A stretch of DNA of 64,000 nucleotides, taken from the NCBI GenBank assembly GCA_030650425.1, contig JAUSED010000008.1:196554-260553 (forward strand), written 5' to 3'. The position numbers were made by a program, and so were the translations under genes. A model generated the notes under the pieces. It was not told where the DNA came from and did not search any database. It saw only the letters and a program-made list of their open reading frames with translations. The stretch comes from Candidatus Omnitrophota bacterium. Its GTDB lineage: Bacteria; Omnitrophota; Gorgyraeia; Gygaellales; Profunditerraquicolaceae. Shown here piece by piece: positions 1 to 64,000 of the stretch; within the stretch, counting starts at the first letter, position 1; the number at the start of each line of letters is the position of its first letter.

Positions 1-750
1 GGCCTTTACGACTTGATGAATGGAATCGGGGCGCACGAGATTATCGTCGAAACTAACCAACATATCGCCAATATGAGCGATCTAAGCAGTGACCAGATAG
101 CTAAGGTCTTAAGATGTTACTCAGACAGGATCATTGATTTGGAAAAAGATAAGCGTTTCAAGTACGCTTTGGTTTTTAAGAATTACGGTAAGAGCGCGGG
201 AGGAAGTTCGTTAAAGCATTCGCGCTCACAGTTGATTGCCACTCCGGTAAATCCCAAACGCGTAAAAGAAGAGCTTACCGGCGCAAAACAATATTTTGAT
301 TATCACGAAAGATGTATATTTTGCGATTTAATCAGGCAGGAAATAGAGCAGAAGGATCGGATCGTCCTGGATTTGGATGGTTTTATCGCGATTGCTCCTT
401 TTGCGGCGCGTTTTCCTTTTGAGACCTGGATATTACCTAAAAAGCACTGCGCTGATTTTACCTGCCAGGATTCTGAATCCCTAAGAAACCTGGCCAAAGT
501 AATGAAGATCGTCCTTTCTAAGCTTAAGAAAGGGCTAAGTGATCCGCCCTATAATTATATGATTCATACCGCGCCTTTTCGCAGGCAAAAGGCTGGTTAC
601 TGGAAAACTGTAGAGCAGGATTATCATTGGCATATTGAAATCATGCCGCGCTTAACGCGCGTCGCGGGTTTTGAGTGGGGAACAGGTTTTTATATTTGCC
701 CTTTACCTCCGGAAGATGCCGCCAGTTTTTTAAGAGGAGTGGAAGTCTAA
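1..750 (+). CDS. Galactose-1-phosphate uridylyltransferase (GalT/HIT class) paralog. The 5' end runs off the window; the frame is open from nt 1 (GLYDL...). The HPH catalytic motif reads H-S-R-S-Q, so the nucleophilic His is lost.
   Basis: Collinear alignment with the downstream GalT copy (GAHEvlvET, KRFKY, RCIFCD, HWHIE, FEWGTGFY). The region equivalent to E. coli His164-Pro-His166 reads LKHSRSQ. Confidence 0.7.
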   Translation, partial: GLYDLMNGIGAHEIIVETNQHIANMSDLSSDQIAKVLRCYSDRIIDLEKDKRFKYALVFKNYGKSAGGSSLKHSRSQLIATPVNPKRVKEELTGAKQYFDYHERCIFCDLIRQEIEQKDRIVLDLDGFIAIAPFAARFPFETWILPKKHCADFTCQDSESLRNLAKVMKIVLSKLKKGLSDPPYNYMIHTAPFRRQKAGYWKTVEQDYHWHIEIMPRLTRVAGFEWGTGFYICPLPPEDAASFLRGVEV

Positions 751-751
751 T

Positions 752-1753
752 ATGGCTGAATTAAGAAGAGACCCTATCGTAGGCAGGTGGGTAATCGTGG
801 ATACGGATCACCCGAGCGCTCCCAAAGATTTTCAATATGAACAGTATATTCAAAAAGGAGGGGCTTGTCCATTTTGTTACGGCAGTGAAACGTTGACCCC
901 TCCGGAGATAGATAGTTTTCGCGAGCCGGGGACCGCGGCTAATACTTCCGGTTGGCAGGTGCGCGTGGTCCCTAATAAATTTCCGGCGCTCCAAGTCGAA
1001 GGCGAATTGAACAGAAGGCCGCTTGGCCTTTATGATATGTCTAACGGCGTTGGCGCCCATGAGGTTCTTATCGAGACACCGTATCACGCCAAGGATATCT
1101 GCGATTTATTGCCGCTTGAAATTGAGAATTATTTGAAGATGTGTTGCCGCCGCGCGCAAGATCTGGCGAAAGACAAGCGTTTCAAATATCTTATGTTTTT
1201 CCGGAATTTTGGTTCGGCCGCGGGCGCGTCATTGGAACATCCGCATACTCAGATTGTCGCGCTTCCGATGGTTCCTAAGAACGCGTTGGAAGAAATACAT
1301 GGAGCCAAGAATTATTTTGATTACCGCGAGCGCTGCATCTTCTGCGACATCATTAGGCAGGAGACACAGGAGAAGGAAAGGATAATCTTAGAGAATAAAT
1401 ACTTTTTGTCATTTTGCCCTTTTGTTTCGCGTTTTCCGTTTGAGATTTGGATCATACCCAAAAAGCATAGCGGGCATTTTTGTCATATGCCGGCTGAAGA
1501 AATAACCGCCCTCTCCGAAGTCTTAAAAGAAACCATAGGTAAAATCAAGAAAGTATTCATTAATTTGTCTTATAACTATATCATTCATTCCGCGCCAATC
1601 AATGGTGATGGCGACGGTGAGTATTATCACTGGCATATCGAATTTATGCCCAAGCTTACCCAAGTGGCAGGTTTTGAATGGGGCACGGGTTTCTATATTG
1701 ACCCCACCTCTCCGGAATTAGCCGCGCAGTATTTAAAAGCAATAAAAGAATAA
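752..1753 (+). CDS. galT: Galactose-1-phosphate uridylyltransferase (class I GalT, HIT superfamily), apparently intact
   Basis: Zinc-site CPFCYGSE, intact catalytic LEHPHTQ, C-terminal HWHIEFMP and FEWGTGFY motifs; 333 aa. Starts 2 nt after the stop of the upstream paralog. Confidence 0.8.
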   Translation: MAELRRDPIVGRWVIVDTDHPSAPKDFQYEQYIQKGGACPFCYGSETLTPPEIDSFREPGTAANTSGWQVRVVPNKFPALQVEGELNRRPLGLYDMSNGVGAHEVLIETPYHAKDICDLLPLEIENYLKMCCRRAQDLAKDKRFKYLMFFRNFGSAAGASLEHPHTQIVALPMVPKNALEEIHGAKNYFDYRERCIFCDIIRQETQEKERIILENKYFLSFCPFVSRFPFEIWIIPKKHSGHFCHMPAEEITALSEVLKETIGKIKKVFINLSYNYIIHSAPINGDGDGEYYHWHIEFMPKLTQVAGFEWGTGFYIDPTSPELAAQYLKAIKE

Positions 1754-1789
1754 AACTCAAAAACATATTAATTAAAAGGAGGAAGTAAA

Positions 1790-2842
1790 ATGGCTGTGAA
1801 AGTTGGTATCAACGGATTTGGAAGAATAGGGCGCCTTGTTGCCCGAGCGATCCTCGAAAAAAATTCTAAAAATCTTGAATTAGTCGCGGTTAATGATTTA
1901 ACCGACGCCAAATCAAACGCCTTATTATTAAAGTATGATTCGGTGCATGGAAGGTTTTGCGGGGAGGTAAAGGCTGTTGGAGATAGCGTCATTTCGGTTA
2001 ACGGCAAAGAGATCAAGGTCTTAAGCAAAAGAGACCCTTCGGAATTACCCTGGAAAGATTTAGGGGTAGAGATTGTAGTTGAGTCAACCGGTTTATTCAC
2101 CGTTAAGAAAGATGGCGTGAATAAGAAAGGTAAAGAAGTCAAGGGCGCGGAAAACCATATTACCAAAGGCGGAGCGAAAAAAGTAGTTATTTCTGCTCCG
2201 GCTGAAGGTGAGGATATCACGGTGGTTATGGGCGTTAATGAGGAGAAGTATGACCCGAAAAGCCATTTTGTATTATCCAATGCTTCTTGCACCACGAATT
2301 GCCTGGCCCCCATAGCTAAGGTATTGAATGATCAGTGGGGGATTGTTAAAGGCCTGATGACCACCATTCATTCTTATACTAATGATCAAAGATTACAGGA
2401 TATGGCGCATTCTGATCCCCGCCGTTCCCGCGCAGCCGCTCTCTCGATGATTCCGACTTCCACCGGAGCAGCTAAAGCAATATCGCTGGTGATCCCCGAA
2501 TTAAAAGGAAAACTCGATGGTTTCGCCATACGTGTTCCTACGCCTAATGTTTCGGTCGTAGATTTGACTTGTTTATTAGCCAGGAAAACTAGCGTCCAAG
2601 AGGTCAATGCGGCAATGAAAGAGGCTTCCGAAGGAAAAATGCAAGGTATACTTGGGTATACTGAGGATCCGGTTGTTTCAGTTGATTTTAACCACTGCGT
2701 TTTAAGCTCTATTGTTGATGCGATGAGCACTAAAGTCATTCAGGACGATTTCGTGAAGGTGCTTTCATGGTATGACAATGAATGGGGTTATTCCAATAGA
2801 GTAGTGGATCTTTGCGAATATATCGTTAAAAAAGGGTTATAA
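1790..2842 (+). CDS. gap: Glyceraldehyde-3-phosphate dehydrogenase
   Basis: N-terminal VGINGFGRIGR Rossmann motif and active-site SNASCTTNCLAP; 350 aa; RBS AGGAGG upstream. Confidence 0.95.
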   Translation: MAVKVGINGFGRIGRLVARAILEKNSKNLELVAVNDLTDAKSNALLLKYDSVHGRFCGEVKAVGDSVISVNGKEIKVLSKRDPSELPWKDLGVEIVVESTGLFTVKKDGVNKKGKEVKGAENHITKGGAKKVVISAPAEGEDITVVMGVNEEKYDPKSHFVLSNASCTTNCLAPIAKVLNDQWGIVKGLMTTIHSYTNDQRLQDMAHSDPRRSRAAALSMIPTSTGAAKAISLVIPELKGKLDGFAIRVPTPNVSVVDLTCLLARKTSVQEVNAAMKEASEGKMQGILGYTEDPVVSVDFNHCVLSSIVDAMSTKVIQDDFVKVLSWYDNEWGYSNRVVDLCEYIVKKGL

Positions 2843-2874
2843 GGTATTTTGAGTTTTTATGATATAATAAATCC

Positions 2875-3501
2875 ATGACCGATCTGGATTTTGTCCAAAA
2901 ATGCGCCAACGGGGACAGCCAGTCATGGGATGAATTCTTAAAACGTTATTCCCGCCTGATATATAAATATATCCGCAGCGTATTAAGCTCAAAAAGCAGC
3001 CTTTCCTTTATTCAGGATCACGCGGATGACCTGTTTCAGGAACTCTTCACCTCTTTAATTCAAGACGATTATAGGAAATTAAGAAGTTTTAAAGGAAAAA
3101 ATAGCTGCAGCTTGGCTAGTTGGTTAAGGCAGGTTGCTGTAAACTTTACCTTGGATTATTTGCGTAAAAGCAGGCCGATGCTTTCGCTTGACGCGGAGAA
3201 CGAGGAAGGTTCAACCCTGAAAGACGTATTAACCGACGGTTCTTTCTCTATTCCTGAATTGCTCAATCAGGAAGAGATGCTTAAAAGTTTAGAGGAATGC
3301 GTTGGAGAATTAAATAATAAAAGTAAGCTGGTTATAGAATTGAATATCAATCAGGGTTTAAGGCTCGAATTCTTAAAAGACTTATTCAGGGTTTCGCGGC
3401 CTGCCATTGATATGCAAAAATCCAGAATTATGGATAAGCTAAGAGAGTGTTTTAGAAGTAAAGGATTTAAGTTAGATTTCCAGGGGGAATACGTCTATTA
3501 G
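2875..3501 (+). CDS. ECF-type (sigma-70 family group IV) RNA polymerase sigma factor
   Basis: About 200 aa with a region-2-like segment (DDLFQELFTSLIQ) and a C-terminal region-4 HTH (LNINQGLRLEFLKDLFRVSRPAIDMQKSRIMDKLRE). Confidence 0.7.
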   Translation: MTDLDFVQKCANGDSQSWDEFLKRYSRLIYKYIRSVLSSKSSLSFIQDHADDLFQELFTSLIQDDYRKLRSFKGKNSCSLASWLRQVAVNFTLDYLRKSRPMLSLDAENEEGSTLKDVLTDGSFSIPELLNQEEMLKSLEECVGELNNKSKLVIELNINQGLRLEFLKDLFRVSRPAIDMQKSRIMDKLRECFRSKGFKLDFQGEYVY

Positions 3502-3520
3502 ATTAGGAAGGGGTATTGAT

Positions 3521-4222
3521 ATGGATGATAAATTTGAGGGTTTGGTTAAGGTGGTTTACCAAAGGTGGCAGAAACATGCCATGCCCGAAGGTGATCATCT
3601 TAGTGAAGAGATTATGGCCTGTTTCGCTGATGGCCGTCTCTCCGCGGAAGAAAGCGAGCCGATAATGGCGCATTTAGCTGTTTGTGAAGCTTGCGCGGAA
3701 AACTTAGCCCTAAGTTTAAGCGCTGAATCAGCTGAATTAAAAGATCTGCCTGTGGAACTGCTTGATAAAGTGAGGGAAATATTAAGCTTAAAGGGAAAAT
3801 CCTTGAGCTTGGAAATATTTTTACGGTTAAAAGAAAATATATTGGAAATAATCAATGTTAGCGGAGATATCCTTTTGGGGCAGGAGTTGGTCCCGGCGTC
3901 GATATTACGCGGCCGTAATATTAAAGAGTTTAAGGATGAAGTCACCATACTCAAAGATTTTAAGGATATTAGGCTGGAAGTAAGGGTGGAGAATAAGCAG
4001 GAAAAATATTTTAATCTTACGCTCAAGGCAAAACAAAAAATAAGCTTGCGGCCGTTTAAAGATTTACGGATAACCCTGATTAAGGAAGGGGTAGAATTGG
4101 AATCCTATTTAAGCGATTTTGGATCAGTTATTTTCGAGCATGTTCTATTGGGTAAATACAGCCTGGAGGTTAGCGGCGTAAGTGGAAAACTTGCTTCGGT
4201 AGTTTTAGATATTAGGGCCTAA
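3521..4222 (+). CDS. Putative zinc-finger (ZAS-type) anti-sigma factor, soluble (no TM helix)
   Basis: Follows the ECF sigma gene 19 nt downstream. N-terminal HLAVCEACAENLA (H-x3-C-x2-C ZAS motif). No hydrophobic segment. The C-terminal 150 aa has no recognisable domain. Confidence 0.5.
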   Translation: MDDKFEGLVKVVYQRWQKHAMPEGDHLSEEIMACFADGRLSAEESEPIMAHLAVCEACAENLALSLSAESAELKDLPVELLDKVREILSLKGKSLSLEIFLRLKENILEIINVSGDILLGQELVPASILRGRNIKEFKDEVTILKDFKDIRLEVRVENKQEKYFNLTLKAKQKISLRPFKDLRITLIKEGVELESYLSDFGSVIFEHVLLGKYSLEVSGVSGKLASVVLDIRA

Positions 4223-4232
4223 TGCTAAATCA

Positions 4233-6431
4233 ATGCTGGAAGAAAAAACTTATGTTTTAGAGATTACCCGGCAGCCGGATTTACTGAAGATGAGTCTTTT
4301 CGAGCCAAAAGACGCTGCCTCGACTTTAAAGCAATATAGCCAGCACAGGGTTGATTTTAGAGAGATTGAAAAGCTGGCGCAAGAAATTACCATAAGTTTA
4401 AATAAATCTGCTTCTCAAGAACCCGCGTTGGTCAGGAACCTGCAAAAAACAGGGCAAGCGCTTTGGGATCACATCTTAAGCCGTCCGGTTAAGGAGAAAT
4501 TAAAGCTTGCGCAAGGCGCCAGGCTTATTTTGACAATTGACGAAGAGTTGATTAATATTCCCTGGGAGCTTCTTTACGACGGGGTTAATTTTTTGTGTCT
4601 GAAGTTTAGCCTGGGCAGGCTAGTCAGGACAAAAAGCCTTGGAGCCAGCGTGCAATACCGCGCCCATACACATAACTTCAAAATGTTGGTTTTGGCCAAT
4701 CCCACCAATGATTTGAAATACGCTTACCAAGAAGGAGTGAATATCAAAAACCAGTTTGACCGCAGGCATACCTCAATCCATGTTGATTTTAAATCTACCA
4801 GCATAGACAGGATATATGTAAAGAAAAATATCAGCGACTACGATATTATTCATTTTGCCGGTCACTGCGCCTATGACCAGCTTGACCAAAAAAATAGCGG
4901 GTGGGTCCTAAGCGACGGTAATTTTAGTATCCAGGATATCTTGAGCCTGGGGCAGGGAGCGGCTTTACCGGCATTGATTTTTTCGAACGCCTGCCATTCC
5001 GCCCAAAATAACTTAAGCGGATTTCTTGAAGCGGATTATCAGAAGAAGAATTATTCCCTGGCGCAGGCTTTTTTGTTCTCCGGGGTAAGGCATTATATCG
5101 GTTCTATCCGTAAAATAGAAGATTCCGCGAGTTTGGCCTTTGCCAAGGATTTCTATCATCATTTAATCTTTGGAAAATCCGTGGGTGAGGGCCTTCGTTT
5201 GAGCCGGGTTAAATTAGTTAAGGATTATGGAATTATCGCCTTGCATTGGACGAACTATCTGCTTTATGGCGATCCTAGCTTTGTCTTATTTAAGCCCAAA
5301 GATAAAATATCAAAACAAAAAAGCGGGATAAAGTTAAGGCCGAGAAAGGGATGGCTGGTTAGTTTTTTAGTTGCGGCAGCGCTTCTTGGTTTATTTTTAT
5401 ATCTGCGCGTATTTTTGCCTACGCTTAATCCGAGCGCCTATCATTTATTTTTAAGGTCCCAAAGATCGTTCGCTCAAGGTAATAATCAAGAGGTTATCCG
5501 CTTGAGCCGGGAGATTATCAAAAAAGACGCGAATTTTGTGGATAGCTACAAGTTACTCGCAGATGCTTATCGCAGGCTGGGAGATAAAGATAATGCCCTG
5601 AAATATTATTTTGACTATACGCTTCTGGCGGAGAAGAGGCGTGATTTTAAACGTTTGAGCGGCGCTTATAGTGAAATAGGCTGGTTTTATCAATCGGAAG
5701 GAGAATACCCTAAGTCATTGGAATTTTATCATAAGGCGCTTGGGCTGGCCCGCAAGCATAAAGATAAATTGAATGAAGCGATAGCCCTGCGCAGGCTGGC
5801 TGTCTGGCATATCGATAAAGAGGAATACGCTTTAGCGCTGGAGCTTTTGACCAAGAGCTCGGAGATTAACCGTGAGAGAAAATTTCTCTATGAGCACCGC
5901 TACAATCTGGCTTGCGATTATTTTGATATCGGCCTGCTTTTCAGTAACAAGGATGATTTTAGCACAGCAGAAGAGTTTTACCGGAAGAGCCTGATGATTT
6001 TTGAAAAGTTGAAAGTGAAGAATGAATTAAGCGATTATTATTTTAATTTGGGAGAATTGTATCTATTCGAAAAACAGTATCAGAAGGCGCTGGATTATTA
6101 CTCGCTTGGCCTTAAACTGGACCAGGCGCAGGGGAATAAGTTAAGCCTGGCTTCCGATTATAATATGCTTGGCGAACTGTATCTGGAGATGGAGAAGTTT
6201 CCGGAAGCCGAGCATGCCTTTGAACAGGCTGTCGGCCTGGCTAAAGAGATCCGCTCACAGCCGGAGCTGGCAGCGGCGTATCATAATTTAGGCTTGTTAT
6301 ACAAAAAACTGGGAAAGAAGAATAAAGCCAAAGAATATCTGCGCCTCGCGCAAGAAATCTACGGTTCCCTGGACCCCTTAGCTTATCAAGAGGTGAAGTC
6401 CGAGATTTTAGGGTTAAATAATCCGCCTTAG
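4233..6431 (+). CDS. CHAT-domain (caspase-like His/Cys protease) protein with one TM helix and a C-terminal TPR repeat domain
   Basis: HFAGHCAYD (His211) and FSNACHSAQ (Cys254) form a CHAT catalytic dyad. KLRPRKG followed by a 21-aa hydrophobic helix (aa 374-394) predicts an N-in topology. About 330 aa of TPR-like repeats follow (YYFDYTL, YHKALGLA, YYSLGLKL, AYHNLGLLY). Confidence 0.8.
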   Translation: MLEEKTYVLEITRQPDLLKMSLFEPKDAASTLKQYSQHRVDFREIEKLAQEITISLNKSASQEPALVRNLQKTGQALWDHILSRPVKEKLKLAQGARLILTIDEELINIPWELLYDGVNFLCLKFSLGRLVRTKSLGASVQYRAHTHNFKMLVLANPTNDLKYAYQEGVNIKNQFDRRHTSIHVDFKSTSIDRIYVKKNISDYDIIHFAGHCAYDQLDQKNSGWVLSDGNFSIQDILSLGQGAALPALIFSNACHSAQNNLSGFLEADYQKKNYSLAQAFLFSGVRHYIGSIRKIEDSASLAFAKDFYHHLIFGKSVGEGLRLSRVKLVKDYGIIALHWTNYLLYGDPSFVLFKPKDKISKQKSGIKLRPRKGWLVSFLVAAALLGLFLYLRVFLPTLNPSAYHLFLRSQRSFAQGNNQEVIRLSREIIKKDANFVDSYKLLADAYRRLGDKDNALKYYFDYTLLAEKRRDFKRLSGAYSEIGWFYQSEGEYPKSLEFYHKALGLARKHKDKLNEAIALRRLAVWHIDKEEYALALELLTKSSEINRERKFLYEHRYNLACDYFDIGLLFSNKDDFSTAEEFYRKSLMIFEKLKVKNELSDYYFNLGELYLFEKQYQKALDYYSLGLKLDQAQGNKLSLASDYNMLGELYLEMEKFPEAEHAFEQAVGLAKEIRSQPELAAAYHNLGLLYKKLGKKNKAKEYLRLAQEIYGSLDPLAYQEVKSEILGLNNPP

Positions 6432-6445
6432 CGGGCTCGAAAACA

Positions 6446-6540
6446 TGGGACCGCTTCCATTCCTCTAGGGGACACTTTCCAACAGCCAGTAAACGCGTGT
6501 AGGAAAGTGTCCCCTGAGCGAAAAGAATAGAAACGGTCCC
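6446..6540 (+). terminator. Nested long hairpin immediately after the CHAT-TPR gene (outer stem gggaccg/cggtccc, inner 13-bp stem ggggacactttcc/ggaaagtgtcccc). Probable transcript 3' structure or terminator.
   Basis: Inverted repeats at 6447-6453/6534-6540 and 6468-6480/6502-6514, followed by TTGATTTT. Confidence 0.4.
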
Positions 6541-6542
6541 TT

Positions 6543-6570
6543 GATTTTAATAAAAAATATGTTACACTTC
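6543..6570 (+). promoter_or_regulatory. Sigma70-like promoter P1 (TTGATT-16 nt-TACACT). Paralogous to the element at 6929-6956.
   Basis: Both copies share aaaaatatgttaYacttc; the downstream leaders share GGCAAACTAsCAG. Confidence 0.35.
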
Positions 6571-6726
6571 CCTTGTAAGTGATCTTTTGATAATTTTGGT
6601 TGTACCTAGTGAAAAGGCAAACTAGCAGTAATGCTGGGGCGCAAAGCTTCCGGCCCCACCCAGAACTTGGGTGTGGGGTAGCGGGGTTGCCAAAAGGATG
6701 AAACCCTAAAAAGCAAAAGCCCTGGC

Positions 6727-6828
6727 ATTAAGAAGAAGGAGGCTAAGATGAGACGGACACATCGTAAGGTAATGCGCAGGGCAAAGAGGCACCATAGAAA
6801 ACAACCGAGTTTTATCCAAGCGATTAGG
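6727..6828 (+). CDS. 33-aa highly basic mini-protein (MRRTHRKVMRRAKRHHRKQPSFIQAIRLYLGMPA), unknown function
   Basis: A strong SD (AAGGAGG) lies 7 nt upstream of the ATG. A ~150-nt structured leader precedes it and a strong hairpin terminator follows at 6863-6915. The ORF is below the 60-aa cutoff of the ORF track. Confidence 0.3.
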
Positions 6829-6862
6829 CTCTATTTAGGTATGCCCGCTTAGGGGATGAGGA

Positions 6863-6918
6863 AGAAAAGGTGACAGTCATGAAGCGCGTGACGGTCACCT
6901 TTTCTTCCCTTTTTTCCG
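6863..6918. terminator. 15-bp-stem hairpin (aaaaggtgacagtca ... tgacggtcacctttt) flanked by T/A runs on both sides; probable bidirectional intrinsic terminator
   Basis: Perfect inverted repeat with an 8-nt loop, followed by ttttcttcccttttttcc. Confidence 0.5.
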
Positions 6919-6956
6919 GACTAGGGCTTGAAGATTGTAAAAAATATGTTATACTT

Positions 6957-7077
6957 CAATTAGGCAAGGGGCAAACTACCAGCGGGCAGGCAATGCCCGG
7001 GAGAAAACAAACAAAAAATAAATTTCCCCTTGCCCGTTTTATTTTCCCCGCATAAAAATGCGGGGATTTTTTTTGTT
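6957..7077 (+). ncRNA. Candidate small RNA of ~120 nt, bounded by promoter P2 (TTGAAG-16-TATACT, 6929-6956) and an intrinsic terminator (ccccgcataaaaatgcgggg + T9, 7047-7077)
   Basis: No ORF with an RBS lies between the promoter and terminator. Internal 9-bp stem ggcaagggg (6962-6970)/ccccttgcc (7027-7035) and hairpin cgggcaggcaatgcccg. The leader motif is shared with the P1 transcript. Confidence 0.3.
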
Positions 7078-7121
7078 AGATTTTTACCACTCTTACGTCT
7101 ATTTAAGTAGGAGGTGGTAAA

Positions 7122-8666
7122 ATGAAAAAAGTTATAATGATCTTAGCGGGGTTTAGTTTACTGGCTGTGAAGTTGTGGGCGTTGGAACCTCAATGGCAGG
7201 AGATAAGCCGGGGCGCGGTTAATGTAAAAGCAGTTTTGATGAAACGGGGTAATTCTGAGGTTATCTACATGGGGACAGATAGAGGAATATTTAAGAGTGA
7301 AGATGGAGGAAGTGTCTGGAGAAGTATTTTTTCTTTAAGGGGAGATAGCCACGCTATAAATTATTTAACCTTTGCTTCGCAGGATAATAAAGTCATCTAT
7401 GCCGGGACAGGTAACGGGCTATTCTTTAGCGCTAATGAAGGCCAGAGATGGAATAGGCTCTTTAAAGGGAAGGATTCATTCGAAACTAATTGCACTGCTC
7501 TATCATACCTACCGCAAGTAATTTATCTCGGAACAAAATCCGGGTTATTTGTGAGTAAAGATAAAGGCCGTTCATGGCGTAAGCAATCGGGTAAGCTGGG
7601 TAATAGTCGTATATTAAATATTGCTTGCATTGAAAAAGAGCCAAATTTTCTTTATGTTGCTTGCGCGGACGGAGTCTTCAAGAGCGTCGATAGCGGCCTG
7701 AGCTGGGAGAGAATTTATCTAACACATCCAGTGGAAAATGGCGCGGAGTCAGAGGAAGAGAGCGAAGATCGCGATGAGGAGGCGCGTTATTCCGAAGTAA
7801 GATATATAGCCATAGACCCTAATCAGACGAGTAATCTATATCTGGCTACCAGCCGCGGAGTTTATCGAAGTAAAAATAGAGGAAGTGAGTGGGAGTTATT
7901 CTCTGAATACGGTTTACTTAGCCGCGATACCCACTTTTTATTATTTTCAGAAAAATCCGAACTTTACGCGGCGGCTAAGTCAGGGGTGTTTGTTTATAGG
8001 GGTGAGGCATGGAGGGAACTATCGTTTAATCTTAGCTGCCGTTACGTTAATTTTATGGGTTTAGATAAAGAAGGGAATTTATATGCCTGTACCGAAAAGG
8101 GGCTATTCAAATCCAATTTAAGGTATCGGGGTTTACCGGGGAGCGATATAATCAGCGATTATTTTAAAGGCGAACCTAAAATTGAAGAGGTGCAGAAAGA
8201 GGCGATTAAATACGCGGAGGTCGCGCCGGAAAAAATAGCCAACTGGAGGAAACAGGCGCGGAAGAAAGCCATACTTCCGCAGGTTAGTATCGGATTGGAT
8301 AGGAATTCAGGCGACCTCTGGCATTGGGAAGGCGGTTCGACTACCAAAAGCGATGATGATACTCTCAGGCGGGGCCGGGATACTCTGGATTGGGATGTCA
8401 GGTTGAGCTGGGATTTAAGCGAGCTGATTTGGAATAATGATCAGACTTCTATTGATACGCGCTCGCGGCTGATGGTTCAGCTTAGGGATGATTTATTGGA
8501 TGAAGTGAATAAAACATATTTTGAGCGGATCAGGGTTAAAATGGAGTTAGATAGCTTGCAGATTGAAGATAGGAAAAAGCGTTTTGAAAAAGAATTGCGG
8601 GTTAAAGAATTGACCGCTTCTCTGGATGCCCTCACCGGCGGCTATTTCTCAAGCCAAATTAGGTAA
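7122..8666 (+). CDS. Secreted BNR/Asp-box repeat beta-propeller protein (Ycf48/sialidase-like fold) with a charged C-terminal domain
   Basis: Signal peptide, then at least six repeats of the S-x-D-x-G-x-x-W type (KSEDGGSVWRS, SANEGQRWNRL, SKDKGRSWRKQ, SVDSGLSWERI, SKNRGSEWELF). The C-terminal ~170 aa is rich in D/R/K and W. Confidence 0.55.
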   Translation: MKKVIMILAGFSLLAVKLWALEPQWQEISRGAVNVKAVLMKRGNSEVIYMGTDRGIFKSEDGGSVWRSIFSLRGDSHAINYLTFASQDNKVIYAGTGNGLFFSANEGQRWNRLFKGKDSFETNCTALSYLPQVIYLGTKSGLFVSKDKGRSWRKQSGKLGNSRILNIACIEKEPNFLYVACADGVFKSVDSGLSWERIYLTHPVENGAESEEESEDRDEEARYSEVRYIAIDPNQTSNLYLATSRGVYRSKNRGSEWELFSEYGLLSRDTHFLLFSEKSELYAAAKSGVFVYRGEAWRELSFNLSCRYVNFMGLDKEGNLYACTEKGLFKSNLRYRGLPGSDIISDYFKGEPKIEEVQKEAIKYAEVAPEKIANWRKQARKKAILPQVSIGLDRNSGDLWHWEGGSTTKSDDDTLRRGRDTLDWDVRLSWDLSELIWNNDQTSIDTRSRLMVQLRDDLLDEVNKTYFERIRVKMELDSLQIEDRKKRFEKELRVKELTASLDALTGGYFSSQIR

Positions 8667-8803
8667 CTGGCCAGTTAACGGGGCGGGAATGATAAATTAC
8701 TAAAATCCACCTCTGGAAGCTTTTAATTATGGTATAATAACACATTATTGGGATAGAGTTACAAAACAAATATTTTTAACTAAATTAAGGTAGGATAGAC
8801 GCG

Positions 8804-9571
8804 ATGAAAACGCCGGGCCTCCAATCAGCTATTCCTGAGGTAGCTAGCGGTACGCTTACCACTATTGATCATCAAAAAATATCATTCCAGCATTTTAAGA
8901 ATGGCGGCCTCGCCGTTATTATTATCGCGCATGGCTATTATAATAGCAAGCAGTGCGTGGTTTTGCAGCAGTTGTCTCAGGCGCTTAGGGGGCAGTACGA
9001 TATTTTGATGTTTGATTTCCGCGGTCACGGCAAAAGCAGCGGCCTATTTACCTGGTCGAGCCGGGAAGGGAATGATTTACGGGCGGTATTAGATTTTATT
9101 GCGCCGCAATACTCTAAAATTGGGTTGGTTGCTTTTTCTACAGGAGCAAGCATTAGCATTAATGTCCTTGCTAATGATAAACGTGTGGATAGTTTTATCT
9201 GTGTTAGCGCTCCGTCGGATATGTCGAGAATTGATTACCGGTTCTGGGAGCTTGACTGGAAAGGCGACGCGGTATACACTTTATTGAGCCCTAAGGGAAG
9301 GATCGGTAAAGGAGTGCGGCCGGGGCCATTCTGGCTGGCCAAGGAAAGGCCCATTGATAACGTCGCTAAAATTACTGTTCCGATTATGTTTATACACGGC
9401 AGCCGGGACTGGGTAATCAGGCCGTGGCATTCCGAGGCCCTCTACCAAAAGGCAGGCGGGATGAAGAAAATAGTTTTTATCAAAAACGGTCCGCACGCGG
9501 AGTATTTAATGAGGGATTATCCCGGGCAATTCGTCGCCGAAGTAGAAAAGTGGTTCCTTGATACGCTATGA
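8804..9571 (+). CDS. Alpha/beta-hydrolase fold protein (putative esterase/lipase)
   Basis: HGYYNS...FDFRGHGKSSG oxyanion/lid region, nucleophile-elbow-like AFSTGAS, and a C-terminal His in GPHAEY. The stop overlaps the start of the next gene (ATGA). Confidence 0.65.
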   Translation: MKTPGLQSAIPEVASGTLTTIDHQKISFQHFKNGGLAVIIIAHGYYNSKQCVVLQQLSQALRGQYDILMFDFRGHGKSSGLFTWSSREGNDLRAVLDFIAPQYSKIGLVAFSTGASISINVLANDKRVDSFICVSAPSDMSRIDYRFWELDWKGDAVYTLLSPKGRIGKGVRPGPFWLAKERPIDNVAKITVPIMFIHGSRDWVIRPWHSEALYQKAGGMKKIVFIKNGPHAEYLMRDYPGQFVAEVEKWFLDTL

Positions 9572-12297
9572 CGAAGGAAGATTTAGTTATCCCTAAGATA
9601 TTTGCTCAAATTTCTTCACGATTTTCAGATAGGATATGCCTGCAGATAAAAAAGGGCTCGACCTGGGAGACTTGGACTTATGGGCAAATAGAATATTTCT
9701 CTCTAAGCATAGGCGCATTTCTCATTAAAGAGGGTTTTAAAAAAGGAGACTTCGTTGGCTTATGTTTAGAGAATTGTCCGGAATGGGCAATAATCTATTT
9801 AGGCATCGTGGCTTCAGGCCTGGCCTGTGTTCCTTTAGATCCACAGTTGACCGAACAGGAAATAGATAATCTCCTCAATGACTGCTCCGCAAAAATCATC
9901 TTTGTCTCCCACGCCGTTTTTCAGGCAAAAAACATCAATAAACTAAAAGCCGGGTTGAACAAAATCGTTATATTGGGCTTGGATATCGAAAAAGATAATC
10001 TTATTGGCTTGGCACAGGTAAAATCTACCTTGTCCGAAGGACTCACTTGGCCCGAGGTATTCCCCGAAGATACCGCTTCGCTTATCTATACATCAGGTAC
10101 CACCGGCTCGCCAAAAGGGGTAATGCTCACGCATAAAAATCTTTGCTCTAATTTCCAAAGTATTGACAAGCTGCAACTCTTTTCGGATAAGGATTCTTTC
10201 ATATCGATATTACCGCTGCATCACGCCTATCCTTTTATGATTACGTTGGTAACACCTCTTTTTTGCCGCGCGCGGGTCACTTATACTGCAAGCCTTAGGA
10301 GCGATGAATTGCTTAATTTGATGAGAGAGGCTGAGGTAACGGTATTAGTAGGTGTACCGCAACTTTTTTCTATATTTTATACGAATATATCAGAGAAGAT
10401 GAAGAAGGTGCCGTTTTTACTTAAGGCGCCTCTTTTTGGGTTGATAGAGATATTGTGGCAGCTAAGAAGGTTTAGCAAAATAAATTTAAGCAAGCTGGCC
10501 CTGCCGAAGATACACCAACCATTCGGTAAAGCTTTAAGATTTTTTGCCTGCGGGGGCGCAAAGTTAAATGAAGAAGCGGCGATATTTCTTATGAAAATCG
10601 GTTTTACTATACTCGAAGGATACGGGCTTACCGAAACATCTCCGGTGGTAACCTTTAATCCGTTAAATAAGCAGAAGATCGGTTCTGTCGGCAAAGTTAT
10701 CCCGGATGTAGAATTGAAGATCGATGATCCCGGCTCAAGCGCAACGGCTGAGGTGCTGATCAAAGGGCCCAATGTCACCAAGGGCTACTATAATCGGCAA
10801 GATGAGCCCGTAAGCGTTTTAAAGGACGGCTGGTTGCACTCTGGAGACCTGGGCTATATAGATAAGGACGGTTATCTTTATATCACAGGAAGGAAGAAAG
10901 AGCTGATTGTTTTAAGTTCCGGTAAAAACATCTATCCCGAAGAAGTCGAATCTCATTATGCCAAGAGCCCCTTTATTAAAGAGATCTGCGTCTTTGGTAT
11001 CGGCGAAGCCGGGGAAGAGAGGTTGGCTGCCGTGATAGTTACCGACGCTGACTATTGCCGCAAGGTTGGGCAGGTAGATATTAATAGCGTGATCAGATGG
11101 GAGTTAGAAAATTTATCTGAGGGGCTTGCTTCCTACAAACGCATCAAGGGTTATATTATTGTAAGGGAAGATTTGCCGCGCACACGGTTGGGCAAGATAA
11201 AAAGGTACGAAGTTAAGGACAAATATCTAGATGAGCTTAAAGGTATAAAGTTAAAAGGGGTTGAGGAGGAAATTTCCGTTACGGATGAGGATCTTATGCT
11301 GCTCACTAGCTGCGTTGGCGCTAAGATAATCGAGGCCCTGAATAAATACGTAAAGTTAGAAAGACAGATAACTCCTAGCGACCATATCGAATTGGATCTC
11401 GGTATCGATTCGTTGGGCCGCGTAGAGCTGATAACAGCATTAGAGCAGGCGCTTAATATTCGTATATCGGATGAGCTAATGACTAAAGTTTTTACTGTTA
11501 GAGAGCTTATTCTTGAGATAGGTAAATTGGTTCCGGGTGAAGGGGTTCAAAGAGGGTTCATTCCCCAAGCCAAGAGCCAGACTTTATGGAATGATATTTT
11601 AAATGAAGAGCCCGGAAAAGATATAATAAAAAAGGTAAATCTGGCGCCAAACCGGGTGACAATTTTAGGTATACTGTTATTCGCTGAAGTTTTACGCCTT
11701 GTGTTTAAAGCGGTCTGGCGGCTTAAGATTCTCGGAACAGAAAATATTCCGAAAGCTGGAAAGTGCATTTTGTGCGTTAATCACAGCAGTTATCTGGACG
11801 CGTTTGTTGTTGAGGCTTCCATGCCCAAGGGCTTACGAAAGGGCGTTTTTTTTGTTGGTTTTAAAGCCTATTTTGAGCAGTCCGTCATTAGAAATATCAT
11901 AAAATATATCAGGGTTATCCCCATTGATCCGGGTATGCACTTTGTGGAGGCTATGCAGGCATCTTCTTATGTTCTTAAGAATGACAAGATAGTCTGTATC
12001 TTCCCGGAGGGCCAAAGAACTATAGACGGAAATGTTAAAATATTCAAAAAGGGGGTGGGGATACTGGCGAAAGAGTTGAATGCTCCGTTGGTTCCCGTGT
12101 TGATAACGGGCTCATACGAATCTTGGCCGAGGACAAAGCCGTTTCCGAGGCCGTATCCGATCAGTATTACTTTTGGAAAAGCTTTTGATTTTGACGAACT
12201 AAAGAAAGAAGGGCTAAAATTAGGCGCCAAAGATGAATATGAGGCCATAGCTTTTGGCATAAGAGAAGAGGTAATAAAGCTCAAATCACCACTCTAG
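9568..12297 (+). CDS. Tri-domain fusion: acyl-AMP ligase (AMP-dependent synthetase) / acyl-carrier-protein-like domain / lysophospholipid acyltransferase (PlsC/LPLAT) domain
   Basis: Adenylation core IYTSGTTGSPKGVMLTHKN and A10-like LPRTRLGKIKRYEV; carrier motif LGIDSLGRVELITALEQ (DSL serine); acyltransferase motifs VNHSSYLDAFV (HX4D) and FPEGQRT. 909 aa. Confidence 0.8.
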   Translation: MTKEDLVIPKIFAQISSRFSDRICLQIKKGSTWETWTYGQIEYFSLSIGAFLIKEGFKKGDFVGLCLENCPEWAIIYLGIVASGLACVPLDPQLTEQEIDNLLNDCSAKIIFVSHAVFQAKNINKLKAGLNKIVILGLDIEKDNLIGLAQVKSTLSEGLTWPEVFPEDTASLIYTSGTTGSPKGVMLTHKNLCSNFQSIDKLQLFSDKDSFISILPLHHAYPFMITLVTPLFCRARVTYTASLRSDELLNLMREAEVTVLVGVPQLFSIFYTNISEKMKKVPFLLKAPLFGLIEILWQLRRFSKINLSKLALPKIHQPFGKALRFFACGGAKLNEEAAIFLMKIGFTILEGYGLTETSPVVTFNPLNKQKIGSVGKVIPDVELKIDDPGSSATAEVLIKGPNVTKGYYNRQDEPVSVLKDGWLHSGDLGYIDKDGYLYITGRKKELIVLSSGKNIYPEEVESHYAKSPFIKEICVFGIGEAGEERLAAVIVTDADYCRKVGQVDINSVIRWELENLSEGLASYKRIKGYIIVREDLPRTRLGKIKRYEVKDKYLDELKGIKLKGVEEEISVTDEDLMLLTSCVGAKIIEALNKYVKLERQITPSDHIELDLGIDSLGRVELITALEQALNIRISDELMTKVFTVRELILEIGKLVPGEGVQRGFIPQAKSQTLWNDILNEEPGKDIIKKVNLAPNRVTILGILLFAEVLRLVFKAVWRLKILGTENIPKAGKCILCVNHSSYLDAFVVEASMPKGLRKGVFFVGFKAYFEQSVIRNIIKYIRVIPIDPGMHFVEAMQASSYVLKNDKIVCIFPEGQRTIDGNVKIFKKGVGILAKELNAPLVPVLITGSYESWPRTKPFPRPYPISITFGKAFDFDELKKEGLKLGAKDEYEAIAFGIREEVIKLKSPL

Positions 12298-12358
12298 TAA
12301 TCCGCTATAAAATCCTTCCTAAAACCCAAAAGAAGCAATTTTATACCAAAAAAAATAT

Positions 12359-12387
12359 TTGACAATATGCTCTACAAGAAATAAAAT
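12359..12387 (+). promoter_or_regulatory. Sigma70 promoter TTGACA-17 nt-TAAAAT upstream of the PAS kinase gene
   Basis: Consensus -35 hexamer at 12359-12364 and -10 at 12382-12387. Confidence 0.45.
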
Positions 12388-12452
12388 ATATTGAAGGAAT
12401 TGGGCGTAAAAGATTATTTTACGGAGAAAAAGCCGATAAATAGCTATTCTAT

Positions 12453-13715
12453 ATGAAAATAACAAAGAAAAAGAGAACGAAAAAGCCCTTATTGAGAAAT
12501 AAAATCCGCAACGGTGAGCGCGTGCGGCTTGAGGGGGTAGTTAAGCAACAGGCCGCTGAACTGAAAGAAAAAAACGGGCAATTAAGGAATGGGGCAAGGA
12601 AGCAACTAAGGTCAGAAGAGCAGATTCATATCCGCACTAAAGCGATGGAATCGGCAGTTGACGGTATTTTTATTATCGATGTCAAGAAGCCGGATTTTCC
12701 TGTTATCTATGCCAACCAATCATTCCAGAAGATGACCGGTTACGCGAAAAACGAAATCCTGGGCCGAGGTTATTTTTTATCCTATGGGGCTGACGCCGAT
12801 CCTCATATTATTGAGGAAATAAAACACGCGATACATCAGGGTAAATTTTTCTATAGAGAGATGCTTAGCTTTCAAAAAAATGGCAAGAAATATTTGAATT
12901 TATTGCGCGTTACACCGGTGCGTGATACCCGCGGTGGCGTCACTCATTATGTAGGGATTCAGACAGATGTCACTCTGATGCGGGAGAAGGAGTTGGAGAT
13001 TGACGAACAGCGCGAGGAGCTTTTGCATGTTACCCGGGTAGGGAAACTCGCGGAATTTGTTTCTTCGCTTGCCCATGAAATCAGCCAGCCTCTTACGGCT
13101 ATTCTTTCTTATTCTCAGGCTGCCCAGCGCATACTCTTAGATAGAGAACCTGAACTACAGAAGATTCTTTCGTACATTATTAGCGATGACCAGCGCGCGG
13201 CCGAGGTTATCCAGCGGCTGCGTTCACTGTTAAAGAAGAGCGCGCCTGAGATGAGGCTGTTGGATATCAATGCCCTTATCAATGAGACTATTGTGATTAT
13301 TTCAACCGATGCCACCGTAAGGAACGCTGTCGTTAAAACCGAGTTTGATGCTAATCTTCCACTTGTCCGCGGCGACCGGATACAATTGCAGCAGGTCATC
13401 CTGAATCTTATCAGTAATAGTTTCGATGCCATGGAGAACAGCCAAGGGGAGCGTGAAATATTGATTCGCGCGTCGCGTAAAGATAGCGGTAGGATTGTCG
13501 TAGAGGTGAAGGATTCCGGATGCGGTATCCCCGCGAAAAATATACCTAAGCTTTTCACTCATTTTTTTACCAGTAAAGCGGATGGTTTGGGTATGGGTTT
13601 GTCGATCAGCCGTTCGATTATTGAGGCGCATGGCGGACAATTGGACGTAGAAAACAATCCTGAACGCGGAGCGACCTTTTATTTTACCATTCCTGTTGAT
13701 AAAAATGATGCTTAA
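12453..13715 (+). CDS. Cytoplasmic PAS-domain sensor histidine kinase
   Basis: PAS (FQKMTGYAKNEILGRGYF), H-box HEISQPLTAI, N-box LISNSFDAM, G-boxes DSGCGIP and GLGMGLSISRSIIEAHGG. No TM segments. Confidence 0.8.
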   Translation: MKITKKKRTKKPLLRNKIRNGERVRLEGVVKQQAAELKEKNGQLRNGARKQLRSEEQIHIRTKAMESAVDGIFIIDVKKPDFPVIYANQSFQKMTGYAKNEILGRGYFLSYGADADPHIIEEIKHAIHQGKFFYREMLSFQKNGKKYLNLLRVTPVRDTRGGVTHYVGIQTDVTLMREKELEIDEQREELLHVTRVGKLAEFVSSLAHEISQPLTAILSYSQAAQRILLDREPELQKILSYIISDDQRAAEVIQRLRSLLKKSAPEMRLLDINALINETIVIISTDATVRNAVVKTEFDANLPLVRGDRIQLQQVILNLISNSFDAMENSQGEREILIRASRKDSGRIVVEVKDSGCGIPAKNIPKLFTHFFTSKADGLGMGLSISRSIIEAHGGQLDVENNPERGATFYFTIPVDKNDA

Positions 13716-14342
13716 GTGAGTAATCCCGGGCCTACTATTTATATCGTTGATGATGATCTCTCTGTGTGCAGGGCCTTGTCCTTATTGTTAAAGTTACACG
13801 GATTCAAGCCGCAGACGTTTACGCGCTCCGCGGATTTTTTAGCGTGTTCGCATCCTAAGGTCCCATCGTGCCTGGTACTCGATATTCGCCTTCCGGATAT
13901 CAACGGGCTTGCCCTGCAGGATGCTATGGCAGAGCGGAAACTGATCATCCCGATTATCTTTATCACCGGGCATGGGGATATCCCGATGAGCGTGAAAGCT
14001 ATGAAGGCTGGAGCTGTTGATTTTCTTCCCAAGCCTTTTACTGAAAAGAAGCTGCTTAATGCTGTTACCGCCGCTATTTTAAAAAGCAAGGCTCAAAATA
14101 GAGAACAAGCCGAAATATCAAAAATTAAGCGCCGCGTTAAAACTTTGTCTCCGCGGGAACTAGAGGTTTTTCGGCTCGTAGCTAAGGGGATGTTGAGTAA
14201 GCAGATCGCCCGTAAACGGGGAACCAGCCTTCAGACGATCAAAGTCCACCGCGGCCGGGTTATGCAAAAGATGCAGGCTAAGACCGTCACTGAACTTATC
14301 CGCTTTGCCCAAAAATGCGGCATTACTCCTCCTGAGCGCTAA
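13716..14342 (+). CDS. FixJ/NarL-family response regulator (receiver + LuxR-type HTH)
   Basis: IYIVDDD...LDIRLPDINGL receiver; LSPRELEVFRLVAKGMLSKQIARKRGTSLQTIKVHR HTH. About 78% identical to the paralog at 22845..23471. Confidence 0.85.
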   Translation: MSNPGPTIYIVDDDLSVCRALSLLLKLHGFKPQTFTRSADFLACSHPKVPSCLVLDIRLPDINGLALQDAMAERKLIIPIIFITGHGDIPMSVKAMKAGAVDFLPKPFTEKKLLNAVTAAILKSKAQNREQAEISKIKRRVKTLSPRELEVFRLVAKGMLSKQIARKRGTSLQTIKVHRGRVMQKMQAKTVTELIRFAQKCGITPPER

Positions 14343-14400
14343 TTATACCTGAGTACAATTGATTTAATTCCGATATATTTCTATAATCACAGTATAAGAT
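14341..14400 (+). promoter_or_regulatory. Copy 1 of the conserved promoter/operator element (tacaaTTGATTtaattccgatatatttcTATAATca), upstream of the pilus-like cluster
   Basis: TTGATT at 14359-14364, 17-nt spacer, TATAAT at 14382-14387. Shares the upstream ATTATACCTgAGTACAATTG block with copies at 21545-21615, 23505-23570 and 25901-25955. Confidence 0.5.
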
Positions 14401-14468
14401 TATTCACAATTCACTGCCTTACTTATAGCCAGGCTTTAAAGTTTGCCTGAAGAAGATTGCGGGTGAAT

Positions 14469-15863
14469 ATGCGTAAAAATAAATATTTAACAGCGCTAAT
14501 TCTGATTTTATCATTTTTAGCCGTTTCTTTGCCTGTTTTAGCCGCGGATATTTTTGACCTTACTTATACGCTTACCGAAGGCGGATATCAGTTAGAATTA
14601 AATCCTGTTAATTTATATAAAGGCGTTAATTTAAGAGTGGATACCAATATCGGCAGGCGCTACGAAATTATTCAAAGAATTATTCAGCCGTTAACAAGCA
14701 AAGATAATCCCGGGGTAATGATTCAGGATAATTTTGTGGTGCGCGGTATAAGCGGTTCCAATAGATTCGGGAACCTGCGTTTCTCTACCGGCGGTATAGC
14801 CGTAAGGTCAGAAGATATTATCTACGTTTCTGATAGCGCGGGTGACGCGGATAATTTTTCTTTAGTCTATGGCCTGATTAACGCGGAAAATTTACAGCCT
14901 GGGTATTATTCAGGGCGTGTTAGTTTTACTTTGAATCCTATTTCGTCAAGCCAGCAGCAGATTACCAGGATTTTAGAGGTGTATGTATCGATAACGGCTC
15001 AAGGCCGGGAAAAGCCCCGCGTTGAGATAAGCGCTTCCAGCGGCTCAAAATCTATAACGCTTAACCCTAAAAAAGAAAAGAATCAAGCGAAAGAGGAAGT
15101 TTTTATAAAAATTAATTCGACTGAGAAAAAGCAATTCAGTATAGTCCAGTTTGTGCCCGAGCCCATGGAATCAGAATCCGGGGATATTCTGGATAATCAA
15201 GCGGTAAATTTTATAGTAAGAAACGCGGAAAAAGGCGTGTCAACAAATATGGTTAGCGCGTTAACTTCCAGTCCGCAGAAGATTTATACTTCCGGTATTG
15301 ACGGCAGCGCGGATAATTCTCTGGTGGTTACATATATCTTAGGGGACCTAACGGCTAAAAAATCAGGAAAATATAAATCTCGCGTACAGTATTTATGGGA
15401 AGAAGCAGGCGCGCAGACAAAAATAGACAGCTTAGAACTGTTGATTGATAACGAGCGGATATTTAATTTGATCGTCACTCCTGCGGATCAAAAATACGAA
15501 ATTGAATTCCGCGGCCTTAAGCCTTTGGGCCAGCCTAAGGCCAGCGAGGTAATCTTAGAGGTTACCAGCAATACCGGTAAACCTTATCAAATAAATCAGG
15601 AGATATCCAGCGGCTTGGTGAATAAGGAGGGGTTAGAGATTCCTGCTCAATATTTTACGCTGCGTACTGAAAATATTAATAGCAAGGGCAATTTTAAATT
15701 TCTTGAAAAGCAAGAAGTAAAAAAAGGCAATACTATTTTGTTTGTTTCGGATAGCGAAGGCGCGCCCGCCAAGATAAAAGTTATTTACGAATTGACTAGC
15801 CCTGTGGATTTAAAAGCGGGAGACTATCTGGCTAATGTTACCTATTCTTTGTTAGAGATGTAA
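14469..15863 (+). CDS. Secreted multi-domain protein with three SCPU/pilin-like repeats (candidate tip or minor pilus subunit)
   Basis: Signal peptide. Each ~150-aa module ends with a G-x-Y-x-x-x-V-x-(Y/F)-x-L strand (GYYSGRVSFTL, GKYKSRVQYLW, GDYLANVTYSLL), as in the C-terminus of the 197-aa subunits. A TTG start at 14457 is also possible. Confidence 0.45.
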   Translation: MRKNKYLTALILILSFLAVSLPVLAADIFDLTYTLTEGGYQLELNPVNLYKGVNLRVDTNIGRRYEIIQRIIQPLTSKDNPGVMIQDNFVVRGISGSNRFGNLRFSTGGIAVRSEDIIYVSDSAGDADNFSLVYGLINAENLQPGYYSGRVSFTLNPISSSQQQITRILEVYVSITAQGREKPRVEISASSGSKSITLNPKKEKNQAKEEVFIKINSTEKKQFSIVQFVPEPMESESGDILDNQAVNFIVRNAEKGVSTNMVSALTSSPQKIYTSGIDGSADNSLVVTYILGDLTAKKSGKYKSRVQYLWEEAGAQTKIDSLELLIDNERIFNLIVTPADQKYEIEFRGLKPLGQPKASEVILEVTSNTGKPYQINQEISSGLVNKEGLEIPAQYFTLRTENINSKGNFKFLEKQEVKKGNTILFVSDSEGAPAKIKVIYELTSPVDLKAGDYLANVTYSLLEM

Positions 15864-15952
15864 CTTGTTTAATTATCAGGAAGGGGGGCAAGGTATTTGT
15901 TGGTTAGGTTGAATTAAAAATCAGGATTTGTTTCATTAAAAGGAGGAAGGCT

Positions 15953-16546
15953 ATGAAAAAAAGAATTATTTTAGGAGCAGCGGGTTTGGTGCTTGGGTTG
16001 GCGTCACTGTGTTTTGCCGCCACAAGCATAAGGATAGCAGCTACCATCGGTGAGACGCATCAGATGAATGTAGCTTTAAGTAGAGTCGCAAGCCAAGGCG
16101 CGACCCCGACTCTGGTTGCTGATCTTACGGGTACAGGCATGGATTTTGGCACATTGACAGAAAATCCTACGGATCATAATTTCAGGTCGACTGTTTTTTT
16201 CTTTATAGACGCGCCTGTAGTTTCTAATAAAACAGGCTGGACTATAACTCACACCGCCACTGATTTTGCAAATTCCGCGGGTAATAATTTAAACGCCAAC
16301 ACGAATGTAACGTTTATGAAGGCAGTTCCCGGAGGGGAAACCGCGCTTACTGGTAATAGTTATGTCAGCTACTCGGCGGCTAAAACAAGAGCGGCAATCG
16401 CGCAAGCCGAGCTTACCGGCGGCTGGTTAAGAATTTATTACGGTATCGCCCAAGGCTCCCTCGACGCGCCCGGCGTTAATGTTATTACTACGGCTATGCC
16501 GACAGGCAGTTATGTGGGGACGGTAACTTTAACTCTTTCTCCGTAA
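15953..16546 (+). CDS. Secreted 197-aa pilin-like subunit (Spore-coat-U/Csu-type archaic chaperone-usher subunit-like), paralog A
   Basis: Signal peptide, a Thr/Ser/Asn/Gly-rich beta-rich body, C-terminal GSYVGTVTLTLSP. About 70% identical to 17554..18150. Confidence 0.5.
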   Translation: MKKRIILGAAGLVLGLASLCFAATSIRIAATIGETHQMNVALSRVASQGATPTLVADLTGTGMDFGTLTENPTDHNFRSTVFFFIDAPVVSNKTGWTITHTATDFANSAGNNLNANTNVTFMKAVPGGETALTGNSYVSYSAAKTRAAIAQAELTGGWLRIYYGIAQGSLDAPGVNVITTAMPTGSYVGTVTLTLSP

Positions 16547-16570
16547 GCGGGGTAACTTTATTAAAGCATC

Positions 16571-16617
16571 AATGCCGGAAGAACAGCCTTAAAAAAGCGT
16601 TTTGTCCTTCCGGCATT
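16571..16617 (+). promoter_or_regulatory. Intergenic hairpin (11-bp stem aatgccggaag/cttccggcatt, ~25-nt loop) between subunit A and the chaperone-like gene; candidate partial terminator or attenuator setting subunit stoichiometry
   Basis: Perfect inverted repeat followed by GTTGCTTTATCTT. Confidence 0.35.
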
Positions 16618-16645
16618 GTTGCTTTATCTTAGCTCAAGGAAAATA

Positions 16646-17533
16646 ATGAAAAAAACTATGTTTAAGCGAAGTATGATTATTTTATTTCTTTTATGCCTAG
16701 CGGGATTTTTAAGTTTAGCTGGCGCGGTAGACCTTCCCAATATCAATAAATCAAAGATAAGGTTTTCTATCGCTCCGGGAAAGGCTGAATATGGAGAAAT
16801 AATTGTGGAGAACCAGAGCGCTGAGCCGCGGAGCATGCGGGTATATTTGTCGGATTGGGATTATTTACCTCCGGCTGATGGCACCAAAGAATTTTTACCG
16901 ATTAGCTCAACACCTCTATCTTGCGCCGCGTGGATAAGTTTCTCTCCCGCGGAGTTTATTTTGCCCCCATTTAGTAAACAAAAAATAGATTATTCCGTTA
17001 AGGCGCCTGCCGGCGCCTCCGGCGGTTATTATGCCGCGTTATTTTTTGAAAGCATCTTCGCCAAAGCGCAAGCCCCCAAGGAAGGGATGCAGGTGGGGAT
17101 GAATCTGGTGATCAGGATTGCCACTCTTTTTTATGTCGACGTAGAAGGCACGGTTAAGAGGACAGCTTCAATCGATAACTTATTATTTAAGAAAGACGTT
17201 GGAAAGGTTCAGTATTCTATTGGGTTGGATTTTCGTAATACCGGAAATGTCGATATTAGCGCGGGGGGCACATTTCATATAATGGACGATAAGGGTATGG
17301 TCATTGCCAGAGGCGAGTTGAATGATGCCTATACTTTTCCCGCGGCTGGCGCTAAGCTGGCCGCGACACTTAAAGAGGGCCTTCCGAAAGGCAAGTATGA
17401 TTTAGTTTTCACCCTAGATTTAGGCAAAGCGCTTGAAGAAGCAAATATAGGCAGAGGGCCGATTATCACCAAAGAAGCCGAAATATCAATTGGCGAAAAC
17501 GGTAAGATTTTAAATATTGGCCAGTTAAAGTAA
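16646..17533 (+). CDS. Secreted Ig-fold protein, candidate periplasmic pilus chaperone (PapD/CsuC-like)
   Basis: Signal peptide. The N-terminal segment KIRFSIAPGKAEYGEIIVENQSAEPRSMRVYLSDWDY fits the chaperone F1-G1 pattern (R-V-I-Y ... V-x-N ... S-W). Size and position (between two subunit genes) match a chaperone. Similarity is weak. Confidence 0.35.
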   Translation: MKKTMFKRSMIILFLLCLAGFLSLAGAVDLPNINKSKIRFSIAPGKAEYGEIIVENQSAEPRSMRVYLSDWDYLPPADGTKEFLPISSTPLSCAAWISFSPAEFILPPFSKQKIDYSVKAPAGASGGYYAALFFESIFAKAQAPKEGMQVGMNLVIRIATLFYVDVEGTVKRTASIDNLLFKKDVGKVQYSIGLDFRNTGNVDISAGGTFHIMDDKGMVIARGELNDAYTFPAAGAKLAATLKEGLPKGKYDLVFTLDLGKALEEANIGRGPIITKEAEISIGENGKILNIGQLK

Positions 17534-17553
17534 GATGAAAAAGGAGAAAGAAG

Positions 17554-18150
17554 ATGAAGAAAATAATATTTTTAGGAGCAGCGGGTTTGGCGCTGGGGTT
17601 GGCTTCATTGTGTTTTGCTGGCACAAGCATAAGAGTAGCAGCTACCATCGGTGAAACGCATCAGATTAATGTGGTCCTCAATAGAGTCGCAAGCCAGGGC
17701 GCGACCCCGACCCTGGTTAGCGATCTTACAGGCACAGGCATGGATTTTGGCACATTGGTAAAAGGCGCGGATAATAATTTCAGGTCGCCTGTTTATTTCT
17801 TTATAGACGCGCCTGTGGTTTCTAACAAAACAGGCTGGACCATAACTCACACCGCCACTGATTTTGCCAATTCAGCGGGTAATAATTTAAACGCTAACAC
17901 GAATGTGGTATTTGAGAAGGTGGATAACTTAACTAATTCGGAACTCGCGCTTGGGAATAATTACTTTACCAGCTACGCGGCAGCTAAAACAAAATCAGCA
18001 ATTACGCAAGCTGAACTTGCGAACGCCCGCTTAAGAATTTACTACAGTTTAGCCAGCGGCGCCGGAGACGCGGCAGGGGTATCGGTTATCACCGCGGCTC
18101 AGCCGACAGGCAATTATGTGGGGACGGTGACTTTGACTCTTTCTCCGTAA
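17554..18150 (+). CDS. Secreted 198-aa pilin-like subunit, paralog B
   Basis: Signal peptide, C-terminal GNYVGTVTLTLSP; paralog of 15953..16546. Confidence 0.5.
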   Translation: MKKIIFLGAAGLALGLASLCFAGTSIRVAATIGETHQINVVLNRVASQGATPTLVSDLTGTGMDFGTLVKGADNNFRSPVYFFIDAPVVSNKTGWTITHTATDFANSAGNNLNANTNVVFEKVDNLTNSELALGNNYFTSYAAAKTKSAITQAELANARLRIYYSLASGAGDAAGVSVITAAQPTGNYVGTVTLTLSP

Positions 18151-18151
18151 G

Positions 18152-20947
18152 ATGAAAAAGTTTAGCGTCATTTTATTAATTTTGATTTTTTTTTCCTCCT
18201 TCGTTTTGCCTTCCCATAGTTACGCTCTTGTGCCGGAATACCTTTGTGAAACCGGGATTAAGTTTTACCAGCAAGGCAGGTATAGCGAAGCCCTGCAGGA
18301 ATTTAATAAAGCCCTGTTAATCGCGGCTAATTATGAGCCTGCCTTAAAATATATCCATAAGATTCAGGCATTAGAATTCCAAGAGCCGCCGGAAGAGAAA
18401 AGCATTGAAATAAATTTAGAGCCCTCCCGCAAAAACCCTATTCTAGAACGAGAAATCGCCATGGAAAGGGCGCTAAAAGTTATTAGCCGCAAAAATCCTA
18501 TCCTAGAACGGGAAGCCGTAATGGAAAGAGTACTCAGGTTAGAAGAAAAGAAAAGGCGAAAAGCCCTCTTGTCCCAGCCAAAAGTTCTTACCCTTGATGA
18601 ATTATTAGCTAAGCTAACCGGTGCTTTAGAAATTGAGCAGGGTAAGAGTTTAAGCCTGCATAGCTCAGGTATGCGGCGATTTTTGGTCACCCAGCCGGAT
18701 ATTATCAGGGTGGAAAGAAATACCTCTGAGCAAATATTAGTCACGGGTATTAATCTTGGCTATACCTATTTACATGTTTGGGATGCTAACGGACGCCATA
18801 CTTTGGAAATTCTTACGGTTCCTGCTAAGCCAGAAGGAGAATCATTAGAAGATATATCGCGCCGGGAAGAAGAAAAAGCGAGAAATTTTAAACTGACTTA
18901 TTCTATGGATTGGTCCACTTATGCTACCGGCGCAAGATGGGCTGCTTTAAAACGTTCGAATTATTATTACATCCATAATTTAGGGTTGGCCGGAGAGACG
19001 CCATACGGAAACCTTGATTCATCGCTGGCGGTAAACCGCTATAATAGCCTTACGGAGCTTACGCATTATACTTTGGGCTTAACTAACGGTAAATTTGGCG
19101 ATTTTAAGGATTTTACCCTGCGCGCTTTTGATTTTTTTGACATCCCTCCGGATTTTTCTAACCTCGCTTTCCCCGGGATACCCTTAAGGGGGGCTATGCT
19201 TGCTTCTCCGGCATTCAATAATAAGCTTAATTACACTGTGTTTTCCGGTAAAGAAAATTGGTCCGGATTTGCCGGTCTCTCTCCCGCGTTAAACCAGGAA
19301 AGGAAGGCCTATTTAGAAGGATTGAATATCGGCTTTACTCCCACGAAAAAGCAAAATTATAAATTTACCTTAATTCACGGCTGGGGCAAGGATCGAGGCC
19401 CGGCGCTTAAATCTTTAGGCTATGATTTAATGGGTGATTGGCTTTTAGATAAGTGGAAATTGGGGTACGAGTCGGCCAGCGATACAAAAAATTTTGCCAA
19501 TCTTTTAAAAATAGATTATCTCCGGCCAAATTTAAGTTTTAACGCGCAATTAAGGGATATTGATAAGGGTTTTGAGAGCATAACCGGGAGCGGATGGAGC
19601 CAGGGGCAGTTAGGCGGGCTGTTTAATTTTAATTACAGGCCTTGGGAAAAATTAGAAATATATAGCAGTTTGGATCTTTTTAAAGACAGGTTATATCCGG
19701 CTCCGGGAAACAATAATCGTTGGAATGAGGATTTTAACTGGAATAGCGTTTATAGGGTTGACCCCCTAACTTCATTATCTCTAAACTACACTTTGCAGAA
19801 TGAATTAGGCAGGATTTCACAATATCGTTATCAAAGCATAGACGCGGGCATCAACCGGACTTTTAAGTTTTTTAAAGATGTAAATTTATTCCTCAAATAT
19901 TATGATCAGCAGAATACAAATTTTTCTTCCCCTGTTTCTAGTTACAGTAACCAACGCGTCTATGCGGGAGCCAAAATTAATCTTACGCGCGATTTATACT
20001 ATTACGCGAACAAAGAGATTAATTGGTTAACTGAAAGATCTAGCGGTAACAAGACTCAGCCTCAAGCTTTTGAAACAGGGCTGGATTGGAGCGGGCAGAT
20101 TGGTAAATCGCCTTTGTTTGGGGCTTGTCGTTTCACCTACAGGGATGAACAAGATACGACGTCAAATTTAAGTTTTCTTTCGGGTGAGGATTATATCGAA
20201 GGTTATTCTGAATTATCTTATCGGCCGACTACAGATACTCAAGTTTACGGTTCTTGCCGGGTGCGCAATGTTTGGGCGGATAATCCTAATGTGAATAAGC
20301 GCCTGGAAGCAAGTTTTAACGCGGGTATACGTTTTCTTTGGGATACGGGTATAAATTGGCAGGCAGTTGGCGATATTGATGGATATGTGTTTAAGGACCT
20401 GAATTATGATGGGATAATGGAAAGGGATGAGCCTCCGGTAGAGGGAATAAAGGTGCGGTTGGGCAGGAATAGGACTGCCGTGACAGATATCTTTGGTTAT
20501 TATCAATTTAAAAATGTCCGGGGTAATAAAGTTTATGTTAATTTAGACACTGCTACGATACCAAATGGTTTCGTGCTGACTGTTCCGGCAACTCAAGGCG
20601 TCTCTATCAGTCAGTATCAGACCGCGCGGGTGGATTTCGGCATAATCTCCCGTTCTGAAATATTCGGCTATGTCTTTGAAGATTTAGACGGTGATAATCA
20701 GCTTGATAAGAAGGATAAAGGAATCCGCAATGTTGTTATTATATTAGAAGATGGCGCCAAAAGGACTACGGATAGCGGCGGTAAATATTCATTCTCGAGT
20801 GTTTCCTCTGGCGAGCATGAGATAACCTTAGATTTAAATACTCTGCCGGTTTATTATCTGCCCAAGACAGTTTTGACAAAAAAAATCACCCTTTTTGAGG
20901 GTGTAGCCTATAATTATAATATTCCTCTGAAAAGAACTAAAGAATAG
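18152..20947 (+). CDS. Large outer-membrane protein (931 aa): signal peptide, N-terminal TPR, pilus-formation pil_N/BON-like domain, central beta-barrel-like region, two C-terminal Cna-B/SdrD-like beta-sandwich domains. Candidate usher or secretin-like pilus export component.
   Basis: Starts 2 nt after subunit B. The pil_N-like segment is VTQPDIIRVERNTSEQILVTGINLGYTYLHVWDANGRHTLEILTV. The middle has alternating aromatic/polar stretches. The two C-terminal repeats are DIDGYVFKDLNYDG...YYQFKNV and IFGYVFEDLDGDNQLD...KYSFSSV. Confidence 0.45.
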   Translation: MKKFSVILLILIFFSSFVLPSHSYALVPEYLCETGIKFYQQGRYSEALQEFNKALLIAANYEPALKYIHKIQALEFQEPPEEKSIEINLEPSRKNPILEREIAMERALKVISRKNPILEREAVMERVLRLEEKKRRKALLSQPKVLTLDELLAKLTGALEIEQGKSLSLHSSGMRRFLVTQPDIIRVERNTSEQILVTGINLGYTYLHVWDANGRHTLEILTVPAKPEGESLEDISRREEEKARNFKLTYSMDWSTYATGARWAALKRSNYYYIHNLGLAGETPYGNLDSSLAVNRYNSLTELTHYTLGLTNGKFGDFKDFTLRAFDFFDIPPDFSNLAFPGIPLRGAMLASPAFNNKLNYTVFSGKENWSGFAGLSPALNQERKAYLEGLNIGFTPTKKQNYKFTLIHGWGKDRGPALKSLGYDLMGDWLLDKWKLGYESASDTKNFANLLKIDYLRPNLSFNAQLRDIDKGFESITGSGWSQGQLGGLFNFNYRPWEKLEIYSSLDLFKDRLYPAPGNNNRWNEDFNWNSVYRVDPLTSLSLNYTLQNELGRISQYRYQSIDAGINRTFKFFKDVNLFLKYYDQQNTNFSSPVSSYSNQRVYAGAKINLTRDLYYYANKEINWLTERSSGNKTQPQAFETGLDWSGQIGKSPLFGACRFTYRDEQDTTSNLSFLSGEDYIEGYSELSYRPTTDTQVYGSCRVRNVWADNPNVNKRLEASFNAGIRFLWDTGINWQAVGDIDGYVFKDLNYDGIMERDEPPVEGIKVRLGRNRTAVTDIFGYYQFKNVRGNKVYVNLDTATIPNGFVLTVPATQGVSISQYQTARVDFGIISRSEIFGYVFEDLDGDNQLDKKDKGIRNVVIILEDGAKRTTDSGGKYSFSSVSSGEHEITLDLNTLPVYYLPKTVLTKKITLFEGVAYNYNIPLKRTKE
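18425..18544 (+). repeat. Tandem 60-nt direct repeat inside the OMP gene, encoding SRKNPILEREIAMERALKVI / SRKNPILEREAVMERVLRLE
   Basis: cgcaaaaaccctattctagaacgagaaatcgccatggaaag versus cgcaaaaatcctatcctagaacgggaagccgtaatggaaag, 60 nt apart. Confidence 0.8.
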
Positions 20948-20948
20948 C

Positions 20949-21236
20949 TTAGCGGCTATAAAGCGTTTCTAAATCAAGTAAAAGTTTTTCTCCCGCGATA
21001 ACCCTTATTTCTTGGGTGTCTTTCTGGAAGATTGCCGGAGAGTTAGCCTGTTCTTTTGTGTTTGTAACCCTAGGCTCCTGAAGAATAGGCATATTTTTTC
21101 CGGGTATAGCAGGGATAATGCAGGATATTCTTACGGAATAACTATTGTCAGCTGCCATTACCGGATATAATAATGCCAAGGTGAATACCGCGGATATAAT
21201 CAGCCTAAGCGTTATTTTTGTAAGTTTCAGCTCCAT
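20949..21236 (-). CDS. Small secreted protein (95 aa), the only minus-strand gene in the window
   Basis: ATG at 21236 with a GGAG RBS on the minus strand; signal peptide LRLIISAVFTLALLYPVMAA. Convergent with the OMP gene. Confidence 0.35.
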   Translation of the reverse strand: MELKLTKITLRLIISAVFTLALLYPVMAADNSYSVRISCIIPAIPGKNMPILQEPRVTNTKEQANSPAIFQKDTQEIRVIAGEKLLLDLETLYSR

Positions 21237-21263
21237 TTTATCCCCCACTCCTTAAATCCCTCA

Positions 21264-21296
21264 ATAAAAAAGCCCTAAGGCAAACCCTTAGGGCTT
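21264..21296 (-). terminator. Minus-strand intrinsic terminator hairpin (agccctaagggtttgccttagggct followed by TTTTTTATT on the minus strand). It lies upstream of the minus-strand gene start, so it may be a leader or attenuator element.
   Basis: 10-bp perfect stem. The T-run is on the minus strand only. Confidence 0.4.
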
Positions 21297-21544
21297 ATAG
21301 AACAAAAAACCTTGAGGCAGGCTCAAGGTCTAAGATCACCCTTTGGCAGCCAGGCTGTCCTTATCTTTTAAGGATCCTTAGCTTTGCGTCCTACCCTTAC
21401 GGATAGTTTGCCTTTATCAGTAGCTTAAATACTCAAATTGTCAAATGCGCGATTTTACCTTATTCCTATAGTAAATATAACATATTTTTGGCGAATTTAC
21501 CAATTTTTTCCCCAATCACTTCCAAGACAAAATTTTCCCGCTCC

Positions 21545-21615
21545 GGTACCGTAAAATCTTACGATTATACTTAGGTACAATTGATTTAATTTCTGTCACT
21601 CCTATAATAAAATTG
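21545..21615 (+). promoter_or_regulatory. Copy 2 of the conserved promoter/operator element (gtaaaatcttacGATTATACtTAGGTACAATTGATTtaatttctgtcactccTATAAT)
   Basis: TTGATT 21581-21586, 16-nt spacer, TATAAT 21603-21608; about 65 nt conserved with copy 4 and partially with copies 1 and 3. Confidence 0.55.
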
Positions 21616-21682
21616 TGAAGCTAGAAGGGTTCCGTAAAAAACTGGCCGGCCGGATCCAGCCCGCGGGCGAAGGGAGTGAATC

Positions 21683-22678
21683 ATGACCATTCTTATTGTG
21701 GACGATAACGAGCCAAATCTCTGTCTACTCCAGGTTCTCCTGAATGGAAACGGGCATCAGGTTGTCAGTGCCGCCAATGGCGCCGAGGCGTTAGCCAAGG
21801 CGCGGCAGAATCCGCCGGATATTGTCGTCAGCGACATCCTGATGCCGGTGATGGACGGGTTCGCCTTGTGTCGTGAATGGAAGAAGGACGAACGCCTGCG
21901 GCAAATCCCGTTTGTTTTCTACACCGCGACCTACACCGATGAGCGCGATCGAGAGTTCGCGCTCAGTCTTGGCGCGGAGCAATTTCTCGTCAAACCGGTG
22001 GAGCCGAAGGCCTTCATGCGAACGATTCTGGAAGTCATCCAGCAAGTCCAGCGTCCGTCCGCAGCGCCGACCCGCGTGCCGATCGAAGCGCCGCGGCAAG
22101 AGGAAATCGGCTATCTGAAACAATACAACGAGGTACTTATCCGTAAGCTAGAAGCGAAGATGGAGCAGTTGGAGCAGGTCAACCGCGAACTGGAACGCGA
22201 CATCACCGAGCGCAAGAAGACGGAAGCGGAATTGAAAAAGTCTGAACAGGAATTGCGCGAAGATAAATTGCTTTTGGAACAGAAGAACTTAGCCCTGGCG
22301 GAATTATTAGAGCATATGGAAAGGGCTAAGAATAAGACAAAAGAAGATATAGCGATAAATGTGGAAGAATTCATAACGCCGATTTTAAAGAAACTAAAAA
22401 TAAAAGGCGCCTCACCTAAATATATTAAACTGCTCGAGCATCATTTGAAGGAATTAATCTCGTCTTTCGGCCGTAAGATAACACAAAGAAGCACGAGGTT
22501 ATCATCTCGAGAAATTGAAATTTGTGACATGATAAAAGGCGGCCTTTCCAGCAAAGAAATTTCTGAACTTTTAAATGTATCCTACCAGACAATAGACAAG
22601 CACCGCAGAAATATCAGAAAAAAGCTAGCCATAGCTAAGAAAAAAGTTAATTTAACCTCTTTTCTGCAAAAACTCTAA
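21683..22678 (+). CDS. Response regulator: CheY-like receiver, coiled-coil linker, C-terminal LuxR/GerE-type HTH. Chimeric composition, with the 5' ~570 nt GC-rich and the 3' part AT-rich.
   Basis: ILIVDDNEPN...VVSDILMPVMDG receiver; LSSREIEICDMIKGGLSSKEISELLNVSYQTIDKHRRNIRKKL HTH. A sharp GC shift occurs near nt 22250. Confidence 0.7.
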   Translation: MTILIVDDNEPNLCLLQVLLNGNGHQVVSAANGAEALAKARQNPPDIVVSDILMPVMDGFALCREWKKDERLRQIPFVFYTATYTDERDREFALSLGAEQFLVKPVEPKAFMRTILEVIQQVQRPSAAPTRVPIEAPRQEEIGYLKQYNEVLIRKLEAKMEQLEQVNRELERDITERKKTEAELKKSEQELREDKLLLEQKNLALAELLEHMERAKNKTKEDIAINVEEFITPILKKLKIKGASPKYIKLLEHHLKELISSFGRKITQRSTRLSSREIEICDMIKGGLSSKEISELLNVSYQTIDKHRRNIRKKLAIAKKKVNLTSFLQKL

Positions 22679-22717
22679 TCCGCAAAAATTTAAGCGCTGT
22701 ACCCCCCCCATAATGTG

Positions 22718-22740
22718 ATTGGGTATATTATATACCCAAT
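22718..22740. promoter_or_regulatory. Perfect 11-1-11 palindrome ATTGGGTATAT-t-ATATACCCAAT upstream of the second FixJ-like regulator gene; candidate dimeric HTH operator
   Basis: Seen directly in the sequence, 105 nt upstream of the ATG at 22845. Confidence 0.45.
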
Positions 22741-22844
22741 ATCTACCCATTAAACCCACGTTGCAAAAAATCCTTATATAAGATACTTTAGATATCGCGA
22801 ATAAAGAACAGTACTCTTACCTTTATACTCATAAGGACGCTTAA

Positions 22845-23471
22845 ATGAACAACCGCAGGTCTATTATCTATATCGTTGATGACGATGTCTCTGTGTGCAG
22901 GGCTCTATCTTTATTGTTAAAATCACACGGGTTTAAGGTTGAGACGTTTACGCTCGCGGCAGACTTCCTGGCATTTAAGCGCCTTAAATTGCCATCGTGC
23001 TTGATCTTGGACATCCAGCTGCCGGATATCAATGGGCTTGTCCTTCAGGAAACAATGGCCGCACGACAACTTACGATTCCCATTGTTTTTATCACCGGAC
23101 ATGGCGATATCCCAATGAGCGTTAAAGGCATGAAGGCAGGGGCTATTGATTTTCTTCCTAAACCCTTTACTAAGAATAAACTACTTGATGCCGTAACCTT
23201 GGCCATCTCAAAAAACAAAATCCAAATTAAAGAACAAGCCGAAATAGCAAAAATTAAGCGCCGCATCAAGACCTTGTCTCCGCGAGAACTAGAAGTTTTT
23301 CGACTCGTAGCCAAAGGGATGCTGAGTAAGCAGATTGCTCGAAAGCGGGGAATTTCTCTCCAGACGATAAAGATTCACCGTAGCCGGGCGATGCGGAAGA
23401 TGCAGGCTAAAACCGTGACTGAGTTCATCCGCTTTGCCCAAAAAGCAGGTGTTACTTCCCCCCAGCGTTAA
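22845..23471 (+). CDS. FixJ/NarL-family response regulator, paralog of 13716..14342
   Basis: IYIVDDDVSVCRALSLLLK ... LSPRELEVFRLVAKGMLSKQIARKRGISLQTIKIHR; 208 aa. Confidence 0.85.
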   Translation: MNNRRSIIYIVDDDVSVCRALSLLLKSHGFKVETFTLAADFLAFKRLKLPSCLILDIQLPDINGLVLQETMAARQLTIPIVFITGHGDIPMSVKGMKAGAIDFLPKPFTKNKLLDAVTLAISKNKIQIKEQAEIAKIKRRIKTLSPRELEVFRLVAKGMLSKQIARKRGISLQTIKIHRSRAMRKMQAKTVTEFIRFAQKAGVTSPQR

Positions 23472-23504
23472 GTAAACTTTAATACTTCAAAGATACAATT
23501 TTCC

Positions 23505-23570
23505 TGCGAGGCAATAGTAAAATCCTACGATAATACCTAAGTATAATTGATTATATTTTTATTTTTTGTA
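23505..23570 (+). promoter_or_regulatory. Copy 3 (degenerate) of the conserved element (gtaaaatcctacGATAATACCTAAGTATAATTGATTatattttt) upstream of the autotransporter gene
   Basis: Shares the gtaaaatcYtacGAT(t/a)ATAC block and TTGATT with copy 2. The -10 is less clear. Confidence 0.4.
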
Positions 23571-23648
23571 AAGTACCTCTAGTTATAAGAAAATGAAAAT
23601 ATTACCAATTTCAGTTATTGAGCGCAAACTCAAAAAGGGGGTAATGCT

Positions 23649-25838
23649 ATGAAGCGAATACTTTTTCTCCTGTTTTTCGTTGCTGCTATGGTGGTTTGGT
23701 GTACGCCGAGTTTTGCTGTGCAAACAGTTAACCCTGCCGGTGATACTTTGAGCGCCACCGGTGTTTCTGAGGGAGTCTTTATGAACGATGGGGGACTTGC
23801 GGATCTCTTGACTGTTGGGGCGCAGGATATCTTTACAAACAACAAAGCTAGCGAGGGTGTTGCTACGGACAAAACTCTATCTGCTGTTTACACCACCAAC
23901 TCCGCTAAATCCAGTATAACCATTACCGGTAACTCGACTGTGTATGGAAGAATCAGCGGTATAGATCCCGCAGGTGAAAAAACATTTGTCCTCATCACCG
24001 CAGGCGCTAGCGGCAATACGGTAAATTTTCTTGGAAGGGTCAATGCGACGGAAGTGGATATCGGAACCGGTACAGTAAATTTCAAAAGCGGAAACTCGAG
24101 TGACGCGAAAACGGTTATTACTGGTGTCGGCGGCACGCTCGGTCTTGATGTGAATACGACAGTCGTAGGCGCTCTCACGACTACGGCGGGAGACAATACG
24201 GGTACGTTGTCGCTTGCTAGTGGTAGTCAATTGACTGGCGCCGTTGGAGCAGGTGCTGCTAAGGTTCATACTATCAATGTTGTTGGGGGGAGTAATACTG
24301 CCGGGGTGAGAGCAGACATCGTTGGCGCGGTCTACACCCATGAATTTTCACTCTTGACGAATCATTTGGCTATTGACGGCGCTTTCACAATCGCTGCTGC
24401 CGGGACATTTAATACGACCCTGGCCGGCACGGCCTTGACGCAATACGGCCACATCACTGCGACCGGAGCCGCAAACATTGGAACAGGGATCGGGGTTCAA
24501 GTGACTGTTCCCGCGGGGACGTACATTCCGCTGGGGACCCTGTTTGATGTCGTCAACGCTACCGGCGCCATCACTGCTGATATTATTCCCACGATAACAA
24601 CCGTAGGTGATACCAATCCTCTTTATACGTTTGACGTCGAGCCTATCACTGGTACCGCAGCGGGTAAGTTAACAATAAAGACTACCGGTACACCGATACA
24701 GCCAGCGGATCCTGTTCCGGATCCTGTAGCCAATGCAGCAGCGCCTGCTTTAGGAGCTCTTCCAGCGACTGCCCCTGTTATAATTGCAATTAATGCTCTT
24801 ACTACTCCAGGCGCGGTCGCTAGCGCAGAAGCACAGCTTGCTCCGTCAACCGCGTCTTTAGCATCGCCTTTATTGACATTTCAAGGAGTTAGAGAGTTTC
24901 AGACTCTTTGGTTGAATCGTCTGGACGCGTGTGGTCAGGTTAGCTGGCCCAGCGAAAATAAAGAGAACTGTAAAGGCAGCACTGCTGATAACGGCTGGTG
25001 GCTGAAAGGCTTTGGATATTTTGGTCATCAAGATAGCAGAAGCGGTTTTACGTCGTATGATGCCAGCATTCTCGGCTCTATGATCGCTTACGACAGGTCT
25101 CTTGGCCTTAATACGCGCGCGGGCGTAGGACTTGGTTATGCTCGAACTAATATACAAGGAAAGGTGTACGACGCCAACACGCAAACCGATACCTATCGAG
25201 CAGTAGCTTACATTGGTCATGAGTTTTGGTCTTGGTTCGTTGATGCTAGTGGGTCATTTGGTTGGAATGAATACCGGGATAGGCGCCACGTTGAATTTCC
25301 CGGTATGGATACTACGGCGAAAGCCAAGTATGACGGACAGGATTACACTGCTTTTGGAAGGGTCGGGTATCATCTCCCCGCTTTTCATGAATTTATTGCC
25401 ACGCCGATGGCCTCACTTCAATATACTCGTATAAATATAAGTGGCCGCACGGAAAAGGGCTCTTCTGATGATATCAATATGAAGGTGAGATCTCAGCGTT
25501 ACGATTATCTGGAGTCTGGCTTAGGAGCTAAGGTAGAGCGCCCCTTCAACTATAATAGTAAATTCACGTTTGTTCCTGAGGCGCACTTTGAGTGGCTGCA
25601 TAAGCTTTCTAATCCAAGGATAAAACAGACTACTACGTACGTCGCAGGCTCGGATTCGTTTACAACTCCAAGTTTAAGGACGGTTGCTGATTCTTACCGT
25701 GCCGGAGTAGGCCTCAATCTTCTTTCGTGTGCCTGTAGCGCGACAATATGGTCGGTTGAAGCCGGTTACGACTATTATTGGAGAACTGACGGTTACGCCG
25801 CTAATCAGGTGTCAATGAGAGTCAGCAGGCGTTTCTAA
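23649..25838 (+). CDS. Autotransporter (type Va secretion): signal peptide, Gly/Thr/Ala/Val-rich beta-helical passenger, C-terminal 12-strand beta-barrel translocator
   Basis: Signal peptide MKRILFLLFFVAAMVVWCTPSFA; passenger rich in GT/NT/AG dipeptide repeats. The C-terminal ~280 aa has alternating hydrophobic strands (WLKGFGYFGHQDS..., GVGLGYARTN...) and ends in RRF (terminal aromatic). Confidence 0.8.
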   Translation: MKRILFLLFFVAAMVVWCTPSFAVQTVNPAGDTLSATGVSEGVFMNDGGLADLLTVGAQDIFTNNKASEGVATDKTLSAVYTTNSAKSSITITGNSTVYGRISGIDPAGEKTFVLITAGASGNTVNFLGRVNATEVDIGTGTVNFKSGNSSDAKTVITGVGGTLGLDVNTTVVGALTTTAGDNTGTLSLASGSQLTGAVGAGAAKVHTINVVGGSNTAGVRADIVGAVYTHEFSLLTNHLAIDGAFTIAAAGTFNTTLAGTALTQYGHITATGAANIGTGIGVQVTVPAGTYIPLGTLFDVVNATGAITADIIPTITTVGDTNPLYTFDVEPITGTAAGKLTIKTTGTPIQPADPVPDPVANAAAPALGALPATAPVIIAINALTTPGAVASAEAQLAPSTASLASPLLTFQGVREFQTLWLNRLDACGQVSWPSENKENCKGSTADNGWWLKGFGYFGHQDSRSGFTSYDASILGSMIAYDRSLGLNTRAGVGLGYARTNIQGKVYDANTQTDTYRAVAYIGHEFWSWFVDASGSFGWNEYRDRRHVEFPGMDTTAKAKYDGQDYTAFGRVGYHLPAFHEFIATPMASLQYTRINISGRTEKGSSDDINMKVRSQRYDYLESGLGAKVERPFNYNSKFTFVPEAHFEWLHKLSNPRIKQTTTYVAGSDSFTTPSLRTVADSYRAGVGLNLLSCACSATIWSVEAGYDYYWRTDGYAANQVSMRVSRRF

Positions 25839-25865
25839 GTTGTTGGTTGGTAATTATTGATTTTA

Positions 25866-25900
25866 AAATAGGGGACGTTTCTGAAACGTCCCCTATTTTA
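25866..25900 (+). terminator. Intrinsic terminator after the autotransporter gene: ggggacgtttc-tgaa-acgtcccc followed by TATTTTAT
   Basis: Perfect 11-bp stem with a 3-4-nt loop and a T-rich tail. Confidence 0.7.
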
Positions 25901-25955
25901 TGATTATACCTAGGTACAATTGATTTAATTTCTGTCGTTTCTATAATAACACTAT
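25901..25955 (+). promoter_or_regulatory. Copy 4 of the conserved promoter/operator element (tGATTATACCTAGGTACAATTGATTtaatttctgtcgtttcTATAAT)
   Basis: TTGATT 25920-25925, 16-nt spacer, TATAAT 25942-25947. Nearly identical to copy 2. Confidence 0.55.
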
Positions 25956-26017
25956 GAAGTCAGAAAAGTTGTAGATTAATTAAAGGAAGGCGGCGGTTAA
26001 AAAACAGGAGGTGGGTT

Positions 26018-27190
26018 ATGAAGAAGCTAGCATTAGTACTAGTAGTGGTATTGAGTGTGGCAATCTTGGGTAGAGCGTATGCTGAGACGGTAGGGGCAAC
26101 GGCGCCTATTACCGCGCAGGCGCACAAAGTTTTTGAGGTATATGTGGACAGGAGTTCCCCTGAGAATCACTACATTCTTTCCGGATGGATGGGTGACTAC
26201 GGTGATATTAAACTGAACGATCAGTTTGCGCAGGATTCACATTCAGGTTCTTCCTGCATCGAGTTTGTGTATAGCGCGAAGCAGTCACAAGGGCAGGGAT
26301 GGGCAGGGGTGTATTGGCAGAATCCTACGAATAATTGGGGTTCGAAAAAAGGCGGATTTGATTTAGCCGGTATGAACAAACTTACCTTTTGGGCGCGCGG
26401 CGCAAAGGGCACAGAGAAAATCCAGAAATTCATCGTGGGTGGGATAAAAGGCGTGTATTCAGATTCCGCTGTGGTGGAAATAGGCCCTATAGAGCTTACG
26501 GATCAATGGAAAGAATATAGTATAAACCTTACGGGAAAAGATCTTACCTATATTAGTGGAGGGTTCGGTTGGACAATTACCGCGGATCTTAATCCTCAAG
26601 GGGCTATTTTTTATGTCGATGACATCAGATTCCAGGCAGATCCCGCTATGAAACCCGCGATCAGGGTTCAGGAAGCAATGCCGTTTTATGTCTATCAGGA
26701 TAAAGCTTCCATGAAGAACCATTTTATTCCTTCCGGATGGATGGGGGATTCTGATGATCTAAAACTGGATACCGGCTCAACAGAAATGCCGTATCTGGGT
26801 GATAGCTGTATAAAGATTATCTATAGCGGCAAGGGTGCTCAAGGTGGGCGCTGGGCCGGAATTTACTGGCAGCAGCCTGCGAACAACTGGGGAACGGTGG
26901 ATGCAGGGGTTAATCTTTCTAAGGCTAGCAAGCTTACCTTTTGGGCGCGCGGAGCAAAGGGGGGTGAGCGGATTGAGGAATTTAAGATCGGTGAGATTAA
27001 GGGCGTGTATGGTGATTCTGGCGACGCGGGTATTTACAACATTATTTTGAACAAAGAATGGACTAAGCATACCATCGATTTGAAGGGCAAGGATCTCTCC
27101 TATATCATTGGCGGTTTTTGCTGGGCAATGAGTGCGGATTTTAACGCAGGGGGCGCGACGTTTTATCTGGATGAGATAAGATATGAATAA
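26018..27190 (+). CDS. Secreted protein of two tandem ~170-aa beta-sandwich (CBM/galactose-binding-like) domains
   Basis: Signal peptide. An internal duplication gives H(Y/F)I(L/P)SGWMGD...(C/S)CI(E/K)(F/I)(V/I)YS...W(Q/Q)(N/Q)P(T/A)NNWG...KLTFWARGAKG...(F/F)(I/K)(V/I)G(G/E)IKGVY(S/G)DS twice. Confidence 0.55.
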   Translation: MKKLALVLVVVLSVAILGRAYAETVGATAPITAQAHKVFEVYVDRSSPENHYILSGWMGDYGDIKLNDQFAQDSHSGSSCIEFVYSAKQSQGQGWAGVYWQNPTNNWGSKKGGFDLAGMNKLTFWARGAKGTEKIQKFIVGGIKGVYSDSAVVEIGPIELTDQWKEYSINLTGKDLTYISGGFGWTITADLNPQGAIFYVDDIRFQADPAMKPAIRVQEAMPFYVYQDKASMKNHFIPSGWMGDSDDLKLDTGSTEMPYLGDSCIKIIYSGKGAQGGRWAGIYWQQPANNWGTVDAGVNLSKASKLTFWARGAKGGERIEEFKIGEIKGVYGDSGDAGIYNIILNKEWTKHTIDLKGKDLSYIIGGFCWAMSADFNAGGATFYLDEIRYE

Positions 27191-27239
27191 AACAGCATCG
27201 CGGCAGTTTATAGGGCGGCGAAAAACAAAGGAGCTACAA

Positions 27240-27779
27240 ATGAAAAAAAGGTATTTTCTGTTTTTAACGGCAATTCTTACCTATCTGGCCTTATCTGTGA
27301 GCGTCGTATTGGCTGAAGATGTTCTAGTGCAGTTGAGGCTTGACAAAACAACCACTAAAGGTTTAGGCAGTAATGGAACACAGAGCTTTGAACCGGTCAG
27401 GTTCTCTTTAGTGATCCAGAATCTTTCTGATAAGCAGCAATTAGTCAGCCCAAGAATGGTTTATAACTTCAGCTTACAGAAACTTGAACCATGGGTAACC
27501 GGATTGGATCCCCGGCGCGCGTCCTACTATCCGATTGTAGCCACCGGCCAGATGAAAGCGATTGGCCAGCGCTATGGGCCTTACCTGACAATTGAGCCGC
27601 ATACAGAACTAGTGATAGGTTACGGGACGCTTCCTGATGATATAAAGCAGTATGCTGATAATTATAAGGGGCATTTGATACCGGGCGTCTACAATTTGTG
27701 GGTAAGTTTTCCTACCGGGCTTACCGGTACATCTGATAGTACTTCGGTTAGCACGCTTTTATTTGTGGCGAAAGAATAA
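27240..27779 (+). CDS. Secreted hypothetical protein (179 aa)
   Basis: ATG at 27240 preceded by an AAAGGAG RBS; signal peptide FLFLTAILTYLALSVSVVLA. The ORF-track start at 27183 lacks an RBS. Confidence 0.45.
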   Translation: MKKRYFLFLTAILTYLALSVSVVLAEDVLVQLRLDKTTTKGLGSNGTQSFEPVRFSLVIQNLSDKQQLVSPRMVYNFSLQKLEPWVTGLDPRRASYYPIVATGQMKAIGQRYGPYLTIEPHTELVIGYGTLPDDIKQYADNYKGHLIPGVYNLWVSFPTGLTGTSDSTSVSTLLFVAKE

Positions 27780-27817
27780 GGGTGAGGGCAAAAGAATAAC
27801 CTAAGGAGGCCGGCGAA

Positions 27818-28189
27818 ATGCCATCAGAGAATAATCAAGTTTTTATTGTGGATGACGATGTTTCAGTATGCCGGGCGCTGAGCGTGCTGCTGGTTACGTA
27901 TGGGTTTATTGTGGATACTTTTACTTCCACAGAGGATTTTTTTCGCGTTGTGCCTAATAGCGCTCCCGGTTGTTTACTCTTGGATATCCATATGCCGACA
28001 CTAGACGGATGGGAAACGCTGCGGCAGCTTCTTGAGTCAGGTTCCAGCCGTCCGGTTATTATTATGTCCGCGGATAAAAACGGAGGGCTTAACGAGAAGG
28101 CTTTAAAAGCAGGGGCTGTGGGATTTTTACAAAAACCTTTTAATGATCAGGCATTGGTTGATTTTATAAATATTGCATTTAAAAAGTAA
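27818..28189 (+). CDS. Stand-alone CheY-like receiver domain protein. Its N-terminus is paralogous to the FixJ-like regulators (VFIVDDDVSVCRALSVLL).
   Basis: 123 aa; contains the conserved Asp pocket (DDD ... LLDIHMPTLDG) and a Lys (LQKP). Confidence 0.75.
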   Translation: MPSENNQVFIVDDDVSVCRALSVLLVTYGFIVDTFTSTEDFFRVVPNSAPGCLLLDIHMPTLDGWETLRQLLESGSSRPVIIMSADKNGGLNEKALKAGAVGFLQKPFNDQALVDFINIAFKK

Positions 28190-28320
28190 AGACAGGTTTT
28201 TGTCCATCTCGTTAGTAGAAAAAAGGCAGGAAAAAGTAGAATTAGTCCATCCCGGCCATCCACATATTTTCTATATAGTTATAATAACTTGTGTTATAAT
28301 TACCTGTAAAGGAGGGAAAT

Positions 28321-28485
28321 ATGTTACGTTGGACAGTTACATTCTTTGTTATCGCGATTGTCGCGGCGCTGTTTGGATTCACGCAAATCGCGGGTTCGGC
28401 TATGGATATCGCTAAAATTTTGTTCTTTATTTTCTTAGTTTTGGCGATTATCATTTTTATTTTTGGAAGGAAACGGTTCGTATAG
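28321..28485 (+). CDS. UPF0391/YtjA-family small membrane protein (54 aa)
   Basis: [54 protein letters not shown] matches the family pattern (MxRW ... ALFGF ... IAG ... [11 protein letters not shown]). An AAAGGAGGG RBS lies 5 nt upstream. Not in the ORF track (<60 aa). Confidence 0.6.
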
Positions 28486-28717
28486 CTGTTAGGAAACAAA
28501 TAAAGAAGAATTGGCTATTTTAACATTAATTTTTCCTGTCGCCGGTATGGCGATTTATTTTAACCGGCAGGAAGAGATATCTTAAAAGGAGGGCGATATC
28601 AGGCAAAAGAAGTTAGATTATTTACTTATAGCAATAACCTGTTTTTTAGCATCAGGGTGCGTCCATGCGCGGCATGCTGTACCGGAAAATCTTGTCGGCA
28701 CGGCCGTCGTTGTCGGT

Positions 28718-29776
28718 ATGCCGGATATACGCTACTATACTGGTAAGTCCGTTTCTTCCTTTATGCGGCAGAGTTTGGCAGATTCGTTTAAAGATGAGGG
28801 TAAATCAGGCTATCTAGCCGATGGCATAAAGACTTATGCCGCGCTCATTATCGGAGGCGGAGTATCGAACAGCGCCTACGGTATAGGGCTATTAAAAGGG
28901 TGGTTAAAGGAAGGCTCTCGGCCAGTATTTAAGATGGTTACAGGATACTCTAGCGGGTCGATCCTTGCTGTTGCCGTGTTTTCAGGTAAAGATTATGAAG
29001 AGCGGCTTGCGGACCTGTTTACCTCGATATCGACCAAAGATGTCGTGAAACAAAGGAGCAGTTTTGCCCTTTTGTTCGGAGATTCTGTAGTGAGCTCAGC
29101 CCCGTTAGCTAAAAAAATTGATGATATTGTGGATGAGGATTTAATGGCGAGGATCGCGCAAGAATACAGGAAGGGACGCAGGCTATATGTGGGAACCACG
29201 GATTTTGACGCCCAGGGGTTTGTTATATGGGACATGGGAGCGCTTGCTTCCATTGGAGGCCATGATTCGGTGAAGATGTTTCGCAAAATAATTCTGGCTT
29301 CATGCTCGTTTCCAGCTATGCTTCCTCCGGTCTATTTTCAAGTTGAAGCCGGCAACAGGCGTTATGACGAGATGCATGTTGATGGCGGGGTGATGGGCGG
29401 AGTTTTTTATATTCATCAGTTAATGGAAGGTGCAGGGCCCAAAGGATTCAGAACACGTCTATATATCCTAAATCTGTGCTATATGTCGCCGCATTCCAAA
29501 CAGGTAGAAGACAATCTGGTAGCGATAACCTCGCGTCTGATCGAAACCAATGGAGCTTCAAAAATGATCGGGGATACTTACAGGCTTTACGCTTTCGCTA
29601 ATGAAAAAGGATGGGATTATAATCTAGCGTATATTCCAGAAGATTTCAAACCCTATCAAAAAGAGATGTTTGACAGGCAGGAAATGCAAAGGCTCTTTAA
29701 GCGCGGATATGACGACGCGGTAAGAGGGTATAAGTGGCACAAGGCTCCACCAGGGCTTGTATCAGAGGGTAAATAA
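28718..29776 (+). CDS. Patatin-like phospholipase. The in-frame upstream region encodes a lipoprotein signal (LLIAITCFLASGC) but has no canonical start codon.
   Basis: Glycine-rich loop IIGGGVSNSAYG, nucleophile elbow GYSSGS, catalytic DGG in HVDGGVMGG. The frame is open from 28586 with an AAAGGAGGG RBS at 28585-28593 and an ATC codon at 28598. Confidence 0.75.
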   Translation: MPDIRYYTGKSVSSFMRQSLADSFKDEGKSGYLADGIKTYAALIIGGGVSNSAYGIGLLKGWLKEGSRPVFKMVTGYSSGSILAVAVFSGKDYEERLADLFTSISTKDVVKQRSSFALLFGDSVVSSAPLAKKIDDIVDEDLMARIAQEYRKGRRLYVGTTDFDAQGFVIWDMGALASIGGHDSVKMFRKIILASCSFPAMLPPVYFQVEAGNRRYDEMHVDGGVMGGVFYIHQLMEGAGPKGFRTRLYILNLCYMSPHSKQVEDNLVAITSRLIETNGASKMIGDTYRLYAFANEKGWDYNLAYIPEDFKPYQKEMFDRQEMQRLFKRGYDDAVRGYKWHKAPPGLVSEGK

Positions 29777-29832
29777 GACTACAGCCGAACCTATCGGATG
29801 ATTCGGTGTTCATTAACTATGAAGGAGGATAT

Positions 29833-30027
29833 ATGAATAAGGGAATGTCAGTTGGGCTTTTGGTTGCAGGAGTTATTTTGTTAGTTTTTGGGTTAAATGC
29901 CTATCATTCGGCTAGCTCAGATGTTCAGCGTTTTTTCACCGGTGCACCTACAGACAAGGCGCTCTGGCTTATAATTCTTGGAGTGGTCGTTAGCATAGTC
30001 GGTGTATTTGGTTTAGCTAAAAAGTAA
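29833..30027 (+). CDS. Small two-TM membrane protein (64 aa, DUF3185-like)
   Basis: ATG at 29833 lies 6 nt after a GAAGGAGG RBS; two hydrophobic helices. Confidence 0.45.
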   Translation: MNKGMSVGLLVAGVILLVFGLNAYHSASSDVQRFFTGAPTDKALWLIILGVVVSIVGVFGLAKK

Positions 30028-30087
30028 GAAAGATTCTATCTGAGAGAGAATGAGCGGAATTGACTAATATTTTGTAAGGAGAAATTT

Positions 30088-32784
30088 TTGAAAACTGATT
30101 CGCACGGCAGAAAAGAGATTTTTCGGTTTTTAATTTCGGGGTCTATTGTCAATGCGATAGACTTTAGTGTTTATTATATTCTATTTCATTTTCTCCCCTT
30201 TAGTGTATCTAAAGGCATCTCTTTTACGTGTGCGGGGATTGTGGGGTATTTCCTTATTAAGTTTTTTACGTTTAAACAGAATAAACCACTATCGTATGTT
30301 GAAGTTGGCCAGTATGCACTAATTAATTCTTTAGCCTTAGGTATTAATGTTTTAACAAATCAAAGTATCCTTAAGCTTTGGCACGGAAATATTATTTTAG
30401 CTTTAATAATCGCGACAATATTAACAGGTTTGTTTACCTATACTTGTTTTAAATGGTGGGTTTTTAGAACATTAAAAAAAGAGATTTATTTTGGGTCATG
30501 GAAATGGTTTATTCTGAAATTTATAGTAAGGGTTGTTGCGCACAAACAGGGATTTCTGGATCCTTTTAAACTCATTTCGCAGTTGCAGAATTTTGAGCAG
30601 CCTTCGGAGGTGATAGCTCCGAAGGAACTGTTGCGTTCAGGCGTTGTCTTACACGCTCGCGGCTTGATCAATAGCTTAGCCATACAGTATAACCTTGATT
30701 GGATCTGGCCATATTGGGTGGAATGTCAATATAACCCACGAAGCGAGGCGTTTATCCCACGGGCATTTTCTTTAACTCAAATTAATCTTACTCATAGAAA
30801 TTGGACAGCTTTAGGAGTTCCCGACGGCACTGAATTTCCTCTTGTAGATCCTCGCGGTCTCGTTACTCCCTTTTATGATGGCTGGTCTATTGATGTTTGG
30901 ATAATTCCAGAAGTTGGAGAACCATTAATCCCGTCGCGCCTGCCTGCCGGACAGGCAGGCAGTCCAAACGTTTCGCAAAAGTTGGATTTTGATGATAATC
31001 TTTGCGTGATTACAGAATCAAGCCTTGGTAAATTAAAGCTTAAATCGGAAGCGCGAGTCATAGGTTCAGCTCAAACGCCTCTTTGTCAGGTTGAAATCAC
31101 AGGAACTGCAGGCGTCAAGGCGCGGCTAATCGTTTCTCTCAGGCCTTATAACCCCGAAGGCGTGAACTTCATAAATAGCATTACTCTCCTTGGAGATTCG
31201 TTGGGCTGGAAAGTAAATCAAAAAGATCTTGTCTATTTTGATAAATCTCCGGAATATTACGTATTTTCAGACTATCGTCGAGGAGATGTGTATAGCCGAT
31301 TGTCTTTGAAGGAAAATGAAAGCGAAGTTTCGTCTAAAGTCGGTATGGCCAGTGCAGCAGCCGTTTTTATATTGGAAGCAGAAATTCCGCAAGAAATTAC
31401 CATTTCAGTACCTTTAACGAAAAATAAGATTGAAAAAGAATCATTTTTGGGCTATCAAGAAACTGCAAAAGTTGCGTGGAAGAAAAGCCTTCAAGGTACC
31501 TGTTCCTTACAAATTCCAGATGAAAGTTTTAAGTTTCTTTACGATACCGCAATTCGAACCATGGTTTTGCATTCTCCTAAGGAAGTTTACCCCGGTCCTT
31601 ATATTTACCGAAGGTTTTGGTTTCGTGATGGTGCTTTTATATTGAATGCCATGCTGTGTGTCGGGTTAAAGGAACGTGTTCGACGAGCCTTGGATTGTTT
31701 CCGCTTGCGTCAGACAGCTCAGGGTTATTTTCTTTCCCAGGAAGGGGAATGGGATTCTAACGGCGAGGCCTTGTGGATTATGCGTCAGTATTGCCAGATG
31801 ACGGGAAATGTCCCGCCCGAAGAGTGGGGAAAATCAATCAAAAAAGCGGGAAAGTGGATTTATAAGAAGCTCTTGCCTAGTAATTTGCAATCTCCCCATG
31901 CAGGCTTGTTACCTTCGGGATTTAGCGCCGAGCATTTGGGGCCGAATGATTTTTATTATTGGGATGACTTTTGGGCTGTTGCGGGATTGAAAGCAGCGGC
32001 GTTTTTGTGTACTGCTTATAAGGAGCATGACGAGGTTATTACTTTTGAAAGGGAATCACATGTTTTATTGGAGAGTATTAATCAAAGTTTAAAAATAGCG
32101 GAAGAACGTTTAGAAAGGCTTGCGATACCAGCCTCTCCATATCGGCGCATGGATTCAGGAGCGATCGGCTCTTTGGCTGCCAGTTATCCTCTTCGTATTT
32201 TTGAACAGAATGATCAAAGAATTTTGGGCACAGCAGATTTTTTAATGAAAAATTGTTTAGTTAATGGAGGTTTTTTCCATGATATGACCCATTCAGGGAT
32301 TAATCCTTATCTTACGTTGCACTTAGCTCAAGTGTTTTTACGCGCGGGGGACCCCAGGTATTTTGGTTTGATGACAGCAGTGGCTAAATTGGCAACACCT
32401 ACAGGACAATGGCCGGAGTCGGTGCACCCGCGTACAGGGGGCGGATGCATGGGTGACGGACAGCATGCCTGGGCCGCAGCGGAATGGGTAATGATTATCA
32501 GAAATTGTTTCGTGCGGGAAGAAGAGAACCGCTTAATTTTATGTTCGGGAATCCCGCGAGCCTGGCTTGATAAAAATGAAACTATTGCCTTTGGGCCTGC
32601 GCCGACAAGTTTTGGGGATATTCAAATTTACCTAAAACCACGAGGGGAAAATATCCTTATAGAATGGCGAGGAACTTGGTTTGCACAAGAACCGCCTATT
32701 GATATCCAATTACCCGGTTTTAAGAGCGCGAGAATTACGCCCGCGACAAATTCTCTTGAATTAAAAATTGAGGCGGATAAATGA
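30088..32784 (+). CDS. Fusion of an N-terminal GtrA-like four-TM domain with a large (alpha/alpha)6-barrel-type glycoside-hydrolase-like domain
   Basis: N-terminal FLISGSIVNAIDFSVYYILFHF... is GtrA-like. The remaining ~750 aa has GH63/GH15/GH116-like features (YWDDFWAVAGL, GGFFHDMTHSG, GQHAWAAAEW). TTG start with a GGAG RBS. Confidence 0.5.
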   Translation: MKTDSHGRKEIFRFLISGSIVNAIDFSVYYILFHFLPFSVSKGISFTCAGIVGYFLIKFFTFKQNKPLSYVEVGQYALINSLALGINVLTNQSILKLWHGNIILALIIATILTGLFTYTCFKWWVFRTLKKEIYFGSWKWFILKFIVRVVAHKQGFLDPFKLISQLQNFEQPSEVIAPKELLRSGVVLHARGLINSLAIQYNLDWIWPYWVECQYNPRSEAFIPRAFSLTQINLTHRNWTALGVPDGTEFPLVDPRGLVTPFYDGWSIDVWIIPEVGEPLIPSRLPAGQAGSPNVSQKLDFDDNLCVITESSLGKLKLKSEARVIGSAQTPLCQVEITGTAGVKARLIVSLRPYNPEGVNFINSITLLGDSLGWKVNQKDLVYFDKSPEYYVFSDYRRGDVYSRLSLKENESEVSSKVGMASAAAVFILEAEIPQEITISVPLTKNKIEKESFLGYQETAKVAWKKSLQGTCSLQIPDESFKFLYDTAIRTMVLHSPKEVYPGPYIYRRFWFRDGAFILNAMLCVGLKERVRRALDCFRLRQTAQGYFLSQEGEWDSNGEALWIMRQYCQMTGNVPPEEWGKSIKKAGKWIYKKLLPSNLQSPHAGLLPSGFSAEHLGPNDFYYWDDFWAVAGLKAAAFLCTAYKEHDEVITFERESHVLLESINQSLKIAEERLERLAIPASPYRRMDSGAIGSLAASYPLRIFEQNDQRILGTADFLMKNCLVNGGFFHDMTHSGINPYLTLHLAQVFLRAGDPRYFGLMTAVAKLATPTGQWPESVHPRTGGGCMGDGQHAWAAAEWVMIIRNCFVREEENRLILCSGIPRAWLDKNETIAFGPAPTSFGDIQIYLKPRGENILIEWRGTWFAQEPPIDIQLPGFKSARITPATNSLELKIEADK

Positions 32785-34235
32785 TAAAAGACTTTAGGGT
32801 TAGATTAAAAGATTTTATCGTAGTTAATTTGGAGAAGAAAATTTACCCGGAAGAGATCGAGGAATTCTATACAAAGGCCGGGCCTGTAAAAGAGATGTGT
32901 GTCTTCACAGTTTCCGGGATGGCCGGCGCAAAGGGATCGAAAGTTCTTTGGGCCGTTATTCAGCCGGATCTTGACGAATTCAGAAAATTCGCCTCAGTGA
33001 ACCTGCATTTAGCCGTTAAAGAGAGGTTTGATAATGCCTCGCCGTCGCTTCCTATTCATAAAAGGCTTAAAGGTTTTACTGTTACACTTGATGATCTACC
33101 GCATAACCTGTTCGGTAAGTTAGATAGATACGCGGTCAAAAAAATATATGAACCCAGGGTGAGGGCAGGGATAGAAGGCGCTCTCCCGGTGTCAGGAAAG
33201 CTTTCGGTTGATGACCGCTTGTTGATAGAAGGCGCAACCGGCATAAATATTTTGAAATGTTTAAAGGAGATATCCGGAATTAAAAGGCCGATAATACTTG
33301 AAGATTCTTTAGAGCTGGATTTGGGGATAGATTCATTAGGCAGGATAGAATTGGCTTCGTGCCTTGAGTTAGCTTTTAAGGTAAATATAAAAGACGAAGC
33401 GATCTCGCAGGCCTTTAGCGTAAAGGATCTTATTTTGGGAATAACGGATGCGCTCAAAGGCGCTAAAGAAATTACTTCGGAGATTCAAGCGGTGCCTTTA
33501 GAGCCGGGCTACTGGAAAAAACATTTACAAGTTTTGCCGAAAGAAGAACATTTGGGGGCGCTTGAATTCGGCACCGGTTTCTTTGGCTGGCTGCTTCGGT
33601 TTAGTGTCGCGGCGTTAGATTATTTTATTTTTAAATTGTTTTTCAGGATTAAGGTTGAAGGGGCCCAGAACGTGCCAAAAGACGGGGCCTATATTTTATA
33701 TCCAAACCACTCCAGCGATCTTGATGGGCCGGCTATTACCGCTTGCCTACCGCGCAGGCCGGTGTTTCAGCTTTTTTACTTCTTATTCATACCGTATTTT
33801 TTTAGGCCGTATGTCAAATCTCTCGCGTTAAGGAACATCATTAAAATGGTAAGGTTTATTCCTTTTGATTATTCAACACATTTTCTAGAGGCGCTGCGCA
33901 GCGCTTATTTAGTATTACAGCGGGGTAAGGGTTTGTGTTTTTTTCCGGAAGGGTTGCGCAGCACTACTGGAGAAATCGGAAAATTCAAGAGAGGGTTTGG
34001 TATTCTGGCTAAAGAGGCAGGAGCAAAGCTTGTGCCTGTGGCTATAGAAGGGGCTTATGAGGCCTGGCCCAGCACGGCAAAGTATCCCAATCTCCATCCG
34101 ATTATGGTCAGATTCGGTAAGCCGTTGCTTCCGGAAGATTTAGAAAAAGAAGGGTTGGCCATGGGCGCCAAGGATTCTTACGAAGCAATATGCGTGGCAG
34201 CGAGAAAAGCGCTTATAGAACTAAAGGATAAATAA
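32781..34235 (+). CDS. Truncated paralog of the 9568 tri-domain protein: remnant A-domain C-terminal subdomain, ACP-like domain, lysophospholipid acyltransferase domain
   Basis: The N-terminus KKIYPEEIEEFYTKAGPVKEMCVF...LPHNLFGKLDRYAV aligns to aa ~450-540 of the 9568 product (KNIYPEEVESHY...LPRTRLGKIKRYEV). Carrier motif LGIDSLGRIELASCLE. Acyltransferase motifs YPNHSSDLDG and FPEGLRST. Confidence 0.7.
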   Translation: MIKDFRVRLKDFIVVNLEKKIYPEEIEEFYTKAGPVKEMCVFTVSGMAGAKGSKVLWAVIQPDLDEFRKFASVNLHLAVKERFDNASPSLPIHKRLKGFTVTLDDLPHNLFGKLDRYAVKKIYEPRVRAGIEGALPVSGKLSVDDRLLIEGATGINILKCLKEISGIKRPIILEDSLELDLGIDSLGRIELASCLELAFKVNIKDEAISQAFSVKDLILGITDALKGAKEITSEIQAVPLEPGYWKKHLQVLPKEEHLGALEFGTGFFGWLLRFSVAALDYFIFKLFFRIKVEGAQNVPKDGAYILYPNHSSDLDGPAITACLPRRPVFQLFYFLFIPYFFRPYVKSLALRNIIKMVRFIPFDYSTHFLEALRSAYLVLQRGKGLCFFPEGLRSTTGEIGKFKRGFGILAKEAGAKLVPVAIEGAYEAWPSTAKYPNLHPIMVRFGKPLLPEDLEKEGLAMGAKDSYEAICVAARKALIELKDK

Positions 34236-35596
34236 TGAATATTCTTATGATGACAAATACCTATTTTCCGATGGTAGGGGGGCTAGAGCAATCGGTTTAT
34301 TCTTTTAGCGAGGCATTTAGAAGTTTAGGTCATGAGGTTTTGATTGTTACTCCGGCCTTTGGGGGCGCCCCACTTGAGGAGCCGGGCGTTATTCGAATAC
34401 CGGCTTTTCAAAAATTTGGCGGCACTGTTTTTTCCGTTAACTTTCCGATTTCCAGGCTTCTAAAGCAGTACATGAAAGAATTCGTTCCGGATATGGTGCA
34501 CAGCCACGGCCCGTTTTTCATGGGAGATTTCGCGTTACGCCTTAGCCGTCAGCACGCCATACCGCTTGTATTTACTTATCACTGTATGTTTGAGCAGTAC
34601 GTGCATGATTGGCCGGTTCAAAATGAGGGAGTGAAAAGGTTTATGGTCAAGCTTGCTGCGGGATATTCAAATTTAGTAGACCAGGTAATCGTGCCTAGCG
34701 AAAGCGTGCAGGATATCTTACTTAAAAGAGGTGTCAAGACTTCCATGGAGGTTATCCCGACAGGGATAGATGCCCAACGTTTTTCAAAAGGCGACGGAAT
34801 TGCTTTTCGAAAGCTTAACCAGATTCCTCTCGACGCCTTAGTGGTTGGCCATGCCGGCCGGCTGTCTCCGGAAAAGAATTTGGGATTCTTGACAAATTGT
34901 CTGGTTGAATTATTAAAAAAAGATCCAAGGGTTCATGCCCTGATCGTGGGCCTTGGCCCATCGCAAAATTTGATTAAGGATGCCTTTAGAACAGCCGGCC
35001 TTGAAAAAAGATTGCATTTAACCGGGGTTTTACGTTATCAGGATTTAGTTGATGCTTATTTTGCCATGGATGTTTTCGTATTTGCTTCCTTAAGCGAAAC
35101 GCAAGGAATTGTTCTCATTGAAGCCATGGCAGCAGGGGTTCCGGTTGTGGCATTGGATGCCCCGGGAGCGCGGGAGGTTGTAAAAGATTATCATAACGGC
35201 CGCCTGCTGGGCCAAATGGATACTCAAAGTTTCGTTGATGCTCTTACCTGGGCTTTATCTCGAACTCCTGAAGAGTTGCAAACCATAAAGCAGATCGTAA
35301 GAATGTCGGTACAGAAATATCCGATTAAGTCCGCTGCCACACATATGTTAGATATTTATGACAAAATTAGATCAAGAAGATCTGTTTCTCTGGGCAAGAA
35401 GAATAGTTCGCGCTATCTCATTCTGTGGCGCATGAAAGCGGAGTGGGATATTTGTAGCAATTATATTAAATCTGTAGTTCAATCAGTGTTTGAAGGAGGC
35501 TTTCAGAAAACAGAACCCGTAAAAATTAAAGATACAACGGTAAAAAGTGGAGTTTCCCAATCTTTGAAGGAGGGAAGTCATGAAAGAAAAAAATAG
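34235..35596 (+). CDS. Family 4 (GT4) glycosyltransferase
   Basis: GT-B C-terminal domain with EAMAAGVPVVALD and the upstream E-x7-E-like region; 453 aa. Confidence 0.8.
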   Translation: MNILMMTNTYFPMVGGLEQSVYSFSEAFRSLGHEVLIVTPAFGGAPLEEPGVIRIPAFQKFGGTVFSVNFPISRLLKQYMKEFVPDMVHSHGPFFMGDFALRLSRQHAIPLVFTYHCMFEQYVHDWPVQNEGVKRFMVKLAAGYSNLVDQVIVPSESVQDILLKRGVKTSMEVIPTGIDAQRFSKGDGIAFRKLNQIPLDALVVGHAGRLSPEKNLGFLTNCLVELLKKDPRVHALIVGLGPSQNLIKDAFRTAGLEKRLHLTGVLRYQDLVDAYFAMDVFVFASLSETQGIVLIEAMAAGVPVVALDAPGAREVVKDYHNGRLLGQMDTQSFVDALTWALSRTPEELQTIKQIVRMSVQKYPIKSAATHMLDIYDKIRSRRSVSLGKKNSSRYLILWRMKAEWDICSNYIKSVVQSVFEGGFQKTEPVKIKDTTVKSGVSQSLKEGSHERKK

Positions 35597-37274
35597 AGAG
35601 AAAGAGTTACTTAAAAATAAGGTAGCAACTTGTGCCACCACAGAAGGAATTATCGTTAAGCAGCTTCACCATGAAATCGAACACCGCAAGAAAACTGAGC
35701 AGGTTACTCAGGATGCCCGTAACTATGCCGAGAGTATTATCGATACTGTGCGTGAACCTTTGCTTGTTTTGGATGCAGATTTAATGGTAATTTCAGCCAG
35801 TCGTTCCTTCTATCAAGTCTTTAAGGTAAAACCCGAGGATACCGAGAAGCAGTATATCTATGATTTAGGTAATCGTCAATGGGATATACCGAAACTACGA
35901 GAATTGTTGGAGAAAATTTTACCTAAGGTTACAAGTTTTGATAATTTTGAAGTGGAACATAATTTTCTTGATATCGGCAAGCGAATAATGCTTTTGAATG
36001 CGCGTAAAATCTTTCGAGAGACTAACCACACGCATTCTATTCTTTTAGCTATCGAGGACATCACCGAGCGTAAGGGGATAGAAAAAGGCTTGGAAAACAC
36101 ACGTAAAGAACTGGAGGTTATTAAAAAAACTGCAGATGAAGTTAGTGAATTTGCTGAGAGTGTCATCAACACTGTGCGTGAACCCTTGATTTCTTTGGAT
36201 CAAGATCTCAGAGTGGTTTCTGTCAGCCGCTCCTTCTATGAATTCTTTAAGGTAAATCCTGAAGAGACCATTGGGCAGCTTATTTATGACTTGGGTAATA
36301 AGCAGTGGGATATTCCCAAGCTACGGGAATTACTGGAAACCATCCTTCCCCAAAAGGCAACCTTTGATAACTATGAGGTTGAACACGATTTTTCGACCAT
36401 TGGCAGGCGCATAATGCTTTTGAATGCCCGGCAAATTGAACGAGTGCTGGGTAAAGAGCGGATTATTCTTCTGGCTATCGAGGACATCACCGAGCGCAGG
36501 GAGATAGAAAAAGGCCTGGAAAAGACTCATGAAGAATTACAGAAGTTAGCCGCCGAGTTAAAACGTACCGCCCGGGCAAAATCCGAGTTTCTGGCCAACA
36601 TGTCGCATGAGCTTAGGACTCCACTTAACTCCATTAACGGTTTTTCTGAGATATTATCCGACGAAACTTTCGGCCCGCTTAACGAGAAGCAGAAAAAATA
36701 CGTTAATAATATTTTAGCCAGCGGAAAGCACCTTCTCTTACTGATAAATCAGATACTTGATATGGCAAAAGTTGAGTCCGGAAAGATGAAGCTGGTATTA
36801 TCCAGCTTACCCATGAAAAGCCTGTTAAATGAGATTTCACTGCTGGTAGCGGATATGGTCAGCAAAAAGAAGATCGATATGTCGCTGGAAATAGCCGAGG
36901 ATCTGCCGAATATTGAGGCAGATGACCTCAAGGTAAAAGAGATAATTTACAATCTGCTTTCAAACGCAGTTAAGTTTACTCCCGAGGGTGGTAAGATCGG
37001 CATGCGGGCGAAGAAAGCCGGTTCCGAGATAGCAGTAGAGGTCTGGGATACGGGGGCCGGTATCGCGTCTGAAAACATGGCGAAAATATTTGAAGGGTTT
37101 TTCCGGGTTGATACTCCCTATTCTCGGTTAACTGAAGGGACGGGTCTAGGTTTACCGCTCTCTAAAAAGCTGGTTGAGTTACATGGCGGAAAATTTTCTG
37201 TAGAATCAGGGGGGCTAAATAAAGGGACCGGAGTCAAGTTTACTCTGCCCATTGTATCCAAGAAGGAGGTTTGA
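35580..37274 (+). CDS. Cytoplasmic sensor histidine kinase with two tandemly duplicated PAS domains
   Basis: Two ~140-aa PAS repeats about 75% identical (SIIDTVREPLLVLD.../SVINTVREPLISLD...). HisKA MSHELRTPLNSINGFSE, N-box NLLSNAVKF, G-boxes DTGAGI and GTGLGLPLSKKLVELHGG. Confidence 0.85.
   Translation: MKEKNREKELLKNKVATCATTEGIIVKQLHHEIEHRKKTEQVTQDARNYAESIIDTVREPLLVLDADLMVISASRSFYQVFKVKPEDTEKQYIYDLGNRQWDIPKLRELLEKILPKVTSFDNFEVEHNFLDIGKRIMLLNARKIFRETNHTHSILLAIEDITERKGIEKGLENTRKELEVIKKTADEVSEFAESVINTVREPLISLDQDLRVVSVSRSFYEFFKVNPEETIGQLIYDLGNKQWDIPKLRELLETILPQKATFDNYEVEHDFSTIGRRIMLLNARQIERVLGKERIILLAIEDITERREIEKGLEKTHEELQKLAAELKRTARAKSEFLANMSHELRTPLNSINGFSEILSDETFGPLNEKQKKYVNNILASGKHLLLLINQILDMAKVESGKMKLVLSSLPMKSLLNEISLLVADMVSKKKIDMSLEIAEDLPNIEADDLKVKEIIYNLLSNAVKFTPEGGKIGMRAKKAGSEIAVEVWDTGAGIASENMAKIFEGFFRVDTPYSRLTEGTGLGLPLSKKLVELHGGKFSVESGGLNKGTGVKFTLPIVSKKEV
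35727..36530 (+). repeat. Tandem ~425-nt duplication encoding the two PAS domains of the kinase
   Basis: gagagtattatcgatactgtgcgtgaacc at ~35728 and gagagtgtcatcaacactgtgcgtgaacc at ~36153; the ends ctatcgaggacatcaccgagcg are repeated. Confidence 0.75.
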
Positions 37275-37641
37275 GATGAAAAAGAAAGCATTAGTTGTCG
37301 ATGATGATGTAAAAAATCTTATGCTCGAAAAAGATCTTTTGGAGGTCGCTGGCTTTGAAGTATTTGAAGCTGAAAATGCTGCCGGTGGGATTGCCATCAC
37401 CAGGAAAGAAAAGCCGGATATCATCATTATGGATGTGCGGCTTCCAGATATGCGCGGTAGCGCAGCCGCCAAGATATTGCGCCAAGACAAAGAGACAAGC
37501 GATATCCCAATAATTTTTGTGACTGCTTCAGTTATGGCAGGGGAAAGAGAAGAGATAAACGACATAACTAACAGCGGATTCATAGGCAAGCCGATAAATA
37601 CGCGCACCTTTGCGAAAGAAATTAGCCAGTTTGTTAAGTGA
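37252..37641 (+). CDS. Single-domain CheY-like response regulator
   Basis: ALVVDDDVKN ... IIIMDVRLPDMRG ... IGKP; overlaps the kinase stop. Confidence 0.8.
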   Translation: MYPRRRFEMKKKALVVDDDVKNLMLEKDLLEVAGFEVFEAENAAGGIAITRKEKPDIIIMDVRLPDMRGSAAAKILRQDKETSDIPIIFVTASVMAGEREEINDITNSGFIGKPINTRTFAKEISQFVK

Positions 37642-37684
37642 TTTTTCTAATATCTTGAAAAGTCAAACTCAAAAGAGGTAGAGG

Positions 37685-38671
37685 ATGAAAGACAAATCAG
37701 TCATTTTAGTTGTTGATGACCAGTTCCAAAACATCGAACTTCTCGAGGCATATCTTGTTCCGCAGGGTTATGAAATAGTTAAGGCCTCAAGCGGTGAAGA
37801 AGCGCTGGAAAAAATAGTCAATAATCAAATCGATCTGGTTCTACTGGACGTAATGATGCTCAAGATGTCCGGCATAGACGTGTTGAAGAAATTGCGTGCC
37901 GATGAAAAAACTAAGGCGATCCCTGTGGTGATGGTAACCGTACTTAAGGAGACTGAAGACAAGGTAAAAGCCCTTGAGGCAGGTTGCGATGATTTTATTT
38001 CCAAGCCTGTTGATAAGGTTGAGTTATTAGCAAGGGTTAAGTCTATACTCAAGATAAGTCATTACCGTCGACAGTTAGAAGAAAAGGATAAATTTAAGGC
38101 AGTGGTTGATAAAGTAAGCGATGGCATTGCCATCTGTAGACCGGATTATTTAATTAAAGATTGCAATGCGGCGGTTTTAAAATACTTAAATATTAGTGAT
38201 ACTAAGGATATTAATTTAGTTGAAACGTTATTTAAGAATTATTCTGTTTCTATAAAAAAAGAAGCTCTTGTGGATTTAACGATTACGCATAAAACATTTG
38301 ATATAGTACGCCAAAAATCAGAAACGTCAGAGGCATTATATTTAGAGGTAAATTTGAATATGATAAAGAATTCAGCCGGAGAGCTATTAAGCATAGTTTT
38401 TATTTTACGTGATGTTACCGCAGCACGCGTGGAAGAATTTCAAAAACAGGATACCCTAACTCTTATTTCGCATAAACTGCGTACACCGTTGGGGGCGATT
38501 AGTGGAAACATATCGTTACTTCAGAATGGATCGTATGGAGCTCTAAATGAGGAGCAAAAGAAAGCAATTGGTAGCATATCTAAACAATCTTCTTCGCTTA
38601 TTTCAATGGTAGAGGAACTGCTTGGGTTCTCAATAGTATGTAGCCACTCTTTAGAGTATGAAGATAAATAA
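37685..38671 (+). CDS. Hybrid protein: receiver, PAS-like and HisKA-like dimerisation/phosphoacceptor domains, with no HATPase domain
   Basis: ILVVDDQFQN...LLDVMMLKMSG receiver; ISHKLRTPLGAISGNISLL H-box. No N/G boxes before the stop. Confidence 0.65.
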   Translation: MKDKSVILVVDDQFQNIELLEAYLVPQGYEIVKASSGEEALEKIVNNQIDLVLLDVMMLKMSGIDVLKKLRADEKTKAIPVVMVTVLKETEDKVKALEAGCDDFISKPVDKVELLARVKSILKISHYRRQLEEKDKFKAVVDKVSDGIAICRPDYLIKDCNAAVLKYLNISDTKDINLVETLFKNYSVSIKKEALVDLTITHKTFDIVRQKSETSEALYLEVNLNMIKNSAGELLSIVFILRDVTAARVEEFQKQDTLTLISHKLRTPLGAISGNISLLQNGSYGALNEEQKKAIGSISKQSSSLISMVEELLGFSIVCSHSLEYEDK

Positions 38672-39377
38672 AATATTTATTGGATTAGCAATAGTTTTAA
38701 CTGTTTTTGTCAGTAATGATTTATTGAAAGCAGAAACTGTCAATTATGATTTTACCGGTGAAAGTATTCAGTACGGCGTGCAGCCTGTCGGAAAATCAGA
38801 ATATAAAAATCTTGGATCGGTGGATTTAAAAGGAGCGAAGGCAGGCTTGGTAACAATTAAGAGCAAAATTTTATTTGTCGAGGTCGCGGAAAGGGTTTTT
38901 TACGATCCGGAAACTTCGTTGCCATATAAAACAGAGCGTATCAATTCAGGCCTTTGGATTAAAGAATACAGAACAGAAGAATACGATCAGAATAAATTTA
39001 CAGTTGTAATAAAAAAGTTTAAAAGGGGAAAGTTAATAAAGGTAATGGAGAAGACGATCAAAACGGACGGCCCGATTCAAAATATGAACACACTTCTTCT
39101 GTATCTGCGTAAGCAACCCGACCTTAAAATAGGCTGGCATCTTGCTACGAAGGTCCCTAATGAGCTTGAACTCACGGAATTTGATTTAAAATTAATTTCA
39201 ATAGATGAAATAATCGTTCCTGGCGGTAAATTCCAGGCTTACCATTTTAAAAGTGTTCCCGATACGTTTGAAATCTGGATTGATAAAAGCGGCCCGCGAA
39301 TCCCGCTTAAAATAAGAATTAAAGGCATTGTTAGTTGCACTATTCTTATGAAAGGATACAGTCTCCACAATAATTGA
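38658..39377 (+). CDS. Secreted hypothetical protein (239 aa)
   Basis: Signal peptide IFIGLAIVLTVFVSNDLLKA; no recognisable motifs. Confidence 0.45.
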   Translation: MKINKIFIGLAIVLTVFVSNDLLKAETVNYDFTGESIQYGVQPVGKSEYKNLGSVDLKGAKAGLVTIKSKILFVEVAERVFYDPETSLPYKTERINSGLWIKEYRTEEYDQNKFTVVIKKFKRGKLIKVMEKTIKTDGPIQNMNTLLLYLRKQPDLKIGWHLATKVPNELELTEFDLKLISIDEIIVPGGKFQAYHFKSVPDTFEIWIDKSGPRIPLKIRIKGIVSCTILMKGYSLHNN

Positions 39378-39392
39378 TAGAAGGAGGTAAAG

Positions 39393-39758
39393 ATGATGAT
39401 TAAATGTACGCGAGGATTTGGGTTCTTGGTTTTGGTATGTATCGTTATTTCATTGAGCGGCTGCGCTTCATGCGGAACGCCATATCGCAGAGAACTGACT
39501 AATAATTCAGACTTAAGAGAGGCGAATGAGAGCTATAAAAAAGCCATAGATTGGTTGGATAAGGCAGAATGTTCTTCGATACCCGCCGAAGCAGAAAAAG
39601 ATTCTATTACTGGAGAGTCTTATCTTTCAGACGCTATTTTCAAGTTAAAAGAGGTGGGAAGCAATAAACACATTGATGTATCCGAAGATGTCTATTATTG
39701 CGAAAAGATAAAAAGAGAAACAGACGTTAAGATAGGCCAGGCTGATAGAGCGAAGTAA
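39393..39758 (+). CDS. Lipoprotein (121 aa)
   Basis: AGGAGG RBS; lipobox LSGCASC. Confidence 0.5.
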   Translation: MMIKCTRGFGFLVLVCIVISLSGCASCGTPYRRELTNNSDLREANESYKKAIDWLDKAECSSIPAEAEKDSITGESYLSDAIFKLKEVGSNKHIDVSEDVYYCEKIKRETDVKIGQADRAK

Positions 39759-39837
39759 TTACCTTAAAATCTTAAGGCAACCGGTGCAAAATATAACCGG
39801 TTTATAAATAGTATAAAACAAAAACTAGAGAATGAAA

Positions 39838-39963
39838 ATGGCAGTTGAGAAAGTAGGAGAAAAATACAGATGCAATGTCTGTGGTAACGAGGTTACGGTA
39901 ACTAAAGTAGGTGGCGGAGAACTTGTCTGTTGTAAACAACCAATGGAAAAATTAGAAGCATAG
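39838..39963 (+). CDS. Desulforedoxin-like rubredoxin-type mini-protein (41 aa, Cys4 iron site)
   Basis: MAVEKVGEKYRCNVCGNEVTVTKVGGGELVCCKQPMEKLEA carries C-x2-C ... C-C spacing and the GGG turn typical of desulforedoxin and the desulfoferrodoxin N-domain. Not in the ORF track. Confidence 0.55.
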   Translation: MAVEKVGEKYRCNVCGNEVTVTKVGGGELVCCKQPMEKLEA

Positions 39964-40027
39964 AAGGGGAGGGCAATTTATGAAAGGATTTAAAACGGAT
40001 ATCGAAAAAGACACTTTAAAAAAGCAA

Positions 40028-40113
40028 TTGATAGCGTTTCTAAACAATCTTCTTTGCTTATTTCAATAGTAGAGGAACTGCTTGGGTTTTCAATAGTATG
40101 TAGCCACTCTTCA
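40028..40113 (+). pseudogene. Approximately 86-bp remnant copy of the 3' end of gene 37685..38671 (about 88% identical to 38568-38653), out of frame
   Basis: attgatagcgtttctaaacaatcttctttgcttatttcaatagtagaggaactgcttgggttttcaatagtatgtagccactctt versus aattggtagcatatctaaacaatcttcttcgcttatttcaatggtagaggaactgcttgggttctcaatagtatgtagccactctt. Confidence 0.6.
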
Positions 40114-40327
40114 TGACAGATATAAGTATATAATCTTAAGATATACCAGAGAAATAGAGATTTCTAGAGAAACTGTATCTACAGGCTCTATGCCTTTGCG
40201 CAGAAAAGGGGTTGAGGATAAAAACCCCTAAAACTTCTTGCAATTCTTTTCCACTTGTGATAATTTATTACAGCCTACCGCAATAGTGAGCCATCAATAA
40301 ATCATTTTAATTAGAGGACAAGAAAAT

Positions 40328-40648
40328 ATGAGCTTACATCATTTTACCGACAGCAATTTCAAGAAAGAAGTATTGGAGTCCAAGGTTCCGGTGGTCGTTG
40401 ATTTCTGGGCTAATTGGTGCGGCCCCTGTAAGATGATTGCCCCGATTGTGGAAGAGTTAGCTAAGGAATATGACGGAAAGGTAAAAATAGGCAAAGTCGA
40501 TGTCGATACTAACCCTCAAAGCGCCTCAACCTACGGGATTATGTCTATACCGAGCCTGATATTCTTCAAGGATGGTAAGGTTATGGATCAGGTTACCGGC
40601 GCCTTAAACAGAGCGAGCCTTAAGCAAAAGATAGAAGAAAACATTTAA
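40328..40648 (+). CDS. trxA: Thioredoxin
   Basis: WANWCGPCK active site; 106 aa. Confidence 0.9.
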   Translation: MSLHHFTDSNFKKEVLESKVPVVVDFWANWCGPCKMIAPIVEELAKEYDGKVKIGKVDVDTNPQSASTYGIMSIPSLIFFKDGKVMDQVTGALNRASLKQKIEENI

Positions 40649-41736
40649 TGAAAAAGATATTCATCGCTGCAACCAAGCAGAATGATGGGAAGACCACTGT
40701 TTCGTTAGGGCTAATCCGTAATCTTCAGAATATCTTTAAAAAGGTTGGTTTTATCAAGCCTATAGGCCAGCGTTACCTTGAAGAAGAAGGCTTGAAAATC
40801 GACGAGGATTCTGTTTTAATTGAAGAAGTCTGCGGTATAAAATGCGGGCTGAAAGATATGAGCCCGATAGCCGTGGAAAAAGGTTTCACGGAAAAGTATA
40901 TCGTTAAGCCGGACAAAGAATCCATTACTAAGCAGATTAAAGATTCGTTTCGCAGGGTTTCCAGGGGGCAGAATTTAGTTATTGTTGAAGGCACGGGCCA
41001 TGCCGGAGTAGGTTCGGTCTTTGACCATTCCAATGCTGCTGTCGCGAAGCTGCTCGGGTCAAAGGCAATATTAATTTCATCAGGCGGAGTAGGCCGTCCG
41101 ATAGATGAAATCATTCTGAATAAAGCGCTCTTTGAGCGCGAAGGGGTTAAGCTTCTAGGCGTAATCATTAATAAGGTTCTTCCGGAGAAATTTGATAAAA
41201 TCAATAATTTAGTCAGAAAGGGATTAAAGAGGAAGGGCGTAGATGTCTTAGGGGTGGTTCCTTATAACCCTATGCTTAGCCGGCCGACCATAGAGCAGAT
41301 TTTGGAGGAGACTGACTTCGAGCTTTTATGCGGGAGGGAATATTTGGAATCTTCGGTTTCGCAGGTGATTGTCGGGGCGATGGAGCCGCATGACGCGGTA
41401 AAATATATCGTCGAAGACAGCCTGATGATTACTCCCGGTGACAGGGAGGATATGGTAATGACCGCTTTAAGTTGTTTTCGCGAGCATGATGAGAAAAGGC
41501 TCAAGGTAAGCGGAATTATCTTATCCGGAGGAATTACTCCGGAACAACCGATAATGAATTTATTGTATAAAGCCCAGGTACCTGTTTTGTTAGCTAAGTC
41601 CGATACCTATGACGTGGCTACTTCTATTCACGATTTGACGGTTAAGACACGGCCGCGCGATAAAGAAAAGATCGACGCGGTGGTTAAGTTAATTAAAGAT
41701 AACGTGGATGTAGATAGAATATTGAAAGGTATGTAA
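40648..41736 (+). CDS. Phosphotransacetylase N-terminal regulatory domain (P-loop/DRTGG-type) encoded as a separate ORF
   Basis: Corresponds to the ~350-aa N-terminal domain of long-form Pta enzymes (CobQ/MinD-like nucleotide-binding fold + DRTGG). It immediately precedes the catalytic pta gene with a 2-nt gap. Confidence 0.65.
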   Translation: MKKIFIAATKQNDGKTTVSLGLIRNLQNIFKKVGFIKPIGQRYLEEEGLKIDEDSVLIEEVCGIKCGLKDMSPIAVEKGFTEKYIVKPDKESITKQIKDSFRRVSRGQNLVIVEGTGHAGVGSVFDHSNAAVAKLLGSKAILISSGGVGRPIDEIILNKALFEREGVKLLGVIINKVLPEKFDKINNLVRKGLKRKGVDVLGVVPYNPMLSRPTIEQILEETDFELLCGREYLESSVSQVIVGAMEPHDAVKYIVEDSLMITPGDREDMVMTALSCFREHDEKRLKVSGIILSGGITPEQPIMNLLYKAQVPVLLAKSDTYDVATSIHDLTVKTRPRDKEKIDAVVKLIKDNVDVDRILKGM

Positions 41737-41738
41737 AA

Positions 41739-42668
41739 ATGGATGTGATTGCCAAGATTCGCTCGCAGGCAAAAAAAAAGATAAAATCAATCGTTCTGCC
41801 GGAATATGATGATAAACGCGTGGTAGAAGCAGCGCGGATTATCGAAGCGGAAGGCTTGGCTAAGGCCACGCTTTTCACTAAGGAGATGATTGATAAAAAG
41901 GAGAAAGAGCGCTACATTCAGGAATACCATGAGATATATAAATCTAAAGATATAGATATGGCCGCAGCGGCGGAACTCTTTGAGGATGTTCTTTATTATG
42001 CCGCGATGATGACTAAGGAAGGAAAGTTTGATGGTTTGGTGGCCGGGGCATCGCACACTACCCCGGATATGGTCAGGGCCTGTATGCGCTGCATTGGTAT
42101 AGATGAACGGATTACTATTATTTCGAGTTGTTTTATTATGGATGTCCCGAATTGTCCCTATGGCGAAAACGGAACACTTGTTTTTGCCGATTGCGGGGTT
42201 ATCCCGGAGCCTAATTCCCGGCAGTTATCCTGTATTGCCTTTTCAGCCGCGGAATTAGCTAAAAAAGTCTTAGATTTTAAGCCGCGCATTGCTTTTCTAA
42301 GCTATTCTACTAAGGGCTCGGCTAAAGCCAAATCCGCGGGAAAAATCGCCGAGGCCTTAAGTTTGCTTAAAGAATTGGCTCCGGATTTAGCCGCGGATGG
42401 AGAGATGCAAGTGGACGCGGCGATTGTCCCGGAAGTGGCCAAAATTAAATACCCGGACAGCCCGGTAGGCGGCAACGCCAATGTTTTAATCTTTCCTAAT
42501 TTAGAGGCTGGGAATATCGGTTATAAGCTTACTCAGCGTTTAGCCAACGCGCGCGCGGTAGGGCCGCTTCTTTTAGGTTTGAATAAACCGGCCAGCGACC
42601 TATCCCGCGGCTGCCTGGTAGAAGATATAGTTGATTGTGTGGCGGTAACAGCAATAAGGGCGCAATAA
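41739..42668 (+). CDS. pta: Phosphate acetyltransferase, catalytic domain (short form)
   Basis: PTA_PTB family motifs (FADCGVIPEPN, SYSTKGS, ANVLIFPNLEAGNIGYK); 309 aa. Confidence 0.85.
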   Translation: MDVIAKIRSQAKKKIKSIVLPEYDDKRVVEAARIIEAEGLAKATLFTKEMIDKKEKERYIQEYHEIYKSKDIDMAAAAELFEDVLYYAAMMTKEGKFDGLVAGASHTTPDMVRACMRCIGIDERITIISSCFIMDVPNCPYGENGTLVFADCGVIPEPNSRQLSCIAFSAAELAKKVLDFKPRIAFLSYSTKGSAKAKSAGKIAEALSLLKELAPDLAADGEMQVDAAIVPEVAKIKYPDSPVGGNANVLIFPNLEAGNIGYKLTQRLANARAVGPLLLGLNKPASDLSRGCLVEDIVDCVAVTAIRAQ

Positions 42669-43790
42669 ATGAATATACTGGTTATTAACAGCGGGAGTTC
42701 ATCTATAAAATATAAATTTTTCCAGATGCCGAAAAAAAAGCTTCTGGCTGAAGGAAAAATCGAGCATATCGGAGAAACAGGCTCGGATATTCAAGATCAT
42801 AAGGCCGGCTTAAAATTAATCTTAAATAAGATTAATTCCGTAGATGCTGTGGGCCATAGGGTGGTGCATGGGGCAGAGAGATTTAAGAAGCCGGTTTTGA
42901 TTGACCAACCGGTAATCAAAAAAATAAGAGAATGTTGTAGTATCGCACCCCTGCATAATCCGGCTAATCTGGCAGGCATACTTGCCTGTAGTAAATTATT
43001 AAAAGGGGTCAGGCAAGCAGCAGTCTTTGATACTGCTTTTCATCAGAGCATTCCTGATTATGCCTATATTTACGGCCTCCCTTATGAATATTACACGAAA
43101 TTCTGCATCCGTAAATACGGTTTTCACGGGACTAGCCATGAATATGTGGCTCATGAAGCAGCGCACGCGCTAAAGCAGCATATTAATGAGTTAAAGATGA
43201 TTACCTGTCATTTAGGTAATGGCTGCAGCATAACCGCCGTAGATCAAGGTAAATCTATAGACACAAGCATGGGTTTTACCCCCTTAGAAGGCTTAGTGAT
43301 GGGAACGCGCTGCGGAGATATCGATCCGGCCTTAATCACTCACATTATGAAAAAGAAAAGGCTGGATATTATCTCGATGGATAATTTATTGAATAAAGAA
43401 AGCGGGCTTAAAGGTATTTCCGGTTTAAGTAATGATATGCGCGTCCTGGAAGAGAATTCCAGAAAAGGGAATAAGCGGGCAAGGCTTGCTCTCGATATAT
43501 TTGTTTACCGGGTCAAGAAATATATCGGCGCTTATACCGCGATTATGGGCGGTTGTGATATCTTAGTTTTTACCGGAGGTATAGGAGAGAACCAGAGAGG
43601 AATACGCGGAAGGATTACTAAAAATATTTTTAAGCATTTAAATAAAAAACCTAAAATAATTGTTATTCCTACTAATGAAGAACTAATGATTGCCAAACAG
43701 ACGTATCAATTAATGAATGGCAGGGAATTAAGGAGAGATCCCGCGCATAGCGCAGGATTAATTAACGCTAAACGCCGGAGGCAGCGTTAA
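42669..43790 (+). CDS. ackA: Acetate kinase
   Basis: N-terminal ILVINSGSSSIKY and HLGNGCS motifs; forms an operon with pta. Confidence 0.9.
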   Translation: MNILVINSGSSSIKYKFFQMPKKKLLAEGKIEHIGETGSDIQDHKAGLKLILNKINSVDAVGHRVVHGAERFKKPVLIDQPVIKKIRECCSIAPLHNPANLAGILACSKLLKGVRQAAVFDTAFHQSIPDYAYIYGLPYEYYTKFCIRKYGFHGTSHEYVAHEAAHALKQHINELKMITCHLGNGCSITAVDQGKSIDTSMGFTPLEGLVMGTRCGDIDPALITHIMKKKRLDIISMDNLLNKESGLKGISGLSNDMRVLEENSRKGNKRARLALDIFVYRVKKYIGAYTAIMGGCDILVFTGGIGENQRGIRGRITKNIFKHLNKKPKIIVIPTNEELMIAKQTYQLMNGRELRRDPAHSAGLINAKRRRQR

Positions 43791-43804
43791 TTAAGGAGAA
43801 AAAA

Positions 43805-44155
43805 ATGTTCAGGACAATCTTAAAATCTAAAATTCATAGAGCTATTGTTACCGAAGCAAACCTTTATTATGAAGGCAGTATCACTATTGATGCCAAATTG
43901 ATGACGGCCGCGGATATTTTTGAGCATGAAAAAGTCGAGGTATTGAACCTGAATAACGGACACCGCTTGGAGACTTATGCTATTCGAGGTAAACCCGGGA
44001 GCGGGGTCATCTGTTTGAACGGCCCGGCGGCCAGAGGGGCATGTAGAGGGGACACAGTAGTGATCCTTACTTACGTCCATGCCGATGGCCAAGAGGCAAA
44101 AACTATAAAACCAAAAATAATCAAAGTAGATGGAAAAAACCGGATTCAAAATTAG
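43805..44155 (+). CDS. panD: Aspartate 1-decarboxylase (pyruvoyl-dependent)
   Basis: MFRTILKSKIHRAIVTEANLYYEGSITID with the Gly-Ser self-cleavage site; 116 aa. Confidence 0.9.
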   Translation: MFRTILKSKIHRAIVTEANLYYEGSITIDAKLMTAADIFEHEKVEVLNLNNGHRLETYAIRGKPGSGVICLNGPAARGACRGDTVVILTYVHADGQEAKTIKPKIIKVDGKNRIQN

Positions 44156-44687
44156 GACATTAGGTGATCCTGTTTTAAGGAAAAAGTCAACCCAGCTTAA
44201 AAAAGTAACCCTTGAAGATAAAGAACTTTTAAGCAAGATGGCCCGGCTTATGTATGATAATGAAGGCGTGGGGCTAGCCGCGCCTCAGCTGGGAATAAAC
44301 GCGGCGATGATCGTGGCCGATATAGGCAAAGGCCTTTATAAATTAGTTAATCCCAAGATTGTAAAAGCTCAAGGCAGCCAGATTAATAAGGAAGGCTGCC
44401 TTAGTGTCCCGGGAATATGTATTAAAGTCAGGCGTGCCAATAAAGTAAAAATAGAGGCGCTCGATGAAAACGGAGAACCGGTTGCTATCGAAGCCGAAGG
44501 GTTATTGGCTTGTGTCTTTCAGCATGAAATCGATCATTTGAATGGTAAACTCATCGTGGACTACGCGCCACTTTTAGAGAAAATTAAGATCGCTAAAATC
44601 ATCAAAGAATTAAAAAAGAAGGCAAAAGATGAAAAATTGGCCGAATCAGAAAAAAAATCTTGTAAATTGTCCTGCCAGTCTCTCTGA
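44130..44687 (+). CDS. def: Peptide deformylase with a Lys-rich C-terminal extension
   Basis: GVGLAAPQLG, EGCLSVPG, QHEIDHLNG metal-site motifs. Confidence 0.85.
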   Translation: MEKTGFKIRTLGDPVLRKKSTQLKKVTLEDKELLSKMARLMYDNEGVGLAAPQLGINAAMIVADIGKGLYKLVNPKIVKAQGSQINKEGCLSVPGICIKVRRANKVKIEALDENGEPVAIEAEGLLACVFQHEIDHLNGKLIVDYAPLLEKIKIAKIIKELKKKAKDEKLAESEKKSCKLSCQSL

Positions 44688-44754
44688 TAGCAGGCAGGAT
44701 CCCGCCCTCGCTGAAATAGCTTGGCAGGGTAACTGTAGTTATACCCACCCATAA

Positions 44755-45645
44755 ATGAACCGACTTCCCAGTTGGTTCAGGCAAGATCTTCCCAATGCCG
44801 ATACACTACGCACAAAGCTGGCTATTCTGGAATTAGGGTTAAATACTGTTTGTCAGGAAGCAATCTGTCCGAACATAAACGCCTGTTTCGCTAAAAAACA
44901 GGCTGCTTTTATTATCTTAGGTGAATTCTGCACGAGGAAGTGCAGGTTTTGTAATGCAGGGATGGTTGGGATTGCTTCGCCCCGCCAAGGCGGGGCTCGC
45001 AATGACGAAGAGGATGATGAAGCGGAGCGGATTGTTGAAGCAGTAAAAACCTTGGGCTTAAGCTATGTAGTGATTACCTCGGTTACCCGCGATGATTTGG
45101 AGGACGGGGGCGCCAGCCAATTCGTCAAGGTGATAGAGTTGCTTCGCAATACCGATAAAGATATCAAAGTTGAAGTTTTAATTCCTGATTTTCAAGGCAA
45201 TCTTCAGAGTTTAGAAGAAGTGGTTAAGGCGTGTCCTTTTGTTTTAGCGCATAATCTCGAAACAGTTAAACGGCTATATAGCGAGGTTCGGCCTGAGGCG
45301 GATTATCAGCGTTCGCTTGACTTGTTGAAAAAGGCAAAAGAATTATCCGGAGGCCTGATCACCAAGTCTTCGCTTATGCTGGGGTTAGGTGAAAATGAGG
45401 AGGAAGTAATTACGGCTTTAGAGGATTTACGCGCTTCCGGTTGCGCTATGGTGACTTTAGGCCAGTATCTTGCGCCTTCCTCAGCGCATTACCCGGTAAA
45501 AGAATTTATTTCCCCCGAACGTTTTAAGAGATATTACAATATCGGGATAGAGTTGGGTTTCAAAAAAGTTCTATCCGAACCAAAGGCGAGAAGTTCTTAT
45601 TGCGCTGAAGAGCTGGCAGGAGACTCAGTACTATGCATGATTTAA
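44755..45645 (+). CDS. lipA: Lipoyl synthase
   Basis: Auxiliary cluster CQEAICPNINAC and radical-SAM CTRKCRFCN; contains an acidic insertion (NDEEDDEAER). Confidence 0.85.
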   Translation: MNRLPSWFRQDLPNADTLRTKLAILELGLNTVCQEAICPNINACFAKKQAAFIILGEFCTRKCRFCNAGMVGIASPRQGGARNDEEDDEAERIVEAVKTLGLSYVVITSVTRDDLEDGGASQFVKVIELLRNTDKDIKVEVLIPDFQGNLQSLEEVVKACPFVLAHNLETVKRLYSEVRPEADYQRSLDLLKKAKELSGGLITKSSLMLGLGENEEEVITALEDLRASGCAMVTLGQYLAPSSAHYPVKEFISPERFKRYYNIGIELGFKKVLSEPKARSSYCAEELAGDSVLCMI

Positions 45646-46544
45646 TTATTATTGGAGCAGGTCCGGCGGGCTTAACCGCGGCTATATACGCTGGAAGATT
45701 TAAACTGGATACGCTAATTTTTGAAAAGATGTCCGTTGGCGGCCAGATATTGCTTTCTCCTTCAGTAGAAAATTATCCCGGATTTCCGGAAGGGGTAGCT
45801 ACTTTTGAATTGATTGATAAGTTTAAGCAACAGGTGATGGGTTTAGGCCTGCGGATAGAGGAGCAAGAGATATTAGAGATTATCCCTGGCGAAAAATCTT
45901 ATCAAGTCAAAACCAAAACCGCAAGCTTTCAGACTAAAGCGGTGATTATTTCAAGCGGCGCCAAGTCTAAGAGGTTGGGAGTAGAGGGTGAAGATAAATT
46001 CATCGGCCGCGGCGTTTCTTATTGCGGTACCTGCGATGGCCCGCTCTTTAAAGATAAGGATATTGTGGTGGTAGGCGGGGGGGACCGGGCAATTGAAGAC
46101 GCCATATTCCTTGCCAATTACGCCAAGTCCATTCATTTAGCGCATCGCCGGAATGAATTTCGCGCTGCTAAGATTCTGGTTGATAAGCTTAAAAGTAACC
46201 CCAAAGTAAAATTTGTTTTAGATAGTGTAATCGAAGAGGTAATAGGAGAGAATAAAGTAAACGCTGTTAAAGTTAGGCAAGTCAAGACGCTTAAGGAGTC
46301 GGTAATTAACTGTGAAGGTGTTTTTATCTTTGTGGGGATAATCCCGGATACCTGTTTCATAAAAAATCTATTGGAAACGGATGAGTTTGGGTTTATAATT
46401 ACTGACCAAAGCATGCGTGCTTCCAGAAACGGAATATTCGCCTGCGGAGATTGCGTAAGAAAAAGCCTCTATCAAGTGATTAATGCCTGCGGAGAAGGGG
46501 CGGTCGCGGCGGATTCAGCGCATAAATTCCTTTTAAATTTATGA
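45633..46544 (+). CDS. trxB: Thioredoxin-disulfide reductase
   Basis: FAD motif IIGAGPAGLTAAIYAGR, redox CGTCDG, NADPH motif VVGGGDRAIEDA. Confidence 0.8.
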   Translation: MHDLIIIGAGPAGLTAAIYAGRFKLDTLIFEKMSVGGQILLSPSVENYPGFPEGVATFELIDKFKQQVMGLGLRIEEQEILEIIPGEKSYQVKTKTASFQTKAVIISSGAKSKRLGVEGEDKFIGRGVSYCGTCDGPLFKDKDIVVVGGGDRAIEDAIFLANYAKSIHLAHRRNEFRAAKILVDKLKSNPKVKFVLDSVIEEVIGENKVNAVKVRQVKTLKESVINCEGVFIFVGIIPDTCFIKNLLETDEFGFIITDQSMRASRNGIFACGDCVRKSLYQVINACGEGAVAADSAHKFLLNL

Positions 46545-48334
46545 AAAAAAATCCCACGTATAATAAAAAATTAAGAGACTGGGTGGCTAAAATGGCCAAG
46601 CTTTGCCGGCCTGACGCGATCGTCTGGATAGACGGCTCAGAGGCCCAGAAATCCATTCTGGAAAAAGAAGCTATTGAAACAGGAGAGTTGATCCAGCTGA
46701 ATAAAGAGAAGCATCCCGGTTCCTTCTTACATCGCACAGCCATTGATGATGTTGCCCGCACAGAACATCTCACCTTTATCTGCACCAAGAAAAAACATGA
46801 TGCCGGGCCGAATAATAACTGGATGGCTCCGTCTGCCGCCTATCGAAAAGCCAAAGCCATATTTAGAGGGGCGATGCGGGGGAGGACGATGTATGTAATT
46901 CCTTTTTCTATGGGCCCGGTGGGTTCGAAATTTAGTAAAATTGGAGTGGAGCTAACGGATTCGCGTTACGTGGTCTTAAATATGCTGATTATGACCCGCG
47001 CGGGAGAAGCAGTTTTAAGACAATTGGAAAAAGAAGATCATTTTACCAAATGCCTGCATTCTAAGGCGCAATTGGATATCAAAAAGAGGATGATCCTGCA
47101 TTTCCCGGAAGATAATACTGTTTGGAGCGTGGGTTCGGGATATGGCGGCAATGTCCTGCTCGGGAAAAAATGCCTCTCTTTACGGATTGCCAGTTTTCTT
47201 GCCCGGCGCGAGCGTTGGCTGGCCGAACATATGTTGATTATGGGAATTGAAGAGCCGAATGGCCACATCGAATATATTGCCGCGGCTTTTCCCAGCGCCT
47301 GCGGAAAAACGAATTTAGCTATGTTAGTCCCTCCTGAGGGCTTAAAGGTAAAAGGTTACCGTATCTGGACAGTGGGAGATGATATTGCCTGGATGCGCGT
47401 GGATTCTGATGGAGCCCTCTGGGCGATTAATCCTGAGACGGGTTTTTTTGGCGTGGCGCCCGGAACAAACTCACAGACTAACCCGAATATGGTCGAAACA
47501 ATCAAAAAGAATACGATTTTTACCAATGTTTTACTTAAACCGGATAAGACAGTTTGGTGGGAAGGCGCGGACGGTGAAATTCCGGCTAATGGCATTGATT
47601 GGCAGGGCCGGCCTTGGAAGCCGGGATTAAAAGATAGCGCGGGCTCGCCTATTGTAGGCGCGCATCCTAACAGCAGGTTTACTACGCCGATTGTAAATTG
47701 CCCTTCTGTTTCTTTTAGGGTGGAACAGCATCATGGTGTTCCTATCTCCGCGATTATTTTTGGCGGCCGCAGGCAATATCTGGCCCCCTTGGTTTATGAA
47801 ACATTCAATTGGCAGCACGGAGTATTTGTGGGAGCGGCTATGGCCTCTGAACGTACAGCAGCTCAGGTTGGAGCATTAGGAGAGGTGCGCCGGGATCCGA
47901 TGGCCATGCTTCCGTTCTGCGGTTACAATATGTCCTATTATTTCAGGCATTGGCTGGATATGGGCAAACGTATGGCCAAGGCTCCTAAGATTTTTCATGT
48001 TAATTGGTTCAGGACCGATGCCCAAGGAGAATTTTTGTGGCCGGGTTTTAAGGAGAACTTAAGGGTCCTGGAATGGATTCTTGACCGCTGCAATAATAAG
48101 GTAGAGGCGTTTAAAACCCCCATAGGATATGTCCCTTATCCGGCGGATATTGATCGTACCGGCCTTAATTTTTCCGAGGGGTTGCTTGAAAAATTACTGG
48201 AGGCGCGTAATGCCGACTGGCTTGATGAGTTGAAAGGAATTAACAAATTCTTTAGCCAGTTTAAGAAAGATCTACCCGTTGAATTATGGCAGGAATATGA
48301 CGCGCTTTCCCGCCGGCTAAAAGCCCATGAATGA
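46541..48334 (+). CDS. pckG: Phosphoenolpyruvate carboxykinase (GTP)
   Basis: Kinase-1a [12 protein letters not shown] and GTP-PEPCK-specific regions ([20 protein letters not shown]); 597 aa. Confidence 0.9.
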
Positions 48335-49220
48335 AGAAGTTATCTTAAACACTGATTTCAAGGATTTGAAATTATTTCGCAGGGGTAAAGTAAGGGATGT
48401 TTATGATTTAGGCGATAAACTGTTGATTGTTTCGACTGACAGAATATCTTGTTTCGATCTGGTTTTACCCGCCGCTATACCTTATAAAGGAAAAGTTTTA
48501 ACCGCGTTATCCTGCTTTTGGTTCGATTTTCTAAAAGATATAATCCCCAATCATTTTATTACTGCCGATGTTGGTGAATACCCCCGGGAGTTAAAAAAAT
48601 ATAAACACGAATTAGCAGGCCGTTCAATGCTGGTTGTAAAGAGTAAGCCGTTTGCGGTTGAAGCAATCGTCAGGGGGTATCTATCGGGGTCAGGATGGAA
48701 AGAATATCAAAAGCAGCAGTCTGTTTGCGGGATAAAATTACCGGCAGGGCTTAAGCAATCCGCCAAGCTTCCTGAAATAATCTTTACGCCTTCGACCAAG
48801 GCGGATGCCGGCCACGACCAGAACGTTAGTCAGGGCCATGTCGAGAAATTAATCGGAAAAGAAGCGGCTGACAAAATATCCAAGGCTAGCCTGAGTATTT
48901 ATAAAAAGGCGGGCGAATACGCTTTAAGCCGGGGAATAATTATTGCCGACACGAAATTCGAATTTGGCTTGTATAATGGCGCGGTTATTTTGATCGATGA
49001 AGTATTAACTCCGGATTCAAGCCGCTTCTGGCCGCTGGATCAGTACGCTCCCGGTAAAAGCGTCCCGAGTTTCGATAAGCAATTTGTGCGAGACTACCTT
49101 GAGGCCAAGGACTGGAATAAGCTGGCTCCGGCTCCGGATTTACCGGGTGAAATTGTCGTAAAAACAACCCAAAAATACCTCGAGGCGTATCATAAGCTAA
49201 CCGGAAAAGAGTTGGGATAA
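48327..49220 (+). CDS. purC: Phosphoribosylaminoimidazole-succinocarboxamide (SAICAR) synthase
   Basis: [25 protein letters not shown] and IADTKFEFG motifs; 297 aa. Confidence 0.85.
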
Positions 49221-49221
49221 G

Positions 49222-50223
49222 ATGGTAACTTTTAGAAAAATAGCAATCTTATTATTAAGGATTACTATAAGCGCGGCTTTATTGGTTTTCTTGTTTAAAG
49301 TCAATAAAATTGATATCCATGCTTTAGGGGCAGATATAAAGAGCGCGGATAAGGCGCTTTTATTGACTGGTTTTATAATTTTTTTTCTGGTGTATATTTT
49401 GGGATTCTTACGCTGGCGGATGCTGCTAGAGGCCGCCCGGATTGATATTCCCATAAAGAGGCTGATTACTTCTTTCTCGGGAGGAATATTCTTTAGCATC
49501 GTTTTACCTTCGACTATCGGAGGAGACGTGGTTAAGACTGCTGACTTGGCGGAGCACACCCGTAAAGCCAAAGAAGTTATTGCTACTGTTTTTTTGGACA
49601 GGTTAAGCGGTTATATCGGCCTTGTGCTGGTAATCTTACCGACTCTTTTATGGAACAGGGATTTAATGCGGGATAAAGTTGTTTTTTCATCGATAAGCGC
49701 CATTGTTATCATCTTGGTTATTATCCTGCTGGTTCTGTTTAATAAATTTATTTATTCAAAGATTACAAGTTTTTTGGCTGCGCCCGGAGCCGGAAGGATA
49801 AAAGAGGCAATTAAAGATTTACACTATGAGATTCATATTTTCCAGCACCGCAAGAAACTGATTGCTTATAACCTGGCGCTTTCTTTCATCATCCAGCTGA
49901 TTATGCCGGTAAGCGTTTATTTTATCGCGCTCTCTTTGGGAATCAAGGCTAATTTTATTGCTTTCCTGATTTTCCTGCCGATAATCGGGGCGATTACCTT
50001 GCTTCCTATCGCGATAGGGGGTTTGGGGTTGCGGGAGAGTTTATTTGTGGTTTATTTCGCTAAGGTAGGAATAGCTAAGCAGCTGGCTTTGGCAATGTCC
50101 TTGCTATCATTTTCTTTTGTCCTGTTTTATGGAGCAGTGGGAGGCTTAATCTATGTCCTTACAGTACATAATCGACGGTTACAACATCACCAACCACCCC
50201 AAATTCAGCAGACTAGTCCCTAA
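49222..50223 (+). CDS. UPF0104/lysylphosphatidylglycerol-synthase-TM-region family integral membrane protein
   Basis: About 8 TM helices, N-terminal basic-hydrophobic start, and a conserved GGxG-like region (IAIGGLGLRESLF). Confidence 0.55.
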   Translation: MVTFRKIAILLLRITISAALLVFLFKVNKIDIHALGADIKSADKALLLTGFIIFFLVYILGFLRWRMLLEAARIDIPIKRLITSFSGGIFFSIVLPSTIGGDVVKTADLAEHTRKAKEVIATVFLDRLSGYIGLVLVILPTLLWNRDLMRDKVVFSSISAIVIILVIILLVLFNKFIYSKITSFLAAPGAGRIKEAIKDLHYEIHIFQHRKKLIAYNLALSFIIQLIMPVSVYFIALSLGIKANFIAFLIFLPIIGAITLLPIAIGGLGLRESLFVVYFAKVGIAKQLALAMSLLSFSFVLFYGAVGGLIYVLTVHNRRLQHHQPPQIQQTSP

Positions 50224-50635
50224 GCGGCCTGCTGATTCCCGTCTTGCCCTTATCCAGTTGATCAGAATGAAAAAAACATCTTGGAGCCCGCATAATAAAT
50301 TTTGGATTGTCTTTGACGGATACCCGGATGCCTCTTTCGATAATCAGGATAAAGGGAATATAATGGTTATATTCTCAAGAGGAGAGAGCGCGGATGAGCG
50401 GATCAAGAAGCTGCTGGAGTTGATTACTAACCCTAAGAATGTGGTGGTTGTTTCGGATGACAAAGAGATAAAGTTCTATGCCTTGGCCTGCCGGGCTAAG
50501 GCCCAGAGTGTGGAAGATTTTCTCTCTCTTCAGGATAAATTACCGCGTAAAGGAGCTCAGATGCCGGCAGCCGAAATTAGCTGCACGCAGATGCACAAGA
50601 TAAATGAAGAGCTGAGGAAGATATGGCTTTCTTAA
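50153..50635 (+). CDS. NYN-domain (YacP/Rae1-like) putative ribonuclease
   Basis: N-terminal YIIDGYNI and a later VVVSDD motif; overlaps the preceding gene by 71 nt in another frame. Confidence 0.45.
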   Translation: MSLQYIIDGYNITNHPKFSRLVPKRPADSRLALIQLIRMKKTSWSPHNKFWIVFDGYPDASFDNQDKGNIMVIFSRGESADERIKKLLELITNPKNVVVVSDDKEIKFYALACRAKAQSVEDFLSLQDKLPRKGAQMPAAEISCTQMHKINEELRKIWLS

Positions 50636-51390
50636 AATTCTTGGGGACGGCAGGCGCGCGTTTTGTGATGATCGAGCAGCTCAGGTCTTCAGGAGGGGTT
50701 TGGGTTTCTTTTAAAGATACCAATGTTTTGATTGATCCCGGGCCGGGAAGCATTGTGCGCTGTGCGGCCAGCCGGCCAAAATTAAACCCCACAAAGTTAG
50801 ACGGCATTATCCTTACCCATAAGCACCTCGACCACTCCAACGATATAAACGTGATGATTGAGGCGATGACTGAGGGAGGTTTTAAAAAAAGAGGGGTTGT
50901 CTTTTGTCCAACTGACGCGCTGGGAGAAGATTCGATAATCCTAAAATACGCGGCTAATTTTCCAGAAAGAATAGAGGCCTTAAAACCTAATAGTAATTAC
51001 GCGGTGAAAGATTTTTCTTTTCAGACCTCTATGCGGCATATCCATCCGGCTGAAACTTACGGTCTAAAATTTAATTTAGGGGATACCAGCGTGGGATTGC
51101 TTTCGGATACAAAATTTTTTAAAGAGTTGGGAAGTTTTTATAAAACAGATATATTGATTATCTCCGTAGTTTTTTTTGAGCCTCGGCAGGGCATAGATCA
51201 TCTTTGTTTAGCTGACGCCGAAGAAATCATCCGGCTAACTCAACCTAAAAAAGCAATCCTGACCCATTTTGGCAGGACGATGCTTAGGGCTAAGCCGCAT
51301 ATTCAGGCAGAGGCTTTAACTAAGCGTTTGGGTATTGAGGTTGTGGCGGCTAATGATGGTATGAGCCTGAGAAACTTTCGCTTGACATAA
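50623..51390 (+). CDS. Metallo-beta-lactamase-fold hydrolase
   Basis: ILTHKHLDHSND (HxHxDH); 255 aa. Confidence 0.7.
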   Translation: MAFLKFLGTAGARFVMIEQLRSSGGVWVSFKDTNVLIDPGPGSIVRCAASRPKLNPTKLDGIILTHKHLDHSNDINVMIEAMTEGGFKKRGVVFCPTDALGEDSIILKYAANFPERIEALKPNSNYAVKDFSFQTSMRHIHPAETYGLKFNLGDTSVGLLSDTKFFKELGSFYKTDILIISVVFFEPRQGIDHLCLADAEEIIRLTQPKKAILTHFGRTMLRAKPHIQAEALTKRLGIEVVAANDGMSLRNFRLT

Positions 51391-51448
51391 CTCTATACTT
51401 ATGATAGAGTTAAACGAATTGTGAAACACTAACCTAAGGAGGTGGAGG

Positions 51449-52126
51449 ATGAGTAGTTGGCAAATCGTTTTGCTGGAACCGGCAAGGACAGTTTTATCTC
51501 AAATCGGCCAGTTTGTGGTGAACATTTTGTTGGTGCTCATTATACTCATTATCGGTTGGTTAATCTCGAAAGTAATCAGGACGATTGTCACCAAGGGTCT
51601 AAGGGCAGTCAAACTGGATGAGCTTTCTGACCGGATCGAATTGGAAGCATTGTTGGAAAAAGGGGGTATAGGATATTCTTTTTCTGAGCTGATCGGGATA
51701 ATCTGCTATTGGCTGGCACTATTGGTTACTTTTATGGTAGCGATTAATTCCATAGGCCTGACCATTGCCGCGGATTTATTAAATAAAGTGGTTCTTTATA
51801 TACCTAATGTCATCGCGGCTATATTCATTTTGATCTTAGGTATGTTCGCCGCTACCATTTTAAAAAATATCGTTTTAACCGCGGCTAACAACGCAGGAAT
51901 TAGCCAGGGAAAGCTTTTAGCTAAGACCGTGGAAGTGATTATTGCGTTATTTGCCATTTTTGTGGCTTTGGAGCAGTTGAATATCGGTATCCGCATAACT
52001 GAGCTGACCTTAGCGATTGCGCTGGGCACTATAGGCTTGGGTTTATCCTTAGCTTTTGGTCTCGGCTGCAGAGAAATCGCAGGTAAGTTTGTAGCTGATT
52101 TTGTTGAGAAATTGAAGAAGAAATAG
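51449..52126 (+). CDS. Integral membrane protein (conserved TM-helix repeat type)
   Basis: Five to six hydrophobic helices; AGGAGG RBS. Confidence 0.45.
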   Translation: MSSWQIVLLEPARTVLSQIGQFVVNILLVLIILIIGWLISKVIRTIVTKGLRAVKLDELSDRIELEALLEKGGIGYSFSELIGIICYWLALLVTFMVAINSIGLTIAADLLNKVVLYIPNVIAAIFILILGMFAATILKNIVLTAANNAGISQGKLLAKTVEVIIALFAIFVALEQLNIGIRITELTLAIALGTIGLGLSLAFGLGCREIAGKFVADFVEKLKKK

Positions 52127-52152
52127 GAATATATGCTTTAGTAGCAAGTATA

Positions 52153-52192
52153 AAACCCCGCGCTTTGATATTAAAGCGCGGGGTTTTTTATA
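52153..52192 (+). terminator. Intrinsic terminator aaaaccccgcgctttgatattaaagcgcggggtttttta
   Basis: 11-bp G/C-rich perfect stem plus a T6 tail, directly after the membrane protein gene. Confidence 0.8.
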
Positions 52193-52197
52193 GGATA

Positions 52198-52659
52198 ATG
52201 ATAATCAGGAAAAGAAACCTCTTATTTATAATTTTTCCCCTTGCCATTCTCTCATTAGGCATGAGCTGCGTTCCACGCAGAAGCATAAATCCTGAAACGC
52301 AGAGGATGGTGCTGCAATCAATCGTTGAAGAAGCCCTTGGAGATATTGAAGCTGCTTATGCGGCTAAAGATTTAGAAGGTTTGATGAGTTTCTTGGATAA
52401 AGATTTTGAAGCGCGCTCCAGATTCCAATCGGTTTTAGAGAGCTATTTTGTTTCCGTAAACAGGCCGCACCTTCATTTTGTGATTGATATGATTATTGCC
52501 GATAAAAACGGGGTAAATGTAAGATTACATTGGTTTAGAAAGTCGTTAACCCTTTTAAATGTCACCATTAAGCCGCGGGGTTCATCGCAACTTTTATTTA
52601 AGAGATATCCGGAAGGCTTAAAGCTTAAACGTATTGATAAGCAGAACCCGTTTTTTTAA
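52198..52659 (+). CDS. Lipoprotein, hypothetical (153 aa)
   Basis: ATG at 52198 lies just after the terminator; lipobox LSLGMSC. The longer ORF-track start falls inside the terminator hairpin. Confidence 0.4.
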
Positions 52660-52688
52660 TAACCGACCAGGAGGATAAATACAGAATT

Positions 52689-53717
52689 ATGAAAGGGTTG
52701 GCATTTCTAGATAGGTTTTTGACTCTTTGGATTTTTATAGCCATGGGCCTAGGAGTCTGCTCAGGGTATTTTTATCCGGGGATAGCCGGCTTTTGGAACA
52801 GGTTTCAGGTTGGTTCGACTAATATCCCGATTGCCATCGGCCTGATATTGATGATGTATCCGCCGCTGGCTAAGGTGAAATACGAGGAGATGGGGAGCGT
52901 TTTTAAGGATACCAAAATTCTAGCGCTTTCTTTAGTTCAAAATTGGATCATCGGCCCGGTTTTGATGTTTTTACTAGCGGTATTATTTTTAAGGGGGTAT
53001 CCGGAGTATATGATCGGGTTGATTATGATCGGCTTAGCCCGTTGTATCGCGATGGTTATTGTATGGAATGATTTGGCAAAAGGCGATACTGAATATTGCG
53101 CCGGACTCGTCGCCTTCAATTCACTGTTTCAGGTTATCTTCTATGCGGTTTACGCGTGGTTCTTTATTACCATTCTTCCGCCGTATTTTGGATTAAAAGG
53201 CGTTCAGGTAAATGTTACGATAGGGCAAATTGCCAATAGTGTTTTTATCTATTTAGGCATACCGTTTCTTGCCGGTATCATTACCAGGATTACTCTGTTG
53301 AAGTTAAAAAGCAGAAAATGGTACGAGGAAGAGTTTATCCCCAGAATAAGCCCGGTGACTCTGGCAGCTTTATTATTTACAATAGTCGTAATGTTCTCGC
53401 TCAAGGGCGAATATATCGTTAAGATTCCTTTAAATGCCGTAAAGATAGCCTTACCGCTTTTAATTTACTTCGTATTGATGTTTTTGGTTTCTTTTTATAT
53501 GGGGAGGAGATTCAATGCCGGCTACGCGAAAACAGCAACATTGTCTTTTACCGCGGCAAGTAATAATTTCGAATTAGCGATAGCGGTTGCTGTAGCAGTT
53601 TTTGGGATTAATTCGGGGGCTGCCTTTGCCGCGGTAATAGGGCCGTTGGTAGAAGTGCCTGTATTGATTAGTTTAGTCAATGTGGCGCTTTATTTTAAAA
53701 GGAAACATTTCGCGTAA
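52689..53717 (+). CDS. arsB: ACR3-family arsenite efflux transporter
   Basis: The N-terminus [20 protein letters not shown] is typical of ACR3. About 10 TM helices; 342 aa. Confidence 0.75.
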
Positions 53718-53775
53718 GTAAGCTTTTATTAAGGCTTTCAGCCGGTAGATATAGACAAAGGAGCTGTAATCGATT

Positions 53776-54468
53776 ATGAAAGAAAAAATATTGATCATAG
53801 AAGATGAAAAAGATATAGTCAAAATGCTGGATTATAACCTGAAGAAAGAAGGGTTTAGGACTCTGTCTGTCGATGATGGGGGAGATGCCTTGGATTTAGT
53901 AAACAGAGAGCGCCCTGAACTCATTATTTTGGATTTAATGCTGCCCGGAATGGATGGTTTAGAGGTTTGTAAGGCGCTCAAGAAAGAGGGTAAAACCGCC
54001 TCTATTCCGATTATTATGCTTACGGCCAAGAGCCAGGAAGCGGACAAGGTGGTCGGGCTTGAATTAGGGGCTGATGATTATGTGACTAAACCATTTAGCC
54101 CGCGGGAATTGATCGCTAGAATAAAAGCGGTGTTACGCCGCGTGCAAGAAAAAGATAAATTGCCCGAGGCGGCCAAAATCGGCGAACTAAGCATAGATTT
54201 TTCCAGGATTGCGGTAACGGTTAAAAATAAAGTAGTTGAGCTTACGGCAAAAGAGTTTGAGCTGCTAAAGGCGCTGATCAGGGCAAAGGGGAGGGTTCTC
54301 TCGAGGGATTATCTTCTTGATAACATCTGGGGCTTTGATCATGCTGAGGAAATCCAGACCCGTACCGTAGATGTGCACATCAGGACATTACGTAAAAAGT
54401 TAAAAAGTGAAGCAAGGCGTATCATTACCGTAAAGAATTATGGGTATAGATTAGACTATGAAGTTTAG
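53776..54468 (+). CDS. phoB: OmpR/PhoB-family response regulator
   Basis: Receiver ILIIEDEKDI ... LDLMLPGMDG plus a winged-helix output domain (RTVDVHIRTLRKKL). Adjacent to the kinase and pst operon. Confidence 0.85.
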   Translation: MKEKILIIEDEKDIVKMLDYNLKKEGFRTLSVDDGGDALDLVNRERPELIILDLMLPGMDGLEVCKALKKEGKTASIPIIMLTAKSQEADKVVGLELGADDYVTKPFSPRELIARIKAVLRRVQEKDKLPEAAKIGELSIDFSRIAVTVKNKVVELTAKEFELLKALIRAKGRVLSRDYLLDNIWGFDHAEEIQTRTVDVHIRTLRKKLKSEARRIITVKNYGYRLDYEV

Positions 54469-55798
54469 GGGCTTTAAGCTAAAACTGATTTTTTCGTATG
54501 TTTTCCTTATTTTAGTATCCTTTGGATTTATTGCCTTCTTTCATTCTCTCATTCTGGGATTATTTTTTGCTTTAGGGGTTGCTTTTATTTTAGGTTCGCT
54601 GGTAGCTGCTCGGACGATCAAGCCTATTAACAGGATGATTCAGGTTTCGCGAAAATTCTCCGAAGGAGATTTTAGCCGCAGGATAATTCAGTCTTCTAAG
54701 GATGAAGTGGGAGAACTGGCTGTGGCCTTAAATGAGATGGCCCAGGATATAGAAAATAAGATCAGGAAAATTAAAGCGCAGAATCAGGAGCTCGCCGCGA
54801 TTTTCAACAGTATGATCGAAGGGGTTATGCTTATCGATAAGTCCGGACGCATCGTTTCTGTGAATCCAACGATTGAAAAAATATTCGGTTCTCCGAAAAG
54901 AGATCTAGAAGGTAAAATATTCTTAGAGACAATACGTAATAACGATATCGCGGAGGTTATCGATACGGTTTTAGCCAAAGGTAAACCCGTATCTACAGAG
55001 ATAACGCTTATTTATCCTCTGCGCAAGGTTTTTGAAGTTAACGCCACTCCTATATTTGAAAATGAAGTGATAAGCGGATGTTTAGTGGTGATCCACGATA
55101 TAACCGAAATTCGCAGGCTGGAAACTGTGCGCCGTGATTTTGTGGCTAATGTTTCTCATGAATTGAAGACTCCGCTTACTTCCATCAAAGGTTTTGTAGA
55201 GACGCTCCTTGAGGGGGCTTTGGATGATAAAAAAAATAACCGCGATTTCTTAAAAATTATTCAGGATCACGCTGAACGTCTGAATAGTTTAGTTAATGAT
55301 CTGCTTGCTTTATCGCAGCTTGAGTCAAAAGAGGCGCCGCTGGAGATAAAAGATGTTAATTTACAGCGTGAGGCCGAGGAAGTCATTTTAGGTTTTGATT
55401 CTCAGTTAAAAAAGAAAAACGTTGAAATAGAAAATACACTTGCACATGATATTTCGGTGAAAGCAGACAAAGAAAGGATAAAGCAGGTTTTTACCAATCT
55501 TATTGATAATGCCATAAAGTTTAACAAAAAAGACGGAAGAGTTAAGATTTATGCTGAAGAAATAAACGGAAAGCTTAAGATAAGCGTAGAAGATTTTGGC
55601 ATTGGTATTCCGGAAAAGGATATTCCGCGTATTTTTGAGCGGTTTTACCGGGTGGATAAGGCGCGCTCGCGCCAACTCGGAGGAACCGGTTTGGGGCTCT
55701 CCATTGTTAAACATATCATCGAGCTGCACGGCGGAAACGTCGGTGTGGAAAGTGCCGAAGGCCTTGGTTCAAAACTTTGGTTTTTACTTCCTAAATAA
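54458..55798 (+). CDS. phoR: PhoR-type sensor histidine kinase (two TM, HAMP, PAS, HisKA, HATPase)
   Basis: VSHELKTPLTSIKGF H-box, NLIDNAIKF, DFGIGIP, GGTGLGLSIVKHIIELHGG. Confidence 0.85.
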   Translation: MKFRGFKLKLIFSYVFLILVSFGFIAFFHSLILGLFFALGVAFILGSLVAARTIKPINRMIQVSRKFSEGDFSRRIIQSSKDEVGELAVALNEMAQDIENKIRKIKAQNQELAAIFNSMIEGVMLIDKSGRIVSVNPTIEKIFGSPKRDLEGKIFLETIRNNDIAEVIDTVLAKGKPVSTEITLIYPLRKVFEVNATPIFENEVISGCLVVIHDITEIRRLETVRRDFVANVSHELKTPLTSIKGFVETLLEGALDDKKNNRDFLKIIQDHAERLNSLVNDLLALSQLESKEAPLEIKDVNLQREAEEVILGFDSQLKKKNVEIENTLAHDISVKADKERIKQVFTNLIDNAIKFNKKDGRVKIYAEEINGKLKISVEDFGIGIPEKDIPRIFERFYRVDKARSRQLGGTGLGLSIVKHIIELHGGNVGVESAEGLGSKLWFLLPK

Positions 55799-55821
55799 CC
55801 CCTGAAGCCAGCTAAAATAAC

Positions 55822-55875
55822 TTTACCTGTATTTTACCTCTCCTTGAAGCAGATTTAATGCCTTCATTCTATAAT
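55822..55875 (+). promoter_or_regulatory. Pho-box-like direct repeat TTTACCTgtatTTTACCT (11-bp period) positioned ~30 nt upstream of a TATAAT -10 box
   Basis: Repeats at 55822-55828 and 55833-55839; TATAAT at 55870-55875. The repeats lie where PhoB boxes replace the -35. Confidence 0.35.
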
Positions 55876-55885
55876 TATTTTTAGA

Positions 55886-56566
55886 ATGAGAAGAAAGGAG
55901 GTGAGGAGAAAAATGAAAAAGATTTTTTTAGTAATCGGTTTAGCTGTATTTTTAACAGCGAGGGCCTATGCTTATGATAGCGGAGATTTTCAGGTTTGGA
56001 ACACCGACGTAGAAGAGCTTAAGGTTAATCATAAAACCAAGATCGCGTTAGAAGAAGAATTTCGCTGGGGCGACAACGCGAGTGAATTTTTCTACCAGCA
56101 TTACGATTTCGGATTATTCTATGATCTGAATAAGTACTTGAATATTGGAGGAGGGTATAGGCAGATATATGAATTAAAATCAGGAAATTTTAAACCCGAA
56201 GAAGCGCCTTATCTAACCGCGACCTTATTCGGCGATTGGAAAGGATTTAAGTTTGATGACCGCAGCCGGCTGGAATACAGGCATTTTAGCTATCAGGCTG
56301 ATGGCTGGAGATACCGTAACAAGTTTACGCTAAAATTCCCCTGGAAATTTACCAAGCTGGGGCTCCAGCCTTATCTGTCAGATGAAATGCTCATTGTTTT
56401 TGGAGTGATTAACCAGTTTAACGAAAACAGGTTCAGTTCCGGCCTTAGTGTTAATCTAACCAAGAATATTAAAGCAGAACTTTATTATATGTTGCGTACT
56501 GTTAAAGGTACGGATACCTGGATAGATGGTAATGTGCTTGGAGCAAAGTTAAAAGTAGCTTTTTAG
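55886..56566 (+). CDS. Secreted beta-barrel outer-membrane protein (DUF2490/porin-like); candidate Pho-regulated porin
   Basis: Signal peptide, alternating aromatic strands, and a C-terminal KVAF (terminal Phe). Confidence 0.45.
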   Translation: MRRKEVRRKMKKIFLVIGLAVFLTARAYAYDSGDFQVWNTDVEELKVNHKTKIALEEEFRWGDNASEFFYQHYDFGLFYDLNKYLNIGGGYRQIYELKSGNFKPEEAPYLTATLFGDWKGFKFDDRSRLEYRHFSYQADGWRYRNKFTLKFPWKFTKLGLQPYLSDEMLIVFGVINQFNENRFSSGLSVNLTKNIKAELYYMLRTVKGTDTWIDGNVLGAKLKVAF

Positions 56567-56606
56567 ATTTTACTTAGATTTTACATTCATATAACACAGG
56601 TATAAT
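56564..56606 (+). promoter_or_regulatory. Pho-box-like direct repeat TAGATTTTAC x2 (11-bp period) upstream of a TATAAT box in front of pstS
   Basis: Repeats at 56564-56573 and 56575-56584; TATAAT at 56601-56606. Confidence 0.35.
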
Positions 56607-56640
56607 ATAGATTCGCTATATTATGAAAAAGGAGAGAGAT

Positions 56641-57495
56641 ATGTTAAAGAAAGGATTACTTGTTGCAATAACGCTTTTATGCGCAGCCACTGCCTTTGCC
56701 GCCAAGGATAAGGATTCAATACAAGTCAAAGGCTCGGATACGATGGTTAATCTTTCCCAATCTTGGGCTGAGAAGTATACGGAGGAAAATCCGGGCAATT
56801 TTGTGGCGGTTACCGGGGGTGGTTCAGGGACCGGAATTTCGGCTTTAATCAGTGGTACGTGCGATATAGCCAACGCTTCAAGGACGATTAAAGAAAAAGA
56901 GATTGCTTTGGCCAAACAAAGAGGTACAGATCCCTATGAGATAAAGGTTGGTTTAGACGGTCTGGCAGTGGTAGTGAATCCGCATAACCCGGTAAGTAAG
57001 CTTACTACGCAACAGCTGGCAGATATCTTTACCGGCAGGGTTACTAATTGGAAAGAATTAGGCGGAGAAGATAGAAAGATCGTCGTTCTTTCCCGCGAAG
57101 TTAATTCCGGTACCCATGTCTATTTCAAAGAGCATGTATTAAGAAAAAGCGATCCCAATGGAAAGGAAGAGTTTAGCTCAGGCGCTTTATTACTCTCATC
57201 TTCTCAGGCAATTGCCGATGAGGTAGCCGGAAATTCCGATGCCATTGGTTATTACGGGATGGGTTATACTTCAGCTAAGCAAAAATCCATTGCCGTGGCC
57301 AAGGATGAGAGATCCGAGTATGTGATACCGGCAATTGAAAATGTTCTCAACGGTAAATATCCTATCTCAAGGCCGTTATTCGTGTATACCAACGGATCGC
57401 CAACCGGTTCAGTCAAGAAGTTTGTTGATTTTATCCTATCCAAAGAAGGGCAGGATATTGTTACGGCAACTGATTTTGTGCCGGTCAAAAAATAA
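56641..57495 (+). CDS. pstS: Phosphate ABC transporter substrate-binding protein
   Basis: AAAGGAGAGAG RBS, then ATG 56641. Signal peptide; GSDTM, TGGGSGTG and SREVNSGT PstS motifs. Confidence 0.85.
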   Translation: MLKKGLLVAITLLCAATAFAAKDKDSIQVKGSDTMVNLSQSWAEKYTEENPGNFVAVTGGGSGTGISALISGTCDIANASRTIKEKEIALAKQRGTDPYEIKVGLDGLAVVVNPHNPVSKLTTQQLADIFTGRVTNWKELGGEDRKIVVLSREVNSGTHVYFKEHVLRKSDPNGKEEFSSGALLLSSSQAIADEVAGNSDAIGYYGMGYTSAKQKSIAVAKDERSEYVIPAIENVLNGKYPISRPLFVYTNGSPTGSVKKFVDFILSKEGQDIVTATDFVPVKK

Positions 57496-57499
57496 ACCA

Positions 57500-58363
57500 A
57501 TGCGTAAGTTTAAAGAATTTATCATTGAAAAACTGGTATTACTCTGCGGTTTTGCTTCCATAATTTTTGTCGGGTTAATTTTTCTCTTTCTACTTAGAGA
57601 AGGGCTCGCGCTATTTAAAACCGCGGGCCCTTTTAATTTTCTTTTTGGGAAAAACTGGTATCCGATCTCCGAACCCGCGCAACTAGGGATACTTCCTTTA
57701 ATCCTCGGTTCATTATTAGTCACCGTTGGGGCAGCAGTGATTTCTATTCCTATCGGCGTAGGATGCGCGATTTATATTGCCGAGATCGCGCCGATTAAAA
57801 TTAAAGAAATGCTTAAAGCGGGAATTGAGTTGTTGGCAGCAATCCCGAGCGTAGTTTTAGGTTTTATTGGAATGGTAACGCTGGTGCCTTTGGTAAAGAA
57901 TATCTTTCATTTACCTACGGGTTTAACCGCCTTATCCGGATCAATTATGCTGGCGTTTATGGCTATGCCGACAATAGTTTCTGTAGCGGAGGACGCGCTC
58001 TATTCCGTGCCGAAGAATTATAAAGAGGGCGCTTTTGCCCTAGGGGCGACCCATTGGCAGACAATCTGGCGGGTCGAGCTCCCGGCAGCCTCAAGCGGCA
58101 TATTGGCCGCGATTATGCTGGGGATCGGCAGGGTAATCGGCGAAACGATGGCAGTAATGATGATTACCGGGAATGCCGCGGTGATACCGCATAGTATTCT
58201 TGCTCCCGTGCGCACTTTAACTGCCACCATAGCGGCAGAAATGGGAGAAGCAGTGGTAGGGAGCGAGCATTACTTCGCGTTATTTGCGATAGGCATAGCT
58301 TTGTTTGTGATAAGTTTCGCGATAAACGTAACGGCTGACTTATTTTTACACAGGGACGAATAA
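57500..58363 (+). CDS. pstC: Phosphate ABC transporter permease
   Basis: ATG at 57500, in frame with the longer ORF-track call. EAA-like loop in ALGATHWQTIWRVELPAA; six TM helices. Confidence 0.85.
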   Translation: MRKFKEFIIEKLVLLCGFASIIFVGLIFLFLLREGLALFKTAGPFNFLFGKNWYPISEPAQLGILPLILGSLLVTVGAAVISIPIGVGCAIYIAEIAPIKIKEMLKAGIELLAAIPSVVLGFIGMVTLVPLVKNIFHLPTGLTALSGSIMLAFMAMPTIVSVAEDALYSVPKNYKEGAFALGATHWQTIWRVELPAASSGILAAIMLGIGRVIGETMAVMMITGNAAVIPHSILAPVRTLTATIAAEMGEAVVGSEHYFALFAIGIALFVISFAINVTADLFLHRDE

Positions 58364-59211
58364 TGAAAAATCCACACAGGACGCAGCGAATCGCGTTTTT
58401 CTTTTTATTGCTGACTACTCTTCTAATAGTGATTCCGGTCGGGCTGATTGTCGTAATCATCATCCAAAAGGGCCTGCCCGCGATAAATTGGCAGTTTCTT
58501 TCAGCTATGCCGCGGCAGGGTATGCGCGCGGGAGGAATATTACCCGCGATTGTCGGGACGTTCTATCTGGTGTCCGGCGCGGTTACCTTTGCTTTACCAA
58601 TAGGATTACTTGCGGCGATATATCTAAGCGAGTATTCAAAAGGTAATAAACTTACCCGCCTGATTAAACTGGCGATTGTTAATTTGGCAGGTGTGCCTTC
58701 GGTAGTTTACGGGCTTTTTGGGTTGGCCCTTTTCGTGGTATTTTTTAAATTCGGGGCTTCCATTCTTTCAGGTTCGCTAACTTTGGGGATTATGATCCTG
58801 CCGATAATTATTACTACTTCGCGCGAAGCACTGGAAAGCGTGCCTCAGTCTTTTCGCGAGGTAAGTTTATCTTTGGGAGCGAGCAAATGGCAGACGATCA
58901 GGCATATCGTGCTGCCGAATGCTGTTCCGGGAATCTTAACCGGCACTATTCTTGGCCTGGGAAGGGCAGCCGGAGAAACAGCCCCGATTCTTTTTACGGT
59001 CGCGGCTTTTTATCTTCCGCGGCTTCCGCATTCTATTTTCGATCAGGTAATGGCCCTGCCGTATCATCTTTATATTATTTCAACTCAGGTGCCTAACGTT
59101 GATGAAAAAGTCAGGTATGGGACGGCATTTGTCTTGTTGGCGCTGGTTTTAATGATGAATTTGGTGGCGATCATTATCCGTTACAAATTCAGGAAGAATA
59201 AAAAATGGTGA
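58363..59211 (+). CDS. pstA: Phosphate ABC transporter permease
   Basis: LGASKWQTIRHIVLPNAVPGI EAA loop; 282 aa. Confidence 0.85.
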   Translation: MKNPHRTQRIAFFFLLLTTLLIVIPVGLIVVIIIQKGLPAINWQFLSAMPRQGMRAGGILPAIVGTFYLVSGAVTFALPIGLLAAIYLSEYSKGNKLTRLIKLAIVNLAGVPSVVYGLFGLALFVVFFKFGASILSGSLTLGIMILPIIITTSREALESVPQSFREVSLSLGASKWQTIRHIVLPNAVPGILTGTILGLGRAAGETAPILFTVAAFYLPRLPHSIFDQVMALPYHLYIISTQVPNVDEKVRYGTAFVLLALVLMMNLVAIIIRYKFRKNKKW

Positions 59212-59951
59212 AATTTGAGATACACGATTTGAATATATGGTTTGGTTCTCTTCATGCTATAAAACAGGTGACTATGGAGATTCAATCTAACGAGATTCTG
59301 AGCATCATCGGCCCGTCTAATAGCGGGAAGACAACTTTTTTACGCACGCTCAACCGTTTGAATGAGCTCAATCCGCGTTATAAAATATCCGGAGCAGTGG
59401 AATTGGAAAGAGAAGATATTCGGAGGCTTAATATAGAACTTTTACGGCAGAAGGTAGGAATGGTATTCGCGCTCCCTTTGCCATTACCGCTTTCTATTTT
59501 TGATAATGTGGCCTATGGAATGAGAATGCATGGTGAAAAAAATAGGAAGATACTGGAAGAAAAAGTGCGAGAAACACTGGAAAAAGCTTATCTTTGGGAA
59601 GAGGTCAAGGATAGGTTGGCCGAATCAGCTTTTAAATTATCCGGAGGACAACAACAGCGTTTATGTATTGCCCGGGCCCTTGCCGTTCGTCCGGAAGTAA
59701 TTTTATTTGATGAACCCTGTTCAGGGCTTGATCCTATTTCCACGGCTAAGGTGGAAGACGCGCTGGTTAAGCTAAAGGAGAATTACACCATTGTTTTGGT
59801 AACGAATAACGTAAAGCAGGCTTCCCGGGTAGGCGATCGAACGGCTTTTTTCTTGAGCGGTGAACTCATTGAGATAGACAGGACGGATAAAATCTTTACC
59901 GCTCCGCGAGACACGCGCACAGATGGTTATATTAGAGGTAAATTCGGATAA
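59205..59951 (+). CDS. pstB: Phosphate ABC transporter ATP-binding protein, copy 1. Intact Walker A/B and LSGGQ signature, but Q-loop Gln replaced by Ala and H-loop His replaced by Asn.
   Basis: GPSNSGKTT; [12 protein letters not shown] (consensus MVFQkPnPFP); [15 protein letters not shown]; [12 protein letters not shown]; LVTNNVKQA (consensus VTHN). Confidence 0.85.
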
Positions 59952-60706
59952 TGGCAAAAATAATCACTAAAAATCTAAACCTTTGGTATTTTGGTTTTCA
60001 CGCCCTAAAGAAGATAAATTCATCTTTTGAAGCGAATAGGATTACCGCCATCATCGGGCCGTCGGGCTGCGGGAAATCAACCCTGCTTCGGGTTTTTAAC
60101 CGGATGAATGATTTAATTGAAGGGGTGCGCACGGAAGGAGAAGTGTTGGCTGATGGGGAGAATATTCTTGGCCAGAAGACGGATTTAGTTGCTTTGCGTA
60201 AGAAAATAGGGATGGTCTTTCAGCGGCCAAATCCATTCCCTTTATCTATTTATGAGAATATTGTTTTTGGGGAGAAGATACACGCTGATGGTATCACCAG
60301 AGATAAATTGGATGAAATCGTCAAGAGAAGCCTGGAGGATGTTCTTTTATGGGACGAATTAAAGGACAGGCTCAATCAGCCGGCTTTGAGGTTATCCTTG
60401 GAACAGAAACAGAGGCTCTGTATCGCCCGGCTTATCGCGGTTAAGCCGGATGTATTATTAATGGATGAGCCTTGTTCTACCTTGGATCCGCAGGGCACGC
60501 AAAGAGTGGAAGAATTAATGCGTGAATTGAAGAATAAATATACTATAATCATAGTTACGCATAATATGCAGCAGGCAGCCCGCGTTTCTGACGATACGGG
60601 TTTTATGCTTTTAGGCGAGCTGATAGAATTCGGAAAAACGCAGGAAATCTTTACTGCCCCTCGTGATAAACGTACGGAAGATTACATCACCGGAAGGTAT
60701 GGATAA
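59951..60706 (+). CDS. pstB: Phosphate ABC transporter ATP-binding protein, copy 2. Intact Walker A/B, Q-loop and H-loop, but a degenerate signature motif (LSLEQKQR in place of LSGGQQQR).
   Basis: GPSGCGKST; [10 protein letters not shown]; [15 protein letters not shown]; [12 protein letters not shown]; [10 protein letters not shown]. Confidence 0.85.
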
Positions 60707-60717
60707 GGAGGTTTACA

Positions 60718-61386
60718 ATGGAAAGGCTGATTGATCAAGAGCTGGAAGAATTGAATAAAGATATTCTCAAGATGGGCGCTTTAGCCGAAGAGGCGATCTA
60801 TAAATCCATTGAAGCGCTGAAGAATCGGGAGAAGGATATAGCCAAAAGCGTCATTGATAATGATATGAATATCGATAAGTTGGAATTAGAGATCGATGAA
60901 AAGTGTATTGATTTGATCGCCCGTTATCAACCTGTGGCTGGCGACCTGCGTTTTATCACTACCGGTATGAAGATCAACGCGGAGTTGGAAAGAATAGCGG
61001 ATATCGCGGTAGATATAGCTCAACGGACGCTGGAGATAGCGGATAAGCCTCTTTTAAAACCATTAATTGACATACCTAAGCTGGCGGCGGTTGCGCAAAA
61101 TATGGTCAAGACTTCCATAGATGCATTTGTGAAAGGAGATATTGCTTTAGCTAAAAAAGTTATGTTATCCGATTCTGAAGCGGATCAACTGCGTAATACA
61201 ATACAAAGAGAGCTTATTGAGGATTACATGGTTAAAGATAGCGCTACTGCTCCAAGAGCGGTTCAGCTGCTATTGATCGCCCGGTTTCTGGAAAGGATCT
61301 GCGATCATACTACCAATATCGCGGAAGATGTGATTTATATGGTGCAGGCGGAAGTGGTAAGGCATCATCCTGAGAAATTAAAATAA
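60718..61386 (+). CDS. phoU: Phosphate transport system regulator PhoU
   Basis: Two PhoU repeats (DLRFITTGMKINAELERIADIA; ARFLERICDHTTNIAEDV); 222 aa. Confidence 0.9.
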   Translation: MERLIDQELEELNKDILKMGALAEEAIYKSIEALKNREKDIAKSVIDNDMNIDKLELEIDEKCIDLIARYQPVAGDLRFITTGMKINAELERIADIAVDIAQRTLEIADKPLLKPLIDIPKLAAVAQNMVKTSIDAFVKGDIALAKKVMLSDSEADQLRNTIQRELIEDYMVKDSATAPRAVQLLLIARFLERICDHTTNIAEDVIYMVQAEVVRHHPEKLK

Positions 61387-61411
61387 ATCTTGCCTAAAAA
61401 GAGTGAGGAAA

Positions 61412-64000
61412 ATGGATAACTGGTGGCATTTAGATATTCAGGAGGTGGTTAAGAAACAAAGGACGGATCTCAATCAGGGCCTTTCTCTTCAGGAAGCCGG
61501 GATCAGGCTGGAGCAATACGGCCCAAATCAATTAAAAGAAGAGAAGGGGCGAACGCCAATAAGTATTTTCTTCGAGCAATTTCAGGATTTTATTGTCTGG
61601 GTTCTGATTGGCGCGGCATTGGTTTCGGGTTTCCTCAAAGAATGGATCGATGCTCTGGCGATTATCGCGATTGTCATTATCAATTCCATCCTGGGGTTTA
61701 TTCAGGAGTACCGCGCTGAGAAGTCATTAGCTGCTTTAAAAAAATTATCCTCTCCTAATTCCAAGGCCATCCGTGCCGGCCAGCTCAGCATCATTTCTTC
61801 AGTCGAATTAGTACCGGGTGATATCATTGAATTAGAATCCGGAGATAATATTCCGGCTGACTGCCGGCTCGTCTGGCTTACCTCCAATTTTTCGGTTCAG
61901 GAAGCAAGCCTTACCGGAGAATCCACCCCTGTTTTAAAAACAACACTTGCCTTGGAAGAAAAAGAAATCCCGCTTGCCGAGCGGGCAAATATAGCCTATT
62001 TGGGAACTTCGGTCGCTTCAGGTAAGGCCAAGGCATTAGTTGTGCAAACCGGCATGCAGACGGAGCTGGGAAAAATCGCCGGGATGGTGCAGGCAATCGA
62101 ACATGAGCCTACGCCTTTACAGAAAAAATTGGAAGAATTCGGCAAATGGATTGTATATTTATGTTTTGCTCTGGTAAGCTTGGTATTCCTCTTGGGATGG
62201 CTGCGCGGAGGCAAAATCGTAGATATGTTTTTAACCGCGGTGAGTTTAGCGGTCGCCGCTATCCCGGAAGGCCTGCCTGCCGTGGTCACCATTGCTTTAG
62301 CCTTAGGCGTACACCGGATGGTCAAGCGCCACGCGCTCATCCGCAAGCTGCCTTCTGTTGAGACCTTAGGCTGCGCGACGGTCATCTGTTCGGATAAAAC
62401 AGGCACGCTCACTAAAAATGAAATGACCGTGCAGAAATTATTTAGCGGAGGGAAGATCTTTGAGGTAACCGGTATCGGTTACGCGCCCAAGGGAGAGTTT
62501 TTATTGGAGAAAGAGCGCGTTAATATCGCTGATTATCCTGACGCGGGGAATCTGCTGCGTTACGGGGTGCTCTGTAATGGAGCCCAGTTGGTTGAAGATG
62601 CCGGCGGGGCTTATAAAATAGTCGGCGACCCTACAGAGGGGGCTCTTTTGACCGTTGCCGCTAAGGCCGGAATAACCAAAGAAATAGCCGAAAAAGAATT
62701 TTCTTTTGTGGACGAAATCCCTTTTGATGCTGAACGTAAAAAGATGACCGTAATCCGTAAGCACGCTGGCAGGATAATCGCGTTGGTCAAAGGCGCGCCG
62801 GATATGCTCTTAGGCGATTGCAGCAGGATTGAGGAGAACGGCGCTATGAGAAAATTAACCAGTCAGGATAAGGAGGGCATCCAAAAGATAAATAATGAAC
62901 TTGCGGGCGAGGCCTTGCGGGTGTTGGCTGTCGCTTATCGGGAGCTTGAAGAAGGCCCCCAGAGATATACCGCGGAGTTTGCCGAAAGAGATCTTATCTT
63001 CGCGGGTTTGGCCGCGATGATCGACCCGCCACGCGAAGAAGTAAAAAAGGCTATTGAGGAATGCAAGTCCGCCGGTATAAAAACGGTAATGATCACCGGA
63101 GACCATAAGAATACGGCAGTCGCGATAGCGCGGGCGTTAGGTTTTTTCAATGATCATTCTTTAGCGTTAAGCGGTGAAGAGCTGGATAAATTTAGCGATG
63201 AGGAGTTTTATCAGAAAGTAAAAACTATCTCGGTGTACGCGCGGGTTTCTCCCGAACATAAGTTAAGGGTGGTGCGCGCCTGGCGCAGGCATGGAGAAAT
63301 TGTGGCGATGACCGGTGACGGCGTGAATGACGCTCCGGCGGTGAAAGAGGCGGATATTGGCGTGGCCATGGGCATTACCGGTACGGACGTTACCAAAGAG
63401 GTATCGGATATGGTGGTCACCGACGATAACTTTGCCTCTATCGTTTCAGCTGTCGAAGAAGGCAGGGGAATCTATGACAATATAAGAAAATTCATTCATT
63501 ATCTTCTATCGTGCAATACCGGTGAAATACTGGTTATGTTTATTTCTTCTTTAATCGGGCTGCCGCTGCCGCTGCTTCCCATACATATCTTATGGGTTAA
63601 TTTAGTCACCGACGGCCTGCCCGCGCTGGCTTTGGGGGTAGATCCTGTTGACCCGCATATCATGCGGAGGCCGCCGCGCAAGTCCACTGAAGCAGTGATT
63701 ACTAAAGAGAGGGCATTTTTAATGCTCGCCCAAGGTTTCTTTATCGCCTTCTGTAGTTTACTGGCGTTTGTTTTTGTCCTCTTCATAGAAAAAGAAGGGA
63801 TTACCCGCGCCAGGACCGCGGCATTCATCGTGCTTGCCTGCGCGCAGTTATTTCATTCCTTTAACTGCAGAAGTATGACCGAATCTTTATTTAAATTAGG
63901 GGTCTTGACCAATAAGAAACTGGTTCTGGCGGTTTGCCTCTCCTTTCTTTTACAGATGCTGGTAGTATATGCGCCATTCCTGCAGAAAGTGTTTAAGACC
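61412..64000 (+). CDS. P-type cation-transporting ATPase (type IIA, Ca2+/Mg2+-ATPase-like); the 3' end runs off the window
   Basis: GAGTGAGGAA RBS, then ATG 61412. TGES (LTGESTPV), phosphorylation site CSDKTGTLT, KGAPD, TGDHKNTA and MTGDGVNDAPA motifs. No stop before nt 64000. Confidence 0.85.
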   Translation, partial: MDNWWHLDIQEVVKKQRTDLNQGLSLQEAGIRLEQYGPNQLKEEKGRTPISIFFEQFQDFIVWVLIGAALVSGFLKEWIDALAIIAIVIINSILGFIQEYRAEKSLAALKKLSSPNSKAIRAGQLSIISSVELVPGDIIELESGDNIPADCRLVWLTSNFSVQEASLTGESTPVLKTTLALEEKEIPLAERANIAYLGTSVASGKAKALVVQTGMQTELGKIAGMVQAIEHEPTPLQKKLEEFGKWIVYLCFALVSLVFLLGWLRGGKIVDMFLTAVSLAVAAIPEGLPAVVTIALALGVHRMVKRHALIRKLPSVETLGCATVICSDKTGTLTKNEMTVQKLFSGGKIFEVTGIGYAPKGEFLLEKERVNIADYPDAGNLLRYGVLCNGAQLVEDAGGAYKIVGDPTEGALLTVAAKAGITKEIAEKEFSFVDEIPFDAERKKMTVIRKHAGRIIALVKGAPDMLLGDCSRIEENGAMRKLTSQDKEGIQKINNELAGEALRVLAVAYRELEEGPQRYTAEFAERDLIFAGLAAMIDPPREEVKKAIEECKSAGIKTVMITGDHKNTAVAIARALGFFNDHSLALSGEELDKFSDEEFYQKVKTISVYARVSPEHKLRVVRAWRRHGEIVAMTGDGVNDAPAVKEADIGVAMGITGTDVTKEVSDMVVTDDNFASIVSAVEEGRGIYDNIRKFIHYLLSCNTGEILVMFISSLIGLPLPLLPIHILWVNLVTDGLPALALGVDPVDPHIMRRPPRKSTEAVITKERAFLMLAQGFFIAFCSLLAFVFVLFIEKEGITRARTAAFIVLACAQLFHSFNCRSMTESLFKLGVLTNKKLVLAVCLSFLLQMLVVYAPFLQKVFKT

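Follow-up and report, generated by a model that had tools for sequence, protein, structure and literature searches.

Can a bacterium pass an envelope signal to an ECF sigma factor through a single membrane-spanning protease? The question is raised by three genes in a 64-kb stretch of an Omnitrophota genome, referred to here as the window. They encode an ECF (group IV) sigma factor, a soluble zinc-finger anti-sigma factor and a membrane protein that combines a CHAT domain with TPR repeats (Table 1). The original prediction was that the third protein senses the envelope and cleaves the second to release the first.

Gene trio and its conservation

The three genes are co-directional and tightly spaced, as originally described, with gaps of 19 nt (sigma/anti-sigma) and 10 nt (anti-sigma/CHAT). 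The claim that no CRISPR system is involved also holds: the 64-kb window has no CRISPR-like or tandem-repeat array, the locus has no cas genes, and PADLOC found no defence family except generic TPR. The neighbours of the trio are housekeeping genes without island-like features, and the trio is present in at least 111 Omnitrophota-type species genomes.

Across 80 Omnitrophota loci, the anti-sigma gene has the sigma gene directly upstream in 76/76 cases and the CHAT gene directly downstream in 68/69. The same gene order is present at 23-38% identity in five distant loci (L086 and L088-L091), one of them in a Nitrospirota-labelled MAG. The window sigma factor is 26-30% identical to those of L088-L091; the distant anti-sigma factors are 23-29% (3 of 4 loci) and the CHAT domains 35-42% identical, and the outer domain that follows the TM helix differs. 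One locus, L077, keeps the sigma factor, the anti-sigma factor with its linker Arg and a BNR gene, and has no CHAT gene adjacent within the locus. On these counts the trio is conserved together, which is what phylogenetic profiling had been proposed to check. The invariant catalytic dyad, the ZAS domain, the near-universal co-occurrence and the placement of the CHAT domain inside the cell make it well supported that the trio is a conserved and functionally linked unit with the topology described below. The original prediction had named the dyad, the fold, the co-occurrence and the topology as the points on which it could fail, and none of the four went against it.

Table 1. Positions of the features in the window
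Feature	Position	Strand	Basis
Extended -10 TGATATAAT, housekeeping sigma-70-type promoter	2860..2868	+	Window sequence and orthologous upstream regions
ECF (group IV) sigma factor, 208 aa	2875..3501	+	TIGR02937 and Sigma70_r2 matches
ECF-type bipartite motif GTTAGATT-N13-CGTCTA, first copy	3471..3497	+	Exact match
Soluble two-domain anti-sigma factor, 233 aa	3521..4222	+	zf-HC2 match, AF2 model, hydropathy
H51-x3-C55-x2-C58 zinc-anti-sigma codons	3671..3694	+	Homologue alignment
Arg130 codon, inter-domain linker (P125-x4-R130-G131)	3908..3910	+	Alignment of 123 representatives
CHAT–TM–TPR membrane protein, 732 aa	4233..6431	+	Pfam CHAT E=2.1e-30, TPR_12 E=3.8e-32
CHAT (clan CD, caspase-like) domain, residues 71-347	4443..5273	+	PF12770 match
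Catalytic His211 codon	4863-4865	+	Alignment of 121 homologues
Catalytic Cys254 codon	4992-4994	+	Alignment of 121 homologues
Single TM helix, residues ~373-395, K/R-rich N-side flank	5349..5417	+	Hydropathy and flank charge, 121 homologues
~9 TPR repeats, residues 400-727, predicted extracytoplasmic	5430..6413	+	Pfam TPR families
Intrinsic terminator, 9-bp G+C-rich stem and T8 run	7045..7074	+	Sequence
ECF-type motif GTTAGATT-N13-CGTCTA, second copy	7075..7101	+	Exact match
Secreted BNR/Sortilin-type beta-propeller, 514 aa, N-terminal signal peptide	7122..8666	+	Sortilin-Vps10 match

Predicted promoters and the BNR gene

The sigma protein matches TIGR02937 (sigma70-ECF, E=1.8e-20, residues 17-192) and Sigma70_r2 (E=2.2e-7). 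Its gene is apparently expressed from a housekeeping-type promoter as a leaderless mRNA, which is predicted because TGATATAAT ends 6 nt before the start codon. Of 75 orthologous upstream regions, 63 contain TATAAT, which carries the TG extension in 50 and always ends 6-9 nt ahead of the start codon.

Exact matches to GTTAGATT-N13-CGTCTA number two in the 64-kb window, against 0.00 expected. The first copy overlaps the end of the sigma coding sequence, and 23 nt separate it from the anti-sigma ATG; from the end of the second to the BNR ATG there are 20 nt, which include the Shine-Dalgarno sequence AGGAGGTG. The motif precedes the anti-sigma gene in 73/81 loci, nearly always 16-26 nt from the ATG, and these 73 copies lie inside the sigma ORF (39), over its stop codon (25) or in the intergenic region (9). 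In 34/39 loci it stands before the BNR gene, always with GTTAGA and CGTC 15 nt apart around a spacer of variable sequence, and three further loci have versions with one mismatch. Distant loci carry the variants GCAAGA/GCATGA-N15-CGT(C/A)TATTA. The motif is predicted to be the sigma-dependent promoter of both the anti-sigma–CHAT pair and the BNR gene; it would thus be internal to the trio, before the anti-sigma gene and not the sigma gene. In some loci the same motif stands before Y1-transposase-like (RAYT/IS200) or GIY-YIG genes.

The BNR protein matches Sortilin-Vps10 (E=4.5e-12) and NF045728 (E=5.2e-28, under its cutoff). Its gene, a predicted direct target of the sigma factor, lies downstream of the triad, at a distance of at most 5.5 kb, in 28/42 loci and directly follows the anti-sigma gene in L077. 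A putative terminator closes the upstream transcription units just ahead of the second ECF-type promoter. The unit originally delimited as 2875-6431 does hold the three genes, but it runs past 6431 to include this promoter and the BNR gene (7075-8666). Predicted outputs vary, being BNR proteins in Omnitrophota and a CsgG-domain protein and a FadL-type porin elsewhere.

The anti-sigma factor and the CHAT membrane protein

The anti-sigma protein matches zf-HC2 (E=1.5e-5). Its H-x3-C-x2-C motif is invariant in 121/121 close homologues and kept in 121/123 family representatives, whose identity to the window protein is 21-55%; of the CHCC set, the first Cys is poorly kept (68/123). Kyte-Doolittle maxima over 19 residues are low in the family (mean of per-sequence values 1.12, highest value 1.83), so no segment qualifies convincingly as a TM helix, and family length is constant. 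The AF2 model consists of an N-terminal ZAS-type helical domain (helices 29-68, pLDDT ~70), a conserved linker of low confidence (residues 69-137, <50) and a C-terminal Ig-like beta-sandwich (140-231, ~80) whose fold matches are generic Ig/FN3 only. Similarity to the ChrR and RsrA models is weak, N-terminal (ChrR E=1.5e-4) and far under the family cutoffs. The protein had been described as soluble, with an HxxxCxxC motif and no TM helix, and this description stands; the zf-HC2 match and the helical N-domain fit a sigma-binding fold for the 3521 ORF.

The linker residue R130 is Arg in 123/123 representatives and is also kept in Nitrospirota-type loci. It falls within the region of pLDDT <50, and in 109/123 the next position holds S, G or A. 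Among clan CD peptidases other than caspases, most (separase, gingipain R, metacaspases, clostripain) cleave on the C-terminal side of Arg or Lys. R130 is a candidate P1 residue for CHAT cleavage; the invariant Arg could instead have a structural role.

More than 600 homologues of the CHAT–TM–TPR protein, of ~730 aa, are present in Omnitrophota. The CHAT match spans the whole 289-position PF12770 model. In 121/121 homologues H211 and C254 are present within unchanged HFAGH and FSNAC motifs, which confirms that the dyad is intact; the distant relatives examined have HYAGH in 5/5 and FSNAC in 4/5. The AF2 model of the domain is moderate (pLDDT 30-85, with low values at the active-site loops). 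Sequence comparison gave no significant match to a solved CHAT structure; 8rot, a 991-aa 'CHAT domain-containing protein' of DdvA-like length, scores E=1.9.

AF2 places a helix at residues 372-394. The 15 residues N-terminal to the TM helix contain 5.9 K/R on average and the 15 C-terminal to it 1.4, with the excess on the N side in 121/121 homologues, so the positive patch noted originally is real and general. This bias, the lack of a signal peptide in the protein and the placement of domains in relatives, which have a class III nucleotide cyclase before CHAT and a CsgG/LpoB-like domain, with or without TPR, after the single TM, all indicate a cytoplasmic CHAT domain. An architecture of cytoplasmic CHAT, single TM and extracytoplasmic sensor is therefore well supported by these predictions and agrees with the topology first proposed. 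The TPR region is modelled with pLDDT ~90, and its best Foldseek matches are TPRs of the LGN/Pins type. TPR was correctly named as the outer domain of the window protein, but in the wider family it is, from domain content, one of several interchangeable outer domains (TPR, CsgG/LpoB-like or both). Some relatives have TIR or cyclase domains fused to CHAT. The segment between CHAT and TM (residues 338-370) is K/R-rich, poorly conserved and modelled with low confidence.

Proposed mechanism and its alternatives

We give an even chance to the reading that the trio is one transmembrane signalling module in which the CHAT domain controls the ECF sigma factor by cutting the anti-sigma factor, a cleavage that we infer. 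The soluble inhibitor encoded beside it would keep the sigma factor bound. An envelope or periplasmic ligand on the TPR array would activate the cytoplasmic CHAT domain, which would cut the anti-sigma factor in its conserved, probably flexible linker, most likely after Arg130; the beta-sandwich may serve as a docking domain. The cut would split the sigma-binding ZAS domain from the beta-sandwich and so destabilise or release the inhibitor. Free sigma factor would then transcribe from GTTAGATT-N13-CGTCTA promoters. The one at the anti-sigma–CHAT pair would reset the system and keep the inhibitor matched in amount to the protease, and the second would yield the secreted BNR-propeller protein.

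It is unlikely that the sigma factor controls the CHAT–TM–TPR protein as one of its outputs instead of being activated by it. The anti-sigma factor would then be the sensor, either redox-sensitive like RsrA or ChrR-like with the beta-sandwich as sensor domain, and CHAT would act on other substrates in the induced response. The CHAT gene lies behind a predicted sigma-dependent promoter and could thus be a regulon member, and both the weak similarity to ChrR and RsrA and the survival of L077 without an adjacent CHAT gene are consistent with this. Yet CHAT stays right after the anti-sigma gene at 23-38% identity across phyla while the other predicted outputs change, and regulators usually co-travel in such a fixed position whereas effectors do not. 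The poor conservation of the first CHCC Cys and a receptor-like build with swappable outer domains, which fits a sensor better than an effector, also argue against an output role. That CHAT has a target in the module other than the anti-sigma factor appears improbable. PCaspase is reported to cut the putative sigma factor PCc-sigma (bioRxiv 10.1101/2023.06.23.546230), and for DdvA self-cleavage in trans has been proposed (PMC11506125), so the target could be the sigma factor or the CHAT protein itself, whose freed cytoplasmic fragment might titrate the anti-sigma factor. The low-confidence, K/R-rich 338-370 segment would suit self-cleavage, but its sequence is poorly conserved, whereas the anti-sigma linker keeps its Arg throughout, and no similar feature was seen in the sigma factor.

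A module without proteolysis, in which the membrane protein is a scaffold that binds and releases the anti-sigma factor or its complex with sigma (partner switch, sequestration), seems very unlikely. Some CHAT or caspase-like domains are scaffolds, and the beta-sandwich resembles a protein-binding module. The DdvA active site is incomplete at rest (PMC11506125), which would also fit; the invariant active-site motifs, kept largely even in distant relatives, are nevertheless hard to explain without catalysis. We also consider it quite improbable that the trio responds to an envelope trigger as a conflict or anti-phage system of the kind of DdvA/DdvS or Craspase, instead of serving envelope homeostasis. 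All characterised CHAT–sigma links are defence-associated, and the TIR or cyclase fusions and the motif copies before RAYT/IS200 or GIY-YIG genes point the same way. Against this stand the PADLOC result, the lack of cas genes and arrays, the wide distribution among housekeeping neighbours and the predicted targets, which are envelope proteins.

Among known systems, Craspase has the same proposed logic as the preferred reading, with a sigma factor of ECF type and its soluble inhibitor encoded beside a cytoplasmic CHAT protease that bears a TPR array: Cas7-11 with the TPR-CHAT protease Csx29 cuts Csx30, which frees the ECF-like CASP-sigma (PMC10028731). The Omnitrophota locus differs in having no Cas genes or crRNA trigger, a zf-HC2/ZAS inhibitor in place of Csx30, a signal predicted to come from outside the membrane, and CHAT followed by TPR with a TM helix between, where Craspase has a soluble TPR-CHAT. 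Its sigma factor scores 27 bits against the III-E sigma model (cutoff 100), and its CHAT domain is the one noted above as lacking a significant match to solved structures. Myxococcus xanthus DdvA is a ZAS anti-sigma domain fused through one TM to a periplasmic TPR-CHAT, with self-cleavage proposed to release the ECF sigma DdvS, and DdvA-like proteins are reported in Myxococcota and one Comamonas only (PMC11506125). The parts are the same (ECF sigma, CHCC/ZAS domain, one TM, TPR, CHAT with a His-Cys dyad), as is the proposed role of CHAT as trigger of sigma release. DdvA is one polypeptide with both CHAT and TPR in the periplasm, where CHAT would make a site-1 cut in DdvA's own linker ahead of RseP, whereas here a soluble protein of its own carries the ZAS domain and CHAT is cytoplasmic; with protease and putative substrate on the same side, no intramembrane step is required. 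DdvA/DdvS, published in 2024, and the PCaspase report make outdated the original statement that CHAT-dependent ECF activation was undescribed outside Craspase. Because of this, and because the CHAT cut is still inferred, the original interpretation as a whole is partly supported.

As summarised in the PCaspase preprint, the type III-B CalpL–CalpT–CalpS system is also co-encoded and uses a dedicated cytoplasmic SAVED-Lon protease to cut a soluble anti-sigma-like protein bound to a sigma factor and give a sigma subcomplex (bioRxiv 10.1101/2023.06.23.546230). CalpL is Lon-like and triggered by intracellular cyclic oligoadenylate, whereas the protease here is of clan CD and alone has a membrane anchor and an outer sensor domain. 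CalpL acting on CalpT and Csx29 acting on Csx30 are precedents for the release of an ECF-like sigma factor through cleavage of a soluble inhibitor. ChrR and RsrA share with the window protein solubility and an N-terminal H-x3-C-x2-C, and ChrR also a beta-rich C-terminal domain; this is a cupin beta-barrel sensor in ChrR and an Ig-like sandwich here, and the present family is further set apart by its conserved linker, in which the Arg never varies, and by the CHAT membrane protein encoded downstream. RseA/DegS/RseP and RsiW/PrsW/RasP likewise run from envelope signal through anti-sigma proteolysis to an active ECF sigma, but here it is the protease and not the anti-sigma factor that has a TM helix, and sensing and cutting would fall to one protein. 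The arrangement found here was absent from the literature searched, and the trio looks like an undescribed route for signals from envelope to transcription.

The gene trio and its conservation

The window carries three co-directional genes, separated by gaps of 19 and 10 nt, for an ECF sigma factor (ORF1), a putative soluble anti-sigma factor (ORF2) and a membrane protein with the order CHAT–TM–TPR (ORF3). Their coordinates and shared direction are exactly those of the original prediction. The neighboring genes are GalT, GAPDH, BNR, hydrolase and acyl-CoA ligase. GalT/HIT-like tandem paralogs (galactose-1-phosphate uridylyltransferase family) lie upstream of GAPDH, an arrangement also present in the related locus L001. 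A protein encoded on a 288-kb contig of a Candidatus Omnitrophota MAG has the same sequence as the window ORF2 product (100% identity), and every close homolog of ORF2 and ORF3 bears the label Omnitrophica/Omnitrophota.

Features of the window around the sigma, anti-sigma and CHAT genes. Empty cells indicate that no value was assigned.
Feature	Position	Strand	Size or score
GalT/HIT-like tandem paralogs	13-750 and 752-1753	+	
ECF sigma factor (ORF1)	2875-3501	+	208 aa
ECF-type motif before anti-sigma gene	3471-3497		
Putative anti-sigma factor (ORF2)	3521-4222	+	233 aa
CHAT–TM–TPR protein (ORF3)	4233-6431	+	732 aa
Long near-perfect hairpin	6450-6532		
c-di-GMP-I-class riboswitch (RF03167, GGC variant)	6607-6695	+	59.3 bits (gathering score 59), E=1.9e-12
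Shine-Dalgarno sequence and tiny basic ORF	6735-6853 (ORF 6749-6853)	+	about 34 aa
Sigma-70-like promoter, intervening stretch and terminator	6928-7074	+	about 100 nt between promoter and terminator
Intrinsic terminator	7045-7074 (7045-7066 + T8 run)		
ECF-type motif before BNR gene	7075-7101		
BNR gene (secreted BNR/Sortilin-type beta-propeller)	7122-8666		
C-terminal third of BNR protein	8160-8663		about 170 aa

An anti-sigma profile, run against one genome for each GTDB species, detected relatives in 111 genomes. Eighty loci were retrieved, all from Omnitrophota-type MAGs (a few with other labels), with anti-sigma identities down to 40%; all data on the trio derive from MAGs. Where the contig leaves room, the sigma gene lies directly upstream of the anti-sigma gene in 76/76 loci and the CHAT–TM–TPR gene directly downstream in 68/69, and the genes flanking the trio vary from locus to locus. 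The exception, L077, has the order sigma, anti-sigma, BNR gene, with no CHAT gene within its 15.6-kb locus; its anti-sigma is otherwise conserved, with P125 replaced. The co-occurrence of the three genes in other genomes, which the original proposal required, extends to the distant loci L086 and L088-L091. In each of the 68 loci, as in the distant relatives, ZAS and CHAT are encoded by different ORFs. The trio is a real, conserved module, and we consider it highly probable that its products form one signaling module.

Residues 17-192 of the 208 in ORF1 match TIGR02937 (ECF sigma) with 73 bits against a cutoff of 42.9 (E=1.8e-20), and Sigma70_r2 is matched above cutoff. The Sigma70_r4 match is weak in the window protein (E=0.2), and Sigma70_r4_2 is clear in the L086 ortholog. 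These profile matches place ORF1 among the predicted ECF (group IV) sigma-70 factors. Its cognate anti-sigma candidate is the adjacent zf-HC2 protein.

Predicted properties of the anti-sigma and CHAT proteins

ORF2 matches zf-HC2 (E=1.5e-5, 25.5 bits, cutoff 22.2). The HxxxCxxC motif claimed for it, H51-x3-C55-x2-C58, is invariant in 121/121 homologs of 57-84% identity and its three ligands are kept in 121 of 123 family representatives; the fourth ZAS ligand, C34, is present in only 68/123. In an AF2 model (45-sequence alignment, mean pLDDT 62.5) the ZAS helices 29-36, 42-54 and 56-68 (span 29-68) have a pLDDT of about 70, segment 69-137 is below 50, and an eight-strand beta-sandwich at 140-231 is at about 80. 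The profile match, the conservation and the model together put the motif within a helical bundle, as in a ZAS (class I) domain, and ORF2 is a putative sigma-binding, zinc-binding ZAS anti-sigma. Because a fold search with this model returned only generic Ig/FN3/GAE sandwiches at E >3e-3, the C-terminal sandwich is given no functional assignment. As originally predicted, no qualifying TM helix occurs in the family (mean 19-residue hydropathy maximum 1.12, family maximum 1.83).

The most conserved stretch among close homologs, residues 100-150, overlaps the C-terminal part of the low-confidence segment. Arg130 is the sole residue kept in 123/123 representatives (21-55% identity to the window protein), a conservation at least as high as that of the zinc ligands. 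The residue after it is S, G or A in 109/123, and P125 precedes it in 107/123. Most clan CD peptidases other than caspases cleave after Arg or Lys. Its strict conservation, and its place in a linker between domains that is probably flexible, make Arg130 a candidate P1 cleavage site for CHAT.

The CHAT match of ORF3 (PF12770; E=2.1e-30, 106.6 bits, cutoff 24) covers residues 71-347 and model positions 1-289 of 289. A secondary match is to Peptidase_C25, the L086 and L088 orthologs also match Peptidase_C50/separase, and many TPR models match residues 400-730. The predicted dyad, His211 and Cys254 (HFAGH and FSNAC contexts), is invariant in 121/121 homologs at 57-84% identity, and in the five distant relatives examined HYAGH is kept in 5/5 and FSNAC in 4/5. 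ORF3 is thus a CHAT (clan CD) protein with an apparently intact His-Cys dyad and a putative endopeptidase. The AF2 model of the CHAT region is only moderate, with low confidence around the active-site loops. Searches of solved CHAT structures with phmmer and with a CHAT-only profile gave nothing significant (8tl0, E=0.22; 8rot, E=1.9). Foldseek, run with the full-length ORF3 model, matched TPR proteins only.

A single hydrophobic segment at about residues 375-395 is present in nearly all 121 ORF3 homologs. The 15 residues before it contain on average 5.9 K/R, the 15 after it 1.4, and the N-terminal flank is the richer in 121/121; no N-terminal signal-peptide-like segment was found in these homologs. 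In some distant relatives a class III nucleotide cyclase, an enzyme that requires cytoplasmic NTP, is fused N-terminal to CHAT. Behind the single TM helix, distant relatives carry TPR and CsgG/LpoB-like domains, the latter not known to us outside periplasmic lipoproteins. Because of the missing signal peptide, the K/R bias and the placement of these domains, the predicted topology, with CHAT cytoplasmic and TPR extracytoplasmic, is well supported, in agreement with the original proposal.

An anti-sigma profile search of 1.84 billion cluster representatives gave 462 clusters at E≤1e-10, of which 120 reached E≤1e-30; among the top 150 clusters listed, full-length anti-sigmas measure 225-248 aa. 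A metagenome scan with a narrower anti-sigma alignment gave three short loci, one of them informative. The metagenomic locus L086 has the order sigma, anti-sigma, CHAT membrane protein; its CHAT is 42% identical to that of the window over 284 aa (E=4e-78), its post-TM region is CsgG/LpoB-like, not TPR, and its CHAT protein has 1282 homologs at E≤1e-10, from MAGs labeled Nitrospirota, Nitrospinota and Proteobacteria. Four architectures are suggested by domain sets and lengths, the domain order being verified for L086, L088, L090 and L091 only: CHAT–TM–CsgG (about 690 aa), cyclase–CHAT–TM–CsgG (about 900 aa), cyclase–CHAT–TM–TPR–CsgG (about 1100 aa), and one with a TIR-type domain (PF13676), CHAT and CsgG (about 829 aa). 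All four of L088-L091 encode a ~200-aa sigma, then a 214-243-aa protein, then a CHAT protein, with pairwise identities to the window proteins of 26-30% (sigma), 35-38% (CHAT) and 23-29% full-length (anti-sigma, 3/4 loci). The region 3' of CHAT (L088 6082-9425, L089 4099-7439, L090 7263-9221, L091 7432-9906) encodes a 650-820-aa CsgG-domain protein, with Glucodextran_B/Big-like domains in 3/4 loci, followed in L088 and L089 (2/4) by a FadL-type (Toluene_X) outer-membrane channel. These two proteins are likely envelope outputs or partners that replace BNR in the distant loci. Such a pattern, in which the cytoplasmic core is kept and the extracytoplasmic domain is exchanged, is the hallmark of transmembrane receptors.

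Predicted promoters and regulon, and the DNA before the BNR gene

An extended -10, TGnTATAAT, precedes the sigma gene in 63/75 loci. In the window (2860-2877) and in related loci the sigma gene starts with ATG or GTG and has no Shine-Dalgarno sequence, a trait conserved across Omnitrophota. Because TGnTATAAT ends 6-9 nt 5' of the start codon, the gene is apparently expressed from a housekeeping-type promoter as a leaderless mRNA.

A second, bipartite motif, GTTAGATT-N13-CGTCTA(TT), emerged from k-mer enrichment in the upstream regions of orthologs; its GTTAGA-to-CGTC spacing is exactly 15 nt in all cases, and the spacer sequence varies. It precedes the anti-sigma gene in 73/81 loci, ends 16-26 nt before the ATG in almost all, and is contained in the 3' end of the sigma coding sequence in 39, spans the stop codon in 25 and falls between the genes in 9. 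It precedes the BNR gene in 34/39 loci, with one mismatch in 3 more, about 47 nt before the gene start. Because it is intergenic or stop-spanning in some loci and recurs before the BNR gene, the motif was taken to be an element of the DNA itself, and the idea that it only reflects conserved codons at the sigma C terminus was rejected. An origin as a REP-like element for nearby Y1 transposase-like genes was also rejected: the motif is non-palindromic, its spacer is unconserved and its distance to start codons is fixed.

The only exact matches in the 64-kb window are the sites before the anti-sigma and BNR genes (0.00 expected). Four one-mismatch sites were found vs 2.03 expected; those at 18792 and 54846 were discarded as targets, being antisense within long ORFs and no more frequent than expected by chance. 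A CGTC -10 with a roughly 16-nt spacer is typical of ECF promoters. The -35 part lacks the common AAC, and the motif is absent upstream of the sigma gene, which has TGnTATAAT instead. Variants, GCAAGA/GCATGA-N15-CGT(C/A)TATTA, precede the anti-sigma gene in L086, L088 and L089. GTTAGATT-N13-CGTCTA is described as a putative ECF-type promoter of the anti-sigma and BNR genes. From the promoter types in front of each gene, the sigma factor is predicted to be constitutive, and the inhibitor, the CHAT receptor and the BNR protein to be sigma-dependent. An intrinsic terminator separates the transcription units.

Extra copies of the motif, in L037 (-1258), L039 (-866), L049 (-7228), L053 (-7263), L081 (-7242), L054 (+5006) and L017 (+8437), lie in front of genes for IS200/RAYT-like Y1 transposases (about 160-196 aa), five of these genes being divergent from the sigma gene; the two proteins tested match Y1_Tnp (Pfam) at E=5e-17 and 1.6e-18. 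The motif also precedes a GIY-YIG protein gene in one locus. These extra sites suggest that particular lineages have added genes to the regulon. In the BNR protein, the C-terminal third, which has no Pfam match and is coiled-coil-like and charged, could be a contact for the TPR domain.

The 690-bp gap between the CHAT–TPR and BNR genes contains a c-di-GMP riboswitch. It occurs at the same place in L005 (10982-11064), L010 (10982-11062) and L009 (3483-3633), and because these are the three closest related loci and the only ones with it among nine scanned, the riboswitch is, by its distribution, a lineage-specific insertion. On its 3' side a strong Shine-Dalgarno sequence, AAGGAGG, is followed by a very small ORF with a highly basic product (MRRTHRKVMRRAKRHHRKQPSFIQAIRLYLGMPA); this ORF may be the gene that the riboswitch controls. 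Farther along, a sigma-70-like promoter, TTGAAG-16-TATACT with a TG extension, precedes a stretch (GGCAAGGGGCAAACTACC...) that ends in a strong terminator. All Rfam matches of this region are below threshold; it might encode a small RNA, or else another GEMM-like leader in degenerate form. Directly after the CHAT–TPR stop codon is a hairpin, GGGACCG...AGGGGACACTTTCC-N-GGAAAGTGTCCCCT...CGGTCCC. Other loci show an enrichment of the k-mers GGGGAC and GTCCCC upstream of their sigma genes, so the hairpin could be a REP-like element or a terminator.

Proposed mechanism and relation to known systems

In the proposed mechanism the outer TPR array would sense an envelope or periplasmic ligand, ligand sensing would activate the cytoplasmic CHAT domain, CHAT would cleave the linker of the soluble anti-sigma, probably on the C-terminal side of R130, and the released sigma would transcribe from motif-bearing promoters. 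We give this whole chain an even chance of being correct. A broader reading, held more tentatively, is that one-protein transmembrane receptor proteases make up a class that is widespread and undescribed, with examples from Omnitrophota and from MAGs labeled Nitrospirota, Nitrospinota and Proteobacteria. In this class an interchangeable periplasmic sensor (TPR or CsgG/LpoB-like) would allosterically activate a cytoplasmic CHAT domain, which would cut a dedicated soluble ZAS anti-sigma after an invariant linker Arg and free an ECF sigma.

The CHAT protein might instead be an output of the sigma factor, with the anti-sigma as the sensor. The position of the ECF-type promoter before the anti-sigma–CHAT pair is consistent with this, as is L077, the locus without a CHAT gene, but CHAT adjacency is held across phyla while other outputs change, and we regard the reading as unlikely. 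That CHAT cuts the sigma or itself appears quite improbable. Service in defense or conflict is more doubtful still: TIR and cyclase fusions to CHAT and the motif before Y1_Tnp and GIY-YIG genes in some loci would fit it, but the synteny is of a housekeeping type, PADLOC found no defense match beyond generic TPR, and, as predicted, CRISPR arrays are absent from the 64-kb window and cas genes from the called-gene tables of seven related loci. A non-catalytic scaffold, at odds with the invariant His-Cys dyad, seems the least probable of these.

The proposed release of the sigma factor by CHAT has a working logic similar to that of Craspase, in which Csx29 cuts Csx30 and frees CASP-sigma (PMC10028731), and of CalpL/CalpT/CalpS, and the parts are those of DdvA/DdvS of Myxococcus xanthus (PMC11506125). 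The module belongs to none of the three. Craspase has Cas7-11 (gRAMP) and a CRISPR array, whereas the module has no Cas association; Csx29 is soluble with TPR N-terminal to CHAT, whereas here the order is reversed with a TM helix between; and its substrate is Csx30, whereas the module's candidate substrate is the zf-HC2 protein. The window sigma scores 27 bits against the III-E sigma model NF041236 (cutoff 100), and none of the solved CHAT proteins is significantly similar in sequence to the module's CHAT. DdvA carries ZAS, TM and TPR-CHAT on one polypeptide with CHAT in the periplasm, whereas the module's ZAS is on a separate soluble protein and its CHAT, from its N-terminal position, K/R flank and the cyclase in relatives, is placed on the cytoplasmic side. 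In regulated intramembrane proteolysis (RIP) the anti-sigma is a single-pass membrane protein; here the protease spans the membrane and the anti-sigma has no TM helix.

DdvA/DdvS is a case of CHAT-linked ECF activation outside Craspase, with the proteolytic step still a proposal (PMC11506125), and the original claim that no such case had been described is outdated. CHAT, caspase, TPR and Omnitrophica all go unmentioned in the main text of the ECF classification (PMC7826278). The literature searched, which included the main text of that classification, gave no description of the module, and it appears to be undescribed there. We read it as a variant of a known theme, protease-controlled sigma/anti-sigma switches, with a plausible one-protein transmembrane mechanism.

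Few mechanisms of ECF sigma activation, a central problem of bacterial signal transduction, are established: RIP, partner switching, redox-sensitive ZAS, C-terminal extensions and phosphorylation. To our knowledge, control of sigma factors by CHAT (caspase-family) proteins is so far confined to phage-defense islands, and Omnitrophota is a phylum with almost no experimental genetics. The catalytic Cys C254, the single invariant candidate P1 residue R130 and the promoter motif are defined handles that can be tested in E. coli with no need of an Omnitrophota culture, and the motif with its predicted targets gives Omnitrophota a first sigma factor with a predicted regulon and promoter consensus. 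The module is widespread: at least 111 species genomes of the Omnitrophota type have it, as do relatives labeled as several other phyla, and its predicted mechanism is unlike RIP and defense-associated CHAT systems. If the proposal is true, ECF activation would proceed without a membrane anti-sigma or site-1/site-2 proteolysis, a caspase-like protease would act in an ordinary, vertically conserved envelope-signaling pathway, and the CHAT–sigma circuits of the Craspase and DdvA defense systems would have in this module their housekeeping counterpart, or possibly a relative by evolution.

Follow-up and report, generated by a model that had tools for sequence, protein, structure and literature searches.

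Four short, nearly identical blocks of DNA lie between the genes of this Omnitrophota locus, and the question they raise is what such a block does and which protein reads it. The original prediction took them for promoters with a transcription-factor site, serving surface and secretion genes under duplicated FixJ-like regulators. To our knowledge, no member of the Omnitrophota has ever been cultured, and a literature search found no description of promoters or regulons from this phylum. Our analysis of the window (the whole stretch of 64 kb) suggests that the four blocks are probably sigma-70-type promoters with a built-in operator, at which a phosphorylated StyR/FixJ-type regulator would activate transcription. 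The genes of the putative signalling system are the following.

12453-13715, + strand: sensor histidine kinase (PAS-HisKA-HATPase by Pfam), 420 aa, presumed partner of RR1
13716-14342, + strand: RR1, 208-aa REC+GerE (FixJ/StyR-type) response regulator, the proposed binder of the palindrome described below
22845-23471, + strand: RR2, paralogue of RR1, 208 aa, recognition helix TIKIHRSRAMRKM (repeat family D1)

The four elements of the window

Four intergenic copies of the element were found on the + strand, at the places where repeated blocks had been reported. Each begins with an 18-bp inverted repeat, ATTATACC-NN-GGTAYAAT, which is followed by an abutting -35 hexamer, TTGATT, and by a TATAAT-like -10 hexamer after 16–17 nt.

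E1, 14342-14387, + strand: palindrome ATTATACCTGAGTACAAT at 14342-14359; -35 TTGATT at 14359-14364; -10 TATAAT at 14382-14387
E2 upstream extension, 21517-21563, + strand: CACTTCCAAGACAAAATTTTCCC ... GTAAAATCTTACG
E2, 21564-21608, + strand: palindrome ATTATACTTAGGTACAAT at 21564-21581; -35 TTGATT at 21581-21586; -10 TATAAT at 21603-21608
E3, 23530-23574 (with its upstream extension, 23484-23574), + strand: palindrome ATAATACCTAAGTATAAT at 23530-23547
E3 promoter, + strand: -35 TTGATT at 23547-23552; -10 TAAAGT at 23569-23574
E4, 25903-25947, + strand: palindrome ATTATACCTAGGTACAAT at 25903-25920; -35 TTGATT at 25920-25925; -10 TATAAT at 25942-25947

A search of the 64-kb window with a 21-nt degenerate core, TAYACYTRRGTAYAATTGATT, allowing up to three mismatches, returned exactly E1 to E4, while 0.03 matches were expected from shuffled sequences. 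A 27-nt version of the core matched three sites in the window against 0.00 expected, and no fifth copy was found within the 64 kb. The repeat search of the window placed all four elements in a single family (D9), and the E2/E4 pair formed a further family (D10) of 76 nt with 83% identity, including the spacer and the sequence after the -10. These two copies had been described as identical over about 45 nt, but 4 of 46 positions differ and the longest identical run is 26 nt. Similarly, the CAATTG previously regarded as the core of the upstream half merely joins the right arm of the repeat to the -35, and the real site is the 18-bp inverted repeat.

The last base of the palindrome is the first T of the -35 hexamer. 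With a spacer of 16 nt the centre of the palindrome is at -42.5 from the predicted start, and with one of 17 nt at -43.5. The first base of E1 is also the last base of the RR1 stop codon, and transcription from E1 is predicted to start near 14394. For E2, E3 and E4 the predicted starts are 21615, about 23581 and 25954. A near-consensus sigma-70 promoter had been claimed for every block. This is the case for E1, E2 and E4, in which the core promoter (TTGATT-16/17-TATAAT) matches the consensus at 10 of 12 positions, but E3 is the weakest of the four elements (-10 matching at 4/6 positions), and its -10 extends just past the end coordinate formerly given for that copy.

Generic sigma-70-like sites numbered 33 in the region and 28 in shuffled sequences; promoter-likeness alone is therefore no evidence, and the case rests on conservation and fixed spacing. 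Two other identities were rejected. The window has about 55 genes but just four copies, too few for a general housekeeping promoter type. For an RNA element, the Rfam scan of 12–29 kb gave no match overlapping any of the four elements at E <= 1, and the palindrome folded as RNA leaves only a 2-nt loop, which makes a hairpin or terminator role implausible.

Copies across Omnitrophota and the genes they precede

A scan of public genomes with the 20-nt core gave 44 loci. Thirty-eight came from Omnitrophota MAGs or from closely related MAGs labelled Planctomycetales, and the remaining six look like chance matches. The further copies that the original prediction called for were thus obtained, with 58 non-redundant copies collected from Omnitrophota MAGs, and no copy was located deep within a gene. 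Because the pattern behind the first collection prescribed the core and the -35, their apparent invariance is inflated, a bias that is partly offset by 17 copies recovered independently of the exact pattern.

All 58 copies had a -10-like hexamer 15–18 nt past the -35 (16–17 nt except in a few). It matched TATAAT at five or more of the six positions in 53 of them, compared with 4% of random positions and 11% of composition-matched shuffles. Moreover, 12 of the 58 copies were followed, 4–8 nt past the -10, by an ATG or GTG opening an ORF of at least 100 codons (2% at random positions), and five unrelated families are represented among these ORFs (REC-only, MlaE permease, GGDEF, hydrolase and iron permease). 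These start codons sit at the predicted +1, which implies leaderless mRNAs and indirectly supports the predicted transcription start. These observations agreed with the sigma-70 promoter that had been proposed for the blocks.

The half-sites were nearly invariant across the copies, while the two central bases were free (CT, CC, TT, CG, TG and others). A dimeric helix-turn-helix protein would be expected to leave such a pattern, and the suggested transcription-factor site in the upstream part of the block is consistent with it. The intergenic conservation had been considered unusual; it is genuine, but it is no local oddity, since it is spread phylum-wide. The upstream block that had been noticed in copies 2 and 3 recurs as well: the E2 extension is found past the regulator stop codon and ahead of the element in about ten loci (L016, L019, L021, L034, L035, L045 and L046, and E3 itself, among them). 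It could serve as an alpha-CTD/UP-like contact or as a weak second site. In L016, L021 and L046, a lipoprotein gene has a 5' UTR orthologous to that of E1.

The features downstream of the elements in the window are listed below.

14469-20947, + strand: five-gene cluster of secreted/surface proteins after E1 (ORFs)
21615-21686, + strand: leaderless 23-codon upstream ORF (VKLEGFRKKLAGRIQPAGEGSES and a stop codon), starting 6 nt after the -10 of E2
21683-22678, + strand: REC/coiled-coil/GerE regulator, 331 aa (Pfam), the first gene past E2
23649-25838, + strand: autotransporter, 729 aa (Pfam Autotransporter, E 8e-50), target of E3
25954-25974, + strand: remnant leaderless ORF (MKSEKL and a stop codon), matching the N-terminus MKSEKF... 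of the leaderless REC-only gene of L045
26018-27779, + strand: genes of two secreted proteins, 390 aa and 198 aa long, situated past E4 and before the REC-only gene
27818-28189, + strand: single-domain receiver protein, 123 aa (Pfam REC), the conserved core target

The last gene of the E1 cluster encodes a protein of 931 aa with T2SS-T3SS_pil_N and SdrD_B domains, and Pfam and NCBIfam gave no family for the other four of the five proteins. The cluster has no homologues in related loci, which suggests a lineage-specific cargo; homologues of the 390-aa and 198-aa secreted proteins were likewise not found in related loci. The stop codon of the 23-codon ORF overlaps the ATG of the next gene (ATGA), and the position of this ORF is that of the leaderless REC-only start codons in L014, L034, L042 and L045. 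The autotransporter gene is followed by a hairpin and a T-run at 25866-25897, which read in the sequence as terminator-like, and its homologues in L025 and L022 also have the element upstream. The 123-aa receiver and the leaderless REC-only protein of L045 share 76% identity, and orthologues of the receiver are located downstream of the regulator and the element in at least 13 loci; the REC-only gene is the one target conserved across lineages. In general, the element precedes surface and stress genes across Omnitrophota. The same switch before such genes is a real regulon signal, but a mechanistically ordinary one.

The adjacent response regulator

The stop codon of the kinase gene abuts the start of RR1 directly, and the orthologous kinase gene is found directly upstream of the regulator gene in about 19 Omnitrophota loci. 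The best solved matches of the kinase were the FixL kinase core and LOV-type PAS domains: its catalytic core alone aligns with FixL, and its PAS domain aligns with the LOV half of the YF1 chimera. Blue-light sensing of the LOV type was rejected for this kinase, as the motif GxNCRFLQ is absent and the corresponding sequence reads GRGYFLSYG, with no photoactive Cys.

RR1 has the Pfam domains Response_reg (E 1.7e-25) and GerE (E 4.6e-17), and RR2 has the same domains. Its best match in the PDB was StyR (1yio, E 1.6e-47, residues 5–200 of 208), followed by FixJ (5xso, E 7e-40), and NarL is a distant homologue (E 4e-13). A Candidatus Omnitrophota MAG encodes a protein 100% identical to RR1. In RR1 the recognition helix reads TIKVHRGRVMQKM, and in StyR TVKVHRHNIMQKL. 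The DNA contacts proposed for StyR are Lys175, Val176 and His179 (PMC5874301). The equivalents of the Lys and the Val are kept here (TIKVHRG), and the position of His179 is occupied by Gly in RR1 and by Ser in RR2.

The element is located 2–62 nt past the stop codon of the orthologous regulator gene in 18 of 19 Omnitrophota loci. Among the loci retrieved by protein alone, it was present in five of five assessable close orthologues, and also in L126 and L128. The pattern TATACCNNGGTATA, with up to two mismatches, occurred 35 times in 80 regulator loci (561 kb), and 29 of these occurrences fell between -20 and +300 nt from the regulator stop codon.

The bare palindrome TATACC-NN-GGTATA was also found after regulators that are only 44–53% identical, on GC-richer metagenome contigs (29 of 71 loci). 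It accompanied 29 of the 50 regulators with a K[VIL]HR recognition helix and none of the 21 with other helices. The other 21 K[VIL]HR regulators had no detectable downstream palindrome, so the site cannot be predicted from the helix motif alone. The distant loci keep both the junction GGTATA-A-TTG and a leaderless REC-only gene that starts at +50/51. Their GC content is 48–70%, compared with 35–49% in Omnitrophota, and since GC alone separates the two groups we refer to other lineages and name no phylum.

Taken together, these data point to the adjacent FixJ/StyR-type response regulator as the most likely docking protein, as judged from sequence comparison, and the linkage gives support to the putative regulon run by the adjacent FixJ-like regulators. 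The chimeric 331-aa regulator was rejected as the palindrome binder, having no orthologue in related loci. No full palindrome was found in the window upstream of the kinase-RR1 operon. Autoregulation of this operon was rejected for the window, where only a lone half-site is found upstream of a TTGACA-17-TAAAAT promoter; it is apparent in other genomes (L004, L018 and L126).

Proposed mechanism, alternatives and known systems

We propose that RR1 receives a phosphate from the PAS histidine kinase (12453-13715), probably on Asp56, and that RR2 may be phosphorylated by it too. The phosphorylated regulator would dimerise and then bind the palindrome, the centre of which is about 42.5–43.5 bp ahead of the transcription start. 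At PstyA, phosphorylated StyR acts as an activator from the high-affinity site STY2 at about -40 (PMC2442086), and the dimer at its class-II-like position here may help RNA polymerase to initiate in the same way. Class II geometry, with an activator site centred near -41.5 that abuts or overlaps the -35, fits the element when positions are counted from the predicted start. The ancestral conserved target would be the leaderless single-domain receiver gene, whose product probably feeds back on the kinase or the regulator. In this locus, about 13 kb of cargo appears to have been inserted between RR1 and the receiver gene, consisting of the surface-protein cluster, the second regulator pair, the autotransporter and the two secreted proteins, and every unit has a copy of the switch to itself.

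The same protein and site could also act in repression of a constitutively strong promoter, with the dimer against the -35 blocking or trapping RNA polymerase until a signal releases it. We regard this as unlikely. The site is upstream of the -35 and not between or over the hexamers, although palindrome and -35 have one base in common and StyR is known to repress from some of its other sites (PMC2442086). The Omnitrophota core promoter is near consensus (10/12), so that an activator may not be needed, which would fit repression or fine-tuning; in the GC-richer lineages, however, the same geometry is combined with weak core promoters (TTGCGC-17-CAGAAT) that would depend on activation. The palindrome-TTG spacing is kept across the regulators of 44–53% identity, which suggests a contact between protein and polymerase. 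In addition, the conserved first target is a feedback-type receiver protein, and in two-component systems a feedback receiver gene is usually switched on by the very pathway that it damps.

It is far less probable that the palindrome is the site of another, unlinked transcription factor and that the adjacency is conserved gene order. A near-identical orphan motif predicted in Shewanella, with no factor assigned (PMC2532739), speaks for such a factor. Nevertheless, neighbouring genes and kinases vary among the regulator loci, and 29 of the 35 palindromes in 561 kb still fall right after the regulator gene. The palindrome is also found only with K[VIL]HR helices (29/50 against 0/21), and the operator architecture is that of StyR, the closest characterised relative (PMC5874301).

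A small mobile or recombination-spread repeat (MITE-like, a 'mobile promoter' cassette) without a dedicated regulator is hardly credible. In its favour, E2 and E4 have their 76 nt in common at 83% identity, and the spacer that usually follows the regulator gene is present at E2 as well; duplication has therefore multiplied the element inside the locus. However, only about 45 nt are conserved, with no terminal repeats or target duplications apart from the palindrome, and every copy is co-oriented with its downstream gene. Many species have the element at orthologous positions, its half-sites invariant and its centre variable, and the 64 kb hold just four copies, all beside regulator genes.

Returning to activation by the StyR/FixJ-type regulator, a broader view may be put forward, though we hold it only tentatively. 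An old three-part circuit of kinase, StyR-like regulator and leaderless receiver gene under direct control may exist across lineages, its operator TATACC-NN-GGTATA fixed one base from the -35 TTG despite regulator divergence to about 45% identity, and may have grown in Omnitrophota into the main surface/adhesion/stress regulon. If so, this regulon would cover autotransporters, PKD adhesins, polysaccharide export, MlaE, superoxide dismutase and hemerythrin, and it could be the switch for partner attachment by these ultra-small, host-dependent cells.

The element provides a concrete promoter architecture for Omnitrophota, together with evidence of leaderless genes, and the motif can help to annotate these MAGs by marking promoters, transcription starts and start codons. 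It also offers a testable pair of one regulator (208 aa) and one 18-bp DNA site, which recurs in other lineages. The list of candidate co-switched genes is rich in surface and stress proteins, which bears on the proposed host-dependent lifestyle.

The operator resembles that of known systems. The regulator dimer of NarL, also a GerE-type response regulator, binds a '7-2-7' site of inverted heptamers 2 bp apart; the NarL heptamer is TACYYMT, compared with TTATACC here. StyR, TodT and TmoT recognise ATAAAC-N4-GTTTAT, a 16-bp inverted repeat (PMC5874301). RR1 shares with StyR the order of REC and GerE helix-turn-helix and the helix core K-V-H-R. The two sites are also built alike, as inverted repeats of 16–18 bp in which ACC and GGT flank two variable bases at the centre. 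Further out, the half-sites differ in sequence (ATAAACC-AT-GGTTTAT in StyR, TTATACC-NN-GGTATAA here); with 10 of 16 positions in common and the same architecture, this points to a different specificity group. StyR has K-V-H-R but binds a different half-site, so specificity is not explained residue by residue. Unlike StyR, the regulators here have Gly or Ser in place of His179, and the presumed partner is a single PAS/HisKA/HATPase kinase, not a double kinase of the TodS/StyS type with an internal receiver. The targets are surface, stress and signalling genes, whereas StyR serves aromatic catabolism, and no IHF site or distal boxes were identified here.

FixL-FixJ is similar in that FixJ is the second-best solved homologue, the kinase core aligns with FixL, and kinase and regulator form one operon. 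It differs in the helix (EVYR/EVHR in FixJ, KVHR here) and in the sensor, as the PAS domain aligns with the LOV half of YF1 and not with the haem-PAS of FixL; no fixK-type target was seen here. Receiver-domain feedback on a FixLJ system is described in one report (PMC7078487). The REC-only gene beside the two-component pair, under the control of its own pathway, resembles the FixT arrangement of Caulobacter, but the receiver gene here is apparently controlled directly by the FixJ-like regulator and is often leaderless. Our literature search for the exact palindrome found only orphan motif 48 of the Shewanella cis-regulatory map, a computational prediction with the consensus TTtaTAcCTAGgTAtaAA (PMC2532739); it is almost identical to the palindrome, although its host is a gammaproteobacterium.

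The four elements of the window

The four repeated blocks (E1 to E4) of the original prediction were confirmed on the + strand and in intergenic positions. They alternate with regulator and surface-protein genes as follows.

Order of genes and elements in the window
12453-13715, PAS histidine kinase (HK), first in order
13716-14342, RR1, FixJ-type response regulator
14342-14387, + strand, element E1
up to 20947, five secreted/surface proteins, between E1 and E2
21564-21608, + strand, element E2
21683-22678, REC / coiled-coil / GerE regulator
22845-23471, RR2, paralogue of RR1
23530-23574, + strand, element E3
23649-25838, autotransporter; a hairpin and T-run lie 3' of the gene, before E4
25903-25947, + strand, element E4
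between E4 and the next gene, two secreted proteins
27818-28189, REC-only (single-domain receiver) protein

E1 and RR1 overlap by a single base, the end of the RR1 stop codon and the start of E1. All four elements share a palindrome, a TTGATT hexamer that has one T in common with it, a gap of 16-17 nt and TATAAT, which in E3 is replaced by TAAAGT. A 21-nt degenerate core gave exactly four matches in the 64 kb (0.03 expected from dinucleotide-preserving shuffles) and a stricter 27-mer gave three (0.00 expected). The repeat search placed the blocks in one family, D9, and paired E2 with E4 along 76 nt (83% identical), and the profile search found no fifth copy in the window. Two details had to be revised. 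E2 and E4, described as identical, differ at 4 of 46 positions, and the conserved upstream half, first read as a CAATTG core, is an 18-bp inverted repeat, ATTATACC-NN-GGTAYAAT, in which CAATTG is the join of the right arm and the -35 hexamer.

The exact search pattern had no part in recovering 17 of the copies; in these, both arms (TTATACC and GGTAYAA) were almost invariant and the two central bases were free. Dimeric GerE-type helix-turn-helix proteins typically bind sites with such a 7-2-7 layout, as in the established NarL-family sites. It is evidence that the palindrome would function as an operator. The StyR and TodT sites also support the comparison with GerE-type dimers (PMC5874301). 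The only match to the palindrome in a literature search was an orphan predicted motif, TTtaTAcCTAGgTAtaAA, nearly identical to the putative operator, in a computational map of Shewanella regulatory motifs from 2008 (PMC2532739), which could offer a culturable model organism.

Several other features were observed in this region. An extra conserved block (ACTTCAAAGAcAAAATTTTCC ... GTAAAATCCTAcG) stands 5' of the palindrome in a subset of elements (window 21517-21563 and 23484-23529, and about 10 related loci), mostly within the spacer 3' of the regulator gene. A c-di-GMP-I riboswitch of the GGC variant (21341-21421, - strand; 70.2 bits against an Rfam gathering threshold of 59) precedes a 99-aa secreted ORF (20949-21248, - strand) divergent from E2, and therefore the surface-gene island also contains a second-messenger switch. 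In the surface cluster behind E1 there are two paralogous genes (15953-16546 and 17554-18150; 197 and 198 aa) with 73-90% nucleotide identity in three segments and no family in Pfam or NCBIfam. The 331-aa REC / coiled-coil / GerE regulator, originally called chimeric, may have borrowed a PAS/kinase junction, because the DITERK...EL motif of its linker (22199-22254) matches at the DNA level 36057-36112 and 36483-36538, both PAS repeats of the kinase encoded at 35580-37274. A 94-nt direct repeat with 93% identity (38558-38651 and 40018-40111) has its copies 1.46 kb apart.

Conservation, promoter geometry and predicted targets

The 20-nt core ATACYTRRGTAYAATTGATT was scanned against a 596-Gb GTDB collection with one genome per species, and 44 loci were obtained, 38 of them from Candidatus Omnitrophota MAGs or close relatives labelled Planctomycetales. 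The other six lay within ORFs of unrelated bacteria and had no -10; because about 17 matches are expected by chance (our arithmetic, uniform base composition), these outsiders are unremarkable, in contrast to the Omnitrophota excess. A protein annotated in a Candidatus Omnitrophota MAG has the same sequence as RR1 (100% identity), which assigns the window to this phylum. A profile derived from the core recovered additional copies with other central bases, giving 58 non-redundant elements in total, with three to six copies in some 8-kb loci (L018, L022, L017).

The -10 region was left out of all element searches. Nevertheless, a -10-like hexamer was found 15-18 nt past the -35 in 58/58 elements, matching TATAAT at 6/6 positions in 22 and at 5/6 in 31; at least 5/6 was reached at 4% of random positions in the same loci and in 11% of composition-matched shuffles. 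In 12 of the 58, an ATG or GTG 4-8 nt past the -10 opened an ORF of at least 100 codons (2% at random positions). Unrelated families are represented among these ORFs (REC-only, a 375-aa MlaE permease, a 906-aa GGDEF protein, an alpha/beta hydrolase and an iron permease). Leaderless mRNAs need their start codon at the predicted +1, and its occurrence there in several families places the transcription start independently. These observations agree with the sigma70 promoter originally proposed. A generic sigma-70 scan of the region showed no enrichment over shuffles; therefore, the promoter case is built on conservation and geometry rather than on hexamer matches by themselves. None of the elements was placed deep inside a gene. 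Seven were overlapped only by open frames, which were the downstream gene's frame running a few dozen bases upstream, apart from L034, where the element sits in a stop-free stretch starting 279 nt upstream and ending 60 nt past it.

The genes behind the 58 elements included signalling genes (REC-only receivers at 9 loci, PAS proteins, a GGDEF protein), envelope and surface genes (MlaE permeases at 4 loci, autotransporters, PKD-repeat surface proteins, a Wza-like polysaccharide exporter, a collagen-repeat OmpA protein), stress and metal genes (Fe/Mn superoxide dismutase, hemerythrin, cupin, DUF3309, iron permease, P-type ATPase) and other enzymes (B12-radical-SAM enzymes, hydrolases). The theme of the predicted regulon is envelope, surface and stress.

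Linkage to the regulator and origin of the locus

RR1 consists of REC and GerE domains; among solved structures it is closest to StyR (E 1.6e-47), then to FixJ (E 7e-40). Loci retrieved with the DNA pattern frequently had the element 2-85 nt past the stop codon of a regulator orthologue. It was directly 3' of the regulator gene in 18 of 19 loci with an orthologue at least 67% identical, the exception being L004, with the order element, REC-only, kinase, regulator. As a motif-independent test, metagenomes were searched with an alignment of the regulator. Seven close orthologues (76-81% identical) were obtained, and all five that were cleanly assessable had the element 6-62 nt past the stop codon; of the other two, one gene is cut by the contig end, and in L051 the copy is degenerate and lies 237 nt downstream, ahead of a REC-only gene. 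L126 and L128, two more loci anchored on the protein, showed the same linkage.

The other 73 metagenome matches were regulators only 44-53% identical, on GC-richer contigs (median 56% vs 41.5% GC). With at most 2 mismatches allowed, TATACCNNGGTATA was matched 35 times in the 561 kb of the 80 loci taken together, and in 29 cases the match fell between -20 and +300 nt from the regulator stop codon. The palindrome was present in 29 of 71 assessable regulator loci; all 29 of these regulators carry a K[VIL]HR recognition helix, and it was found in 0/21 loci with other helices (KAHR, KFHR, KIQR, KTHR or similar). In the distant loci the next gene is again REC-only (~125 aa), as a rule with its start 50-51 nt from the first base of the palindrome; the junction GGTATA-A-TTG is retained, and the partner kinases vary. 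Therefore, the site, its geometry and its first target travelled with the regulator family despite differing kinases. Among L052-L125, TATACC-NN-GGTATA followed by a leaderless REC-only gene was observed just 3' of FixJ-type regulators 44-53% identical to RR1. Binding by the regulator, phosphorylation and the direction of control are what we infer beyond the sequence pattern and this linkage.

The PAS domain of HK aligned best to LOV domains (YF1, phototropin, aureochrome); the photoactive cysteine motif is absent from it, GRGYFLSYG standing where LOV has GRNCRFLQG. In L004:5263(-), L018:5190(+) and L126:8016(+), an element lies 5' of the kinase-regulator operon, which implies autoregulation there. 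The HK-RR1 operon of the window has a lone TTATACC half-site before a TTGACA-17-TAAAAT promoter (~12340-12388).

The related genomes L126, L127 and L128 share the order kinase, regulator, element, an optional small lipoprotein, REC-only, small stress proteins, patatin, GtrA-domain protein, acyltransferase and glycosyltransferase (GT4). The window keeps both ends, HK-RR1 and REC-only (27818), patatin (28718), GtrA (30088), acyltransferase (32781) and GT4 (34235), with ~13.4 kb of extra genes and their own element copies between RR1 and REC-only. This cargo looks like a lineage-specific insertion with local duplication, a reading consistent with four observations. The REC-only protein of the window is 76% identical to the leaderless one of L045. 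A six-codon ORF, MKSEKL* (25954-25974), 6 nt past the E4 -10, matches the N-terminus of that protein (MKSEKF...) and is a remnant of this leaderless N-terminus; E4 is thus the old REC-only promoter, from whose gene it has been parted by the insertion of two genes for secreted proteins. The lipoprotein gene of L016, L021 and L046 has a 5' UTR matching the one of E1, and E2 holds a copy of the spacer normally 3' of the regulator gene. A leaderless 23-codon ORF (21615-21686) also begins 6 nt past the E2 -10, its stop overlapping the next start codon (ATGA). No homologues of the cargo genes were found in the other loci except for the autotransporter, whose relatives in L025 and L022 are also behind an element.

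Direction of control and comparison with StyR

Counted from the predicted start, the centre of the palindrome falls at -42.5 or -43.5. Activation by the regulator is favoured, because the whole site is upstream of the -35, its distance to the TTG has been kept over deep divergence, GC-rich lineages have a weak core promoter (e.g. TTGCGC-17-CAGAAT, L078) and a feedback-type receiver protein is the conserved first target. The main case for repression, which we consider unlikely, is that the Omnitrophota core promoter is near consensus. Mechanistically, the favoured activator is ordinary, a standard two-component regulator on an operator in the class-II position. Interest in it is raised by four points: it is conserved phylum-wide, the site has persisted in different lineages, the feedback gene is leaderless and tests would be easy; our literature search found no paper on Omnitrophota promoters or regulons.

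It is reported that StyR, TodT and TmoT recognise ATAAAC-N4-GTTTAT via Lys175, Val176 and His179 (PMC5874301), and that StyR dimers, when phosphorylated, activate PstyA by way of STY2, a high-affinity site near -40 (PMC2442086). The RR1 system has neither the StyR/TodT operator nor the kinase of that group. The recognition helix of RR1 (TIKVHRG) keeps the Lys-Val of StyR (TVKVHRH) and has Gly at the His179 position, while that of FixJ is TIEVYRA. The two operators agree in length, symmetry and the ACC/GGT inner core, whereas their outer bases differ, with 10/16 shared. This shared architecture with different outer bases suggested that RR1 is a StyR relative with the same geometry and a different predicted specificity.

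Follow-up and report, generated by a model that had tools for sequence, protein, structure and literature searches.

We identified a five-gene cassette that, judged from its sequence, is conserved across the uncultured phylum Omnitrophota and that probably builds a surface fibre in a chaperone-usher-like manner, with a chaperone of the WxLIP family, known from Gram-positive bacteria, and an outer-membrane protein (OMP) that is not an usher. On evidence that is computational throughout, we consider it somewhat more probable than its rivals together (about 0.55) that this is a self-contained cassette for a chaperone-assisted surface fibre or adhesin, a donor-strand system that works like chaperone-usher assembly with different parts and without an usher. 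In the window, by which we mean the whole 64,000-nucleotide stretch analysed, open reading frames on the + strand were found at 14457/14469-15863, 15953-16546, 16616/16646-17533, 17554-18150 and 18152-20947. The features of the locus are as follows.

14345..14387, + strand: copy 1 of a palindromic 20-bp element, ATACCTGAGTACAATTGATT, with a promoter-like site (repeat count and promoter match)
14457..15863, + strand: T468, a secreted protein of three tandem subunit-like modules of about 150 aa (hhalign between modules)
15953..16546, + strand: subunit A, 197 aa (AF2 model and family alignment)
about 16570..16618, + strand: RNA hairpin between the subunit A and chaperone genes (folding energy)
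16646..17533, + strand: periplasmic chaperone-like protein, 295 aa, WxLIP superfamily (AF2, Foldseek, Pfam and hhalign)
17554..18150, + strand: subunit B, 198 aa, a paralog of subunit A with 75% identity to it
18152..20947, + strand: OMP, 931 aa (domains by Pfam)
20949..21248, - strand: s99, a small convergent gene 3' of the OMP gene, likely starting at the ATG at 21236

The conserved gene order that the original prediction had left to comparative genomics was borne out. The succession of T468, one or two subunits, the chaperone-like protein, the OMP and the small opposite-strand gene is kept in 79 species-level genome loci, and the full set of five genes is present in 38 of the 47 genome loci with room for the cassette. 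The order is strict and the junctions are short or overlapping, across these loci and in more distant lineages, while the flanking genes vary from locus to locus when related loci are set against the window. In most related loci one or two subunit genes lie upstream of the chaperone gene, unlike subunit B here.

The AF2 model of the chaperone-like protein (pLDDT 91.5) has two Ig-like (beta-sandwich) lobes, in agreement with the predicted 295-aa Ig-like chaperone; the F1-G1-like hairpin that had been assigned to its N-terminus is instead a long one at residues 127-166, and the loop between its two long strands (140-152) is the only low-confidence loop of the model. Three basic residues are invariant, K37 and R39 (first strand) and R157 (G1-like strand), and in the model the chaperone fold together with the conserved residues of the cleft suggests a role in handling subunits. 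The closest solved structures found by Foldseek were Enterococcus WxLIP (9i1y and the WxLIP-WxL complex 9i25, E 3.6e-11); next came chaperones from each of the chaperone-usher classes (CfaA, FimC, CsuC, Caf1M and EcpB at 1e-9 to 1e-8). In Pfam, WxLIP_PGBD was touched by 14 of 57 homologs and its cut-off was exceeded by one relative (P0476). A profile search also detected EcpB (E 0.0095), and hhalign supported this match (81%, E 1.2e-5), pairing strand F1, strand G1 with R157, and the NTGN motif. These sequence comparisons place the protein in the WxLIP (DUF916/DUF3324) superfamily, distantly related to EcpB. Of the PapD/CsuC-type assignment, the likeness to CsuC in structure is supported, and membership in the PapD family, with no PapD_N/C match, is not. 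For WxLIP itself, this very hairpin is predicted to close the sandwich of the partner protein (PMC10599100), which gives the mechanism a precedent.

The two similar secreted proteins noted at first sight proved to be paralogs, 75% identical and sharing their N- and C-terminal motifs, both ending in G-x-Y-V-G-T-V-T-L-T-L-S-P. In subunit A, a signal peptide is followed by an N-terminal strand of alternating hydrophobicity (mature TSIRIAATIGE; family consensus I-x-V-x-A-x-I-P), a beta-sandwich body and the C-terminal strand G-x-Y-x-G-T-V-T-L-T-L-S-P, in which G185, Y187, G189 and T194 are invariant among 66 homologs. In its AF2 model (pLDDT 91.9), residues 19-35 belong to no strand and residues 21-30 have a pLDDT of 79, which places the conserved N-terminal strand outside the modelled fold. 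Subunit A matched nothing in Pfam or among PDB sequences, and Foldseek returned only weak matches (E >= 0.02, TM 0.2-0.37): the TasA fibre (probability 0.90), one chain of entry 6k73 (CFA/I chaperone-tip adhesin), and the archaeal bundling and Tafi pili. Weak as they are, the best hints of fold come from TasA and from the archaeal bundling and Tafi pili, which are donor-strand fibres.

T468, which most likely starts at the ATG at 14469 (464 aa; 468 aa from 14457), is the first gene in most of the 79 loci. As anticipated, it consists of three modules with a common end motif, G-x-Y-x-x-x-V-x-[FY], and hhalign demonstrated their homology (99.5-99.8%, E 1e-23 to 1e-29); no significant match was found in Pfam or PDB sequences. 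The modules align with the subunits (hhalign E 1e-4), and distant loci contain single stand-alone modules and intermediates that match both the subunit and the T468-module profiles, so that by sequence the two form one superfamily. T468 lacks the subunit-type N-terminal strand and is a candidate tip or distal component of the fibre.

The small gene s99 shows the reverse arrangement. In its protein, the signal peptide is followed by a conserved, subunit-type mature N-terminus (S-x-S-I-x-V-S-C-T-I-P-A-I-P-G-V-N-A-P) and then by a linker that varies, and the C-terminus is again conserved (x-V-x-T-I-Y-S-R). Among the loci read, 56 have the gene directly behind the OMP gene in opposite orientation, namely the window, L001-L003, L009 and 51 of the 79 genome loci. 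A minus-strand terminator-like site (20903-20887) follows 46 nt downstream of the s99 stop. The mature N-termini of s99 and the subunits aligned in register by hhalign (E 2.5e-4, against 0.3-0.5 for controls), a short likeness of 18 columns with a probability of 43% after signal-peptide removal. Having a subunit-type strand without the body, s99 may cap, anchor or nucleate the fibre and is a candidate donor-strand-only component; the likeness could instead reflect a shared targeting signal. The original prediction, drawn at 14457-20947, leaves out s99 and the wider family, some members of which use secretins.

The predicted control elements were recovered as well. Copy 1 of ATACCTGAGTACAATTGATT lies ahead of the locus at 14345, one of four copies in the window (with 21567, 23533 and 25906; 0.02 expected by chance). 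It overlaps the -35 box of a sigma-70-like promoter, TTGATT-17-TATAAT (promoter-like site 14359-14387), and the region can be aligned with sequence upstream of an autotransporter gene; element and promoter are likely the operator and promoter of the cassette. The PAS histidine kinase and FixJ/LuxR-type response regulator reported upstream are indeed present and probably govern expression through this palindromic operator. The hairpin that separates the genes for subunit A and the chaperone is also real: the enclosing stretch (16540-16650, 111 nt) has a folding energy of -39.3 kcal/mol (z = -5.2), and none of 200 shuffles was as stable. The hairpin has a weakly U-rich tail on its 3' side, and roughly a third of the related loci compared (67) have one of <= -20 kcal/mol at the equivalent position. 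It may serve as an attenuator or stabiliser setting subunit excess.

A less likely reading is that the cassette does not polymerise anything and corresponds, in a diderm, to the WxL/WxLIP clusters of Gram-positive bacteria. The WxLIP-like protein would then stabilise its partners (adhesins or enzymes) by strand complementation, and the OMP would export them or hold them at the surface as monomers or small complexes with no fibre. Sequence puts the chaperone-like protein in the WxLIP superfamily, WxLIP is its best structural match, and WxL clusters likewise pair one WxLIP with two partner proteins, small or large (PMC10599100). Moreover, one related locus (L037) fuses a putative glycoside-hydrolase-like N-terminal extension of ~300 aa to a C-terminal subunit domain, resembling the "large WxL" proteins with N-terminal functional domains, and in more distant sister loci a true secretin, a generic export channel, occupies the OMP position. 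However, the subunits have no WxL Pfam match and no Foldseek match to the WxL chain of 9i25, and the chaperone-like sequence lacks the C-terminal membrane anchor of WxLIP. The N-terminal strand of the subunits and s99, the tandem modules of T468, the paralogous majors and the hairpin are all most simply explained by polymerisation.

For the OMP, Pfam confirmed the predicted composition of TPR (TPR_2, 28-59), pil_N (T2SS-T3SS_pil_N, 158-218, E 1.2e-8, above the cut-off) and two SdrD_B domains (E 3.7e-18), and also matched CarboxypepD_reg. Behind the signal peptide, TPR and pil_N lie a beta core (about 240-733) and the two SdrD_B/Cna-B-like domains (about 740-931), an architecture identical in 120 homologs. 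The core (~490 aa) is aromatic/Asn/Gly-rich, amphipathic and beta, with hydrophobic runs of <= 4, and ends in FNAGIRFLW. Its dyad periodicity (z about 4) and 19 amphipathic peaks, against 9.3+-2.4 in shuffles, agree with the barrel-like core originally proposed and are consistent with a beta-barrel. This barrel, like the side of the membrane on which the SdrD_B domains lie, is a predicted feature. A PDB profile search matched only the TPR, SdrD_B and secretin N-domain parts; the core had no detectable relatives. That the OMP is not a canonical usher was upheld, in that neither it nor any of the 120 homologs contains an Usher domain; nor does any of the homologs contain a Secretin domain, and hhalign matched the OMP neither to FimD and EcpC (< 1%, a low-power test) nor to secretin domains. 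By sequence, the OMP is not an usher.

TPR-plus-barrel and CarboxypepD_reg-plus-barrel layouts are known also in exopolysaccharide porins and SusC-like transporters, so the genes might merely be co-located, for instance a porin for nutrient uptake or polysaccharide export beside secreted beta-sandwich proteins with binding or enzyme-accessory roles; we think this improbable, given the strict gene order across the 79 loci and distant lineages, a chaperone fold and cleft that point to subunit handling, and the lack of glycosyltransferase, TonB-box or plug, and transporter genes in or beside the cassette in the loci read. Least credible is a highly diverged archaic SCPU/Csu-like pilus with a diverged usher and diverged SCPU pilins: strong Foldseek matches to CsuC and other chaperone-usher chaperones (1e-8), detection of EcpB by sequence profile, the usher-like OMP layout (N-domain, ~490-aa beta core, two C-terminal beta-sandwich domains) and the SCPU-like C-terminal strand of the subunits are outweighed by the lack of any SCPU, Fimbrial, PapD_N/C or Usher Pfam match in the window proteins or in 57-120 homologs per family, the FimD/EcpC comparison (of low power), the secretin-type pil_N, relatives above the WxLIP_PGBD cut-off and a subunit model with no significant match to Csu or any other pilin Ig fold (best Foldseek E 0.02). 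The shared strand G-x-Y-x-G-x-h-T-h-T-h does not by itself assign the subunits to SCPU; no family or fold search backs that assignment. Of the atypical chaperone-usher-type locus originally proposed, the operon logic (subunits, chaperone-like protein, OMP, multi-module protein and hairpin) is supported, and the SCPU/Csu affiliation, of the locus and of its subunits, is not.

Taken together, we propose the following route for a chaperone-assisted fibre, with donor-strand complementation and exchange as predicted steps. Sec would export the beta-sandwich subunits, namely the two 75%-identical majors of 197/198 aa and the 464-aa protein of three fused modules, and the soluble two-lobed Ig chaperone of the WxLIP (DUF916/DUF3324) type would capture them in the periplasm. 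Its F1-G1-like hairpin would complete the subunit sandwich, with K37/R39 and R157 occupying the chaperone-usher anchor site for the subunit C-terminus. The complexes would dock on the 931-aa OMP, whose TPR and pil_N domain are predicted to lie in the periplasm; there the N-terminal strand of the incoming subunit would replace the chaperone strand; the fibre would therefore grow from its base, with T468 at the tip and s99 capping and anchoring it, or alternatively nucleating it.

An usher comprises an N-terminal periplasmic domain, a barrel and two C-terminal domains. The OMP shares this general layout with no detectable homology, and its N-domain is a secretin-type pil_N, unlike that of an usher. 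Polymerisation is not known for WxLIP-WxL complexes of Firmicutes. The cell fibres reported so far in Omnitrophota are type IV and Tad pili only (PMC10066038). Pam pili of CPR bacteria offer a comparison: their chaperones are PapD-like, and their terminator works by inserting an N-terminal strand (bioRxiv 10.64898/2026.03.03.709456).

We read the cassette, with a probability of about 0.55, as a chaperone-assisted system for assembling a surface fibre or adhesin, analogous to chaperone-usher systems and built from a WxLIP-type chaperone and a non-usher outer-membrane protein (OMP). The original prediction had proposed an archaic (SCPU/Csu-like) chaperone-usher-type pilus locus with a non-canonical outer-membrane component; the observation behind it was confirmed, and its interpretation was supported in part. 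The five predicted plus-strand open reading frames lie where they had been placed, and they are followed by a small convergent gene that had been missed:

14457-15863, plus strand, three-module protein (T468)
15953-16546, plus strand, subunit A
16646-17533, plus strand, chaperone-like protein
17554-18150, plus strand, subunit B
18152-20947, plus strand, OMP
20949-21248, minus strand, small convergent gene (s99)

Subunit A, the chaperone-like protein and subunit B are exact matches to the NCBI proteins Q7K98_04475, Q7K98_04480 and Q7K98_04485, respectively. The chaperone-like gene has relatives in at least 143 species-level genomes, and the 79 loci that we read are nearly all labelled Omnitrophota, with a few generic or placeholder labels. 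Gene order is conserved: T468, one or two subunits, the chaperone-like gene, the OMP gene and, on the minus strand, s99 follow one another across loci, and all five genes are complete in 38 of the 47 loci with enough flanking sequence. The genes on either side vary from locus to locus, and the cassette is therefore self-contained. Distant relatives (L088-L090) follow the same cassette logic and have a pil_N/SdrD_B-type OMP. The window departs from the usual arrangement, with its second subunit gene lying between the genes for the chaperone-like protein and the OMP; several other Omnitrophota loci (L043, L047, L070, L046, L056 and L057) have a pair of neighbouring chaperone-like genes or part of a second cassette.

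The product of the gene at 16646 had been expected to have a chaperone-like two-lobed Ig fold, and its structure model shows such a fold. The AlphaFold2 (AF2) model, built on 57 homologs, is confident (pLDDT 91.5) and consists of two beta-sandwich lobes, the sole poorly ordered loop being residues 140-152 between two long strands (127-139 and 153-166). Its top Foldseek matches in the PDB are the Enterococcus faecium WxLIP entries 9i1y and 9i25 (E 3.6e-11), followed at 1e-9 to 1e-8 by CfaA, FimC, CsuC, Caf1M, CupB2 and EcpB, which between them represent all chaperone-usher classes. For the window protein itself, Pfam and NCBIfam gave no match. Among its 57 homologs, 14 match WxLIP_PGBD (PF06030, DUF916), all below the cut-off (best E 3.7e-4). 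The predicted PapD affiliation did not hold at the level of sequence, PapD_N (PF00345) and PapD_C (PF02753) being absent among the best 25 of 26 Pfam families matched by these homologs at E<=10. A profile search of 1.84 billion cluster representatives returned 9,222 relatives at E<=1e-3, so that this is a family of about 9,200 representatives, almost all of them unannotated. One relative found by the family profile at E 2e-44, P0476, scores above the WxLIP_PGBD gathering cut-off (35.7 bits vs 27.3) and weakly matches WxLIP_HBD (PF11797, DUF3324; 8e-5). Membership of the chaperone-like protein in the WxLIP superfamily is thus supported via intermediates, because P0476 and the homologs below the cut-off form a bridge and WxLIP structures head the Foldseek matches. 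An 'IDK' motif near the N-terminus is likewise common to the protein and WxLIP.

With the same family profile, a distant link to EcpB, a chaperone of E. coli, was also detected (E 0.0095; hhalign 81%, E 1.2e-5), in an alignment that pairs the F1 strand (GGYYA.LFFE), the G1 strand (IRIATLFYV, with the invariant R157) and the NTGN motif of domain 2. Also invariant in the family are K37 and R39 of the first strand; together with R157 they presumably parallel the Arg8/Lys112 pair of PapD, as judged by sequence position. No hydrophobic segment follows the second Ig lobe, the C-terminus being ...GENGKILNIGQLK, and the family consensus likewise ends without a C-terminal transmembrane anchor; the protein, about 270 aa when mature, should therefore be periplasmic and soluble. 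A lipoprotein or membrane-anchored form was ruled out by sequence.

The main rival to fibre assembly starts from these WxLIP links. It holds that the cassette is a non-polymerising display or export system like the WxL/WxLIP complexes, in whose gene clusters, as in the cassette, one WxLIP-like gene is accompanied by small and large partner proteins. Fibre formation is not known for WxL complexes. The partner proteins in the cassette, in contrast to those of WxL/WxLIP clusters, are without a WxL domain, and no peptidoglycan-anchoring role is implied. WxL (PF13731) was absent among the best 25 of 40 Pfam families matched by 66 subunit homologs at E<=10, and the WxL-containing entry 9i25 was missing from the best 50 Foldseek matches of the subunit. 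We also considered the subunit itself as a WxL domain, but the apparent likeness of motifs (W-T-I..., ...V-T-L-T-L-x-P) was unsupported by Pfam or Foldseek.

Subunits A and B are, as had been noticed, closely related paralogs (75% identity) with the common C-terminus G-x-Y-V-G-T-V-T-L-T-L-S-P, in which G185, Y187, G189 and T194 are invariant across the 66 homologs. The subunit AF2 model is a confident beta-sandwich (pLDDT 91.9). The conserved mature N-terminus, TSIRIAATIGE (family consensus I-x-V-x-A-x-I-P), lies outside every strand of the monomer model, and residues 21-30 are less confidently modelled. The pilin Ig fold proposed for these 197-aa proteins was not recovered: Foldseek gave nothing below E = 0.02 and no Csu pilin among the best 50 matches, the subunit profile had zero PDB sequence matches at E<=10, and no Pfam match was consistent across the 66 homologs. 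On this modelling and profile evidence, the subunit is therefore not recognisable as an SCPU/Csu pilin or as any other pilin. Weak Foldseek hints point to the TasA fibre (8aur, probability 0.90), to one chain in the CFA/I chaperone-tip adhesin structure 6k73, and to archaeal bundling pili and the Tafi pilus (7ueg, 9p0a); a phage capsid jelly-roll is matched as well. A true archaic chaperone-usher pilus, which the C-terminal strand motif and the CsuC match of the chaperone-like protein would suit, is unlikely, with SCPU (PF05229) and Fimbrial absent among the Pfam families listed for the 66 subunit and 49 T468 homologs and with neither family nor fold support for an SCPU/Csu affiliation from Pfam, the PDB profile search or Foldseek.

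T468 probably starts at the ATG at 14469, which gives 464 aa rather than 468. Its predicted make-up of three homologous modules was borne out (hhalign probabilities 99.5-99.8%), and each module ends in G-x-Y-x-x-x-V-x-[FY]. With 49 homologs included, it has no significant Pfam match, and the subunit-type N-terminal strand is absent. Module 1 shows a weak alignment to the last two thirds of the subunit (hhalign E 1e-4, 56%), and an intermediate from a distant locus, L090_188, matches both the subunit and the module profiles; on these profiles, subunits and T468 modules are probably one superfamily. In distant loci, the module occurs as a stand-alone secreted protein of about 150 aa. T468 may be located at the tip of the fibre.

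Variants of the subunit were seen in other loci. A different protein type of about 212 aa occupies the subunit position in L018 (7260-7901) and L031 (369-1004); it scores with the T468 profile, retains the N-terminal strand E-T-I-T-A-x-A-x-V and ends in G-x-Y-x-G-T-[VI]-K-L-D-V-Y-A-L, which suggests that the subunit type is swappable within the cassette. Upstream of the cassette in L037, a 487-aa open reading frame (392-1855, plus strand) joins an N-terminal extension of about 300 aa to an entire subunit domain at the C-terminus, N-terminal strand motif (EIKVKINIP) included. By eye, we read the extension as putatively glycoside-hydrolase-like, and the fusion suggests that the subunit domain is able to carry enzymatic cargo.

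An s99-type open reading frame directly after the OMP gene, on the opposite strand, was present in 56 loci (51 of the 79 genome loci plus L001-L003, L009 and the window). It encodes a signal peptide, a conserved mature N-terminus (S-x-S-I-x-V-S-C-T-I-P-A-I-P-G-V-N-A-P), a variable linker and a conserved C-terminus (x-V-x-T-I-Y-S-R). This N-terminal strand can be aligned to the mature subunit N-terminus without a register shift, at hhalign 97% and E 9e-12 with signal peptides included and at E 2.5e-4 with the mature parts only, compared with 0.3-0.5 for controls. A conserved, alternating N-terminal strand that stands outside the monomer fold and recurs in the strand-only s99 is indirect evidence for a donor strand. 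In our preferred reading of chaperone-assisted fibre or adhesin assembly, the cassette would work by strand complementation and exchange, and s99 could be a cap, anchor or nucleator of the fibre. s99 was also considered as a lipoprotein and rejected: its Cys lies about 10 residues past an A-x-A-type cleavage site without a preceding lipobox, and this conserved residue becomes L, F, I or V in homologs. A terminator-like site is located 46 nt downstream of the s99 stop codon.

The domains originally assigned to the 931-aa OMP were upheld by Pfam, namely TPR, T2SS-T3SS_pil_N (E 1.2e-8) and two SdrD_B (E 3.7e-18), together with CarboxypepD_reg, and all 120 homologs have the same architecture. That the protein is no canonical usher was likewise sustained: Usher (PF00577) had no match in the window OMP at E<=1 and none in the precomputed Pfam lists of the 120 homologs, and hhalign gave less than 1% when the OMP profile was set against FimD and EcpC, in a low-powered comparison whose single-sequence controls, FimC-EcpB and FimD-EcpC, also failed. 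Secretin (PF00263) was absent from the window OMP and the same homologs, the pil_N N-domain alone being present. A profile search of PDB sequences matched TPR, SdrD_B and, weakly, a secretin N-domain (8jvb), and gave no barrel-family match for the core. The core (residues 240-733) is 15.8% aromatic, 9% Asn and 8% Gly, and its longest hydrophobic run is at most 4 residues. Chou-Fasman strand calling was crude and uninformative (16 strands), and we instead compared periodicity with shuffled sequences. The core showed period-2 hydrophobicity at z ~4 and 19 amphipathic peaks vs 9.3+-2.4 in shuffles, the flanking regions being at shuffle level. About 24-26 strands were counted by eye, and the core ends in the beta-signal-like FNAGIRFLW with an invariant W730. 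These sequence properties indicate that the core is likely a large beta-barrel. The NCBI record of the OMP is 905 aa long (97% coverage); a typical signal peptide stands at the start of the 931-aa open reading frame, to which homologs of 903-946 aa can be aligned from end to end, so that the start given in the record probably lies too far downstream.

A different outer-membrane component accompanies WxLIP-like proteins in sister loci from other candidate lineages, one cluster of which is Candidatus Aerophobetes:

L085, 292-5667
L086
L087, 2904-8075

These loci encode tandem-duplicated WxLIP-like proteins (526-566 aa, two full copies), with small secreted proteins before and a true secretin (PF00263) directly after; L087 additionally has a separate secretin N-domain-like gene. 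In two sister loci, one of them related to Candidatus Aerophobetes, the true secretin is directly 3' of the tandem WxLIP-like gene. One of the two secretins has an N-terminal TPR-like helix pair like that of the OMP (hhalign 67%), and neither showed hhalign similarity to the OMP core. The core as a diverged secretin or usher was thus rejected on the lack of Pfam and hhalign signal, the hhalign test being low-powered.

The predicted hairpin after the subunit A gene (~16570-16618) is strong, the 111-nt stretch 16540-16650 folding at -39.3 kcal/mol (z = -5.2), and about one locus in three has a strong hairpin between its subunit and chaperone genes; the hairpin may act as an attenuator. The conserved promoter element that had been reported is also real. 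The 20-bp element ATACCTRRGTAYAATTGATT, with the core palindrome ATACCTAGGTAT, overlaps a -35-like TTGATT, and a motif count found four copies in the window vs 0.02 expected:

14345-14364, plus strand, preceding the cassette
21567-21586, plus strand, preceding a response-regulator/GerE gene (21683-22678)
23533-23552, plus strand, preceding an autotransporter gene (23649-25838)
25906-25925, plus strand, preceding whatever comes after the autotransporter gene

This distribution suggests that the element marks a small regulon of surface-protein genes. The autotransporter gene (plus strand) encodes a 729-aa protein whose passenger is rich in Thr, Gly and Ala and whose Autotransporter beta-domain is canonical (PF03797, E 8e-50); preceded by copy 3 of the element, the gene may be co-regulated with the cassette. 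Upstream of the cassette lie, as described originally, a PAS histidine kinase and a FixJ/LuxR-type response regulator, and this adjacent two-component system would regulate the cassette. Two paralogous 208-aa FixJ/LuxR-type response regulators (13716-14342 and 22845-23471, plus strand; 77% identical) are each encoded immediately upstream of a palindromic-element copy with surface-protein coding sequence behind it; one precedes the cassette and the other the autotransporter gene.

Chaperone-assisted donor-strand assembly has so far been tied to the usher in diderm bacteria. We tentatively propose, as an idea somewhat less probable than its opposite, an unrecognised class of outer-membrane fibre assembly, widespread in uncultured diderm phyla, in which soluble WxLIP-type chaperones would pass donor-strand subunits to a non-usher conduit, either a pil_N/beta-core/Cna-B OMP or a true secretin, with a strand-only mini-protein serving as terminator or anchor of the fibre. 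If true, such a class would form an evolutionary bridge between Gram-positive WxL/WxLIP complexes, the Pam pili of CPR bacteria and proteobacterial chaperone-usher pili. A WxLIP-family chaperone working with a secretin, or with an OMP that has a secretin-type N-domain, would show the chaperone module to be older and more portable than the usher, and the origin of chaperone-usher pili would become testable by structure-based phylogeny. Omnitrophota are ultra-small and thought to be host-dependent or predatory, and the attachment factors discussed for them so far are type IV and Tad pili and giant ORFs only (PMC10066038). If the proposal holds, these ultra-small, host-dependent bacteria gain a previously unknown attachment organelle; the cassette, annotated as hypothetical yet present in 143 or more species-level genomes, is a concrete new attachment candidate. 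Our literature search found no paper describing the cassette or linking Omnitrophota with chaperone-usher pili or systems.

Among the systems already described, chaperone-usher pili, and in particular those of the alternate/ECP (EcpA-EcpB-EcpC) and archaic Csu classes, share several features with the cassette. In both, the subunits are Sec-exported beta-sandwiches whose C-terminal strand follows the pattern G-x-Y...h-T-h-T-h, and the periplasmic chaperone has two Ig lobes, a long F1-G1 hairpin and conserved basic residues in its first strand and in G1. The OMP is large in both and combines a periplasmic domain at its N-terminus with two beta-sandwich domains at its C-terminus; the genes run subunit, chaperone, OMP, and a hairpin follows the gene for the major subunit. 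In contrast, the cassette is without Usher, PapD_N/C, Fimbrial or SCPU domains in Pfam, its OMP has a secretin-type pil_N domain with TPR at the N-terminus and a core without a detectable relative, its chaperone-like protein belongs with WxLIP and exceeds the ~200-230 aa of chaperone-usher chaperones, and its subunit has no recognisable pilin Ig fold. The locus would be chaperone-usher-like in its working, yet it fails the sequence-family tests for usher, PapD domains and pilin families.

The WxL/WxLIP clusters of Enterococcus, Listeria and Lactobacillus (PMC10599100) provide the best structural and sequence links of the chaperone-like protein. The disordered WxLIP hairpin equivalent to that of the chaperone-like protein is predicted to become ordered and to complete the beta-sandwich of its WxL partner (PMC10599100), which amounts to donor-strand complementation in all but name. 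However, the cassette differs in its soluble chaperone-like protein, which is missing the C-terminal transmembrane helix of WxLIP, and in its host, which, with the cassette OMP and the window autotransporter, appears to be diderm. Tad/T2SS-type secretins (RcpA/CpaC, GspD) are linked to the OMP by the pil_N domain typical of Tad secretin N-termini and by the sister loci, one with the TPR-like helix pair; they differ from it in that none of the 120 OMP homologs has a Secretin domain and that the composition and periodicity of the core fit a classical amphipathic barrel.

TasA/TapA of Bacillus, archaeal bundling pili (AbpA) and Tafi pili, the best yet weak fold matches of the subunit, also use an N-terminal donor strand, but they are without a dedicated two-lobed chaperone or OMP, and Pfam does not link them with the cassette subunit family. 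As an accessory protein, TapA donates a strand and nucleates TasA (PMC10151520); this would be an alternative role for s99. Pam pili are donor-strand-exchange fibres of CPR bacteria, an uncultured, host-associated and ultra-small lineage to which Pam pilins are reported to be exclusive; their operon encodes PapD-like two-domain chaperones and a tip pilin without a donor strand, and a terminator/anchor protein inserts its N-terminal strand into the last pilin (bioRxiv 10.64898/2026.03.03.709456). The Pam chaperones and terminator are membrane-anchored and there is no outer-membrane component, whereas the cassette has an OMP. The role of the Pam terminator is the one that we propose for s99, and, judged by their published description, Pam pili may be the conceptually closest recent discovery to the cassette.
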